64,000 nt of DNA from Macrostomum lignano. Taxonomy: Eukaryota. Location: assembly GCA_002269645.1 (NCBI GenBank), contig NIVC01000435.1, positions 1 to 64,000 of the forward strand. Direction: 5' to 3'. The stretch's first letter is position 1, and every line of letters begins with the position of its first letter. The notes under the pieces were generated by a model. The model was not told the origin of the DNA, ran no database searches, and was given only the letters and a program-made list of their open reading frames with translations. Of this stretch, positions 1-64,000 are shown piece by piece. The translations under genes were made by a program, and so were the position numbers.

Positions 1-284
1 TGACATCTGCTTACTTTTCTGTCTGTTTGTCTGCGTCACTTCTATCGTCAAATTTTCATATTTATTTTTGTATGCAGTAACTGCGTCAATCTAAAAACTT
101 CACACAGAGGATGCCAGCTTAAGTTTCGAAAGAGAGACTGAAGTGATATCTAGGAAAACTTTTTTCCATCTGCTACTCTTGACCGTAAACTGTTTTTCGC
201 TTGCCCAAATCTAAAATCGATATAATGCTCTGAAATACAACGATGTTCTGTCGTTTAAATTATGAATCTTTTAATTAAATTGTA

Positions 285-2560
285 AGAGCCGTTCCCCTGA
301 ATTACGGCAGCAAGTGGACAAGAAAATTAGCGAGATGCGCGTCACGGGATTATCGAGCCGTCCTGCAGTCCATGGGCGAGTATCTGCTTGTGGTGCGAAA
401 GAAAAACAACGAGATTCGAATCTGCACCGACTGGAGAGCCCTCAACTCGTGCACCGTGAAGGACGCCTACCCGCTGCCTCCGCTGTCTGCTGCGCTGGAC
501 GCGCTCACTGGAAGCAGTTGGTTCAGCACTCTTGACCTCCGCCAAGGTTCCTGCAGGTTGAGCTGCGAGAGCAAGACGGAGAAGACCGCTTTCTACACCA
601 CGCAGGGCCTGATGCAGTACAGGAAACTCGGGTTTCGGCCTCTGCAACGCCCCGGCAACCTTTCAGCGCTGATGGACCTAACGATGGCCGGCCTGAACTG
701 GACAGAGGTGCTCACGTACATGGACGATCTGATTCTGTTTAGTCAGACCTTCGAGAAGCATGCGGAAACACTGAACAGGTCCTGGGAAGACTGCAGTCTG
801 CTGCCTCAAATTGAACAAACGCAAGAGCTACTTCTGCTTCCAGGAGGTTGAGTACCTAGGACACAAAATCTCGGCAGAAGGCATTCGACCAACTCAGGAC
901 AAGGTCAGCGCTATCCAGTCCATCCGATACCCGAATGCGCTGAGGATGTTCGCCGGCTTGTCGGCATGCTGGCTTCTACCGGCGTTTCGTTCCGCACTTC
1001 GCCAGCATCGCTAATCCGCTTCATCAGGCGGACTCAGAAGAGTCGACAGTTTCAATGGACAACTCAGTGCGATGACGCTCTGCGGAAGCTGAAGTCAGCT
1101 CTGTCGACACCACCCGTACTGAAGCTGCCTGACTACTCCAAGGGATTCCGGTTGTGCTGTGACAGCAGCGGAGTGGCCATCGCCGGCGTCCTGAGCCAGC
1201 TCCACGAAGATGCCGAGTGTCCGGTAGCCTACGCGTCGAGAGTCCTGAACAAAGCGAGCGCAATTATTCGACTACCCACAGAGAGTTTCTTGCGGTGGTC
1301 TGGGCGATGAAGCATTTCCGGAACTACTTGGCGTTCGCTGGCGAAATTCTCGTCTTCACCGACCACAAGCCGTTGCAAGGACTGCTCAACACGAAGGAGC
1401 CAGAAGGCCGGCTAGCCAGATGGATTACGTTTCTGCAGGAGATCAACTTCAAGCTGCTCTTCAGACCTGGTCGCGAAAACGTGGTTGCGGACGCACTGAG
1501 CGAGCAGCGGCGACCCGGCTGCACCCTGCCTGGTCGGACAACGACATCCGTGTAGCGCAGGCTGACGACCCAGTGCTAGCGGCGGCTCGACAAGTGCTCC
1601 TCGGACAAAGGCCAAGACGTGGCAAGGCTGCAGATGACGCAGAACACCTGGTGAGGACAGAGAAGCTGGACCTTGGTGAAGATGGCGTCCTCAAGAAGAG
1701 TGGCCAACCCGTCATCCCGCGGCAGCTTCGCCAGGACCTGCTGCAGCTGCTGCACGACGATCCTGTAAGCGGGCACCTCGGAACCGAAAGGACGCTGGCC
1801 AGAGTCGTCAGCAGAGCTTGGTGGCCGGCCTAAAGGACGACGTCCAGCACTGGGTGAGCAGCTGCGAAGTGTGTCAGCGTCGCAAGGTACCGCATCAGCA
1901 CCAGAGGCACCGCTGCAGATCAACACCGTGCCATCAGCTCCTTGGGAGATGGTGCAGGTGGACATCAAAGGGCCCCTCCCAGAGACTGAAGCCGGCCTCA
2001 GGTACATCATCTGCTTCACGGACGTGTTTTCCAAGTGGGTTGAGGCGACCGCGTGTCCAACATTGAGGCCCGGACGGTTGCGGATGCGCTGCTAAGGAGT
2101 GTCGTTCTTCGCCACGGAGCGCCCGAAGTCATCCACTCCGATCAGGGTCGTCAGTTTGAAAGTGACATCTTCCAAGAGCTGTGCCGCCTGCTGGATATTC
2201 GCAAGACAAGAACGACACCCTTCCATCCCAGCGGCAACCCTGCAGTCGAGCGGTTCAACCGAACATTAGGCGACATGCTGCGTACTGCATGGAACAGCAG
2301 AACAAATGGGCGGACTTCCTGCCGTACGTCATCTGGGCGTACAACTCTTCAGCACACTGCATACCAAGAGGTCGTTACGCAGTGCTTCACGGATGTATCC
2401 CGGCAGAGCTCAGTTTACCTGCAGGCGGCGAAAAGGCTCGTCACGGACACGCTGGCAGACGCTCGCACCGGCTTGCAGCTCGTGCGGCAGCGCCTGCAGT
2501 CGACACAGCGGTCACGGAAGCAGCAGTACGACAAGCCAGCACTTCACGCCGATCCAAGTC
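285..2560 (+). mobile_element. Ty3/Gypsy LTR-retrotransposon pol remnant (RT, RNase H, integrase), 5'-truncated and multiply frameshifted; no LTRs seen
   Basis: Motifs are spread over successive frames. RT: 'VRKKNNEIRICTDWRALN..KDAYPLP', 'TYMDDLILFS'. RNase H: 'LCCDSSGVAIAGVLSQ..PVAYASRVL', 'ERNYSTTHREFLAVVWAMKHFR..FTDHKPL'. Integrase zinc finger: 'LHDDPVSGHLG..CEVCQRRK'. Integrase core: 'WEMVQVDIKGPLP..FTDVFSKW', 'HSDQGRQFES..TTPFHPSGNPAVERFNRTL'. The RT-RH-IN order is Gypsy-type. Confidence 0.93.
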
Positions 2561-3373
2561 GGCAGCTGGTGATGAGCAATGTTGTCCAATTCGGCGGTGC
2601 TGGGGTGTGCTCGAGAGGCTGTCACCTAATCTCAAAAGCCGGCCGGAGAAAGCATGCAAAAACTGTTCGTGCAAGCTTCCTGGCACGATGCAACACATGT
2701 CGATCTGACCTCTTGCTGGATACCGACCCACTGCAAGTGAGCGCTATTAAGCCCTCATCGCACTCAACATCAACGCTATTAAGTGGAACGAAGTTTTATG
2801 ACATAAATCTTTTGTTTGAATTGAAACAGAGCTCGCATCGCGAAGTTTTCTTTTTTCAGTTTTATTGCGCTCTAAGCATTTTTAAAGATTTACAATCCAT
2901 TAAAAGTCTTCATATGGTCACAGACCATAGTGTAGGAGGCAGCCATTTTAAAGCATATCGCCAACGCTGCATGCAGTGAGCAACTTCGTAGCGATTGTAA
3001 AATTATGGTCTGAAATATATGCAGATGCGAGCAACCATCGGTTATTGAAGTCTCTTCGACGCCACATGAAGCTTTTTGTCTGTCTGTTTAGCTTCATGTA
3101 GCTGTGGCTGCGTAGTCTTGTGTACAGTTGCTGTGTGCACCTCTGGCACAGGTAAACTCGCACAGGGCAGAGATAAATAGGGGTTTAAGGTAAGAGTAGT
3201 GGGCAATGTAGCTCGTACAATGACCATCCAACGCTCTGTGATGATGGCTTTTTCTTTCTCCAGTTTTGCTAGCCTCGCTACCCTATTTAAGACATTTCGA
3301 ATGCGCGATGAAATTGTAAACGCAGCCGACTGTTTTAACCATTTTTACAAGCACAGAAATAAGCAACAATATT

Positions 3374-6300
3374 ATGCAAACCATCGATTTTCACGTGCGT
3401 AGCGACGACCAGAGAAATCGTCGTCAAGTTGTTCAGGCGCGCCGTCAGGAGCAGTCGCAGCAGCTGTTTAGAAGTAGAGAAGTGGGCAGCCGGAATGACC
3501 AGGTGCTGGAGACAGCGATATCCAGTACCAGTTCGAAGAGTCGGCTCCGAGAGCTCACGACGTTGAGGGCGGAGCAACCTTTGGCACGAGAGTCTGCAGT
3601 GGCCGACGCTCCATCGTCGCCAACCTCACCGGCGTCGATGTCGCCTCAGGCTCGGCCAAGCATTGACAGTCAGCAGGGAACTTCGCTGCCTGTGACTGAT
3701 AGTTTGCTCAAGCGACTAATCGACGAGTCGAAGTTTGACCGGCTGATTGAGCACCTCAAGCTGCGCGGCACCTATTCCAGCATAGTTGGAAACCGCACTG
3801 TTGGCGACTTGGCCGCCGAGAAAGGCAACTGTCTGTTGCTGGACAGGCTGCACGAGAGCTTGGCCTACGATTTTGATCGGAGGAACAAAGACGGCTTGGT
3901 GCCGTTCCACTACGCCGTTAAGAAGCGCCAGCTTGACGCGCTCACAAAGCTAATAGAACTGGGAGCCTCAGCGGATTTGCCACTGCCGTCACTGTCCGGC
4001 AGAGGACAGTCGGACACTCCGCTGCACCAGGCCTGCTCAATCGCTGATACAAAACTGCTTAACACTCTGCTGGGTAAGTGTTGTTTAGTAATCTTTCAAG
4101 TTTCCGTTCCAGAAGCGACACTTACTTGAACTCTGATTTATTACGCTCATACTGTACCTACTGTACCGGTATATATGTTTAAAAGAACATAATATACTAG
4201 TATTTTGAATCAGTACTCTTACTCTGTACCTGTACAGTGGCTATTTCCCAGCATTATAATCGGAAATTTCTACAACTTCCCGCTTGTCCATTTCCCAGAT
4301 CATTGCAGAGCCAGTCTAAACGTTGTTGACGCGCAGGGCAACTCGCCTCTGCACAGAGCGTGCCTTGAAGACTCGCTAGTTGTTGTGAAAATACTGATGC
4401 CGCACATCACGGAACCGGTGCTGAATATGCAAGGATTTGAAGGCAAAACCGCCCTGCACATTGCTGTGCTCAACCAGAACCGAGAGATTGTACGGCTGCT
4501 CCTCACCGCCAAGTGCACGGGTGCTTTGGTCGACATACCAGCTGACAATGGTAAGACGGTTATCGACATCATTCTGGAGCTCAACAACCACATGATGCTC
4601 AACGACTTCATTTACTACTATACTGTGATCAAAATGAAAGGCGTGAGAGCCCAGTGTTTTAAGGAGTTGTCGTTCAATCAGCAGTTTGGCCAGTATTTGG
4701 ACTTTCTAGCAAACGTGGACAACGAGTTTCGAGCCTGCATCATCAACATGAAGGAGATTAGCGCGGACGAGAGGCAACTCCTGTGTGAAAAGTTGCGAGA
4801 CGACGATCGGATTGACTTGATCGAGTTCACCGAGGTCATCCTGCAGCTGCTGCAGACTGAAGACATTCACGACATCATTCACGAGGCTGATAACGATGAT
4901 GTGCTCATTAAAATTGTTGAAAACATCGTGCACTACGTACTGTTCAGAGAGGATGCTATGCTCCTAGAACGGATCATGACGTGCGGGGTGCTCTGGTCTG
5001 AAGTTTCCGTATTGATAGAGAAAAACCTCGACTCGCTCTATCTGCAAGCCCCCGAGAGAGAGGTGAACGGTATTATTAAGCATTTTCGGACGAACTTTGT
5101 TGAAAATGAGGCTGTTGATCATAAAAAATTGGCCGAATATTATGGCGACCTGTTGTCCTGCTACAGGCTGAAGGGAGACTGCGAAGAAACAAACCCGGAC
5201 AGTCCGTACATGCGAAATCCTTTTCGAACTCTGCCCGTGTGGTCGATTCTGTCCGGCCGATTGTGCCTTACTGAACTGCTATTGCAGCAGGAAAAATTCG
5301 ATGTTGTACCGCTATCGCTGTTCTGCGCCGGCGTGCTGCGAACTTTCCCGGCTAACCAGGACATTGTGGTTGATGAGGAGGACGTCGAAGACATGGCGCT
5401 GACCTGCGAAAGATTTGCTCGCAAAGTGGTAGAGAAGGCGTACACAATTGACACCTCCTACAACCGGACTGTCAGTCTGGATTACTTACTGCGGCCGATG
5501 GAATCTTATGGCGGCGTCTCGTGCGTTCGGCTGGCGGCTTCCAACGGTTGCGCAGTGTTCCTACAGAGCGAGCTGTGCCAACACGCTCTGGACAAGTTGT
5601 GGTTCGATTCCTTGCTCTACCTGAGTCCGGTCACTCGAGAAGTCGTGATCTGGATGGGCGCCATTCCGATGAACATCTTTGTGCCCATTCTGCTGTCCTA
5701 CTTCGATAGCAAAGAGGTCGTAGCGAGACAGAAGCACGAAGAGCGGCCGTACATCAGCGACCGTCAGTCAGCTCAGAAGTCGGCCAAGTTCCACTTGCTG
5801 CCCTTAGAATCGGTCGAACCGGACAAAACTGCCGACAGCACCGACGGAGAGAATCTGATTAGGCCAAGCGTTGAGTTGAAGCAGTTTGGCAATTATTTAC
5901 CGCACAGGAGGCGGTCGAGCCTGATGAGACCATCAGGTGCAGAAAATGACAACCAAGTTCCTCTTGTGGACTTTGGGCACGATGAGCAAGACTGCCAGTC
6001 TCAGAGCACGCTAAACTATTCGGAATCAAACTATTTTTGCCACTTCAGCAAACTTTTAATCAATTTCTATCGTACGCCGGGTGTGAAGTTTCGGTACCAC
6101 GTCGCTTCGCATATTGTACTGCTCGGACTGATGTCCTACTTCCTGCTCGTAGATTTCAAATATGAAATCTCTAACATTGAAATTATTGTCTACCTAATTC
6201 TTGGCGGCTTGTTTCTGGAAGAGATGGGCGAAATGGTGCAGTACATCGTCCATAATGACATTCAAAGCTACTTCAATAGTAAGTGGAACGTGATTGATTT

Positions 6301-7979
6301 GTCAGCCCTGCTGTCAGGTGCGACGGGTTTTGTGATTCGCCTGGTAGAGATCAAGCACAACTCCGAGTGGTCCGACATGATGCGAGACTTCGAGGACTCG
6401 GCTTGGTATTCAGCCAGAATTTTTCTTAGTAAGAAAATCAATCATTGTTTGACTCTTAACTATAGACACAATCTACCATTGTCTACCTCCAAAACTATAG
6501 ACACAATCTACCATTGTCTACCTCCAAAACCATAGACACAATCTACCATTGTCTACCTCCAAAACTATAGACACAATCTACCATTGTCTACCTCCAAAAC
6601 TATAGACACAATCTACCATTGTCTACCTCCAAAATCATAGACACAATCTACCATTGTCTACCTCCAAAACTATAGACACAATCTACCATTTTCTATATCC
6701 AAAAGCATAGACTTAATCTACCATTGTCTGACTACAGAACCATAGACACAATCTACCATTGTTAAACTCAAAAAACCATTAAACACAATCTACCAATGTC
6801 TACCTCCACAAAGATGAATTGATTTCACTACTGATAAAAAACGTTCTATTTATAAGTAGTATATAAAGGAAACTGCTAATTGTTTCTTGCAGGCATCTGC
6901 TGCACCCTCTACTGGATTCGGCTGCTGTACATTTCGAATGTGCTGGAGAATCTCGGGCCCAAGCTAAGAATGATCGCCCAGATGATCACCAAGGATCTGC
7001 TGCCATTTCTATTGATTCTGTTCATCTTCATCCTGGGATTCGGGTGCTGATGCACAGCTTGCTGTACCCCAACGGGTACAAGGCCTGGAACTCGGCTCGT
7101 ATCAGCAGTACTCACGTGCTGCTGGGCATGCTCAAGATCTGCTTCTACAGCATGGTTGGGGAGTACAGTCTGGATACCATTATTGGGGACGATTCGTGCG
7201 AAAATGTGTACCAAAATTATACTCTAAATGAAGGCAACTGTCCGCACAAAATCGGACGGTGAGTTGGTGGCACTGGATATTTAGAATTTTCAGAGTTTAG
7301 TTTAAGGATTATTTACCCAATATTCTAAAATCCTGCTAACAGGTACCTGGTGCCCTACCTGATCCTGCCTCTCTACGTGATCGTCACGGAGATCTTGCTG
7401 CTGAATCTCATCATCGCCATGTTCAGCAAGACAATCGAGACCATCGACTCGCGCAGCACCGATCTGTGGCAGTTCGAACGCCACGATCTCGTTATGGAGT
7501 TCCAGACTCGTTCGAGTCTTCCGCCGCCACTCAACGTGTTCGATCTATTCTACAAGCTGCTCAGGCTTCTCCGGAGACTGACTCAGCATTCCAGATGCGT
7601 CCTCTGCAGCTGTGTCAACGAAGTCGAGACCGTTTTTAGCCGCCGCGTCGTGCTGCAGTTTCTGCTGTTCCAAGCGCTCAGCCTGCGCAATAACCGGCTG
7701 AGGCTGATGCAGCAGAGTCTGCCGAAACAGGAGACCGAAGCCGAGAAGATGCTGATGAAGATGAGAAAAATTGTCGAGTCCGAGTTGACAAAGCTGAAGC
7801 AGCAACCGGCGGGTAGCGACCGCGGCAGCGAAGGTGACAGCGACAGCGACAGCGACCCGCCGAGAGCCATCACAGCCAACACTCTGTTAGGCAATTTGCC
7901 GAGGACAAGGCTGCCAAGGCCCAGTCTCGCCCAGACCAGATGGAGACAGGCTCTGCGACTGCAGACCATGTGGCGCTAG
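3374..7979 (+). CDS. Ankyrin-repeat TRPM-like channel, paralogue 1. Exons 3374-4073, 4299-6428, 6893-7258, 7343-7979; about 1277 aa if a 1-nt deletion at about 7042-7044 is corrected
   Basis: GT-AG junctions have the same phases (1,1,2) as paralogue 2. About 6 ankyrin repeats (GLVPFHYAVKK, DTPLHQAC, GNSPLHRAC, GKTALHIAV). MHR3/4-like region (HYVLFRED..CGV..LDSLY; LPVWSILSGR..GGVSCVRLAASN..LDKLW). S1-S6 with WNVID, YWIRLL..LGPKL, pore FYSMVGEY, LLLNLIIAMFS, TRP box LWQFER and LPPPLN. Exon 3 is 366 nt versus 367 nt in paralogue 2. Confidence 0.88.
6461..6810. repeat. 35-bp minisatellite (ATAGACACAATCTACCATTGTCTACCTCCAAAACT), about 10 copies, in intron 2 of TRP paralogue 1
   Basis: Unit starts at 6461 and 6496 (period 35). 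Confidence 0.95.
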
Positions 7980-8126
7980 CAACCCTTCTTATTGTTGCTC
8001 TTCGAGTTTTTTTAGTGGCCAATTAATTTTTGTTTGCAAAAATGTCTGTATTTTTCTGCTGTGCCAATTCTCAAATTTTAACACTTGGCAGCGTGATACT
8101 TCCTTAACCCATTTTTTAGCTGTTTC

Positions 8127-9816
8127 CATAGGCGTAGGAACGTTTCAAAAAGTGGGGGGGGCAGGTTCAGTGGCGGATTTGGGGGGTGCGCACAGGGCGC
8201 ACGCCCCTGTCGAGTTAGATTTTTTATATATGGAAAATGCACATTATCATGTACCGATTATTTTCAGAATCCGTCTTGTCAGCACTCATTTTATAAAGCG
8301 CCGCAGGTGCTCATTTTAGCGCCACAGACACTCATTTTAGCGCCACAGACACTCATTTTAGCGCCACAGACACTCATTTTAGCGCCACAGACACTCATTT
8401 TAGCGCCACAGACACTCATTTTAGCGCCACAGACACTCATTTTAGCACCGCAGGCACTCATTTTAGCACCGCGGGCACTCATTTTAGCGCCGCAGGTGCT
8501 CATTTTAGCGCCGCAGGCACTCATTTTAGCGCCGCAGGCACTCATTTTAGCGCCGCAGGCACTCATTTTAGCACCACAGGCACTCATTTTAGCGCCGCAG
8601 GCACTCATTTTAGCGCCGCAGGCACTCATTTTAGCGCCACAGGCACTCATTTAAGCACCGCAGGCACTCATTTTAGCGCCGCAGGCACTCATTTTAGCGC
8701 CACAGACACTCATTTTAGCGCCACAGACACTCATTTTAGCACCACAGACACTCATTTTAGCGCCGCAGGCACTCATTTTAGCGCCGCAGGCACTCATTTT
8801 AGCGCCGCAGGCACTCATTTTAGCGCCGCAGGCACTCATTTTAGCGCCGCAGGCACTCATTTTAGCGCCACAGACACTCATATTAGCGCCACAGACACTC
8901 ATTTTAGCGCCGCAGGCACTCATTTTAGCACCACAGGCACTCATTTTAGCGCCGCAGGCACTCATTTTAGCGCCACAGGCACTCATTTAAGCACCGCAGG
9001 CACTCATTTTAGCGCCGCAGGCACTCATTTTAGCGCCACAGACACTCATTTTAGCGCCACAGACACTCATTTTAGCACCACAGACACTCATTTTAGCGCC
9101 GCAGGCACTCATTTAAGCACCGCAGGCACTCATTTTAGCGCCGCAGGCACTCATTTTAGCGCCGCAGGCACTCATTTTAGCGCCGCAGGCACTCATTTTA
9201 GCGCCACAGACACTCATATTAGCGCCACAGACACTCATTTTAGCGCCGCAGGCACTCATTTTAGCACCACAGGCACTCATTTTAGCGCCGCAGGCACTCA
9301 TTTTAGCGCCGCAGGCACTCATTTTAGCGCCACAGGCACTCATTTAAGCACCGCAGGCACTCATTTTAGCGCCGCAGGCACTCATTTTAGCGCCACAGAC
9401 ACTCATTTTAGCGCCACAGACACTCATTTTAGCACCACAGACACTCATTTTAGCGCCGCAGGCACTCATTTTAGCACCACAGGCACTCATTTTAGCGCCG
9501 CAGGCACTCATTTTAGCGCCGCAGGCACTCATTTTAGCGCCGCAGGCACTCATTTTAGCGTCACAGGCACTCATTTAAGCACCGCAGGCACTCATTTTAG
9601 CGCCACAGACACTCATTTTAGCGCCGCAGGCACTCATTTTAGCGCCGCAGGCACTCATTTTAGCGCCGCAGGTGCTATGTTTTGTCGCCCTGCAGCAAAA
9701 TGCATTCATGCAAAGCAGCAAAAAACAAAAATAAACAAAAAGTCTACATTTTACGTTTAAACATTTTAAAAAGTGGGGGGCCATAGCCCCACTGTCCCCC
9801 CGTTCCTACGCTTGTA
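8127..9816. mobile_element. Non-autonomous TIR DNA transposon (hAT-like) carrying a 21-bp minisatellite
   Basis: Left end CATAGGCGTAGGAAC (8127). Right end GTTCCTACGCTTGTA (to 9816) differs from the expected complement only by transitions. Flanking direct repeat GCTGTTTC at 8119-8126 and 9817-9824 (8 bp; a 10-bp TAGCTGTTTC reading is also possible). Confidence 0.75.
8285..9675. repeat. 21-bp minisatellite (GCACTCATTTTAGCGCCGCAG), about 65 copies, with 231-bp (11-unit) higher-order blocks
   Basis: The 'MSACGAK' periodic ORFs show the 21-nt period. The variant unit TTTAAGCACC recurs at about 9112, 9343 and 9574. Confidence 0.97.
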
Positions 9817-10994
9817 GCTGTTTCAGAAGTAATCCAGTTTGCCGTTTTACCTGCTCATTTTTTACTAGAAATTTTTGGCTACACAAATTACTTTTTACAC
9901 TTTTTGCTTACTAAAAAAGCGGTTTTCTTTGTTAAATTGATCAATTTCTAATTTTGCCAAACTGAATGAATTAATTTTCCGACGCTATTTAATCGCGAAC
10001 GCGTTTACTTTTAACCAATATTATTCAAGGTAAAAATTGTCCGACTCCTCTCGCTTGTTGAATTTAACTACTTGGCGATGCCTGCACACTGGGGTAGATT
10101 TGGCGTAATTTCTTTCCGGCAAAATGCAAACAATTTTAATCAGCATACTCAGACTCTAGACTGTAGAGAAATACCTGAATTGAGTATATGTAAAGTTCTG
10201 AGGTTCGCCAACTGACCGGGTTCATCTTTGTATAGATAGCAGACTTAGACTTGGACTAATTGATGCTTTTTTTACCTGAAGTTGACTAAAGAAACCCCGC
10301 ACGTGGCCCGGAAGATGAAAAGCTTCAGTCCAAAGCAACCTCTGCTGAATGCAATCCCTTGATCATCCGACGGAACAGGTAAAACAATTGACAAAATCCC
10401 TAATGCAGTACATTCTGCTGCACAGCCTGTCACCCCAATGCCATAAAACCCTAGACTGGCCTAGAGGCACCAATTAAATAGTCCCGTTTCTCGTCCCCTT
10501 GGCGTTTTTCTCTAGCCCTGTGCGGTAGGGAGCGGGGGATAGAGGCGGACAGAGGTGCATGGGAGTGTACGCGCTGGAGGCGGCGACTGACTCACTGGGT
10601 GTAAGCAGTAAAGACTGCCTTGCAGAGAGAGAGGGCAAGGCGGAGAGGTTGGGCTGCCCCGGCCACTCCTTCCTCTGCAGAAATACACGAAAAAGCCTTA
10701 TTTAACGATCCAGCTGCTTTCTGTACGAAGCAAAGCCGTGTGAACTCTTGTGCGCAGCGCATGTAATTCTTTCTTATCGCGTCGCGAGCTGCGACCGACT
10801 CGTTCGTGTTAATGAACGTCTGCTGCATGCACTACTGACTCTGAGTGAGCCATAAAACAGTTCTTTATCAGCAGCTACTGTAGCACTGCATGGTCACTGG
10901 ATCACTGGCAGTTAGCTACAACAAGTGTTTAAAAACAGTTAGTCAATATGCCAACTAACACACAGTTGATTGTTTAATTTAACTGACATCCGGC

Positions 10995-13900
10995 ATGTCT
11001 GGGTTCAACATCAGCAGCGAGCAGCAACGGTTTCAGTACTCGCGCCAGGTGTCTCGAGAGCGCCACGATTTTGACCAACCGAGTCGACGAACTCAACTGA
11101 ATGTCCTCCACGGAGGCCAAAATTTTTACCCGGTCGGTTCAGCGCCGTTGCAATGGCGAATCCGACGGTTTGAAAACTTTTCGACGGCTGGAGGTGGCGC
11201 CGGGGCGCCTTTGTCGTCGTCTAGGCCGACTTCTCGAGTCCCGGCAGCGCCTTTTCCGGCTGGTGCCGCGCCGTCATCCGCAGCGGTAGGAAGAAACTTT
11301 CCGAGTTTCCGGTCGAACCGATCGACCGCGGCAACAACCAGCGATTTTGATCCCATCGTGTTGGACGCTTACAAGGCGAACCGACTGGAGCAGCTCAAGC
11401 GGCTTCTAACCATCAAAGGCGTGTATACGGAAGTCAACAGGTGCAAAACAGTAGCCGATCTAGCTGCGGAAGATGGCAAGTTCGAGGTGCTGGATCTGCT
11501 GAAGGAATTGTCGGTCGACTTCAACAGGCGAAACGCTGAAGGCATGGTGCCGCTGCACTACGCCTTGAAGAAGCGTCACTATCGAACTATTCGATACCTG
11601 CACAGTTTGGGTGCCAGTCCAGACATTCCTCTGCCGTCGTCCATAAGCGGACGGGGACTGTCCGACTATCCGCTGCACGTGGCCTGCGCTAGTGCGGACA
11701 AGAAAATGCTGGACACATTGCTTGGTATGTGCAGATTCGCAGCGCTCCTTTTGTGGGGGCAAAGCTTTCCCGCTTCCCCTTAGGGAGGCCATAAATTTCA
11801 AGGACTCCTAATGGCGATCGCCACTTCCAGTATATGTCTCGCAAGCTTGCATACATATAAAAATATAAATTTTCAATCTTAAAATGACTTACTAAATGGT
11901 TTGTTTGAAACCGCAGACTACTGCGGCGCCGAGCTGCACGTGCTGGACGCTCAGGGCAACACGCCGCTGCACCGCGCCTGCCTCGAGGACTCGCTCGTTG
12001 CGGTAAAACGCCTGGCGCCGCATCTCAGCAGCGAGGTGCTCAACGTGCGCGGTCACGAAGGCAAAACAGCGCTGCACATTGCTGTGCTGAATCAGAATCG
12101 ACAGATAGTAGACTTGCTATTGAGCAAGGGAACGCTGGTTGACGTGCCAGCGGACAGCGGCAAGACAGTCATTGACCTCATCCTGCAGCTCAACAATCCG
12201 ATGCTGCTTAACGATTTCGCTCGATTCTACTCAATCCGCATGACCGAGGGCGTCACGGCGAGAAACCTGATGGCACTGTCGCACGAGAAGCACTTCGAAA
12301 AGTACCTCGAATTTCTCTCTCACGTAGACAACGAATTCAACGAGTGCACAATGGAGATCAAGGACATCAGCGAGGTTGAAAAGGAAACTCTGTGCGCCAA
12401 ACTGCAGCACGACGATCGAATCGACCTCATGGAGTTCAAGGAGGTCATCGTCCAGCTGTTGCAAACTGAGGATATTCATTACTTGATCATGGAGGATGAT
12501 CGCGATGTGCTGGTCAAGATCGTAGAGAACATTGTGCACTACGTCCTGTTCAGAGAGGACGCTGTGATGCTCGAGCGAATTATGTACTGCGGAGTGCTCT
12601 GGTCGAAGGTGTCGCTATTGATCGAGGATCATCTCGACTCGCTGTACATCCAAGCTCCAGAGAGAGAAGTCAACGGTATCGTCATGCACTTCAAATCCCG
12701 ATTCGTTGAGCAAAACAGAGTTCGGCACGACAAACTATCTAAGTACTACGGGAGCGAGCTGTCTTGCTACAACCTGCAGCCGTACTACCTGGGATTCAAT
12801 CCCAACATTCAGTACATGCGTCACCCGATGACCACCCTGCCAGTCTGGTCAGTTCTGTCCGGCCGGCTGTCCCTCACCGAGCTGCTACTTCGCCAGGAGA
12901 AGTTCGACGTCGTTCCGCTGTCCCTGTTCTGCGCCGCCCTGCTGAGAACTTTCCCAATGAATCAGGAACTTGTCGTGGAAGAGGAAGAAATCGAGGCTTT
13001 AGCTCTGACCTGCGAGAAATTTGCTCGAAAAGTTGTCGAAAAGGTCAACTCAATCGATACTTCGTACAATCGCTCTGTCAGTGTCGACTACCTGCTGAGA
13101 CCACTAGAGTCCTACGGCGGCGTCTCCTGCGTGAAGCTGGCCGCCTCCAACGAGTGCTCCAGGTTCCTGCAGAGCGAGCTGTGCCAGCGCGCCCTCGACA
13201 AGATGTGGTTCCGATCGCTGCTGCACATGAACCCCATCCTGCGCGAGATTATCATTTGGATGGGCGCCATTCCGCTCAATTTCCTGGTGCCGCTGGTGCT
13301 GCTCTACTACGACGAGAAGGAGATGCGCACCAGGCGTCGCCACGAAGAGCGCAGCTTCGTCCAGGAGGATGAGACGACGCCGATTTACGAAAAATTCCAT
13401 TTGCTGCCGAAACTGCCGCTGCCAGCGGACCAGTCCGCTGACAGTCTGGAAGACCAGATCACTCGGCGACGCGGCTCCAACGCTCATTCGCTGGGAACTC
13501 AAGCTGGGCAGAAGCTCGCCAAGGAGGCCAAGCAGCAAGCTCACTCGTCCTCCTCTCTGCACAAGGAGAATCAGCAGAAAAAGGAGGCGCCAATAGAGGA
13601 GATCGAGTTCCGACAGATGGCCCGTCCGAACTCGAAGGTGTCGGAGAAGTCGGACGCCTCCTCGCTGCTGCACAAGGCTGACGAACAGGATGAGCACTCG
13701 ATTTTGAGCTCGATCGGCACCCGAGCGCTCAGACGGTTCCGGCGATTCTTCCAGCTGATCTCGGAGTTTTACGATACCCCGGCCGTGAAGTTCCGCTACC
13801 ACGTGGCTTCGCACGTGCTCCTGGTGGCTCTGCTGTCCTATCTGCTGCTGATGGACTTCCAGTACGAGCTGAGCATCAAGGAGATCATTGTGTACGCCAT

Positions 13901-16900
13901 TCTCTCCGGCATGCTGCTAGAAGAGGTTGGCGAGATAGCCCAATACACGGAGCACGACGACATCAAGTCGTACTTCAGAAGCAAATGGAACATCATCGAC
14001 ATCACAGCTCTGACCTGTGGGGTGGTCGGCTTCTCGATTCGCATCAGCGAGATCAAATACTCGCAGGAGTGGAGCGACATGATGCGGGACTTTGAGGACA
14101 AGGCCTGGTACACAGCGAGGATCAGCCTGAGTGAGTTCTTCGGTACTGTTTTGAGAATGTCTCTATCCAATTTCTCTAGAGTGTCTCTTGAATCTTTATA
14201 ATGTCTCTATAATGTCTCAATCTTGTATCTGTAGAATGCCTGTAGAATGTCTCTAGAATGTCTCTATCGTGCATCTGTAGAATGTCTTTATAATGTCTCT
14301 AGAATGTCTCTATCGTGCATCTGTAGAATGTCTTTATAATGTCTCTAGAATGTCTATAGTATATCTGTGGAATGTCTTTATAATGTCTCTAGAATGTCTC
14401 TATAGTATATCTATAGAATGTCATTATAATGTCTGTAGAATGTCTCTATAGTATATCTGTAGAATGTCTTTATAACGTCTCTAGAATTTCTCTATCGTGT
14501 ATCTGTAGAATGTCTTTATAATGTCTCTAGAATGTCTCTATAGTATATCTGTAGAATGTCTTTATAATGTCTGTAGAATGTCTCTATCGTATATCTGTGG
14601 AATGTCTTTATAATGTCTCTAGAATGTCTCTATAGTATATCTATAGAATGTCATTATAATGTCTGTAGAATGTCTCTATAGTATATCTGTAGAATGTCTT
14701 TATAATGTCTCTAGAATGTCTCTATAGTATATCTGTGGAATGTCTTTATAATGTCTCTAGAATGTCTCTATAGTATATCTGTAGAATGTCATTATAATGT
14801 CTGTAGAATGTCTCTATCGTGTATCTGTGTAGAATGTCTCTAGAATGTTTAAAATATGTGTAGATTGTCTCTAAAGTGTCTGTAGAATGTTTGTAGAACG
14901 TCTGTAGAATGTCTACTAAAAGGCCAATAAAAAATCTTTCTATTCCGCGCAAGGAGTGTCGTCATTTAAGTTTTTGCTTATTTTTTTGTTGTTCAGCGAC
15001 CAAAAAGTAGCAAAACTCTTTCTTCTCTTCAAGTGTGGCAGTGTTCTGTAGCAGTAAAAATGGTAGGAACCCACAGATAGATGATGTAGCAGGAGCTCTT
15101 GCAGTTAAGAACTGTTTCGTCTGTCTAACCCTAACTTGGAGTGGAAATGCAGTACGCTATGCATTCCAATAGTTCTGGGCATTGGCAAATTTGCATAAAT
15201 TGCACTAAAGAGCTACTGCATGTGTACTGGTTTCCGGCGGAAGGGTTGCTATGAATATGCATATAGATTATAAGAAGCTGCTTCACTGAGAATGCGCAAT
15301 TGAACATCACGGCTGAATTTGGCATAGCAATAAATTTCGCAGTTCAAATGCATGCGGAAAGCAATCCAGCTAGTTAGCGCTTTGGTTTTTAAGTGGAAGC
15401 CTGTTTGCCGACTTGTCTCAAGAGATTAGAGGACATTTTGGTATTTGGTACTAGGATCTTGCTTGGGACAGAGCTTGTATGTATGAGATTATTGGGATTT
15501 CAAGCTGTACAAGTGGTGCCTAAAAGTACCTCAAATAGGTGCCTTAAAGTATCTCGAATAGGTGCCTAAAAGTATCTCAACTTGGTGCCTAAAATTATCT
15601 CAAATTGGCGCCTAAAAGTATCTCAAATTGGTGCCTAAAATTATCTCAACTTGGCGCCTAAAAGTATCTCAAATTGGCGCCTAAAATTATCTCAGATAGG
15701 TGCCTAAAATTATCTCAAATTGGCGCCTAAAATTATCTCAAATTGGCGCCTAAAATTATCTCAAATTGGCGCCAAAAATTATCTCAAATTGGCGCCTAAA
15801 ATTATCTCAAATAGGTGCCTAAAGTATAGTATCTCAAATTGGTGCCTAAAATTATCTCAACTTGGCGCCTAAAAGTATCTCAAATTGGCGCCTAAAATTA
15901 TCTCAAATAGGTGCCTAAAGTATAGTATCTCAAATTGGCGCCTAAAATTATCTCAGATAGGTGCCTAAAATTATCTCAAATTGGCGCCTAAAAGTATCTC
16001 AAATTGGCGCCTAAAATTATCTCAAATAGGTGCCTAAAGTATAGTATCTCAAATTGGCGCCTAAAATTATCTCAACTTGGTGCCTAAAAGTATCTCAACT
16101 TAGTGCCTAAAAGTATCTCAACTTAGTGCCTAAAATTATCTCAAATTGGTGCCTAAAAGTATCTCAGATTGGCGCCTAAAATTATCTCAAATAGGTGCCG
16201 AAAATTATCTCAAATAGGTGCCGAAAATTATCTCAAATAGGTGCCCAAAATTATCTCAAAAAAGTGCCTAAAATTATCTCAAATTGGCGCCTAAAATTAT
16301 CTCAAATAGGTGCCTAAAGTATAGTATCTCAAATTGGCGCCTAAAATTATCTCAAATAGGTGCCTAAAGTATAGTATCTCAAATTGGCGCCTAAAAGTAT
16401 CTCAACTTGGTGCCTAAAAGTATCTCAAATTGGTGCCTAAAAGTATCTCAGATTGGCGCCTAAAATTATCTCAAAAAGGTGCCTAAAATTATCTCAAATT
16501 GGCGCCTAAAATTATCTCAAAAAGGTGCCTAAAAGTATCCCAATTCGGTGCCTAAAGGTGTCTCAACTTGGCGACTAAAAGTATCTCAAATAGATGTCTG
16601 AAAGTATCTCATTTAGGCGCTAAAATCAGAAAATGTCTTTACATAGCTACTCAAATTGAACTTCAATCAGTAGTATTTAGTGTAGCGCACTGCTATAATC
16701 TTTATTTAACAATATTTGCAGGCATCTGCTGCACCCTGTACTGGATCCGGCTGCTGTACATTTCCACAGTGCTGGAGAATCTCGGGCCCAAACTGAAAAT
16801 GATTGCAAAGATGATCACTAAGGATCTGCTGCCATTTCTATTGATTCTCTTCATCTTCATCCTGGGATTCGGAGTGCTTATGCACAGCTTGCTCTATCCA

Positions 16901-18714
16901 AACGGATACAGGGCCTGGAATTATGGTCAATTGAACAAGGTTCACGTGCTGCTGGGCATGCTCAAGATCTGCTTCTACAGCATGGTTGGGGAGTACAGTC
17001 TGGATACCATTATGGGCGACGATTCCTGCGAAATGATCTACGAAACACGGGAGAACAATACCAGCAGTTGTCCGCATCATTTTGGCCGGTGAGTGAGATT
17101 CCAGTCATTGTTGGCCCTGGGACTTCCAAAACCCTGGGAGAGAGGAGGGAATCCCCCGGGGTTTAGCCATGGGTCTGAGGGAGAGAGAGGAAGGGAATCC
17201 GCCGGGGTTTTGCCGTGGGTCTGAGGGGGAGAGGGAAGGGAATCCCCCAGGGTTTAGCCATGGGTCTGAGGGAGAGAGAGGAAGGGAATCTCCGGGGGTT
17301 TAGCCGTGGGTCTGAGGGAGAGAGAGGAAGGGAATCATCCAGGGTTTAGCCATGGGTCTGAGGGAGAGAGAGGAAGGGAATCTCCGGGGGTTTAGCCGTG
17401 GGTCTGAGGGAGAGAGAGGAAGGGAATCCCCCAGGGTTTAGCCATGGGTCTGAGGGAGAGAGAGGAAGGGAATCCCCCACGATTTAGCCATGGGTCTGAG
17501 GGAGAGAGAGAGGAAGGGAATCCCCGGGGGTTTAGCCATGGGTCTGAGGGAGAGAGAGGAAGGGAATCCCCGGGGGTTTAGCCATGGGTCTGAGGGAGAG
17601 AGAGGAAGGGAATCCCCCACGATTTAGCCATGGGTCTGAGGGAGAGAGAGAGGAAGGGAATCCCCGGGGGTTTAGCCGTGGGTCTGAGAAAGAGAAAGAA
17701 AGGGAATCCGCCAGGGTTTATTAGCCATGGGTCTGAGGGGGGAGAAAGAAGGGAATCCGCCAGAGTTTAGCCATGGGTCTGAGGGGGGAGAGAGAAGAGG
17801 GGAATCTCTAGGATTTAGCCATGGGTCTAAGGGAGAGAGGAAGGGAATCCGAATCCCCCAGCAGAGGTAAGCTCTCTGCAGCAAAGGTTAATCCCCAAGC
17901 TACTCCCATTGGCCATTAGTACTCTGATTAGACAGAGAGTAATCCCATGTACAAATCTCAACGGAACCACAGGTACCTGGTGCCCTACCTGATCCTGCCT
18001 CTCTACGTGATCGTCACGGAGATCCTGCTGCTGAATCTCATCGTCGCCATGTTCAGCAAGACAATCGAGACCATCGACTCGCGCAGCAAAGGTCTTTGGC
18101 AGTTCGAACGCCATGATCTAATTGAAGAATTTGAAACTCGGTCCAGCCTGCCGCCGCCCCTGAACGTGTTCGATCTAGTTAGAAAATTTTTTCTATTGCT
18201 CAAGAGCTACTGCCGCCGAGTGTGCCACAAGAACTGTCGATGTCGCACCAGACACGCTGGTGGAGGCGGCGGCGGCGGCTCCTTCCGCCAGAAGCTGGTC
18301 ACCCAGTTCCTGCTGTTCCAGGCGTTCGGCCTGCGCAAATGTCGCGAAGAGATGATGCGCCAGTGCCTGCCGAAGCAAGAGACCGAGACCGACTCTATGC
18401 TGGACAAAGTGCGAGACATTGTCGAGGCCGAGGTCAACCGGTTGATCAGCGTCACGGGAATGTCGAACGATGAAAGCGATGGCAGCGAGGGTGCACAGAG
18501 CATCGCTGCGGACACTCTGCTAGAGGCCACGCCTCCGCCGCCACCGCCGCCTCCGCCGCAGAGTCAGTCGAGCAGCAGGCCTCCGTTGTTCCCTACTGGT
18601 ACCAAATCGCTCGACTGTCTGGCAGACGATGGCGGCGTCGGTGGAGCTCCCGGCGGTGCCGGATCGGGCGTCGGTGGCAGACCGAGGGTTCGACTGCGAG
18701 AGCTGATCAAGTAG
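10995..18714 (+). CDS. Ankyrin-repeat TRPM-like channel, paralogue 2, intact. Exons 10995-11724, 11917-14130, 16722-17088, 17973-18714; 1350 aa
   Basis: The four exons sum to 4053 nt (1351 codons) with canonical GT-AG sites. Same ankyrin, MHR3/4, S1-S6 and TRP-box (LWQFER..LPPPLN) architecture as paralogue 1. Confidence 0.93.
14150..14915. repeat. About 46-bp AT-rich minisatellite (TGTAGAATGTCTTTATAATGTCTCTAGAATGTCTCTATAGTATATC) in TRP2 intron 2
   Basis: Direct tandem units built on an AGAATGTC core. Confidence 0.93.
15515..16625. repeat. About 23-bp minisatellite (CCTAAAATTATCTCAAATTGGCG) in TRP2 intron 2
   Basis: More than 40 tandem units. Confidence 0.95.
17135..17860. repeat. About 46-bp purine-rich minisatellite (GGGTTTAGCCATGGGTCTGAGGGAGAGAGAGGAAGGGAATCCCC..) in TRP2 intron 3
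   Basis: GCCATGGGTC recurs at 17441 and 17487 and onward. Confidence 0.95.
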
Positions 18715-19180
18715 ACTATCGCCATGTACAGAGTTAGTTGGTTTTTGCAAGCTAATTACCCTACTCTCCTTGCATGGATAAATCATGGATGAAGCATCCA
18801 TGATGCCATGTATGGATCATACCTGAACATGTATGGAGCCATACCTGATCATACATGGTTCCACGTAAACTTCATCCATGGTTACTTTCCATCCATGTAC
18901 ATTGATGTATGATTTTAAATATAATTTTCCTTACTACACTACTGTTAGTAGAACGCAATGTTTGCGTAGGTTCATTTTAAAGCTGAAATTTTCTAAACAA
19001 ATTCGGCAGCATCTTTAGTGCTGCTGAGAAATATGTTTCCATTCCCTTATAAATCACTTTCAAAACAAAAAAGTATCAGAACAAATACTTATGCAATTAA
19101 ATGTAGAAGTAATTGAAAACTCGTATGATGACCATTTCGAGACTTATATTATTAATGATAATTAGGCATAATTCATTTCA

Positions 19181-19724
19181 AAGTACTGTAAGAAAAAATA
19201 AGACAGCTCAGTCTCAGAGAGCTTTAAAATACAGAATGGACAGAATTTGACGCATTTCAAGGTACTGTAAGAAAAAATAAGACAGCTCAGAGAGCTTTAA
19301 AATACAGAATAGACAGAATTTGACGCATTTCAAGGTACTGTAAGAAAAAATAAAACAGCTCAGAGAGCTTTAAAATACAGAATAGACAGAATTTGACGCA
19401 TTTCAAGGTACTGTAAGAAAAAATAAAACAGCTCAGAGAGCTTTAAAATACAGAATAGACAGAATTTGACGCATTTCAAGGTACTGTAAGAAAAAATAAA
19501 ACAGCTCAGAGAGCTTTAAAATACAGAATAGACAGAATTTGACGCATTTCAAGGTACTGTAAGAAAAATAAAACAGCTCAGAGAGCTTTAAGATACAGAA
19601 TAGACAGAATTTGACGCATTTCAAGGTACTGTAAGAAAAAATAAAACAGCTCAGAGAGCTTTAAGATACAGAATAGACAGAATTTGACGCATTTCAAGGT
19701 ACTGAAAGAAAAAATAAAACAGTA
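19181..19724. repeat. 73-bp tandem repeat (about 7 copies) inside the EnSpm element
   Basis: GGTACTGTAAG starts at 19261 and 19334 (period 73); units are near-identical. Confidence 0.95.
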
Positions 19725-20051
19725 AATTTTACTGAACAGTCAATAAATAGAATTAGCCGAATTCGGTACGCATTAAGGGCAAGGGCCGACTAATCCTTTA
19801 CGAAACGAAGTTAATGCTGCATTAGTCAATTATTTGCGCACAGAAACTTGGAGATTTTGAATATGGAGAGATCGGACAAAGAGAGGTAACGGTGGGAGTC
19901 TGAGAGGGAGGAAGTTGGGCATCTGGAAAGTTATTCTGATTCCCTGATGGTTTTATCTTGGTCATGGAGCATAATTTTATTTTCTGCCAGACTTTGCAGC
20001 ATTAATAATAAAATAATCGGATCTAAGGTACGGACACATACTCGTACCTTT

Positions 20052-22352
20052 TTAATCATGTTCAAACTCTTTGAACAATGGCACAGCGCAATAACAGTCT
20101 TTGCTGAACGATTCTACTGGAACAGCGATGCAGGGTCGATCGACCTCTGAAAAATTAACTATACGTTCGCGTCTGGCCGATCTGGGCGCATTAGACAGGG
20201 ATATCAATACAAAATTGAATGTCGAAGACTTTTTGAACATGGATTCCAGCAATGCTTTCCAATTAAGTAAATCGATGGGGAAAGTTGCTGCTGGTACTCG
20301 TAAAACAAAATCAAACAGCGAACCAATGGGATCCAAAATTTGCACTCGAATAGTATTAGGCTCGAGGAACTCTGCAATAGTGCAGATTTCGCCGGACTTC
20401 AATTGGCAAAGATGGTTAGAATTTTTCGACGCACAAGCTGAGCTTGTCGAGAAAAAATGTCCATTAAAATAAGCAAGTGAGTTTCGAAGAATACCATGTG
20501 GCCTGGATGGCTCTAAAGATATAGAGTTAACTGCATCCACTACAATAGAGTCCTTAACACAAGAAAAGTAGTGATGTAGCAACTTTTGAAACAAAAACTT
20601 GCGAACAAGCTGTGGGCCAAATGACACAGTTCCGCATAAGAACTTTTTGAACATGCCAATGGAGCTCTCAAATGCGAACATAGAATAATTAAATACAGGT
20701 CCGTACAATTCGTACTGTTCAGCCATATGCAAAAGCAGGTGGAAATTAAGGCGGAGTACTTTCGGTCCGAATATTTGCTGAGCATTGGAGATAAAAGCTT
20801 TGCATAGCTTTTCGATATCAGTCTTATTTGATTGGGGGCTATACAACATGTGATAAATAAGAACTAAATTAGTTAACAGCAGTTTCAATGGAAAATGCGA
20901 AATTCTCTGCAAAAACGTAGGAAGAAGAAAGTATAGCGCAAAGTTTTTAAAATGCTTTGCTTTCCAATCTGAAAAGCCTTTAAAATTTGTGTTGATTGTG
21001 ATGCTAGAAGGAGTTATAGATTGACGAATACAATTAGATATGAAATCCATGCAATTAGCTGAGCAAAAATACAACTCGCGCCTGTTTGCAGGTAATGACA
21101 GCTCTTCTAGTAGATACTTGGTGTGGCCTTCGAAAAAGCAGTGTAAACTGTCAATAGGATTGCAGCTGGGAAACGGAACATAGTCTAACAAGCAACTGCG
21201 CATCTTTACGCCAAAAACAGGCCGATTTCGAATTTGTGCGAGCCGACAGTGTTCAAGATGGGAAGATGGGTTTCTCAAAGGAAACAAGTAGCCTTCACCA
21301 TAGCGGAAGATCCAGTTTTTACCTTTCTCGGATACTTTAAAGCTCTCACCTGGGTGCAAGCACCTAGGACAGCTAAACGCACCATTGTACTGGTGAATGC
21401 AGAAGAGCTTAGCAAGAGCGGGCAAGTCACAAACAAAGAGTGTGTAATGGACATGAACGGTGTATTCCGAGAATATAAACTGTTTTGGCAAATTGTTCAT
21501 AATTTCAGACAGAAAAGACTGGAAATGCGGGACTGCCTTCGATGAAACAAGAGCAATTAGAATTAAATTTGCAAAGCGTTGACGGATGTAAACAGGAAGG
21601 TTTAGAAGTTGAGCCTGAAATGGCCAAAAGCTACTCTGAACAGATTCAAAAAAATTGGCGCCATCAGCTGAGATTAGAAGATGCAAGTGAAGCGACTTGC
21701 CAGAAGATAGGCTTAAGCCTTGTTCTTTAACTATTTTGGAATTCAAAACGTCTGTGTTTTTATCCTTTTGCAATTCTTGCTCATACTGCAGAATAGTTGA
21801 AGTGTGGCTGCTTAAGATAGTCCGCAGCTGTGGAACAATATTGAGCTGTGTCACAGCAACCTTTGACTTTGGGGAATGAACCTGACACTGGCTTTTGCAT
21901 TCTGGGCAAAAGCCAAATTCAGACACGTCACTATCATCAAGAGGGCAAGTATCTTGAATCAATGATTTGAGCAACTTGACGCTATTTGGAAGAGCTAGAG
22001 AATCTCTACTAAAAATAGAAAGTAGCTTCAGGAGTCTATCAAGAGCAGCCTCTGAAACTCCGGAAGTAATTGCCCACTGAAAAATCAGAGCCGCCTGCAC
22101 ACTGGGATCTGAGATGGAAGCCAAATTCGCTAAGCTATCTGAACTCTCCTCAAGCACAGGCACAGCATTGTTTTCACCAATAAAAGTTTCCACAGCGTCA
22201 GGACAGCTGTGCGAGTGCGTTACACCGGCTTCGCTTGAAATTGAACTCCTATTACTTGTAGAAAAACTATTTGAGGGAGAAGAAATCGCCTGACAAGAGT
22301 AGGCTGAGTAATTAGTAGAAAGAGAGTGCTCAGATTCTGATTTACTAGACAT
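20052..22352 (-). CDS. CACTA/EnSpm transposase, 766-aa uninterrupted ORF
   Basis: Family motifs: 'ISADGANFF..SSFWP..LLNLP..R..NLIL', 'CDLPALAK..YNGAFSCPRCLHPG', 'PIDSLHCFFEG', 'WKAKHFKNF', 'NFHLLLH..YGPVFNYSMFAFES'. N-terminal CxxC (CPECK). Confidence 0.93.
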   Translation of the reverse strand: MSSKSESEHSLSTNYSAYSCQAISSPSNSFSTSNRSSISSEAGVTHSHSCPDAVETFIGENNAVPVLEESSDSLANLASISDPSVQAALIFQWAITSGVSEAALDRLLKLLSIFSRDSLALPNSVKLLKSLIQDTCPLDDSDVSEFGFCPECKSQCQVHSPKSKVAVTQLNIVPQLRTILSSHTSTILQYEQELQKDKNTDVLNSKIVKEQGLSLSSGKSLHLHLLISADGANFFESVQSSFWPFQAQLLNLPVYIRQRFANLILIALVSSKAVPHFQSFLSEIMNNLPKQFIFSEYTVHVHYTLFVCDLPALAKLFCIHQYNGAFSCPRCLHPGESFKVSEKGKNWIFRYGEGYLFPLRNPSSHLEHCRLAQIRNRPVFGVKMRSCLLDYVPFPSCNPIDSLHCFFEGHTKYLLEELSLPANRRELYFCSANCMDFISNCIRQSITPSSITINTNFKGFSDWKAKHFKNFALYFLLPTFLQRISHFPLKLLLTNLVLIYHMLYSPQSNKTDIEKLCKAFISNAQQIFGPKVLRLNFHLLLHMAEQYELYGPVFNYSMFAFESSIGMFKKFLCGTVSFGPQLVRKFLFQKLLHHYFSCVKDSIVVDAVNSISLEPSRPHGILRNSLAYFNGHFFSTSSACASKNSNHLCQLKSGEICTIAEFLEPNTIRVQILDPIGSLFDFVLRVPAATFPIDLLNWKALLESMFKKSSTFNFVLISLSNAPRSARRERIVNFSEVDRPCIAVPVESFSKDCYCAVPLFKEFEHD

Positions 22353-22401
22353 AAAAATAGCAATTCAAATATTCAAAAGTTACTAGAATTTTTTCCGCAA
22401 T

Positions 22402-24352
22402 TCACGGTCCCATTCGCCTTGAGCGGGAAATGGAATCCCCTGACTCGGGTCCAGAAGCAGCAGTTGAAGTTCGCTTTCTCGCCCGTGTCTCCTCCCTGGC
22501 CAGCTGATTGAGATGGTCTCGTACAGACTTCCAGATTTCGTGGAAGTCGTAGCCAGATGTTCGATAGCACAATTGAAGCAAACCTGAAAATTCACGAGTA
22601 TAGTAAAATATTTTTACAATAGACATTGTGTACTGTGTTTATAGTAGAAATAGGCTAAATTTAAAAGGAAGTTGATTTATGATGCTAATCATTAAATAGG
22701 TCAATGGGATGTATTGAACTTTAGAACTATTTTTCCTCAATTTCTTTTATCTCAGACCTAAATGTGTTTTTTTAGAAAATATCCCAAGTATTGGATTCAG
22801 ATCATTTAGCATTAATTAGCCTAAATTGCTTTATAATAAAAAAATTGCACAAAACTGTGAAAAAATTATATATATATATTTACGTTGAAACTCTGTCACA
22901 TGCTCAGATGGAGCAGGCCTTCGGGAACTGCGAGCACCACAGGATGAATCGATTATATGCTCAAGCAAGTAGCCTTCGCCAAATCGCAGCTTGATATACC
23001 TTCGGAGGAACACCTTAGGATCGTTGCAAAGAATTGAAGACAGCTCAGCTAGGGAACCATCAATGCACCTAAATTCCTAAAAAATGTTATTATATAGTAG
23101 AACTTTTATACTACAGACGTGATGCTGCTGATGCTAAGAAAAAACTGACATACCTCATTTTGGTATTCTTTAATTGTTAGCATTCCACCAAAGTTGTCAT
23201 CCTTTTTTAAAAGTCGGCATATCCTTGCAGCAAGACGCTTCTCAAGAGAAAGCAACTCGGATTGAATGAACAGTTTTAGATCTAGAGTAAGATATATGCT
23301 CATATATAAAAATATGGTGATTTTGATTTTTAATAATGTGATTGTATCATATTAAAAAAATAAAATTATACCTTTCATTGTTGCATCCGATTCACTGTTT
23401 ACTATCTGTACCCCTCGGAGGGGTTGCACTTCTTGAATTGCACCTAGTGATAAAAAAGGCTTATTGCTACAAAAATATTGACTCATTTGGTATTTGGTTT
23501 TCAATTAGGTGTAATAGAATATACAAACTTGATTCCAAGAGGCCTGTGGCACGAGCTTGCTCATTTTCAACCAAAGATGCCTCTCTCTCAAATGCAGAAA
23601 TGGCTTTTTCTAAAAAATAATAATTAATCAAATAATACAACAAAAAAAACAAATTGCAAACAATTAATAGTTCATATATATTGCAGTTTTACCCATTGAT
23701 TGAGTAGCTGGTATCGCCAAATTTGGTTCGCCACTTTCACTATCCACTTCATAAAGCTCGTCAAGTAGTCCATGCTGATGACAACTAGAACTTGAAGCAA
23801 CCTGCTTTGAACTAGATGACCTTATTGTCCTTACATTTGCAATGCCAGCTTGGGGATCTTTCATTGCAAAAAGCTCAATAGCTTGGCTAATCAATGAATC
23901 AGTATTTTCAGCCTCACTAACCAAGTTGGAAAGTTGGTTCATAGTTGAAGCCATTTGCCTTTCACTACCTTTTGCCACAAGTGTAGCAGAAAATAGTTTG
24001 CCATACATGCGTAAAAAGACTTTAGTCCCCTAAAATATAATTTAATAAAGTAATATTACATTTGTAGTTGGAATAATTTGTTTTAGAAACCATGTACTCA
24101 ATAACAAAATATTATGCATATAAATCCAACTTAAAATCTTACTTGTGCAAGTTCCAACTTTTCATCATTAGTTATTGTACTTGGCCAATAGGGAGACCCA
24201 AATGCAATGGTCACATATTGCTCATCATGGCCAACATTGTGAAGAATAAAGCAGAAAAACAATGCTGAATTGTCATTTCCAAATTTAGAAGTACTTTTTG
24301 TCTGCTTTCGAAGAGGCCTAGAATTAGATGCACTTAATCCAATATCATCCAT
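22402..24352 (-). CDS. EnSpm accessory gene with a C-terminal BEN-like helical DNA-binding domain. 7 exons: 24352-24143, 24029-23693, 23609-23525, 23466-23372, 23281-23154, 23076-22884, 22583-22402; 409 aa
   Basis: Hand-spliced GT-AG exons sum to 1230 nt with consistent phases. The C-terminal 'DPKVFLRRYIKLRFGEGYLLEHIIDSSCGARSSRR..RLLQLCYRTSGYDFHEIWKSVRDHLNQLAR' fits the BEN pattern by eye. The start codon and the 23525 donor (GTATAT) are the least certain parts. Confidence 0.7.
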
Positions 24353-25731
24353 AACAATTTGTTCTGAAAAAGTTTCACAAGGAGATAAGGTTTGAAGAAT
24401 CAATCAAGAGGCCAATGACAAACCAATTAGAATTGTATATAAAAAAAATTTAATGTAGGGACCCTAGGCCCCTATGATTTTAAATAAAAATTATAATATA
24501 AGGCCTAGGCCCTATATATAGGCCTATAATTATAAAGTTGTGCCATTGTGGATTTTCTGATACAAAGTAGACAATATTAGGCCTAATTGGGCCTAGTCTA
24601 GTCTAGTTTTGATTATAGACTGTATATTAGATACAAAGGACATGAAAGGTCTCGAAATTAAGTACCAATTACCATAATATACTATTATTTTTTATTATTT
24701 TGAAACTGTCAGCCTACCATGTGATTTTTATCATTAGGCTATGGCCTAGGTCTAGGATGCCACTTTAGACTAGGCCTTTGGCTTTGGTTAGGCCAACCTA
24801 TCATTATAAAAATGCAGCAAAATATCATTCAAAAATATACATCTAACCCCTATAGGTTATCTTTGCATCCCAAATATAATATATAATAGGGTTTCTATTT
24901 TCTAATATATCTACAAATACAATTTTCACTGAAGGAGTGAAGATCAAAATTAGCATGTCAAAAAACCTTACAAGCCACCGAATTTTAAAACTAGCTACCA
25001 AAAGTGGAACTGGAAGTATATAGCTAAGAAAAAACATAAACATAAACATAGCACATAGTGACACATAATGAAATGATGACAACATGCAAGAGTGACAGAG
25101 TCCTCTTAGAAAGGAAAAATAGGCCTAGTAATTTATGTTTATGGGAAGTTAAGTCCGTAATTAACTAAACCGAAACAAAATGGCCAACAAAATTGCTGGT
25201 AATATATTCAAAGCAATTTGTAGGTGAAGATTTTAACAAATTTATTAAACTATTTTTTGTATTTACAATTTCGCTTTTATTAAATATATTTAAAACTTTA
25301 TTAGATATACATAAAATAGCCTGAAATTTTTTATAAGCTTAGTTATTTATTTTCCCGTATGAACTCCCTGACATGGATGATTTTACCATGGAAAGTTTTA
25401 AAAATCCATGCATGAAAATACCATGAACATGCATGATTTATCAATGGATCATGGATCATAGATGATTTATCCATGATAAGAGAGTAGGGTAGTGGACAAA
25501 GGATAGGCTCAATTTAGGGTTAGGTTCGGCATTTAATTGTCGTAGCCATCTCTTAACCTGTAGAAGAATTCAAACCCTCCCTTCTGTGGCTGGAAGTTTA
25601 TTGCCCTAAATAACAAATATGCAAACAACTGCCCCTCATTCACCCAACCTCAAATTTTCTAACCTATCTCTCTTATCTTATCTCTCATTATTCATTACCT
25701 TATCTCCTCTTGTAAATTCCTAGTAGTCTTA

Positions 25732-26133
25732 GGGCCGTCCGTATGCAGAAAGCTCTGTCTAGGGTAGTTCGGTCTTGAAAAGCCAGACCAGACTTGGATT
25801 TGGTATGCAGAAACACAAAGTTAGACCTACTATAGACAGAAGTAGGGTAGCTAGACCATAGACTGAACTAGCCAGTCCGGACTAGCTAGTCTGGACTAGG
25901 CTTTTTGCATACGGCCCTTAGTCTTCTAATTTAAGACTATAGGCTGTATGCAGAAAGCTTAGTCCAGACTAGCCAGTCCGGACTTGGGTAGTTCAGTCTA
26001 TGGTCTATGGTCCAGCTACCCTAGTTCTGTCTATAGTAGACCGGTCTAACTTTGCGTTTCTGCATACAAAATCCAAGTCCCGACTAGCTTTTCGAGACCG
26101 GACTACCCTAGACAGAGCTTTCTGCATACGGCC
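25732..26133. mobile_element. Two inverted copies of a roughly 190-bp PIF/Harbinger-like MITE, forming a roughly 400-bp palindrome
   Basis: Copy 1 (25732-25917) is GGGCCG..TATGCAGAAAG...CTTTTTGCATACGGCCC flanked by TTA/TTA. Copy 2 (25942-26133) is approximately its reverse complement. Confidence 0.75.
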
Positions 26134-27484
26134 TAATAACTGTTATTGCTATTTATAGAACCACATGGGTTGACTCACTCTTCGGAAAAGGCTTCATATT
26201 TGGTGAAGTTTGACCATAGACTATAAAAACACTTGGACCATAGACCATGACCATAGACAAGTCTTTACTACTCAGTCTTGCAGCTGAAAAAAACCTGTAT
26301 GTACATTCGCAGTGGCGCTGGCTAGTGTACATGTACATTATGGCTGCATCAATAGCAAGTTGTCTCTCTTAATAAAATATAGCTTACACATTCCTTCTCG
26401 CTACACTGAACTACATAGAAACTGGCATACCAAGTCAATGTACCGAAATGGCCCAGACAACTTATATTATTTATGACCTTCTCCCATCGCAAATATTGCC
26501 AAACGTGTCCAAAGCTTGAATGTGTGCCTTCATAAAAATCATATTTACTAAAAAAATTGAAAATGCATCTTGGCGATTGACTGCAGCTCTAAAGTCTCGT
26601 TTACATTTACGTGTACGCTCGTATACTTAACTAAAAATGTACGCGATAGCAGAGAGTTGCTTGAAAGTACATGGCGATCATTCTATTCGAAGTCATATTG
26701 GTGCCCATTCCCAATCTGGGTCATACTGCAGGGTCATACTCCCTCTCTGAGTCATACTGGCGCCTCCTCAAGACCCATCATAAATCTATAATTGCATAAG
26801 TAATTAACGCAATTCTGATTGCTCAATATCACCACCAGCAGTCTATATAAAAGATATTGTTATAAACTTATAACGCGCTTAAAATGCAGCAATTTTTTAA
26901 CGTACACCCAACTATGCATCTTTTGCATAGAAACTTTCTCAGTAAGCTGACATGTGACAAAGTATTTATGGCTTCAAAATAAATAAACCCTAATCTCTGC
27001 ATCCGCAAACATTAAGAGATAGAAATCATTGAGAATGTGGCTGGAATTTTCATGCTTCATGATGCTGCAGCTACGGCATGTGCATGGAACTGCAATAAAC
27101 CGCTTGTATCTGTTGTCCTCCTGTGCATTCTTGGCTGTCGACTGTTGCTTTACGTTGCTAAGGTACACTTGACGTGCTTAAATACACTGTACATGTGTTA
27201 ATAAAACGATTATTTTCTCGACTACTTTTGGTCATCGCCAATTATTACGCTTTTTAAAGGATGAATCGGTTGTCTTGCTGTGTGGGTATTTTTGTCCTGT
27301 TTGGGGCACTGCCGGTCTTGCTAGGGTGAAATTTCTAGTCGTGCGGGGGAATTTCATTCTTGCAATTGAGGAATCTCAGTCTTGGTTTGGGGAATTTCAG
27401 TTTTGCTGGGGTAATTTCATTCTTGCAATGGAGGAATCTCGGTCTTGGTTTGGGGAATTTCAGTTTTGCAGGGGGAATTTCAAA

Positions 27485-27856
27485 GGAGTCGTAGCCTAGT
27501 GATCTAGCGCGGTACTCCGATGTGCCAGCGGTCCAGGCTCGATTCCAAGTGCAGTCACGTTAAACTGGGGCTAAATTGGAATCTCGGCTTGGCTCTGCTC
27601 CTGCAATTAACGGCCTTGAGGGCCAACCCTCAAGGCACAGTGAAGTGTACATGCCTAACGATAATATAAAGTTAGGGCCGCTGTACACTCCGGTGTGAGT
27701 GTGTGCCTGTGCGTATGACTGCGTACGTATCCGCGCGCTTGTGTGCCTGCTCAGGGGAGTCGGCAGAATGGGCAGTAATGCCTCTCGCCGGTTGTGTGAC
27801 AATGTCGCTTAAAGTGCGCCAAGGTGCAGCCACCCATCCACTGCCTCTAATAAAAA
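27485..27856 (+). mobile_element. tRNA-headed SINE, copy A
   Basis: A-box-like GTAGCCTAGTG and B-box-like GGCTCGATTCC at the 5' end. The body is shared with the inverted copy at 51200-51650 (e.g. TTAGGGCCGCTGTACACTCC, GGGCAGTAATGCCTCTCGCCGGTTGTGTG). Confidence 0.8.
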
Positions 27857-28549
27857 TTGAGGGGGGAAGTTCAGTCTTGCTGGAGGGAATTTGAGCCATT
27901 TTTGAAGAAACTTCACTTCAGTCTTACTGCTGCATTTGATTAAAAATGGTGATTAGTTTTTGTCTGTCGCAAGCATTATCAACTGCCTAACTATGATATA
28001 AATAATGTATATTTAATATAAAACAATAACAAATACGAAAAAAATGGTGTACTCATTTCTCACTCAATGAAGACAGAGCAGAGGAGAGAGATTCTGTAAC
28101 CTGATTGGTATATGCAGAGAATTATAAAAAATCAAAATAAAAACTAAGCAGCTGAAATAGTAAGGATTGTCAATAATGCTATATAATGTAGAATATCATA
28201 TAAGAATTAATATTGATATTCATGCTCTTCAGGCAGTTCAGTTCTGACAATGCAGTCTGCAGTGTGAAAGACTATATAGATAAGTTGATCTTTTACACAC
28301 AGAACCATAAGAACCTTGTAGTTAACTTGATTGAGTACAATAATCAGTTATTGCTATAAAATTATGATAATAATCAATTCTTAACTTGCCTGATTAAAAT
28401 TGCAGCGAACGAGAATAAGACAAAAAAATCAAGGCCCCTGTGATACAAATCTATTATACAGTAGTTGTCGGGAAGCAGTTATCTGTAATTTGGTCGTAAT
28501 ACTAATCGAGCAATCAGATAGTGGGCTGATGGCAGTGGCGCATACATAC

Positions 28550-29150
28550 TAGTGGGCGAGTGTACATTGGGGTAAGGAGTTATTGGCAGCGAGTGTACAT
28601 TGGGGTAAAGGAGTTATTGGCAGCGAGTGTATATTGGGGTAAGGAGTTATTGGCAGCGAGTGTACATTGGGGTAAGGAGTTATCGGCAGCGAATCTACAG
28701 TGGGGTAAGTTGTCAAAAGAGTGTAGATTGGGGGGTAAGGAGTTATCGGCAGCGAGTGTACATTGGGGGTAAGGAGTTATCGGCAGCGAATCTACAGTGG
28801 GGTAAGTTGTCAAAAGAGTGTAGATTGGGGGGTAAGGAGTTATCGGCAGCGAGTGTACATTGGGGGTAAGGAGTTATCGGCAGCGAATGTACAGTGGGGT
28901 AAGTTGTCAAAAGAGTGTAGATTGGGGGGTAAGGAGTTATCGGCAGCGAGTGTACATTGGGGGTAAGGAATTATCAGCAGCGAGTGTACATTGGGGGTAA
29001 GGAATTATCGTCCGTGAAATGTACATTGCGGTAAGGAGTTATCAGTAGCGAGTAGCGAGTGTACATTGGAATAAGGGTTGTCGGGAGCGATCCTGTACAT
29101 TGGAGGGATCGGGGGAGTGTACATTGGGGGAGAGATTGGGGGAGTGTACC
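28550..29150. repeat. G-rich minisatellite (GAGTGTACATTGGGGTAAGGAGTTATCGGCAGC and compound units)
   Basis: Direct tandem units downstream of the ENT gene. A related GTGTACATTGGG core occurs at 32790-33110. Confidence 0.9.
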
Positions 29151-29268
29151 TTAGAGGTAAAGGAGTGTGTACATTTGTGATATAAAAGTAGTGCAACATT
29201 AAACATTAAAATATAGCTAAAAATGAGCAATAGAATAAAAGTGCTACTAATAATAGTGAAGACAACAT

Positions 29269-31564
29269 TCACCTGGTGCCGGCAGTAAACAGAAATGACA
29301 GCGCCGACCCGGTGGAGGAGCCAACCACAGCGCACATGCTCATCACAGCGCCATGCGACTCGGCTAAGTGAGTTGGCGCCTGCTCCGAGGCGCGCATAAA
29401 ACACAGAGTAAACAAATAACCGTTGCTAAGGCCGAACGCTGACACTAGCAACGGCGGCGCCCAGTCCCAAGCGAAATAGACTGGCATTAATCTGCGCTGT
29501 TCCCCACCAAGCGTATAGTTACACATCAGGAATAGCGGCACAAACAGTAGCCGCAGCAGAGCCAGCAAGATTAATGAGAAATTGGCACGCCCACAGGTGC
29601 CCGGGGTTGGCGCCGCGGCGGTGAGGAACCGGCCAAACAGGTCGAAAGTGTTGTAGACTAGGAAGCAGCAAAGCGGCGAGTATAGCAGCCACGGTTCGGA
29701 CATGGGACTCAGCGAGCTGAGCAGGGCCGGGTAGAGGGTCAGAGTGATAGTCAGCACGGCGAATGCGCCACCGCCAGGTCCGATCAGGTGGCGCCAGGCG
29801 GGCCGGTTGGAGAGTCGGCGCCGATTGGGCGCCTCATGGAGCGTCGGCGACGGTGTCGGCGTCGGCGTTGGTATCGTCAAAGAATCAGTCAGGTCGGCGC
29901 CTGGTGATTGGAGAATTGAATTTTTAGCACAGGTATGATTCATGGTACGAATATCACAGAGGATTTCAGATTTCTAACTGGGGATTTGGGATTTTTAACT
30001 GAAGGAGTTTGGATTTTTAACTTGGAATTCTGGACTTCCAACTAAGGATTTGGGATTTTTATCTGGGGATTTGGGATTTTAATTGGGGATTTGGGATTTT
30101 TGACTGGGGATTTGGGATTTTCAACTAAGTGGATTTGGGATTTCTAACTGGGCATTTGGGATTTCTAACTGGTGGTTCGGGATTTTTAACTGGGGATTTG
30201 GAATTTTCAACTAGAAGATTGACGCTAAAGAGATACTAGCTGACTTGAAACTCACCCCTGGCTCTGCACAGCCTATCCCGCACAAAAGACAGCCGCCGCA
30301 GCAGTAGATAAGCTGCCAGACACATCAGCAACACGACAGTTGCCGATAGGAAGTAGAGAAAAGCGGCAGATCGAGGGTGGCTGCCAATCTCTAAGCTGAT
30401 AATATAGGCCACAGCGGCTATCACCCCGCCGCTGGCTTGGCCCAGAGTCACCGCGTTGATGTAGCGCTTGGGGAACATGGCGGCTAAGCCGAATAAGGAG
30501 CCTTGCATCACTGCGCCGCTGCCGCTCATCAGAGCCACCGAGGCCAGGGTGGCCCAGAAAAACTCGGACTGGTCTGCGGGCAAGGAGGGTAAAGAGAGTG
30601 AGAAGATAGGGTAAGGTGGATAAGAAAGTTAAGGGGAGAAAGGTAAGGGGGTAAGGGGTGGAGGAATGTAATGGAGGAAGCTAAGAAAAGGAGAATAGGG
30701 TAACTGCAAGAGAAGGGTAATGGAGGGAGAGGAGGGTGAGAGAGGGTAAGTGGAGTGAGAAAGGGTAAGGAGGGTGGGAAAGTGTAAGGAGAGTAAGTGA
30801 GAGAGAGAGGGGTGATAGAGGGAGAGGAGGATGGGAAAAGTTGAGAAACGGTAAGAAGGGCGAGAGGGTAAGGAGGGTAATTGAGAAAGAAGGGTAATGG
30901 AGGGAGAGGAGGCTGGGAGAGGGTAAGGAGGGTGAGAGAGGGTAAAAGAGGGTAAGTCAGGGTGGAGAAGAGGCTCCACAGACTCGATAAAATGCATACA
31001 GTGTACATCTTATCAAGACTCAAGTGTCAGAGAGTTCACAAGTGTGCAGTGAGCAGACAATCCCCTTCCCTGTCCCAGCAGCTCACGCCAGTCGGTATCC
31101 ACCAGTACAAAGGCAGCAGAGCAGGCGAACATGGCGGACATGAGGCTCAGAGAGACAACCATCCGGCCAGCAATGGTGACCCGGCCAGCTGCAGCCGCAT
31201 TGGCCAACACGCAGAGAACTCCTGGCAGATTGCTGAACACAGCCAAATAGCTTTCAAAAGTGTCCCGCATCCAGGGCTGGTCCGGCCAGCCAGTGATATT
31301 GCTGACATTTCTCAGTTTATACTCGAAGTAACTTCTAGCCGTGGTGAAGAAATTCCAAGGCAACAGGCTGCCAACGCCCAGCAGGGTGAACAACAGTAGC
31401 GAGATGTAGAATTTATCAGCTGGCAACAATTCTGCCGATGCCTGCTGCTGACTGGCTGCTGCTGGCGGTAGCAGAGGCTCCTGATCGTCGCTTAATGCCT
31501 GATGATGCTCATTTGGCTGCTGTGACGGCTGCTCCTCTCCAGGTATGGTGCGCAGCGTGTGCAT
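29269..31564 (-). CDS. Equilibrative nucleoside transporter (SLC29/ENT family). Exons 31564-31087, 30573-30256, 29900-29269; 475 aa
   Basis: ENT motifs GVGSLLPWNFFTTA, MQGSLFGLAAMFPKRYINAVTLGQASGGV, YNTFDLFGR, RLLFVPLFLMCNY and FGLSNGYL. Exons sum to 1428 nt in frame. Confidence 0.93.
29975..30215. repeat. Degenerate, about 19-20-bp minisatellite (TTGGGATTTTTAACTGGGGA) in ENT intron 2
   Basis: Tandem GGGATTT units. Confidence 0.8.
30590..30965. repeat. Polypurine low-complexity tract in ENT intron 1
   Basis: GGAG/GGTAAG-rich, with almost no C. Confidence 0.8.
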
Positions 31565-32789
31565 AGCTTTGTGTATGTGTGGTTACAGCTCTCTCCCTAT
31601 CTGATAGAGCTTATAAAATGTGCAGGTGTTATATACAGATATACACACCAGAAACCAAACACAAGCAGTTCTTGTATGCGTAGAGACAAAATTAGCAACA
31701 GTCGGTTGCTAAAATTAGATACTTTTACTAAAAATATCTAAATAAAAAAAAACTGAAGAGAATTCTGTTTTTTTAAGTTTGTTTTTATTAAATAAAAGCC
31801 AAAAAAGTCACACAAGAAGCATGCATTCGCGTTGGTATTAAGTAGTATATATATAGTTGTTGTTTAATCAAAACTTGATTTAATTATTATTAGTTCACGT
31901 CAAACAGCAATGCATGCCAGAGAACAAACGAAGGATTTAGGTAACAAATAAAACCGGAAGAATTTTTCAAAGCTTCGTTGTAAAAAAAGGTTTATATTTC
32001 GAGCTACTATACTAAAAGTAGGCAATCGCAGCAAATTAGCAGTAAAATTTGATATGAATCGAAAAAATCAAAAAATGTTTTAGCAAGTTTAATTAAGCGA
32101 CCAAGGGAAGATTTTGTCGAACTGTAGCAGTGATTGAGGCTGATAAAAACTGTGTAAAAAGGTGTAGTAGGTAAAAAAATTTAACATTGTAAGAAAAGGA
32201 GTCGAGACAGAAACTGTCAAACGAACAAGTCAGAACTAATGTACATCCGATATACTTGAAGTTGCACGTACATTAAATGTACGTTAGAATGGATGTATAT
32301 CTAATATACTGCAGGATGGCTGTTTACGTACACTAAAGATATATTAGTGTAGATGTGCATTAGTTCAGCATGATCTTTGACAAGACTATTAACCTCTTCG
32401 TGTGCAAAATTCCGAATAACTCGGTATATAAATTGACAAAACGCATTTCAACTACTATGAGTAGACGCACAAAGCAAAAGTGGGTGGTTTTTTGATAAAA
32501 AGTCGAACAGTGCTGCGATAAATAAAGGCAGGCCTTTTGACTAGCATTGTAAAATGAAAAAAACAGACATACTACTAGTAGCAATTAGGCCAAATTGATA
32601 AAAATTCAATCTACGGGTTGAAAAAATGCCATGCAAATATAGTTCGGGTTGATCTATTAAACTACTGCAATAAATATAAGGCATGCATTCTAGATAATTG
32701 TGGTCAATGTGTGCTGTCTATACTACTTAGCTACTATGAGAATGAGTAGCAAGTAAAGAAATTAGCAAGTATTTGTGCTAGAAAAGAGG

Positions 32790-33110
32790 GAAAGAGGGAT
32801 CAGGGGAGTGTACATGAAGGGTGAGGGATTGGGGAGTGTACATTGGGGGAGAGGGGTAGAGGGAGTGTACATTGGGAGAAGGGGGCCAGGGGTGTACATT
32901 GGGGGAAAGGAATCGGGGTGTACATTAAGGGTGAGGGATAGGCCTAGGGGGAGTATGCATTGGGGGGGGGGGAAGGATAGAGGGAGTGAACATTGGGAGA
33001 AAGGGGTCAGGGGTGTACATCGGGGGAGAGGAATCGGGGGTGTACATTAAGGGTGAGGATCGGGGTGTACATTAAGGGTAAGGGATAGGGGGAGTGTACA
33101 CTGGAAGGAG
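32790..33110. repeat. G-rich degenerate minisatellite (GGGGAGTGTACATT..) downstream of PLOD
   Basis: Repeated GTGTACAT core flanked by G-runs. Confidence 0.8.
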
Positions 33111-33178
33111 AGAGATTAGAAAAGCAGTTAATTTTGACCAAATTATCTAGCTGACAAAAACAGCAAAAACCAGCATCA

Positions 33179-36100
33179 TCACGGATTAACAAAGGTGACA
33201 AAGATGTAACGAACACCTTTAGTGACTTCCAGGCCCTCGTGCAGGTGAGTGATCCTACCGGGATGGACAAACGCCCAGCCTAGTCGCGGAGCGATCACGG
33301 AGCAGTTGTAGCGAGGAAACCTGCAGCCGCCGCCTTCGAAGTCCTCGCCAACCTGATTGAGAGCCAGATTGACAGTGTAGTCTGAGGCGTCATGATGCGG
33401 CCGAAGCTCCTTCTGCTCCTCGGGGTGATAGCGAACAACGAAGTTCATTCGAGCCCAAGGCTTGTCGCTGTAGCCTTGGAACAGTTTTAGCTGGATTGGG
33501 TGCATGTACTTTACTAGAAAGTGCAGCCAGTGCGCCTCCCAGCCAACTTGGCGCATGTGAATGTCGCGAGTTGGCACATTCTCGTAGCCGCCTTCTAGCC
33601 GGGGATCTGTGTTTGTGCCGTCTGACCATCTGCAAATTGCACTACTGCTGTTAGTAGAAATATTAGCAGAATAACAGTTGCTTTCCCAGAATTTAAAATC
33701 CTTAAATACTAGCAGCTCCTATCCTCAAATTTACAAGTCCTCAGTTCCTATCTTTAATCATAAAAATCCCCAATTCTCTCAGTTCCTATCCTTAATCATA
33801 AAAATCCCCAATTCTCTCAGTTCCTATCCTTAAGCATAAAAATCCCCAATTCTCCCAGCTCGTATCCCCAATCATGAAATCCCTAATTTTCCCATCGCCT
33901 ATCCCCAATTATTAAAATCCCAATTCTCCTAATTCCTATCCCCCAATCATAAAATCCCCGATTCTCCCAGCTCGTATCCCCAATCATCAAAATCCCCAAT
34001 TATCCCAATTCCTATCACCAATCATGAAATCCCCAATTTTCCCAGCTTCTATCCCCAGTCGTAAAAATCCCAAATTATCCCAATTCCTATCCCCGGTCGT
34101 AAAAATCCCCAATTATCCCAATTCCTATACCCGGTCGTAAAAATACCCAATTATCCCAATTCCTATCCCCGGTCGTATCCCCGGGGATAGGAAAAATCCA
34201 ATAATCACCTTCCGAACGACTCCATAACGGCAACCAGATCGTGGCAAAACGAAGGCGTAACCAATGGCAACCAAAACACATCCGGGCAGGGCTGCTCAAA
34301 ATCCCCCAGCTGAGCATCGTCCGAGGCGAATCGCCAATAATCCGGATGCATGTACTTGTGCTCCCAATCCACCGGATTAGCCCAAATCTCCCACAGATCA
34401 TTGCTAGCGTGCAACCTAGTGGTATTGGAGTTGTCAGTCAGGTGACCGAATGGAAGTGTGTTTAGCACGTGCATAAACACATTTTTCGATCTGGCAATTG
34501 AAGCGAAATCTATGTCGTAATCGACTCCACTAGCGGCTAATCGTTTGGAATCGAATGCGCCAGCTTTGAGTAGGATTTGAGCAGCTCGCCTATTGATTAG
34601 GTAGGCTGCCGATACGTAAGGCACGTTCCACAGGCCACGGCGCGCGTCGCTGACAATGTCTAAGTAGTCGTCTGATCTGTAAGGGTGCGGCACTTGTTTA
34701 ACTTGAGTTGGCGCTATCCGCCTCCAATCCTCCAAAGACTGCAGCCGCTATCCGCCCCCAATCCTCCAAAGGCTACAGCTGCTATCTGCCCCAATTCTCC
34801 AAAGGCTACAGCCGCTATCCGCCCCCAATCCTCCAAAAGCTGCAGCCGCTATCCGCCCCCAATTCTCCAAAGGCTACTGCCGCTATCCGCCCCCAATCCT
34901 CCAAAGGCTACAGCTGCTATCTGCCCCAATTCTCCAAAGGCTACAGCCGCTATCCGCCCCCAATCCTCCAAAGGCTACAGCTGCTATCTGCCCCAATTCT
35001 CCAAAGGCTACAGCTGCTATCTGCCCCAATCCTCCAAAGGCTACAGCTGCTATCTGCCCCAATTCTCCAAAGGCTACAGCCGCTATCCGCCCCCAATCCT
35101 CCAAAGGCTACAGCCGCTATCCGCCCCCAATCCTCCAAAAGCTGCAGCCGCTATCCGCCCCCAATTCTCCAAAAGCTTCGGCTGCTATCCGCTCCCAATT
35201 CTCCAAAGGCTGCAGCCACTATCCGCCCCCAATCCTCCAAGGCTACAGCTGCTATCCGCCCGCAATCCTCCAAGGCTACAGCCGCTATCCGCCCCCAATC
35301 CTCCAAAGGCTGCAGCCGCTATCCGCTCCCAATTCTCCAAAAGCTTCGGCTGCTATCTGCTCCCAATTCTCCAAAAGCTTCGGCTGCTATCTGCTCCCAA
35401 TTCTCCAAAAGCTTTGGCTGCTATCCGCTCCCAATTCTCCAAAGCTTCGGCTGCTATCCGCTCCCAATTCTCCAAAAGCTTCGGCTGCTATCCGCCCCCA
35501 ATCCTCTAAAGGCTACTGCCGCTATCCGCCCTCTCACCTGGCATAATATCCGTCGGCATTCAAGGCGCCCCAGAAGTTGGACCACAATTTACCGGGCAGC
35601 ACTAGCAGTGGCGCAACAATAGACCGATTAACGGCCACCAGCTGAGTCAGAGCATCTCGTCCAGTTAGCTGAGAAATCGGCTCAACAAAGAATATAAAAT
35701 CTGAATCGTACTCATTAACCAACAGTATCTGCCTAGCAGAGACCGGCGAGAAAGCTAAATTATCCGAAGCATTATTCAGCACAATACTGGCATACTCGTG
35801 CACAGGATTGTCAATGAAATCTCTAACGGCTAAATGAACATTTCTAGCCGAGGCCCCCGGTCCCAGATCGATGCGAAGATGAATTCGCTGCTTTGGATAA
35901 GTCTGCTCGGCTAATCTAGCCAATAGCAGGTCGGGAAACGGCGCCGGATCGGTTAGCAACACGCCGACAGTCAGGTAAGGCAGTTCAGACTGGCGCTGCA
36001 ACAGTTGAGCCACAGTTGGCGGCGGCATTGGCGGGCAGTGCTGACAGCCCAGACTGTCTGACCAGCCTCTGCCCAGATAGTTTGTTAATCGCCAAAATTC

Positions 36101-38218
36101 TGCTTTAATTGGTCCATTGCCGTGCAGTAGGGCGGGAGAACTACCCGTGACAGTGTTGCGCAGATAGCCTAAGCCGCTGTCGTCCCAGCGTAGCGACACC
36201 TCGGACAGGGCTCCGTTGAGCGTCTGGAATACTGAGCAGTCATAGTCTAAGGCCATGCGATGCCGCTGACGCAAGTCCGGGTTGAGGAAGGCACGAGTCA
36301 GGAACAGCTGGTCATCGTCTGAGTCGGTGATTGGGGCATAGTTGAGCAGGCGCCTGCATTGGAACAGGTGGATGAGTGCATCCATCGTGTGCAGGCCTTG
36401 ACGCACTTTACGAGCCCTTGACCATAAACCATGACACTCGCACAATAATATATGCATGACCTTGCAAACACCGACTAACCCTAGACCTACTCACAACCCT
36501 AGACCTACTCACAACCCTAGACCTACTCACAACCCTAGACCTACTCTACTCACAACCCTAGACCTACTCACAACCCTGGACCTACTCACAACCCTAGACC
36601 TACTCTACTCACAACCCTAGACCTACTCACAACCCTGGACCTACTCACAACCCTGGACCTACTCACAGCCCTAGACCTACTCACAACCCTAGACCTACTC
36701 TACTCACAACCCTAGACCTACTCACAACCCTGGACCTACTCACAACCCTAGACCTACTCACAACCCTAGATCTACACACAACCCTAGACCTACTCACAAC
36801 CCTAGACCTACTCACAACCCTAGACCTACTCTACTCACAACCCTAGACCTACTCACAACCCTGGACCTACTCACAACCCTAGACCTACTCTACTCACAAC
36901 CCTAGACCTACTCACAACCCTGGACCTACTCACAACCCTAGACCTACTCTACTCACAACCCTAGACCTACTCACAACCCTGGACCTACTCACAACCCTAG
37001 ACCTACTCACAACCCTAGATCTACTCACAACCCTAGATCTACTCACAACCCTAGACCTACTCACAACCCTAGACCTACTCACAACCCTAGACCTACTCAC
37101 AGTCACAACCCTAGACCTACTCACAACCCTGGACCTACTCACAACCCTAGACCTACTCACAACCCTAGACCTACTCACAACCCTAGATCTACTCACAACC
37201 CTAGACCTACTCACAACCCTAGACCTACTCACAACCCTAGATCTACTCACAACCCTAGACCTACTCACAGTCACAACCCTAGACCTAATAAACCAAAACA
37301 CCAGACCTAATAAACCACAACACCAGACCTAATAAACCACAACCTTATACCTAATAAACCACAACACCAGACCTAATAAACCAAAAAACTAGACCTAATA
37401 AACCACAACACCAGACCTAATAACCCACAACCTTAGACCTAATAAACCACAACACCAGACCTAATAAACCAAAAAACTAGACCTAATAAACCACAACACC
37501 AGACCTAATAACTCACAACCCTATAGACCTAATAACCCACAACCATATAGACCTAATAATCCACAACCCTATAGACCTAATAACCCACAACCCTAGACTC
37601 AAAGAGCCACATTATGTGTCTTTAAAAGTAAGAATCTCAGTGCCATTTGACATCTTGTGTCGAAGTTTAGACCCACACATCCTTCAAGACTCAAATCAAG
37701 TCTCACCTGAGCTCCCCAGCCTTGCCCATATACCCGCCAGAATTTAAATAGGCTGTCTTCCGGCCAGCGGGAGGTTTGGGATACTTGTCGGCCAGGCTCT
37801 GGTCGGGCCAGCAGAACCGTTCGGCAGAGATTAGTACTCCGGCTCCGCTAGCCTCGAATGCACTTCGAATAGCCGCCTGGCCAGCTAGAAACACAGCGTC
37901 GTAGGCGTCGCTAAACAGCACCAGTTGATCGTCTGGCACGTCAGCCAGCGCCCGGCGCATTAGCAGAATCTTCTGACCGCCGCCGGCGCCGCGAGACACG
38001 TCGCCGCCGAGCCAATCGGAGCCGAGACCCAACGGCTCCGGAGTTGGCAAGCCGCGCAGCTTAGCCGAGGCCAGAAACGCGGCCAGAGCGTCATTGGTCT
38101 CCGTGGCAACCGTTAGAATACGGAGTTGAGAATTGGCTCCAGATACTTTCTCGTAGTAAACGGAGCTGATGCAAGCAATCAATAATAGTGACAGTGTGAG
38201 ATGCATAGCAACTGGCAT
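33179..38218 (-). CDS. PLOD: Procollagen-lysine 2-oxoglutarate 5-dioxygenase (lysyl hydroxylase/glycosyltransferase, LH3-like). Exons 38218-37707, 36353-35538, 34676-34209, 33629-33179; 748 aa
   Basis: Signal peptide; GT domain '[43 protein letters not shown]'; '[25 protein letters not shown]'; '[13 protein letters not shown]'; Fe/2OG motif '[30 protein letters not shown]'. Exons sum to 2247 nt. Confidence 0.96.
33730..34200. repeat. About 38-bp C/A-rich minisatellite in PLOD intron 3
   Basis: Tandem CCCAATT..CCTATCCCC..AAAAT units. Confidence 0.85.
34715..35532. repeat. 34-bp minisatellite (GCTATCCGCCCCCAATCCTCCAAAGGCTACAGCT) in PLOD intron 2
   Basis: Unit starts at 34747 and 34781. Confidence 0.95.
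36478..37600. repeat. 18-bp minisatellite (CCCTAGACCTACTCACAA) grading into a related GACCTAATAAACCACAA array, in PLOD intron 1
   Basis: 'SRVVSR' periodic ORF; unit type switches at about 37285. Confidence 0.95.
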
Positions 38219-38477
38219 GCATGATTGACAGGTAAATCAGGATATAATAAGGTCAAGTAGCTAACTCGGCGCACAGATACCATAATAACAAAATATATGT
38301 ATAAGTAGAGCGTATATTCTGTTTTAAGTAGTTAATCTGCACAGTATCACTAAAATTTAATGTGGCAGCTAAAGTTTTAATTTCTTTTTTTGTGGCCTCG
38401 AAGCATCTGGGTTTAAGAATGAACAACAAGAATTTAATTCGATGTACACAAGTGAACGCAAGACAGAGGAAACACAG

Positions 38478-38760
38478 TCTAGGGGACAGGCCCAATTTAG
38501 CTCAGCCAATGAGAGAGCGGTAAGGAGAGAGGTCAAAGTCAGATACAACACAAGCGGGAGATAGGAAGTCTAAGTGTTTATCGGCCTAGCTAGGGGGGGG
38601 GGGGCTGGGGCGCCACACTTTTCTCTCTTGACCTCTCTCTCATTGGCTGTGATAGGTTCGGCCTGCCTCCTAGACTGAGTTTCATAACCAGTCTAACTTT
38701 GAACTCTCTCCTTACTGCCCTCTCATTGGTTGAGCTAGATTGGGCCTGCCCCGTTAGACT
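38478..38760. promoter_or_regulatory. Inverted and direct copies of a roughly 60-bp CCAAT-containing module upstream of PLOD (promoter module or MITE remnant)
   Basis: 38478-38540 is the approximate reverse complement of 38697-38760. A partial third copy lies at about 38627-38676. Each contains CCAAT/ATTGG. Confidence 0.4.
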
Positions 38761-39529
38761 GAGTTCGTCCGTCTTGCGTTCACTCGTGTACATCAAGTTA
38801 AATGCTTGTCGTTTATTCGTTGTGGGAGGCCATAAAATCCCCAGGAAGGAATAGAAATTTAAGCTGCCAAATATAATTTAGGTGATACTGCGTAGAAAAT
38901 ACTACTATAAACAGAGTAGATAATCTACTTTTGCACAGCTTATAGTTTATTCTAGTATCACTGGTCATATAACAGTACACAAAAGTAAAAAACCCCGATG
39001 GCCCATGCGAATTTAAACTAGTTATTAGTGGGAATTCATCTTTAGTCTTTATTCACCTAGTTTAAATACTTATGTAAAAATCAGAAAAGCAAAACCTTTC
39101 CTACAAAATCAAAGACAGCAAACCAAATAGAAATGACTGCTCAGCGGATTTGTATTAATAATATATTCCTTAATGCGTAACGAAAATCAAGTATAAACTC
39201 AACAAAATAGAAACTTATTGCAGCGTAACTGAAAGCGCTTATTAGGCAGCAGACAAAAAGCAACTAGCCAACAATGTGCTCCATAAAAATGTACTAATCG
39301 CTTCTTTTGTCCAGCTAGATAAATAATAAGCATGCTAAGTAAAATATAAACAGTAAAATAACAATAAATAATAATAAATAACAATAAATGGCATGCTTTA
39401 TCATAAACAATTTGAGCAATAAATGCTGGACAAAAGAGTATTATTGAAGATTTTATACCAAACCGAAAGAAGTTAAATATATGACTAAACTCATGATTTT
39501 AGTGCCTAAAGGGAATTCATATCAATGTC

Positions 39530-39935
39530 TAAAAGGGATTTTAGTCATGGTGTCTGAAGGTGTCTGAAAGAGATTTCAGTCATGGTGTCTGAAGGTGTCT
39601 GAAGGGGATTTTAGTCATGGTGTCTGAAAGAGATTTCAGTCATGGTGTCTGAAGGGGATTTCAGTCATGGTGTCTGAAGGTGTCTGAAAGAGATTTCAGT
39701 CATGGTGTCTGAAGGTGTCTCAAAGAGATTTCAGTCATTGTGTCTGAAGGGGATTTCAGTCATGGTGTCTGAAGGTGTCTCAAAGAGATTTCAGTCGTGG
39801 TGTCTGAAGGGGATTTCAGTCATGGTGTCTGAAGGTGTCTCAAAGAGATTTCAGTCGTGGTGTCTGAAGGGGATTGCAGTCATGGTGTCTGAAGGTGTCT
39901 CAAGGGGACTCCAGTCAGTGTCTGAAGGTGATTTC
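39530..39935. repeat. Compound minisatellite (AGTCATGGTGTCTGAAGG core; about 60-bp higher-order unit)
   Basis: 20-aa periodicity in ORF 39702-40034. Confidence 0.9.
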
Positions 39936-40569
39936 AGTTGGTGTCCCGAAAGCGCAGACTACCTATCCAATATAACATTGATAAAATGGCACAGGCATTT
40001 TTGTGCATCAACAAGACACCAGGTCAAATATTAGGCGCGTATAATATTAAAGTGCAACAAATAAAATGCATTCAAATTGGCGCCAATACTAGGCAGAAAT
40101 AGTAAAACAAACTCAACGGCTTTAAAGTGGCGGCGGTAAATCAGACAATAAAATGTCATATTGAAAAATAATGAGAAAATCTGTATATATAGAAACTTTA
40201 AGACTTAAAGGCATGCAGAAAATGGCAAAAGTGCCCAAAAACAGTGATGAAAAAATGTTATGTTTAACTAAATTTTGTAACAAAACTTTTTAAATACCAA
40301 CGTTAAAACTGTAGTGTAAAGCTATCTAGCGCCAGTAAACTAAAATTTTCATTAAATAAGAAGACCAGTGTCATGAAGGATTAGTGGTTTAAACACAAAT
40401 AAACATTAAACAATGAGAATCGCGCTTGCTTGAGAAGAAATCAAATAAACGGGAAACAAGAAGCTTGTAAAAATATAAATAAAAGCCTACTCAAGAGGCG
40501 GATTTAGCTATGGTCCCGATTGCTTGGCATTGTAATAAAGAGAAAACGGGAGCAGATAAAGGCTGTAAA

Positions 40570-41490
40570 ACAGCGGATAAAGGAGCGGAATTGGGGCGGA
40601 TAAAGGAGCGGAATTGGGGGCGGATAAAGGAGCGGAATTGGGGGCGGATAAAGGAGCAAAATTGGGGACGGATAAAGGAGCAAAATTGGGGACGGATAAA
40701 GGAGCGGAATTGGGGGCGGATAAAGGAGCAAAATTGGGGGCGGATAAAGGAGCGGAATTGGGGGCGGATAAAGGAGCGGAATTGGGGGCGGATAAAGGAG
40801 CGGAATTGGGGGCGGATAAAGGAGCGGAATTGGGGGCGGATAAAGGAGCGGAATTGGGGGCGGATAAAGGAGCGGAATTGGGGGCGGATAAAGGAGCAAA
40901 ATTGGGGACGGATAAAGGAGCGGAATTGGGGGCGGATAAAGGAGCGGAATTGGGGGCGGATAAAGGAGCGGAATTGGGGCGGATAAAGGAGCGGAATTGG
41001 GGGCGGATAAAGGAGCAAAATTGGGGACGGATAAAGGAGCGGAATTGGGGGCGGATAAAGGAGCGGAATTGGGGGCGGATAAAGGAGCGGAATTGGGGGC
41101 GGATAAAGGAGCAAAATTGGGGACGGATAAAGGAGCGGAATTGGGGGCGGATAAAGGAGCGGAATTGGGGGCGGATAAAGGAGCGGAATTGGGGGCGGAT
41201 AAAGGAGCGGAATTGGGGGCGGATAAAGGAGCGGAATTGGGGGCGGATAAAGGAGCGGAATTGGGGGCGGATAAAGGAGCGGAATTGGGGGCGGATAAAG
41301 GAGCAAAATTGGGGACGGATAAAGGAGCGGAATTCGGGGCGGATAAAGGAGCGGAATTGGGGGCGGATAAAGGAGCGGAATTGGGGGCGGATAAAGGAGC
41401 AAAATTGGGGACGGATAAAGGAGCGGAATTGGGGGCGGATAAAGGAGCGGAATTGGGGGCGGACAAGGAGCGGAATTTGGGGGCGGAAAA
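40570..41490. repeat. 24-bp minisatellite (GATAAAGGAGCGGAATTGGGGGCG), about 38 copies
   Basis: 'LGADKGAE' 8-aa periodicity. Confidence 0.97.
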
Positions 41491-41623
41491 AGGGGTGGAT
41501 AAGAGATCGGAATTCGGAACAGATAAAATAGCAAAATTAACTGCAGGTTGAGGGCGGAAAAGAGCTGAAAAATTAGCGAAACGCATTGCTGGAGTTGTTT
41601 TGCACTTGCTTTTAAGGCCGCAT

Positions 41624-43283
41624 TCAAACCCGGCCAGTGTTTCCACCGGCATTGGAGCCGCCACCTGCCCCAGCCTCAATAGCGGCATCAATCACGCTAA
41701 TTAATCGGTCCAGCTGGCCAATCCGGTTGAGATGGCTGTGCAGCTCGGAGCGACGCATCAGCTGCAGTCGGCGCCGGGCTTCGCCTAAAGGATCGGCGCA
41801 GTCGCTGCTGGCAACAACCAGATCGCCGAACAGCTGGCCGCTGCTAGCATCGTTACTATCGGACGACGATGCCAATAAAGAAGTTAAGAAATCCAATGAA
41901 TTATTAGCTTGAGTAGGTTGGCTTGGCTGCGACGAACCAGCCGCCTCAGTCAGCGTTGGCACAGACCGGTGACGACGAACTGCGAAAGAACTGCTAGACG
42001 ATGAAATCGATCCGCTCCTCTCGTGCAGAACCTGTTATAAAATAAAACAATTTTCAGTAATTTTTTGCCAAAAGGGTGATTAAATGTTTTGCTTGCCTAC
42101 TGTTAGTAATAAAAATACACCAAAAATAAAAATACAGTAACAAAATAGCAATCCTTACAAGCTACAGTTTTACTTGTACTTGTTACTTTACTTATTTTTT
42201 ATAAAATTATCGCAAGCATTGCAAACTGGTTCCTGATATTAGGGGTCGGAGAAAGGTCCAGATAGGGAACCTGGCGCATGACTGCGGGACAGAGGAGGGG
42301 GAAGAGAAAGGGGAATAGAGACAAGAGAAGAGGAGAAGAGAGGAGGAAGGAGAGAGGAGAGAAGAGAGAGGAGAGAAGAGAGAGGAGAAGAGAAATAAGA
42401 GATTAGGGAGAAAGAGAGCTGAGAAGAGACACAAACCGTGAGCAGGCCGGATTTCTATGGTGGAATTCCAAAGGACCCGAGGGCCGGAGAGAGAGGCTTC
42501 TCAGGTCGCATGTTGGCCAGCGGATCGGAGTTAACCGACCACAGGTCCCGATTAATCAAATAAAATCTCGAACCTTAAAAAACACTGACAATGCTACTAG
42601 TAGTACATGTACTTGATTTTTACCTGTCGCGGCAGCATGGGCACAGGCCGCACAGGCACTGGCACTACTGGCGGAGTCTGCGGTCGTTTAGCCATAGACA
42701 AATCGTATGGGCCTTCGTCATAATCTTCATCCTCATCACCCTCATCCTCATCATCTTGCTGCCTCTGTTGCTGCCCAAAGCTGTGAAAATCGGCCATGGA
42801 GTGTCTTCTATTATTAGTATCCGATTGACTGCTATTCGACAAAACTGAGTCCAGCTTAGCAACCGCCGACATCAACTCGGGATTCCGGCAGCCGAAACGG
42901 CCATCAACAATGCAACCAGTTTCAATTGCCAATCGAAGGTCGCGTTTCAAATTGCGCCACTTTGTACTGCAGTTCGGCCCGGTAAACTGGCAAACGTAGC
43001 TGCTGCCACTAGAAGCAGCAAAGTTTAACTGACTATTCAATCGTTGAGCAATTTCCGACCACACCTGTTTCTGAACTCGACTATTGCGCAACGGTTCGCG
43101 ATATTCTTCAATCAGCTTTAGCAGTGCGTCGGTCTGCTGGGGTGCCCAGTACTTCTTGCTGGCCCGCTGTTGCTGTTGTACTGTGAATTCCTCTGTGCAA
43201 TTGGATGAAGAAGCCGAATCTGTGTTAGAATTACCGTGGCCGGATGCTGATGGACAGCTATTAAACGGATACTGATATGCCAT
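41624..43283 (-). CDS. Myb/SANT-like (trihelix/MADF-type) DNA-binding protein with an acidic tract and a PxDLS CtBP-binding motif. Exons 43283-42624 and 42031-41624; about 355 aa
   Basis: 'WAPQQTDALLKLIEEY..KQVWSEIAQRL..FTGPNCSTKWRNLKRDLR' matches the W..W..W trihelix pattern. 'DDEDEGDEDEDYDEGPYDLS'. Phase-0 junction CAG|GTAAAA..TAACAG|GTT is in frame. Additional 5' or 3' exons are possible. Confidence 0.78.
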
Positions 43284-43369
43284 GCTTCCGGTGCTGTGAC
43301 TTTCGGTTGATATAAACAAATGCCTTTTTGTGCTTTTTATTGGGCCGTGGCAGAAATTAAATTGAGATT

Positions 43370-46300
43370 AGATCTAGCTAGCTTAGATGTAGGGACTGGG
43401 ATCATTGGGATCTAGCTAGCTTAGATGTGGGGACTGGGATCTAGCTAGCTTAGATGTGGGGATTGGGATCTAGCTAGCTTAGATGTAGGGACTGGGATCA
43501 TTGGGATCTAGCTAGCTTAGATGTGGGGACTGGGATCTAGCTAGCTTAGATGTAGGGACTGGGATCATTGGGATCTAGCTAGCTTAGATGTGGGGATTGG
43601 GATCTAGCTAGCTTAGATGTAGGGACTGGGATCATTGGGATCTAGCTAGCTTAGATGTGGGGACTGGGATCTAGCTAGCTTAGATGTGGGGACTGGGATC
43701 TAGCTAGCTTAGATGTGGGGACTGGGATCTAGCTAGCTTAGATGTGGGGACTGGGATCTAGCTAGCTTAGATGTGGGGACTGGGATCTAGCTAGCTTAGA
43801 TGTAGGGACTGGGATCATTGGGATCTAGCTAGCTTAGATGTGGGGATTGGGATCTAGCTAGCTTAGATGTGGGGACTGGGATCTAGCTAGATTAGATGTG
43901 GGGATTGGGGTCTAGCTAGCTTAGATGTGGGGATTGGGGTCTAGCTAGATTAGATGTGGGGACTGGGATCTAGTTAACTTATATGTGGGGATTGGGGTCT
44001 AGCTAGATTAGATGTGGGGATTGGGGTCTTACTACATGTAGATTAGATGTGGGGATTGGGGTCTAGCTAGATTAGATGTGGGATTGGGGTCTAGCTAGAT
44101 TAGATGTGGCGATTGGGATCTAGTTAACTTAGATGTGGGGATTGGGGTCTAGCTAGACTAGATGTGGCGATTGGGATCTGGTTAACTTAGACGTGGGGAT
44201 TTGGGTCTAGCTAGATTAGATGTGGCGATTGGGATCTGGTTAACTTAGATGTGGGGATTTGGGTCTAGCTAGACTAGATGTGGCGATTGGGATCTGGTTA
44301 ACTTAGATGTGGGGATTTGGGTCTAGCTAGATTAGATGTGGCGATTGGGATCTGGTTAACTTAGATGTGGGGATTTGGGTCTAGCTAGACTAGATGTGGC
44401 GATTGGGATCTGGTTAACTTAGATGTGGGGATTTGGGTCTAGCTAGATGAGATGTGGCGATTGGGATCTGGTTAACTTAGATGTGGGGATTTGGGTCTAG
44501 CTAGACTAGATGCGGCGATTGGGATCTAGTTAACTTAGATGTGGGGATTGGGGTCTAGCTACATGTAGATTAGATGTGGGGATTGGGGTCTAGCTACATG
44601 TAGATTAGATGTGGGGATTGGGGTCTAGCTACATGTAGATTAGATGTGGGGATTGGGGTCTAGCTACATGTAGATTAGATGTGGGGATTGGGGTCTAGCT
44701 ACATGTAGATTAGATGTGGGGATTGGGGTCTAGCTAGATTAGATGTGGGGATTGGGGTCTTACTACATGTAGATTAGATGTGGGGATTGGGGTCTAGCTA
44801 GATTAGATGTGGGATTGGGGTCTAGCTAGATTAGATGTGGCGATTGGGATCTAGTTAACTTAGATGTGGGGATTGGGGTCTAGCTAGACTAGATGTGGCG
44901 ATTGGGATCTGGTTAACTTAGATGTGGGGATTTGGGTCTAGCTAGATTAGATGTGGCGATTGGGATCTGGTTAACTTAGATGTGGGGATTTGGGTCTAGC
45001 TAGACTAGATGTGGCGATTGGGATCTGGTTAACTTAGATGTGGGGATTTGGGTCTAGCTAGATTAGATGTGGCGATTGGGATCTGGTTAACTTAGATGTG
45101 GGGATTTGGGTCTAGCTAGACTAGATGTGGCGATTGGGATCTGGTTAACTTAGATGTGGGGATTTGGGTCTAGCTAGATGAGATGTGGCGATTGGGATCT
45201 GGTTAACTTAGATGTGGGGATTTGGGTCTAGCTAGACTAGATGCGGCGATTGGGATCTGGTTAACTTAGATGTGGGGATTGGAGTCTAGCTACATGTAGA
45301 TTAGATGTGGGGATTGGGGTCTAGCTACATGTAGATTAGATGTGGGGATTGGGGTCTAGCTACATGTAGATTAGATGTGGGGATTGGGGTCTAGCTACAT
45401 GTAGATTAGATGTGGGGATTGGGGTCTAGCTACATGTAGATTAGATGTGGGGATTGGGGTCTAGCTACATGTAGATTAGATGTGGGGATTGGGGTCTAGC
45501 TAGATTAGATGTGGGGATTGGGGTCTTACTACATGTAGATTAGATGTGGGGATTGGGGTCTAGCTAGATTAGATGTGGGATTGGGTTCTAGCTAGATTAG
45601 ATGTGGCGATTGGGATCTAGTTAACTTAGATGTGGGGATTGGGGTCTAGCTAGACTAGATGTGGCGATTGGGATCTGGTTAACTTAGATGTGGGGATTTG
45701 GGTCTAGCTAGATTAGATGTGGCGATTGGGATCTGGTTAACTTAGATGTGGGGATTTGGGTCTAGCTAGACTAGATGTGGCGATTGGGATCTGGTTAACT
45801 TAGATGTGGGGATTTGGGTCTAGCTAGATTAGATGTGGCGATTGGGATCTGGTTAACTTAGATGTGGGGATTTGGGTCTAGCTAGATGAGATGTGGCGAT
45901 TGGGATCTGGTTAACTTAGATGTGGGGATTTGGGTCTAGCTAGACTAGATGCGGCGATTGGGATCTGGTTAACTTAGATGTGGGGATTGGAGTCTAGCTA
46001 CATGTAGATTAGATGTGGGGATTGGGGTCTAGCTACATGTAGATTAGATGTGGGGATTGGGGTCTAGCTACATGTAGATTAGATGTGGGGATTGGGGTCT
46101 AGCTACATGTAGATTAGATGTGGGGATTGGGGTCTAGCTACATGTAGATTAGATGTGGGGATTGGGGTCTAGCTACATGTAGATTAGATGTGGGGATTGG
46201 GGTCTAGCTACATGTAGATTAGATGTGGGGATTGGGGTCTAGCTACATGTAGATTAGATGTGGGGATTGGGGTCTAGCTACATGTAGATTAGATGTGGGG

Positions 46301-46440
46301 ATTGGGGTCTAGCTAGATTAGATGTGGGGATTGGGATCTAGTTAACTTAGATGTGGAGATGGGATCTAGTAAGAGCAGATCAGATGTGGGGATTGGGATC
46401 ATATAGGGATCAAAATTAGATCAGATGTGGGGATTGGGAT
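43370..46440. repeat. About 3-kb satellite of 29-35-bp units (GATGTGGGGATTGGGGTCTAGCTA..) with three higher-order copies of about 730-770 bp
   Basis: The rare variant TTACTACATG occurs at 44029, 44760 and 45526. Confidence 0.96.
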
Positions 46441-46735
46441 TTTTGTAGCTTTAGTTAATTTGGGAAGAAAATGGTGACTGTTTACTTAGCTTTATGCTAC
46501 CAAACAAAAAAAGCTTTAAAAATGCAAATTTTTGGAAACGTACACTCACAAATAGTTGTTTTAACAAATTCCAAATTTATTGATAAAATACGCATAGATT
46601 AGATATGAAAATGCGAATAATTACCGAATACGTAACTGCACTACCCAACAATGGGAAATTTTTCCCTTCATAAATATACTTTCGATACATATCGGGCAAC
46701 GGCCAACATAGTACATAAAAAGTCCAACTATAGAC

Positions 46736-49700
46736 TTAATAATCTTGGCTTCGCTCTTCGCCATCAGTCTTATCGCCATCAGGATCGTCGTCTTTATCGT
46801 CCAGGTCATCAGTAGACACGCCGGCAGTCGCGGCCATCTTGGCCTTGTGAATTCGTCGAGCCCACAGTCGATGCTCCGGCAGGTCAGTGCTGGCGCGAAA
46901 CTCTTTTGTGTACGGCAGCCGGTGGCCGCGCAAACGGACAGCCAGCGACTGTAGCGACGGTTTTCGACAGCTCAGCTCGTCACTGTTCTCACCGTCGGCA
47001 CCATCAACGCCGACAAGTGCGGCGGCAATATCGACGCGTTTTGGCGAACAAATCGACACCCAGGCTAGGGCGGAGAAGACCACATCGGCGCTGGACGATT
47101 CCGGCGCACCAGCCGGACAGTCAAATCGGCGCAACCGGTCGGACAGGCTGGCCGGCTGGGGAATCGGCTGGGGCCGTTGCGGGTGGTCGGGCGAGTAGAG
47201 CAGGTGACCGCAGGTAGATAAGTAGTCCTCCAGCTTGTCGGTGTCAACAAGGTGGATATTGGACAGGAAGCTGTGGCAGGTCACGTAGATAGCGCAGGGT
47301 GCCTGTATTGCATTGATATTGAAAATATTAATCTGCCGATATGTATCGAAAAAAACTTTGCAGATATAATAATAAAAGAAATTAAAAAATACGAATAGAC
47401 GAGACTTCTAATAAAAAGGACTTCCTGCACTTCAATACGCAAATTATTTTTATTAAAGATCGTTACATTGGCAATTTGTTTGTATTCAAAGTTTCGTCTT
47501 CAATTTTAATAGACACCGATATGTATCGAAAAGAAACTTTCCCAATAGTACTCAACGTAGTACTTACATCAACGTTAACAATATCCAGCCGTGCCAATCC
47601 GCCAATCATTAGGCTAAGTCCGGGCTTCATAATAAATGTGCGCGGCTTCGGCATACGCGGCCAGCGGAATATCGAATCCCATTCGGACGGCGTGAGGAAG
47701 GGCTCCACCTGGCGATAGATAATAATAATTATTATTAAACAGAAGTGTTATTAATTATACGGTGGATTTTTAAACGGCGAATTAAGGACCAATCACTGGC
47801 ACTTGTTTGCCTTTTTTTCGAATAACAAAGCTTCTCCCCAAGGTTTTCTGTTTTAAAGCTCTGGACTTTCGGTCAGAAAGTAGTGGCATTGAATTTCGAA
47901 TTAATTAAAGATAATTCTTGGGTTCGGGCTTAGGTTAGGGCTTTGGTTAGAGCTTTAGTTAGGGTTAAGGTTAACGGTTAGATTTAGGGTTTAGGTTCGT
48001 TTTAGGTTTTAGGTTGGGGGTTAGATTTAGGGTTTGGGTTAGGGTTGAGATTTAGAGTTTATGTTACGGTTTAGGTTCGTTTTAGGTTTTAGGTTGGGGG
48101 TTAGATTTGAGTTTAGTTTAGGGGTTATATTTGGGTTTAGGTTAGGGGTTATATTTGGGTTTAGGTTAGGGGTTATATTTGGGTTTAGGTTAGGGGTTAT
48201 ATTTGGGTTTAGGTTAGGGGTTGTATTTGGGTTTAGGTTAGGGGTTAGATTTAGGGTTTAGGTTAGGGGTTATATTTGGGTTTAGGTTAGGGGTTAGATT
48301 TAGGGTTTAGGTTAGGGGTTAGATTTAGGGTTTAGGTTAGGGGTTATATTTGGGTTTAGGTTAGGGGTTAGATTTAGGGTTTAGGTTAGGGGTTATATTT
48401 GGGTTTAGGTTAGGGGTTAGATTTAGGGTTTAGGTTAGGGGTTATATTTGGGTTTAGGTTAGGGTTCACGCTAGGGTTTAGGTTTTGGTTAGGGTCGGCA
48501 ATTTGTAGTAATCATTAGAATGCTCGGCAGCCCTGCTACTATAGGCCGTATAAACAACTGACCAGTTGATAAATGACCCAATCAGTTACTAAGGAAGCAA
48601 TCACTAAGCTATACAATTCAAAATTCAATCGGCACAAACCGCATAGCTCTTAGCCAATCCGGGCGTGTCGAAGCACCACCGACCGAACTGTCGTTCGTCG
48701 ATCTCCTGCCAATCCAGGCAGCGTCGCATTACGCGTCGGAAAGTTTCTAAATCGTCGGCCGCTATTAAAGCTTCAGTTTCGCTGCCTAATTTATAAGTTG
48801 GCGACTCTAATAGATTCTGCGAGGCCAGCATGGCTTGCTGGTCGCGGCAGGCTTTCAACAAGCCAGCTGGAGTGAATGTCCGACCGACCTGGCTCTGTCG
48901 CATCACCGCCAGGGCGCTCAGCGGCTGTTGGTCGCGTTTCAACAGCGCCTCGGCGGCTTTCTCGTCGCCTAGGCGACAGGCCCGCTGGACGAGGCGTTCG
49001 CGAGTGACGCGAATTAGTGGGAATTTCAATGCGCCCAGGGTGGTGCCTGCCAGGGGCGACACTGTGGCCCGGTGGTAGCGCTCCTCCACCTAGGGAGAGT
49101 TTCGGTTTATATGCTTCATTAGTCTGTGTCTTAAGTTTCTGTCTTAAATAGTCTTAGTGTCTGTCTTAGTTAGATTCCTAGTTAGTGTCTTGGTGTCTGT
49201 CTTAGTTAGATTCTTAGTGTCTGTCTTAGTTAGTGTCTTGGTGTCTGTCTTAGTTAGATTCTTAGTGTCTGTCTTTGTTAGTGTCTTGGTGTCTGTCTTA
49301 GTTAGATTTTTAGTGTCTGTCTTAGTTAGATTTTTAGTTAGTGTCTTAGTGTCTGTCATAGTAAGATTCTTAGTGTCTGTCTTAGTGTCTTAGTGTATGT
49401 CTTAGTTAGTGTCTTAGTTAGTGTCTTGGTGTCTGTCTTAGTTAGATTCTTAGTTAGTGTCTTGGTGTCTGTCTTAGTTAGTGTCTTAGTGTCTGTCTTA
49501 GTTAGATTCTTAGTTAGTGTCTTAGTGTCTGTCTTAGTTAGTGTCTTAGTTAGTCTTGGTGTCTGTCTTAGTTAGATTTTCAGTGTCTGTCTTAGTTAGT
49601 GTCTTGGTGTCTGTCTTAGTTAGTGTCTTGGTGTCTGTCTTAGTTAGATTTTTAGTTAGTGTCTTAGTGTCTGTCATAGTAAGATTCTTAGTGTCTGTCT

Positions 49701-52153
49701 TAGTTAGTGTCTTAGTGTATGTCTTAGTTAGATTCTTAGTTAGCGTCTTGGTGTCTGTCTTAGTTAGATTCTTAGTTAGTGTCTTGGTGTCTGTCTTAGT
49801 TAGTGTCTTAGTGTCTGTCTTAGTTAGATTCTTAGTTAGTGTCTTAGTGTCTGTCTTAGTTAGTGTCTTGGTGTCTGTCTTAGTTAGTGTCTTGGTGTCT
49901 GTCTTAGTTAGATTCTTAGTTAGTGTCTTAGTGTCTGTCTTAGTTAGTGTCTTAGTGTCTGTCTTAGTTAGATTCTTAGTGTCTCTGTCTTAGTGTCTTG
50001 GTGTCTGTCTTAGTTAGATTCTTAGTGTCTTAGTGTCTGTCTTAGTTAGTGTCTTAGTTAGATTCTTAGTGTCTTAGTGTCTGTCTTAGTTAGATTCTTA
50101 GTGTCTGTCTTAGTTAGATTCTTAGTTAGTGTCTTAGTGTCTGTCTTAGTTAGTGTCTTGGTGTCTGTCTTAGTTAGATTCTTAGTGTCTGTCTTAGTTA
50201 GATTCTTAGTGTCTCTGTCTTAGTGTCTTGGTGTCTGTCTTAGTTAGATTCTTAGTGTCTTAGTGTCTGTTTTAGTTAGTGTCTTAGTGTCTGTCTTAGT
50301 GAGTGTCTTAGTGAGATTCTTAGTGTCTGTCTTAGTTAGATTCTTAGTTAGTGTCTTAGTGTCTGTTTTAGTTAGTGTCTTGGTGTCTGTCTTAGTTGGT
50401 GTCTTAGTGTCTGTCTTAGTTAGTGTCTTAGTGTATGTCTTAGTTAGTGTCTTGGTGTCTGTCTTAGTTAGTGTCTTAGTGTCTGTCTTAGTTAGATTCT
50501 TAGTTAGTGTCTTAGTGTCTGTCTTAGTTAGTGTCTTAGTGTCTGTCTTAGTTAGTGTCTTGGTGTCTGTCTTAGTTAGTGTCTTAGTGTCTGTCTTAGT
50601 TAGATTCTTAGTTAGTGTCTTAGTGTCTGTCTTAGTTAGTGTCTTAGTGTATGTCTTAGTGTCTGTCTTAGTTAGTGTCTTAGTGTATGTCTTAGTTAGT
50701 GTCTTGGTGTCTGTCTTAGTTAGTGTCTTAGTGTCTGTCTTAGTTAGATTCTTAGTTAGTGTCTTAGTGTCTGTCTTAGTTAGTGTCTTAGTGTATGTCT
50801 TAGTGTATGTCTTAGTTAGTGTCTTAGTGTCTGTCTTAGTTAGTGGCTTAGTGTATGTCTTAGTTAGTGTCTTAGTGTATGTCTTAGTTAGTGTCTTAGT
50901 GTCTGTCTTAGTTAGATTCTTAGTTAGTGTCTTAGTGTCTGTCTTAGTTAGTGTCTTAGTGTATGTCTTAGTTAGTGTCTTGGTGTCTGTCTTAGTTAGA
51001 TTCTTAGTGTCTTTCTTAGTTAGATTCTTAGTGTCTTAGTGTCTGTTTTAGTTAGTGTCTTAGTGTCTGTCTTAGTTAGATTCTTAGTGTCTTAGTGTCT
51101 GTCTTAGTTAGATTCTTAGTGCCTATCTCAGTGTCTGTCTTAGTGCCTTAGTGTCAGTCTTAGTGCCTGTCCCAGGCTGTCTGTCTGACTGCCTGTCTGT
51201 TTTTCAATAATACCCTGGCGAAGACCCAGTTTCGGTCGAAATATTGGTACTTTTGTTCATGCTTGGGCGCAACCTAGGGATTGACCCGGCCGTTTTATTA
51301 GAGGCAGGGGGGTTGTGTGCACCCTGGCGCACTTTAAGCGACATAGGCACACAACCGGCGAGAGGCATTACTGCCCATTCCGCAGACTCCCCTGAGCAGG
51401 CATACAAGCGCGCGGATACGTACGCAGGCACACACTCACACAGGAGTGTACAGCGGCCCTAACTTTATTTTATCGTTAGGCATGCACACTTCACTGTGCC
51501 TTGGGGGGTTGGCTCTCAAGGCCGTTAATTGCACGAGCAGAGCCAAGCCGAGATTCCAATTCAGCCCCAAATTAATGTGACTGCACTTGGAATCGAGCCT
51601 GGGCCGCTGGCACACCAGAGCCTGCGCTAGACCGCTGGGCTACGGCCCCCTTCACCCGGCCGTTTCTATTGGCAACACACATGTAAGTCGCTATTGGACG
51701 GAATAGTAGTCACGTGACTGTTTTCAGCCAATAGCGACTTACATGTGTGTGTTGCCAATAGAAACGGCCGAGTGATTCCCAAGGTTGCGCATGTATGCTT
51801 TTGTTAAAATTTAATAAAAAAATTGTGATTTTGCTTTTACTGTGTGTGTGTGGTTCTCTTTGCCTAATCTATATCTATCTATCTATCTATCAATCTATCA
51901 ATTTATCTATCTATCCATCCATCTATCTACCTTATCGATCTATCAATCAATCAATCAATCAATCTATCTACCTATCAATCAATCAATCAATCAATCAATC
52001 TATCTATCTATCTACCTATCAATCTATCAATCTATCAATATATCAATCTATCTATCCATCTATCTATCTATCTATCTATCTATCAACCTATCAATCTATC
52101 TATCAATCTATCAACCTATCAATCTATTTACCAATCTATCTATCTATCTATTA

Positions 52154-52238
<85 letters not shown>

Positions 52239-52613
52239 CCTATCAATCAATCAATCTATCTATCTATCTATCCATCTATCTATCTATCTACCTATCAATC
52301 TATCTATCTATCTATCTATCTACCTATCAATCAATCAATCAATCAATTTATCTATCTATCTATCCATCTATCTATCTATCTACCTATCAATCTATCTATC
52401 TATCTATTTATCTACCTATCAATCAATCAATCAATCTATCTATCTTTCTATCCATCTATCTATCTATCTATCTACCTATCAATCTATCAATCTATCTATC
52501 TATCTACCTATCAATCAATCAATCTATCTATGTATCTATCTATCTATCCATCTATCTATCTATCTACCTATCAATCTATCTATCTATCTATCTATCTACC
52601 TATCAATCAATCA

Positions 52614-52644
<31 letters not shown>

Positions 52645-55600
52645 CATCTATCTATCTATCTACCTATCAATCTATCTATCTATCTATCTACCTATCAATC
52701 TATCTATCTATCTATCTATCTACCTATCAATCTATCAATCTATCTATCTATCGATCAGAGCCGCTATACACCCTGTGTGAGCGTGTGTATGATTGCGCGC
52801 CTGTGGATGGTATCCGCACTCTTGTATGCGCAGAATTGCGTCAGCACTGGTTGTGGGTCGATGTCGCCGAAGGCGTTGCGCCAGAGTGCCAGCAACTTTC
52901 TCTATGATTATTATTTCATATCTATCTCTGTATCTGCTAGTGCTCGTCTTATAATCCCCTAAAGTACATATAGAGAAAACAAAATACACTTACTTGCACT
53001 CGGCACAGATCGGAGTTCAACAAAGAGTTAAACAGCTTCGATTTGCCAACATTGGTACAGCCGAGCAGATAGAAATCCCGTCTGTTATTGTCGCCAATCT
53101 GTTGAATCAGATAGCTAACCAGGCGCTCAACATTGTAGCCGGTTTTGGCGCTAACCAGCATCACTTTAGCTACATCCGATAGGCCTGCCTGACGGCAATA
53201 GGATCGAACTCGGGCTGCCCAGCGTTTCTCGAATACGGCCGCGTCACGGCAGAGCAAATCCACTTTGTTGCCAACCACTATTAGCTGCCTGTCTGCGCCT
53301 GGAGGGGGTAGCGGGTATTTAGCTGGTGGACAGGTAGAGAAGTCGATACAAAGGGGGGAATTATATGAGTAAACACAGAGAAGGGGAATTAGATGAATAG
53401 ATACAAAGGAGGAAGAATTAGGTGAGTAGATACAGAATCCGGGAAATCAGATGAGTAGATACAGAATAGGGGGAACTAGATGAGTAGAAGATACAGAATA
53501 GGGGGAATTAGATGAGCAGATACAGAATCGGGAGAATTAGATGAGTAGTTACAGAGGGAATTGGATATAAGTAGATACAGAATCGGAGGAATTAGATGAG
53601 CAGAAACAGAATCGGAGGAATTAGATGAGTAGATACAGAATCGGGGGGAATTAGATGAGTAGATACAGGGAGGGGAATTAGATGAGTAGATACACGGAGG
53701 GGAATTAGATGAGTAGATACAGAATCGGGGGATTAGATGGGAATTAGATGAGTAGATACAGAATCGGGGGAATTAGATGAGTAGATACAGGGAGGGGAAT
53801 TAGATGAGTAGATACAGAATCCGGGGGGAATTAGATGAGTGGATACAGAATCGGGGGAATTAGATGAGTAGATACAGAATCGGGGGAATTAGATGAGTAG
53901 AAGATACAGAATCGGGAGAATTAGATGCGTAGTTACAGAGGGAATTGGATATAAGTAGATACAGAATCGGAAGAATCAGATGAGCAGAAACAGAATCGGA
54001 GGAATTAGATGGGAATTAGATGAGTAGAAGATACAGAATCGGGGGAATTAGATGAATAGATACAGAATCGGGGGAATTAGATGAATAGATACAGAATCGG
54101 GGGAATTAGATGAGTAGATAAAGAATCGGGGGAATTAGATGAGTAGATACAGAATCGGGGGAATTAGATGAGTAGATACAGAATCGGGGGAATTAGATGA
54201 GTAGATACAGAATCGGGGGAATTAAATGAGTAGATACAGAATCGGGGGAATTAGATGAGTAGATACAGAATCGGGGGAATTAGATGAGTAGATAACAGAG
54301 GAAGTAAGTGAAATTTCTGTACCCAAAAGCAAAACATCAGTTATATAAAATAAACTCTCACTAATAAGCTTTCCCAGCTCAGGCACAATAGTCATCGGCA
54401 ATCTGGTCAAATCTACAATATGAATCAATAGCGACTTGTTCGATTTTTTAACAGCCTCAAGCACGACTGGCCATTGATCTTTGCTGACGCTGGCTTCTAA
54501 AGCTTCGTCGTGTTTGCGCATCAGGTGACAACGAAGGCACAGTAGGCTGCTCAACGCGCTACCCGGCACAGACGCAGTGGTGGCAGCGGACGAACCGAGT
54601 CCCGCTGCTGATTGGCCAGCCGAGGCCAGGGCGGCCGTGAGAGTCTCCGCTGGCACAAAGCCGGCAAAGGCGATGTTGGCGCATTGTAGAGGAGCGCCGC
54701 AGCCGTGGCAGGGGTAGCGGGTGACCGGCACCTGTTTGGGGAGGCATTGGGGAAGGCCGTTGTGAGACAAACTGTTGTTTGTTTTGTTTTGTTTAGATAG
54801 GTCCAGCAACTGAGGATCTGGGAGGCTGGTCCAGCAACTGAGGATCTGGGAGGCTGGTCCAGCAACTGAGGATCTGGGAGGCTGGCCCAGCAACTGAGGA
54901 TCTGGGAGGCTGGCCCAGCAACTGAGGATTTGGGAGGTTGGCCCAGCAACTGAGGATCTGGGAGGCTGGCCCAGCAACTGACACTCTGGGAGGCTGGCCC
55001 AGCAACTGAGGATCTGGGAGGCTGGCCCAGCAACTGGAAATCTGGGAGGCTGGCCCAGCAACTGGAAATCTGGGAGGCTGGCCCAGCAACTGGAAATCTG
55101 GGAGGCTGGCTCAGCAACTGGAAATCTGGGAGGCTGGCCCAGCAACTGGAAATCTGGGAGGCTGGCTCAGCAACTGGAAATCTGGGAGGCTGGCCCAGCA
55201 ACTGGAAATCTGGGAGGCTGGCCCAGCAACACCGGATCACCCAGCACTGATAATTGAAGACTCGAGAGTGGGCATTTAGACAGGGAATATCTAAAAAACA
55301 CTTTCATCCCCCCCCCAAAAAAACTACCGTAGGATCCTCCGAGCCATGCTTAGTGATTCGGCCGCTGCCTTTGGCAATGAGAGCGGACACCACAGGATCG
55401 GCGGCCTCGGCTTCGGCCATGACATCGGCTTCAATCGAAGCCAAATCCGACCCGGCCTTGTCCAGCAAGTCTCGATAGGATTCCACAGAGACGGCTGACT
55501 GAGACTGTTCCCGCTCAAGTTCGGCCGGCTCGTTCTCCAATTCTTTAGCAAATTCAGCCTGAGCAACTATAGATACCGGTCTCTTGCGCTGACTGTTAAC

Positions 55601-55921
55601 CTTAGCAACATCGATGAGTTCCTTAGCAACGCTAAGCCCATTGGAGTCCAGGCCTACTATGCCGCGTTTAATACTGTACCGCCAGTCGCGCTGGGCCCGC
55701 GTGTAGCCAGGCAGGCTGTCTGGCGGCCGGCTCTTCGGTGTGGCATGACTTGGCCCGGTTTCGAAACCGCAACCGCGGCGACGACGAGGAGTGCGGCGAG
55801 GCAACGGCGAGGAGGATGAGTCGGCGGAGGCGCTAAGCGCGGCACTGCAACACCGAGGTGCGCTTGCAAGACGCTGTAAGCGTCTATTAATTGTCAACAA
55901 TCCGGCTAGCATGATTGGCAA
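46736..55921 (-). CDS. NOA1: NOA1/MTG3/YqeH-family circularly permuted mitochondrial GTPase. Exons 55921-55328, 54731-54362, 53298-52994, 49089-48640, 47708-47568, 47302-46736; 808 aa
   Basis: Arg/Ser-rich presequence; Zn finger CHGCG..CLRCH; permuted order G4 NKVD, G5 SAKTG, G1 GCTNVGKS, G2 ATVSPLAGTT, G3 DTPG; C-terminal KPGLSLMIGGLARLD. Exons sum to 2427 nt in frame. Confidence 0.93.
47920..48495. repeat. TTAGG/TTAGGG-containing 24-bp minisatellite (GGGTTTAGGTTAGGGGTTATATTT) in NOA1 intron 4
   Basis: GGGGTTATAT at 48121 and 48145. Confidence 0.9.
49130..51170. repeat. About 2-kb satellite of 12-bp subunits (GTGTCTTAGTTA / GTGTCTGTCTTA / GATTCTTAGTTA) in NOA1 intron 3
   Basis: 'VSVL' periodic ORFs. 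Confidence 0.96.
51200..51650 (-). mobile_element. tRNA-headed SINE, copy B (longer 3' tail), in NOA1 intron 3
   Basis: Reverse complement reads GGGGCCGTAGCCCAGCGGTCTAGCGC..GGCTCGATTCC followed by the same body as copy A. Confidence 0.82.
51652..51775. mobile_element. About 124-bp palindromic MITE-like element
   Basis: The arm CGGCCGTTTCTATTGGCAACACACATGTAAGTCGCTATTGG is mirrored by CCAATAGCGACTTACATGTGTGTGTTGCCAATAGAAACGGCCG. No convincing TSD. Confidence 0.65.
51868..52752. repeat. (CTAT)n/(CAAT)n microsatellite, about 880 bp
   Basis: Direct reading. Confidence 0.98.
53345..54295. repeat. 29-bp minisatellite (GGGGGAATTAGATGAGTAGATACAGAATC) in NOA1 intron 2
   Basis: AGAATCGGG at 54122 and 54151. 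Confidence 0.95.
54800..55232. repeat. 28-bp minisatellite (CAGCAACTGAGGATCTGGGAGGCTGGCC) in NOA1 intron 1
   Basis: CCAGCAAC at 54803 and 54831. Confidence 0.95.
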
Positions 55922-56089
55922 TGGAATCGAAAATAGTTAAAACTAGCAATCTTCGCCCCCCCTTGGGGACATCTAGATAGAATCTCTGTTCTCTACAAGT
56001 ATCAATAAGATGGCCAAACAAAGCCTTCACATAGTCAATAGAAAAACTGCTCAGATGAAGTGCAATGCGAAAAGAAAACATCCTAAGAC

Positions 56090-56375
56090 AGCAAGCATTC
56101 CCCCAGATAGCAAGCACCTCCAGATAGCAAGCATCCCCCCAGATAGCAGGCACCCCCCAGATAGCAAGCATCACCCAGATAGCAAGCATCCCCCAGATAG
56201 CAAGCATCCCCCAGATAGCAAGCATCCCCCAGATAGCAAGCATCCCCCAGATAGCAAGCATCCCAGATAGCAAGCATCCCCCAGATAGCAAGCATCCCCC
56301 AGATAGCAGGCACCCCCAGATAGCAGGCACCCCCAGATAGCAAGCACCCCAGATAGCAAGCACCCCAGATAGCAG
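56090..56375. repeat. About 18-bp minisatellite (CCCCAGATAGCAAGCATC)
   Basis: 'DSKHPP' periodicity. Confidence 0.93.
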
Positions 56376-56376
56376 G

Positions 56377-57700
56377 CGACATGGTGGCTTTTTACTGTTA
56401 GACATGGTGGCTCTTTAATGTTAGACATGGTGGCTCTTTAATGTTCGACATGGTGGCTCTTTTAGGTTTGACATGGTGGCTCTTTAATGTTCGACATGGT
56501 GGTTCTTTAATGTTCGACATGGTAGCTCTTTAATGTTCTACATGGTGGCCCTTTAATGTTCGACATGGTGGCTCTTTACTGTTAGACATGGTGGCTCTTT
56601 AATGTTCGATATGGTGGCACTTTAATGTTTGACATCATGCCAGATTTATGTTTGACATGGTGGCTCTTTAATGTTTGACATGGTGGCTCTTTTCTGTTAG
56701 ACATGGTGGGTCTTTTTGGTTTGACATGGCGGCTCTTTAATGTTTTACATGGTGGCTCTTTAATGTTTTACATGGTGGCTCTTTAATGTACGACATAATG
56801 GCTCTTTCATGTTTAACAATGTGGCTCTTTAATGTTTTACATGGTGGCTCTTTAATGTTTGACATGGTGGCTCTTTAATGTTCGACATGGTGGTTCTTTA
56901 ATGTTCGACATGGTGGTTCTTTAATGTTCGAAATGGTGGCTCCTTAATGTTTGACATAAAGTCACATATATGTTTGACATAAAGTCACATATATGTTTGA
57001 CATAAAGTCACATATATGTTTGACATAAAGTCACATATATGTTTGACATAAAGTCACATATATGTTCGACATGGTGGCTCTTTTTAACATCTGACATGGT
57101 GGCTCTTCTATGTTTAACATGGTGGCTCTTTTATGTTTGACATGGTGGCTCTTTAATGTTCTTCATGGTGGCTCTTTAAGGTTCGACATGGTGGCTCTTT
57201 AATGTTCGAAATGGTGGCTCCTTAATGTTCTTCATGGTGGCTCTTTTTTGTTCGACATGGTGGCTCTTTTTTGTTCTACATGGTAACTCTTTTATGTTTG
57301 ATACGGTGGCTTTTTAATGTCTGACATGTTGGCTCTTTTATGTTTGACATGGTGGCTCATTAATGTTCGACAAAGTGGCTCTTTAATGTTTGACATGGTG
57401 GCTTCTAATTGTTTGACATGGTGGCTCTTTAATGTTCAAAATGGTGGCTCTTTAATGTTCGACATGGTGGCTCTTTAATGTTCGAAATGGTGGCTCTTTT
57501 ATGTTTGACATGGTGGCTCTTTTATGTTTGACATGGTGGCTCTTTTATGTTTGACATGGTGGCTCTTTTATGTTTGACATGGTGGCTCTTTAATGTTTGA
57601 CATGGTGGCTCTTTAATGTTCGACATGGTGGCTCTTCTATGTTTGATATGGTAACTCTTTTATGTTGGATATGTTGGCTCTTCTATGTTTGACATTGCGC
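56377..57700. repeat. 23-bp minisatellite (GACATGGTGGCTCTTTAATGTTC), about 55 copies, with an embedded variant block GACATAAAGTCACATATATGTTT
   Basis: Direct reading; variant block at about 56955-57070. Confidence 0.95.
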
Positions 57701-57764
57701 TTCTTTGATTTTTAGCAGTTTTGTTGTGTTTTTAAGGTGTTTTAATAAAAAAAATCTTTTTGTA

Positions 57765-57830
57765 CTACTAAGATTCGAACCCAGGTTGCTACATTAGCAT
57801 TCCAGTCTGTTCGCATCAGGGCTATCTCTT
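57765..57830 (-). other. Degenerate tRNA-like or SINE head
   Basis: Minus strand has a B-box GGGTTCGAATC and weak A-box-like spacing; no complete cloverleaf. Confidence 0.3.
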
Positions 57831-58362
57831 TTCAATTGGAGAACATGAATTGTGGCCCTTATAATTCAATTCTTACAGCAAGTCAATTGGAGTAAAAAGT
57901 TATGACATAATCAATTTCTCAGTCAGCCAGTATCAGTCTCAATTTAAGTTAGCAATATGGTTACGCAATTTAAATCAAGTCGTGTGTGCATTTCTTCAGC
58001 ACTGTTTTCAACTTGTTGTGATGCAATCTTTATCACAATCGGAATTCAGTCAGTCAGTTTTTTCTCTAGCATTCTTACAATGCATTTCAAGTCGAAAATT
58101 TGGCTTGACCTTTGCAAAAAAGCATGTTTTTCGAATATTTAATCCCTTTAACATTGAGCAATTTCTTAGCCAAGATGCATGTACCGTCCCAGGAAAATTT
58201 CTGATCGAATGGTGCAAGCACTATAGAAAAACCTTAGAAAGCAATTCTTGGCTAGCTAATCTCCATGGCTAAGCCAAGAAATTTGCTCATGGGCAAAATG
58301 CATTGTAAGCAAATCTTAGCAAGAACTTGGCAAACAAATCTCTAATGGGTAATTCTCTTGCA

Positions 58363-59137
58363 GGCTCATTTCATAGAAGATGGACATATTTGGAAAATAG
58401 AAAAAAGTCAATATTTTTGCTTGCCATTGCCTTATTAGCCTATTTTTTTACCAAATGTTTTTTATGTGCAATATATACAATCTAAGAATAAAGGAATGGT
58501 AAAATGTTGGATTAGTATGTTATCAATTGGCAAAAAGTCAATTTTGTACAAATTTGGACATTTTTTGAAGCAAAAGACATCATTAAGATTTTGTACCTTT
58601 TAAAAACAAATAGAAAGCTTTTGAAAGTTGAAACAAACTATAGATAAAAGTATAGTACTTGCATCATCTGATAAAAGCATTGGTGACCAAATAATCCATT
58701 ATATTTTTAATGTATTAATACCTCAAAGTTACTGAATTGACAGAAAAAAATATGTTACAACCATAATGTTACGACCATAAGGCTGCCTTTTCTTTTGTAT
58801 CTTTGTTGCTTTGTTGCTTTGAAAAAGAGTATGATTTCTAAATATGTTCTTAGTCAAATTTTAAAAATGTATTGCAAAATATAAAAAATGAAAAATGTTA
58901 TAAGACTTTTACCTTTCAGTTTCTATATGTCAAAAATTATGTTGTTATGACCATAAGTGTCATTTAAGGTTTAATAGCATCTATACTAATGATGATATCT
59001 ATATGAAACTCTATACATATATTCTAGACAAAATAATCTTTCATTTAAAATATTGGTTTAGTATATTCTATTATTAGATTTCATTTTATAAGTAAAAAAG
59101 CCTGTCATGTTACGACCATGCTTATATGGAATGAGCC
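58363..59137. mobile_element. Non-autonomous TIR DNA transposon, 775 bp, superfamily unassigned
   Basis: GGCTCATTTCATA..TATGGAATGAGCC termini; TGCA on both flanks (58359-62, 59138-41); internal repeated ATGTTACGACCAT motif. Confidence 0.6.
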
Positions 59138-59449
59138 TGCAGACAATTCATTTGCAGCTTATAGGCATTGATTTTTTGTGCTCTAAAATGGAATAGCATG
59201 GTAAAATGCAAACCTTACAGCATAGGCTAAAGTAAAAACAAAATGGTAAATTATAGATTATATTAAATTATAAATTATAACTAAAAACTTGAACAAGTCT
59301 ATAAGTCTATATAGCCTATCTTAAAATTATAAAATAAATGATAGATAATTGAGAAGTTATTAGATTGCCTCACTGTCCTTGCCTAAAAGGTAAAAGCTTG
59401 TTTAATTTGATTACTTTGTATTTGGTTATAGATGATACTAGATACTGGT

Positions 59450-60270
59450 ACTGGACTATTTATCTAACCAACTATTTGTCTATTTGTTTTTAGGCAGACA
59501 AATAGTCCAAATTGAAAAGTTAAAAAAATTCTAAACGGTACTACACTGAGATTGCTAAAACATGTCACTAAAGCATCTTGTCACCAATGTGTCTAAAAAC
59601 CTATGTTGGTTACCATATCCACTATTTAGCACTGACAGATGAATTGCGAATAGTCCATTGGCCATTTTCCTAGGGTAGACAAATAGTCCAACAGACAAAT
59701 AGTCTTAGTTCCATATGATTTCGATGATTTACTATGACAAATAAGCTTTAAGTTATAAATTGTTTTGTTGGCAAACAAGAATATTGCCAACATTGGCACA
59801 ATGAGCTAAGGGTCACTGGTTAGATTGTCATAGTCATATTTTATTTTGTCATATTGGATGACAAAGTGACCAGAAGCAAAGTAGGCCTAGCTTAAAAAAT
59901 AATATAATGAAGTGGCCAAATATTTAGTTATGCTAGATAGATACTTTGTCATCAACCAATCAATCTGTGTAGGATTTGAGTTTGTTTTTTTGTTTAATAA
60001 CTAGGGCCTATAAGCTCTGGCAAGCAGAACTGATCAATTGACAGGTTTTATCAATTGAGATAACAAAATGACTGGGATCATTAGGATACCAAGATATGTT
60101 TGATTGTTACATTAATTCACTTGAAGTTGGAACTAATATGATCAGTGGATGACAAAATGACTCTTTTCAAGTAGTGCATATTAATTAAGATGACAAAGTG
60201 ACCATGGTTAAAGTGAGCACCCTCGACACCTAGATGACAAAATGGCAAATGACAAAATAACTAGGAACCG
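59450..60270. repeat. Dispersed motif arrays (GACAAATAGTCC; GATGACAAA(A/G)TGAC), probably degenerate non-autonomous DNA transposons
   Basis: Multiple direct and inverted copies of the two motifs; termini not resolved. Confidence 0.4.
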
Positions 60271-60888
60271 AGCTAAGATCTCTATGCAACCAATGCAATA
60301 GCAATTAAGCAACATACATGTAAGCCTACTATAAGGCAATTGTCAAGTTCCTTATTGTCTATAGTCAAACTGCCAATGAACAGCAAAAGCTTTACACGCT
60401 GTAATAGAGAGAAAACCATAATAGGATATTCATATTCCCAAATGGCTTTACTGGGTTCAGTACATTGACACAACAATTCCTTATGAAGTCCTATCCCATG
60501 CGGCCATGCATGGCATGTGCCATGTAGCAATGGCATAGCCTTGCTTGTTATTTACTTCTAGTTATTTGTTATTTGTCAACTTGTTACAAATCACTGATGT
60601 CTTGATTTGACCATAGGCCTAGACCTTTTTTCAAGTTAAAAAATGTTCAAATGTTCTAGCCATAGGGCCTAGACTAACATAGACCATAGATAGACATAGC
60701 CTAGGCCTAGTCATGAAATGATATCACTGTCAGCAGTGCATGCAGCATGGTGTTTGTCCATGGATATTTTTGCAATAATATTCAAGTTATACCTATTGCA
60801 AAAAAAGAACTTGTATAGCAGCTACAGCTTAGATTCACGTGAAAATCACAGAAAATAAAAAATTAGGCATATTACACACCAAATAACT

Positions 60889-62770
60889 GGGCCTTTTCAT
60901 ATTGCTTGTTCTGGTTCCAGAACCAGAACCAATTGGTAAAGTATAGGCCTAACTTTTTTCTCCATAGGCCTAACTAAAGGGAGATACGTGCTGTAAAGTT
61001 TTTATTATTGAATGACAATTGGCAAGAAGAAAGTGAAAATTTGTGCTAAGAGAGGTTGTTAAGGCAATCAAATATTAACAGAGTTAAATAGTTATACTGC
61101 TGTTTTTCTTGGAATTCCGAACCGATTCTGGTTCTGGAATTGGTAATATGAAACGCCATGACTAGGGACACGGCGGCCGTGCCTCTAACTCTATGTCTAG
61201 TCTAAGGACTGTAGGACATGGCCGCCGTGTCCCTAGCTACCACGCTACTCTGTGCCTAGAGCCACGGCGGCCGTGTCTTTAGCTGTGTGGACTCGTGGCA
61301 TGGCCGCCGTGTCCCTAGCTCTATGGGGACACGGCGGCCGTGTTCCTAGTAATCTACCACTCACATGCCTGGGGGCACGGTGGTTGTCTCTGAACAATGG
61401 GCTTTAAATGCAACATGATTCGATACATGTACGTAAGGTAGCTCGAACGTCGCCGGTAGTGTCCGTAAAGACGGTCAAATAATTGTGTCAATCCAATATA
61501 CTAAAACTCCTTTTAAATTATACTACTATATCGCACAAGTATACTGTGTCGTGGAACGCGCAAACTTGTTCGTTTTTTGTTTTATTTATTATTGCTTTTT
61601 TTCGATCAAGGACGATCAAGAACGAAAAGCTTTATAAATATCGATAGAGCAATAAAAAAGGCAAAACATATCAAAAGATGAGCACTGGATCTGCCTCCTA
61701 TCAAAAGTAATAGCAATTTTTGTGCTGAAAAAAATGAAAATTTCCTATCTCCGTAGTGTATTTTTTCGGGAAAAAGTGCCTTAAAAATTTTCTAAGAAAC
61801 GAGGTTTCCCGTCCTTCTACTTAAGTCGTCCTTGTTTTCGATGCGTACATATCTCGAGCATTTTTGTTGAAATTGACTGTTTGCAGGAATATAATTTAAG
61901 AATTGAACTTCTTACCTACCAAAAAAACTCTATGTGCTCTTTCAAATTTTATATTTTATACAATTTTGTTGTTATCTAATTAATATCTATATAATTTGCT
62001 TTTATAACGTAAGCACTAAGCTGTTTTGTGCAATACCGCCAACTACATACATAAATTTTACGCAATACTCTTTTTAACTCCTTGCTTTTTCTTTCGCTTC
62101 GTTAATCTTCCAAGTTTCGTTAATAACATTTCCGCGTTTTTTCAAATACCATATATTGCAAAACTCACTTAATCGTAATTAAATAACTAATGTTAAAATA
62201 TCTTAAATACACAGAAATATATTGGCCAAACAGGCTTCTTGCCTGAGCCAACTTACTACTACTACTACTACTACCATGCCTAGAGTACCTTACAAAAATA
62301 CATGTAGCGCCGTGCAATTACTTTATATACATGTATGTTAGCGCATCCAACATAGAATGGGGCGGTTAGCGGATGCATGTACAGCATGATAATATTAGTA
62401 TATTATACAGTAGATAATCGATTTGTCCAGTGGAGAGGATCGAAGAGAAAAACGGGTGCACGCCGATGACGTTCGAGCTACCTACGTAAATGTATCGAAT
62501 CATGTTGCATTTAAAGCCCATTGTTCAGAGACAACCGCCGTGCCCCCAGGCATGTGAGTGGTAGATTACTAGGAACACGGCCGCCGTGTCCCCATACACA
62601 GAGCTAGGGACACGGCGGCCGTGCCGCGAGTCCACACAGCTAAAGACACGGCCGCCGTGGCTCTAGGCACATAGTAGCGTGGTAGCTAGGGACACGGCGG
62701 CCGTGTCCTTAGACATAGAGTTAGAGGCACGGCCGCCGTGTCCCTAGTCATGGCGAATATGAAAAGGCCC
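60889..62770. mobile_element. PIF/Harbinger-like MITE (about 271 bp before interruption), split by the nested element
   Basis: TIR GGGCCTTTTCATATT / AATATGAAAAGGCCC; 3-bp TSD ACT at 60886-88 and 62771-73. Confidence 0.8.
61154..62755. mobile_element. Mutator/foldback-type non-autonomous element, 1602 bp, with TIRs of about 290-300 bp
   Basis: 61154-61451 is the near-perfect reverse complement of 62468-62755. 9-bp TSD AATATGAAA at 61145-53 and 62756-64. Each arm holds about 6 copies of CACGGCGGCCGTG or its complement. Confidence 0.88.
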
Positions 62771-64000
62771 ACTGTGTGAACCACAACCACCGGTCAACCA
62801 AACGAACAAGTTCGTGGTAAAATCTGCGCCGAATATACGCAAACGTCTACTGGCAAAATTTTAGCAAAGAGTTTATATTCAATTTAAAGTAAATTTTATA
62901 ACTCTTTTAAAAAGCTATTCCTAACTACTTTGATTGTTAGTTCAGCCTTTAAGGCTTAGTTTTTATTGTTTAAAATTTTCTTTTGGCAAAATTTGAAATA
63001 GAATAATTTTACCTTGGCTTAAACTATTAAATTATTGAGCTAGGCTTTTTATATTGCACTTGTTCTTATTCTAGAACCAGAAACACTGTAAAGTATAATT
63101 TTTTGTGTCCTTAACTAGAGGGATATACTTGCTATACTTGCGCAAGGATCTTAGCTCATGGCGGCAGCGTGTTCTTGTTTGCAAACAAATTAAAACGATT
63201 TATAACCTTAAGCTTATTCACACCATCAAACGAGCCATCAAAATCATGCAGTCAAATATACATAAAGGAGTCAAATTAAACGAGCCTTTCTAGGCCAGGG
63301 CAGTATAATCTCGATCATGCATGTACATTGTTGACCCTTTACAATGTAGCAGTAGCAGTGTACATTGAGTTCTGTGATCTCACAATGATGTACATGTGTA
63401 TATAAGCCTATTGCATGAATGAGAGTAGAGATATGTACTATGCATATGCTTAAACTGAATTTTGAGCACTCCTGCAACGCTTTTACTGCAGTTTAACTTT
63501 ATAAACAGGGGCAAACTCTACTGGAGAGTGGAGTGTTGATGAATCATGAACTGATGATAAAGGCCGTGCTGCCCGTGCCATGCAAAGCTCCTGCTATATA
63601 TGCTACTCCAGCTGCTACGCTACACAAGGAGGCCAATGTTGCTGCTATGCATGCAGAACTGGTACTACATGGCTCCAAAAGTCACGACCATTGTGCAAAA
63701 TATGCCAAACTGCAGATGCGACTCAGCACTCAGTGAGCTGTGGAGATTGTACACAACTGGCCTGGGTAGCTAAGCATCTGCAGATTCATACGTGCTTGCA
63801 GTCAGCTTCAGCCTGAAAGATTGCAATTAAGGATTGCAAGCTAGCTTTTGCTTTAAATTTTTAATTTGTGACCTTTTTATTTACTAAAACTGAAATCTAA
63901 AATCTGCTTTTAACTTTGAACTAATTTTATTGTATCAATACTATCATCGCAGCGCCTAGCCTTATAAAAATGTCAGCTAGGCCCTATCAAAACGTAGTTT

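What the first reader, a model, noticed from the sequence alone, without database searches (positions are those of the whole stretch)
3374..18714. Tandem TRPM-like channels in which canonical ankyrin repeats replace the SLOG/MHR1-2 domain
Seen in sequence: both paralogues have about 6 canonical ankyrin repeats. These are followed directly by TRPM-type MHR3/MHR4 segments, a TRPM-type S1-S6, a pore (FYSMVGEY with an outer-pore Cys pair) and a TRP helix (LWQFER..LPPPLN). They have no SLOG domain, no NUDT9H and no kinase. Established knowledge: TRPM channels normally begin with SLOG/MHR1-2 and lack canonical ankyrin repeats, which mark TRPA, TRPV, TRPC and TRPN. Inference: this is either a domain-swapped chimera (ankyrin sensor on a TRPM pore) or a poorly described TRP lineage that may bridge TRPM and the ankyrin TRPs. 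Either would imply different gating. I cannot exclude prior description in invertebrate TRP surveys.
Basis: partly seen in the sequence, partly recalled or inferred. Interest (0 to 1): 0.85.

Follow-up and report, generated by a model that had tools for sequence, protein, structure and literature searches.

The report
Flatworm ankyrin-TRPM channels, already known type
The window carries two neighbouring genes of the flatworm Macrostomum lignano for TRPM-type ion channels that have ankyrin repeats where the usual SLOG domain sits, but this design is already described in parasitic flatworms as TRPM_MCLZ, the target of the drug meclonazepam, so these are new members of a known kind.

Summary
Two head-to-tail genes on the + strand (3374-7979 and 10995-18714) each have four exons. 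Each encodes about 7 canonical ankyrin repeats, then a TRPM MHR3/4 region, then a TRPM-like S1-S6, pore and TRP helix. Neither has SLOG, NUDT9H or a kinase, and no SLOG-like reading frame exists anywhere in the 64 kb. Gene 2 is intact (1350 aa) and 99% identical to GenBank BOX15_Mlig019746g1 of Macrostomum lignano. Gene 1 has a 1-base deletion in the S5 coding sequence (7043/7044), so it is either a recent pseudogene or a sequencing error.

The architecture is already published as flatworm TRPM_MCLZ (Smp_333650), also called 'TRPM-like'. That channel has been cloned, expressed and shown to be a meclonazepam-activated cation channel. The window genes share its diagnostic residues: the S1 His pair, the pore-helix Tyr and the TRP R-S/T. 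They fall in a SLOG-free clade with the trematode and cestode orthologues (bootstrap 1.00).

What is new is modest. The family reaches a free-living flatworm, where it has expanded to at least 10 paralogue groups. Its nearest relatives are flatworm TRPMs with ankyrin repeats in front of an intact SLOG (bootstrap 0.73). This points to gain of ankyrin repeats followed by loss of SLOG, not to an ancient bridge lineage.

The parts
3374..4073 (+). Gene 1 exon 1: N-terminal low-complexity region and ankyrin repeats 1-4 (first part)
   Evidence: ORF and GT donor at 4074; Pfam Ank hits
4299..6428 (+). Gene 1 exon 2: remaining ankyrin repeats, MHR3/4, linker, S1 to start of S4, all in one continuous ORF
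   Evidence: Pfam Ank plus PF25508 (34.7 bits) lie in the same ORF.
6893..7258 (+). Gene 1 exon 3: S4-S5, pore helix FYSMVGEY (7143-7166), outer-pore Cys pair
7043..7044 (+). Gene 1: 1-base deletion relative to gene 2, giving a frameshift in S5
   Evidence: The same deletion is in NIVC01001714.1.
7343..7979 (+). Gene 1 exon 4: S6, TRP helix (7464-7529), C-terminal tail, stop
10995..11724 (+). Gene 2 exon 1: N-terminal region and ankyrin repeats 1-4 (first part)
   Evidence: The start codon is the same as in GenBank model P0001.
11917..14130 (+). Gene 2 exon 2: ankyrin repeats 4-7, MHR3/4 (about 12384-13346), disordered linker, S1 to start of S4, in one ORF of 738 codons. The Ank-to-TRPM junction therefore cannot be a splicing or annotation artefact.
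16722..17088 (+). Gene 2 exon 3: S4 (R991, Y994), S5, pore helix and filter FYSMVGEY (16973-16996), Cys1084 and Cys1098
17973..18714 (+). Gene 2 exon 4: S6, TRP helix LWQFERHDLIEEFETRSSLPPP (18094-18159), C-terminal helices, Pro/Gly-rich tail, stop

Best explanation
These are two tandem paralogues, 57-58% identical, of the flatworm TRPM_MCLZ-type ('TRPM-like') cation channel family, in the free-living flatworm Macrostomum lignano.

Domain order of each subunit:
- About 7 canonical ankyrin repeats occupy the position that SLOG/MHR1-2 holds in ordinary TRPMs.
- The TRPM MHR3/4 region follows.
- A disordered linker of about 130 residues comes next.
- Then come S1-S4 (the voltage-sensor-like domain), the S5-pore-S6 domain, a TRP helix and a short helical C-terminus.

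Inferred mechanism, by homology with the cloned schistosome channel and with solved TRPM structures:
- Four subunits form a non-selective, Ca2+-permeable cation channel.
- Gating is controlled from the S1-S4/TRP-helix cavity. This is the cavity that binds meclonazepam in Sm.TRPM_MCLZ, praziquantel in TRPM_PZQ and menthol or icilin in TRPM8.
- The cavity also keeps the TRPM2/4/5/8-type cytosolic Ca2+ site (E913, E916, N935, D938, E1156, with Q replaced by E at the second position).
- Without SLOG and NUDT9H the channel cannot use the nucleotide/ADP-ribose sites of TRPM2-like channels. The ankyrin domain probably supplies the outer cytoplasmic layer, for subunit packing or partner binding.
- The S4 residue that sets meclonazepam sensitivity is Tyr, as in the insensitive parasites. 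Low meclonazepam sensitivity is therefore predicted.
- The natural stimulus is unknown.

Inferred origin: a flatworm TRPM first gained ankyrin repeats in front of SLOG. One daughter lineage then lost SLOG. That lineage is single-copy in parasites and expanded in Macrostomum.
For: Shown here:
- Gene models and domains.
- The transmembrane region is most similar to TRPM and the fold search returns TRPMs.
- In an exhaustive search of 1.84 billion representatives, every closest hit with a full N-terminus has Ank and none has SLOG. They come from Macrostomum, Opisthorchis, Dicrocoelium, Schistocephalus and Fasciolopsis.
- P0136 (Dicrocoelium, 1378 aa) carries 12 of the 13 published Sm.TRPM_MCLZ fingerprint residues at constant offsets. 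The 13th is the Tyr the paper reports for Plagiorchiida.
- P0132 and P0147 carry the published cestode variants.
- The Opisthorchis model has two channel domains, matching the published exon 3a/3b duplication.
- Genes 1 and 2 share the fingerprint: H872/H876 (S1), E913 (S2), I-D (S3), R991 and Y994 (S4), Y1067 (pore), R1160-S1161 (TRP).
- The S1 His pair occurs in 20 of 25 clade members against 1 of 101 other TRPM representatives. The pore-helix Tyr occurs in 22 of 25 against 1 of 105.
- NJ trees: the Ank-only clade has bootstrap 1.00 on MHR3/4+TM (551 columns, 91 sequences) and the Macrostomum subclade 1.00. Ank-only plus Ank-SLOG flatworm TRPMs has 0.73. On S1-TRP alone the values are 0.51, 0.97 and 0.94.
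- The residue roles are from PMC5976436.

From the literature: Sm.TRPM_MCLZ was cloned from cDNA, gives Ca2+ signals and inward currents in HEK293 cells, and its S4 His/Tyr/Phe controls sensitivity (PMC10788528, PMC12861061).
Against: - No expression or functional data exist for the Macrostomum genes. Channel activity, Ca2+ dependence and drug insensitivity are inferred.
- Gene 1 is frameshifted as assembled.
- My trees are neighbour-joining only, with Kimura-corrected distances. The backbone among TRPM groups is unresolved (bootstrap below 0.35). No TRPS, TRPC, TRPA or TRPV references could be included.
- The link between the Macrostomum and parasite subclades is only 0.51 on the channel domain alone.
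- I could not obtain the Smp_333650 sequence itself. Identity of the parasite sequences with TRPM_MCLZ rests on the published residue fingerprint, protein length and annotations.
- Exon structure differs: 4 exons with two introns inside the channel domain here, against 3 exons with the whole channel domain in exon 3 in schistosomes.
Confidence: 0.85

Rival explanations
1. This is an ancient TRP lineage that branched before SLOG was fused to the TRPM/TRPS ancestor. On this reading it kept the ancestral ankyrin domain and truly bridges TRPM and the ankyrin TRPs.
For: The backbone of my trees is unresolved (bootstrap 0.08-0.32 for the deep nodes). The S1 His pair also appears in the vertebrate TRPN1 outgroup sequences. 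Published work regards MHR3 as holding degenerate ankyrin repeats (PMC13143021), so an Ank-MHR3/4 order could look ancestral.
Against: Every identifiable member is a flatworm. The clade groups at 0.73 with flatworm TRPMs whose ankyrin repeats lie upstream of an intact SLOG. That position cannot be the ancestral ankyrin domain. The channel domain scores 113 bits to TRPM against 33 bits to NOMPC. PF25508, the TRPM-specific MHR3/4 model, is above its cut-off. The published ML tree of flatworm TRPs places the group next to the TRPMs (PMC12861061).
Confidence: 0.08
2. This is an artefact: an ankyrin-repeat gene has been wrongly merged with a 5'-truncated TRPM gene by assembly or annotation.
For: Macrostomum assemblies carry many 1-base indels, and several database models in this family are fragments or fusions.
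Against: Ankyrin repeats 4-7, MHR3/4 and S1-S4 lie in a single uninterrupted exon in both genes (4299-6428 and 11917-14130). The same order recurs in at least 10 Macrostomum paralogue groups, trematodes and a cestode. The schistosome member was amplified from cDNA and is functional (PMC10788528).
Confidence: 0.02
3. Sub-question: gene 1 is a recently inactivated pseudogene, not an intact paralogue with a sequencing error.
For: The 1-base deletion at 7043/7044 truncates the protein in S5. The same deletion is in contig NIVC01001714.1, which differs from the window by about 1.4% substitutions in the neighbouring gene 2 region. No database protein corresponds to gene 1.
Against: Downstream of the shift the other frame stays open and highly conserved: pore helix, S6 and TRP helix are nearly identical to gene 2. 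In 6310-8280 the two contigs differ only by six 1-base indels and no substitutions. That is the signature of long-read consensus errors, and the two contigs may share reads there.
Confidence: 0.45

Closest known systems
Flatworm TRPM_MCLZ (Schistosoma mansoni Smp_333650 and its 63 catalogued orthologues in trematodes, monogeneans and cestodes), the 'TRPM-like' group
   Same: N-terminal ankyrin repeats instead of SLOG/MHR1-2. TRPM-type MHR3/4, S1-S6 and TRP helix. No NUDT9H or kinase. Similar length (1350 against 1380 aa). Shared pocket and pore residues: S1 H..H, S2 E, S3 I-D, S4 R, pore-helix Y, TRP R-S/T. Same clade in my trees.
   Different: Free-living host, not a parasite. Many paralogues (at least 10 groups, two of them in tandem here) against a single copy. 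Four exons with introns inside the channel domain against three exons. Y864 is replaced by M/L and Y1117 by F. Tyr sits at the S4 sensitivity position, so meclonazepam insensitivity is predicted. There are no functional data.
Canonical TRPM channels (nvTRPM2, TRPM2/4/5/8, TRPM3/7)
   Same: MHR3/4. Best sequence and fold matches for the channel domain. The five-residue cytosolic Ca2+ site pattern. The outer-pore Cys pair. A G-E pore filter as in nvTRPM2/TRPM3/TRPM7. TRP box W-x-F-x-R.
   Different: No SLOG/MHR1-2. No NUDT9H or kinase. No Pfam TRPM_tetra hit. Tyr in the pore helix where TRPMs have W or F. R-S/T where TRPMs have R-P after the TRP helix.
Flatworm Ank-SLOG-TRPM subfamily (e.g. Macrostomum BOX15_Mlig003066 and Mlig025325, Clonorchis KAG5447154, S. 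mekongi KAK4474030)
   Same: N-terminal ankyrin repeats on a TRPM core. Nearest neighbours of the Ank-only clade (bootstrap 0.73).
   Different: These keep a full SLOG domain between the ankyrin repeats and MHR3/4. They have fewer detectable repeats and are 1700-1900 aa long.
TRPN/NOMPC and other ankyrin TRPs (TRPA, TRPC, TRPV)
   Same: Canonical ankyrin repeats N-terminal to a six-TM TRP channel. NOMPC is the top whole-chain fold hit because it has both parts.
   Different: The channel domain is only distantly similar (33 bits). The TRPM-specific MHR3/4 is present here. There are 7 repeats, not the 29 of NOMPC.

Membership tests
Flatworm TRPM_MCLZ / 'TRPM-like' | N-terminal ankyrin repeats with no SLOG/MHR1-2 | tested here: met
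   Pfam; SLOG profile negative on the proteins and on the whole window; 7 repeats in the model
Flatworm TRPM_MCLZ / 'TRPM-like' | Channel domain clusters with TRPM_MCLZ orthologues, apart from other TRPMs | tested here: met
   NJ bootstrap 1.00 on MHR3/4+TM and 0.51 on TM only. NJ only, and the parasite sequences were identified as orthologues through the published fingerprint, not through Smp_333650 itself.
Flatworm TRPM_MCLZ / 'TRPM-like' | Conserved binding-pocket residues (H827, H831, Y864, E868, R943, Y1117 in Sm numbering). H831 and R943 are invariant in all 63 orthologues. | tested here: inconclusive
   H, H, E and R are conserved in genes 1 and 2. Y864 is replaced by L/M and Y1117 by F (the F variant is reported for Gyrodactylus). 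That is 4 of 6 identical, including both invariant residues.
Flatworm TRPM_MCLZ / 'TRPM-like' | Activation by (S)-meclonazepam; functional cation channel | not testable with these tools
   Tyr at the S4 H946 position predicts low sensitivity (PMC12861061)
Canonical TRPM | N-terminal SLOG (MHR1/2, Pfam LSDAT_euk) | tested here: not met
Canonical TRPM | MHR3/4 (Pfam PF25508) and TRPM-type S1-S6 plus TRP helix | tested here: met
   34.6 bits against a cut-off of 27; best PDB matches are TRPM, E 1e-32 to 1e-37; fold search
Canonical TRPM | C-terminal tetramerising coiled coil (TRPM_tetra) | tested here: inconclusive
   No Pfam hit. Helices follow the TRP helix, but the C-terminus beyond aa 1215 was not modelled.
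TRPS (ced-11-like) | SLOG plus C-terminal Nudix domain; no ankyrin repeats | tested here: not met
   No SLOG or NUDIX, and Ank is present. Definition from PMC7306681. No TRPS reference sequence was available for the tree.
TRPN / TRPA / TRPC / TRPV | Channel domain groups with that family | tested here: not met
   For TRPN only: the NOMPC channel domain scores 32.8 bits against 113 bits for TRPM, and the TRPN1 sequences form the outgroup. TRPA, TRPC and TRPV were not tested in a tree, and none appears among the top PDB sequence or fold matches.

The most novel reading that the evidence does not exclude
The Ank-MHR3/4-channel family may be an old lineage that predates the SLOG fusion and has been retained only in flatworms. 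It would then be a living intermediate between the ankyrin TRPs and TRPM/TRPS, which would overturn the published 'ankyrin-free, SLOG-linked TRPM-TRPS ancestor'. My deep tree nodes are unresolved, so this is not strictly excluded. The grouping with Ank-SLOG flatworm TRPMs and the flatworm-only distribution make it unlikely.
Probability: 0.08. Interest if true: 0.75.

Novelty: new member of a known kind. Interest (0 to 1): 0.3.

Why it matters
TRPM_MCLZ is a validated anthelmintic target, but its natural stimulus and the role of its ankyrin domain are unknown.

- Finding the family in free-living, transgenic-tractable Macrostomum, expanded to many paralogues, gives a laboratory model for asking what these channels sense.
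- It dates the architecture back at least to the common ancestor of Macrostomorpha and the parasitic flatworms.
- The flatworm TRPMs with ankyrin repeats in front of SLOG suggest a stepwise route by which the N-terminal module of a TRP channel was exchanged.
- For TRP evolution in general this is a lineage-specific variation, not a new family.

Tried and rejected
- The word-index homology search was nearly useless. The full-length query was swamped by generic ankyrin proteins. The ankyrin-free query returned only 2 hits. The Dicrocoelium channel-domain query returned 1 hit, a monogenean fragment from Cichlidogyrus. So I could not retrieve Smp_333650 or the S. bovis and S. turkestanicum accessions named in PMC10788528.
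- No supplementary sequence files are held for PMC12861061 or PMC10788528.
- No ML tree software was available, so I wrote NJ with bootstraps.
- A single-query phmmer ankyrin detector missed true ankyrin regions and was replaced by multi-query detection.
- I looked for a SLOG exon in all six frames of the window and found none.
- I considered an annotation fusion and rejected it, because the junction lies inside one exon.
- The organism behind the Logan sample DRR639838 (P0128/P0129) could not be identified.
- Whole-chain TM-scores in the fold search are low (0.3-0.4), because a monomer model of a multi-domain subunit does not reproduce the domain orientations. I used the ranking only.
Full report
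**What is in the sequence**

The window is eukaryotic DNA from the free-living flatworm Macrostomum lignano. The spliced product of the second gene is 99% identical over its full length to GenBank 'hypothetical protein BOX15_Mlig019746g1'.

ORF listing and inspection of the junctions gave two head-to-tail genes on the + strand. Each has four exons, GT-AG introns and identical intron phases.
- Gene 1: 3374-4073, 4299-6428, 6893-7258, 7343-7979.
- Gene 2: 10995-11724, 11917-14130, 16722-17088, 17973-18714, giving 1350 aa.

The two proteins are 57-58% identical.

Gene 1 lacks one base at 7043/7044 relative to gene 2 (GGATTCGG^GTGCT). This shifts the frame within S5. The downstream sequence remains open and conserved in the other frame.

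**Check of the observation**

Pfam on gene 2 gives:
- Ankyrin families at E 5e-24 to 4e-11 over residues about 116-343.
- The TRPM-specific MHR3/4 model PF25508 at 34.6 bits (cut-off 27) over residues 493-661.
- Ion_trans at E 4e-15 over residues 878-1142.
- No SLOG (LSDAT), NUDIX or alpha-kinase hit, even at E<=1.

Gene 1 pieces give the same picture.

An AlphaFold2 model of residues 100-1215, built on a 16-sequence family alignment, has mean pLDDT 74.5 and pTM 0.64. It shows seven helix-turn-helix pairs before the MHR helices.

A profile built from 63 SLOG domains finds nothing in the six-frame translation of the whole 64 kb at E<=10. Ankyrin repeats 4-7, MHR3/4 and S1-S4 lie in one uninterrupted exon in both genes. 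The junction therefore cannot be a splicing or annotation artefact.

There are seven repeats rather than six. Gene 1 is frameshifted as assembled.

**Which TRP family the channel part belongs to**

Against all PDB sequences, the region from pre-S1 to the TRP helix matches TRPM channels at E 1e-37 to 1e-24. These include nvTRPM2 (113 bits), TRPM8, TRPM2, TRPM3, TRPM4 and TRPM5. The channel domain of NOMPC scores only 33 bits.

Foldseek of the model against the PDB puts NOMPC first, because it has both ankyrin repeats and a channel. Ranks 2-50 are all TRPM structures.

In the alignment, the nvTRPM2 Ca2+-site residues E893, Q896, N918, D921 and E1110 align with gene 2 E913, E916, N935, D938 and E1156. 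Their roles are described in PMC5976436.

**Relatives elsewhere**

The word-index search was swamped by ankyrin proteins or returned almost nothing.

The exhaustive HMMER search of 1.84 billion representatives, using the ankyrin-free part of gene 2, gave 1597 hits. The top tier runs from E 1e-242 to about 1e-45. It consists of proteins with ankyrin repeats, MHR3/4 and Ion_trans but no SLOG:
- about ten further Macrostomum paralogue groups;
- Opisthorchis viverrini and O. felineus;
- Dicrocoelium dendriticum;
- Schistocephalus solidus;
- Fasciolopsis;
- a few sequences of unknown origin.

This rests. Below that tier come ordinary SLOG-bearing TRPMs. They include Macrostomum's own and TRPM2-like proteins of molluscs and brachiopods.

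**It is already described**

The literature search led to the Marchant and Chan laboratories' work on the schistosome target of meclonazepam.
[quoted passage not shown] It was amplified from cDNA. It gives Ca2+ signals and inward currents in HEK293 cells on (S)-meclonazepam.
- PMC11731825 states that it 'lacks the NH2-terminal MHR1/2 or SLOG domain' and instead has ankyrin-repeat modules.
- PMC12861061 catalogues 63 orthologues in trematodes, monogeneans and cestodes. It proposes the label 'TRPM-like' and lists the binding-pocket residues.

None of these papers mentions Macrostomum or free-living flatworms for this channel.

**Test of membership**

I could not retrieve Smp_333650 itself. I therefore used the published residue fingerprint: L826, H827, H831, Y864, E868, I892, D893, R943, H946, Y1038, Y1117, R1120, T1121.
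- The Dicrocoelium protein P0136 (1378 aa) carries 12 of the 13 at constant offsets. The 13th is Tyr, as the paper reports for Plagiorchiida.
- P0132 and P0147 carry the cestode-specific substitutions tested in the paper.
- The Opisthorchis model has two channel domains, matching the reported exon 3a/3b duplication.
- Genes 1 and 2 read Y-H-H-L/M-E-I-D-R-Y-Y-F-R-S at these positions.

The S1 His pair is found in 20 of 25 members of the clade but in only 1 of 101 other TRPM representatives. The paper says no other schistosome TRPM has this pair. The pore-helix Tyr is found in 22 of 25 against 1 of 105.

Neighbour-joining trees with 200 bootstraps gave the following.
- On S1-TRP (300 columns, 130 sequences, TRPN1 outgroup): Macrostomum clade 0.97, parasite clade 0.94, both together 0.51.
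- On MHR3/4 plus S1-TRP (551 columns, 91 sequences): the SLOG-free clade 1.00, the Macrostomum subclade 1.00, gene 1 + gene 2 1.00.

I conclude that the window genes are Macrostomum co-orthologues of TRPM_MCLZ.

**Origin of the architecture**

Among the flatworm SLOG-bearing TRPMs, one subfamily has Pfam-significant ankyrin repeats (32.9-37.3 bits, cut-off 27.3) upstream of SLOG. It appears in five gene models from four genera: two Macrostomum paralogues, Clonorchis, Opisthorchis and Schistosoma mekongi.

In the larger tree this subfamily is the nearest neighbour of the SLOG-free clade (bootstrap 0.73). Other flatworm TRPMs are not. This fits a two-step history inside flatworms: ankyrin repeats were added in front of SLOG, and SLOG was then lost in one daughter lineage.

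The deep backbone of my trees is unresolved, and I had no TRPS, TRPC, TRPA or TRPV references. The older-lineage reading therefore keeps a small probability.

**How it probably works**

By homology, the protein forms a tetrameric, non-selective, Ca2+-permeable cation channel.
- It is gated from the S1-S4/TRP cavity, which binds drugs in its relatives.
- It retains the TRPM2/4/5/8-type Ca2+ site, so cytosolic Ca2+ is a likely co-activator.
- It lacks the SLOG and NUDT9H nucleotide sites.
- The seven-repeat ankyrin domain takes the place of MHR1/2 at the cytoplasmic periphery.
- Tyr994 at the S4 sensitivity position predicts poor meclonazepam sensitivity (PMC12861061).

All of this is inference. 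Nothing is known about expression or function of the Macrostomum genes.

**Gene 1**

The same 1-base deletion is present in contig NIVC01001714.1 of GCA_002269645.1. That contig differs from the window by about 1.4% substitutions across gene 2. Across 6310-8280, however, it differs only by six 1-base indels with no substitutions. This looks like long-read consensus noise. Whether gene 1 is a recent pseudogene or an intact gene with a sequencing error remains open.

**Verdict**

The finding is real and was correctly described.

The new elements are three: extension of the family to a free-living flatworm, a lineage-specific expansion that includes this tandem pair, and the Ank-SLOG relatives that suggest how the domain exchange happened. 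I rate it as a new member of a known kind, with interest 0.3.

Noticed in passing
window 7043-7044: Gene 1 has a 1-base deletion relative to gene 2 inside the S5 coding sequence. The same deletion is in GenBank contig NIVC01001714.1. It is either a pseudogene or a consensus error.
   Followed up: partly
L002 (NIVC01001714.1) 1-1975 vs window 6310-8280: The two public versions of this stretch differ only by six single-base indels and no substitutions. Two of the indels (6955, 7197) fall in gene 1 exon 3. This looks like long-read consensus noise.
   Followed up: partly
window about 18.7-26.1 kb vs L002 12.0-12.3 kb: About 7.4 kb present in the window is absent from the other contig. It contains an intact 766-aa ORF (20052-22352, - strand) with DUF1258 and DUF4218 (transposase-associated) domains. 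This is probably a presence/absence polymorphism of a DNA transposon.
   Followed up: partly
P0139, P0301 (Macrostomum), P0150 (Clonorchis), P0298 (Opisthorchis), P0310 (Schistosoma mekongi): A flatworm TRPM subfamily has ankyrin repeats upstream of an intact SLOG domain (Ank-SLOG-MHR3/4-channel). It is the nearest neighbour of the SLOG-free clade. The texts of the papers I read do not mention it.
   Followed up: partly
Alignment of S1: The S1 His pair typical of the TRPM_MCLZ clade also appears in the three vertebrate TRPN1 outgroup sequences and in one other TRPM representative (P0189). The alignment of the outgroup in S1 is weak, so this may be coincidence.
   Followed up: no
P0126 / P0281 (Opisthorchis viverrini): These gene models of 1906-2059 aa contain two channel domains. 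This matches the published duplicated terminal exon (3a/3b), here merged into one prediction.
   Followed up: partly
window 8297-9672; 6458-6808; 14193-14848; 15514-16611; 17138-17850; 19174-19722: Long minisatellite arrays: 21 bp x 65 between the two genes; 35 bp x 10 in gene 1 intron 2; 46-bp and 23-bp arrays in gene 2 intron 2; a 46/140-bp array in gene 2 intron 3; 73 bp x 7.5 downstream. Similar arrays occur further along the window (about 34.7-35.6, 40.5-41.7, 49.5-52.8 and 54.2-56.4 kb).
   Followed up: no
window 314-2979 (+): Degenerate LTR-retrotransposon pol remnant just upstream of gene 1. Reverse transcriptase and integrase core are split over several frames.
   Followed up: partly
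window 29269-31564 (-), 33179-38218 (-), 42597-43319 (-): Neighbouring genes: an equilibrative nucleoside transporter, a PLOD-type procollagen-lysine hydroxylase/glycosyltransferase, and a Myb/SANT-like DNA-binding protein.
   Followed up: partly
L001 (Logan DRR639838 contig, 1298-4516): An intronless 1072-aa Ank + channel protein (P0129) branches beside the parasite TRPM_MCLZ core but has Tyr instead of both S1 histidines. The source organism is unknown, so whether the family exists outside the known flatworm groups is open.
   Followed up: partly
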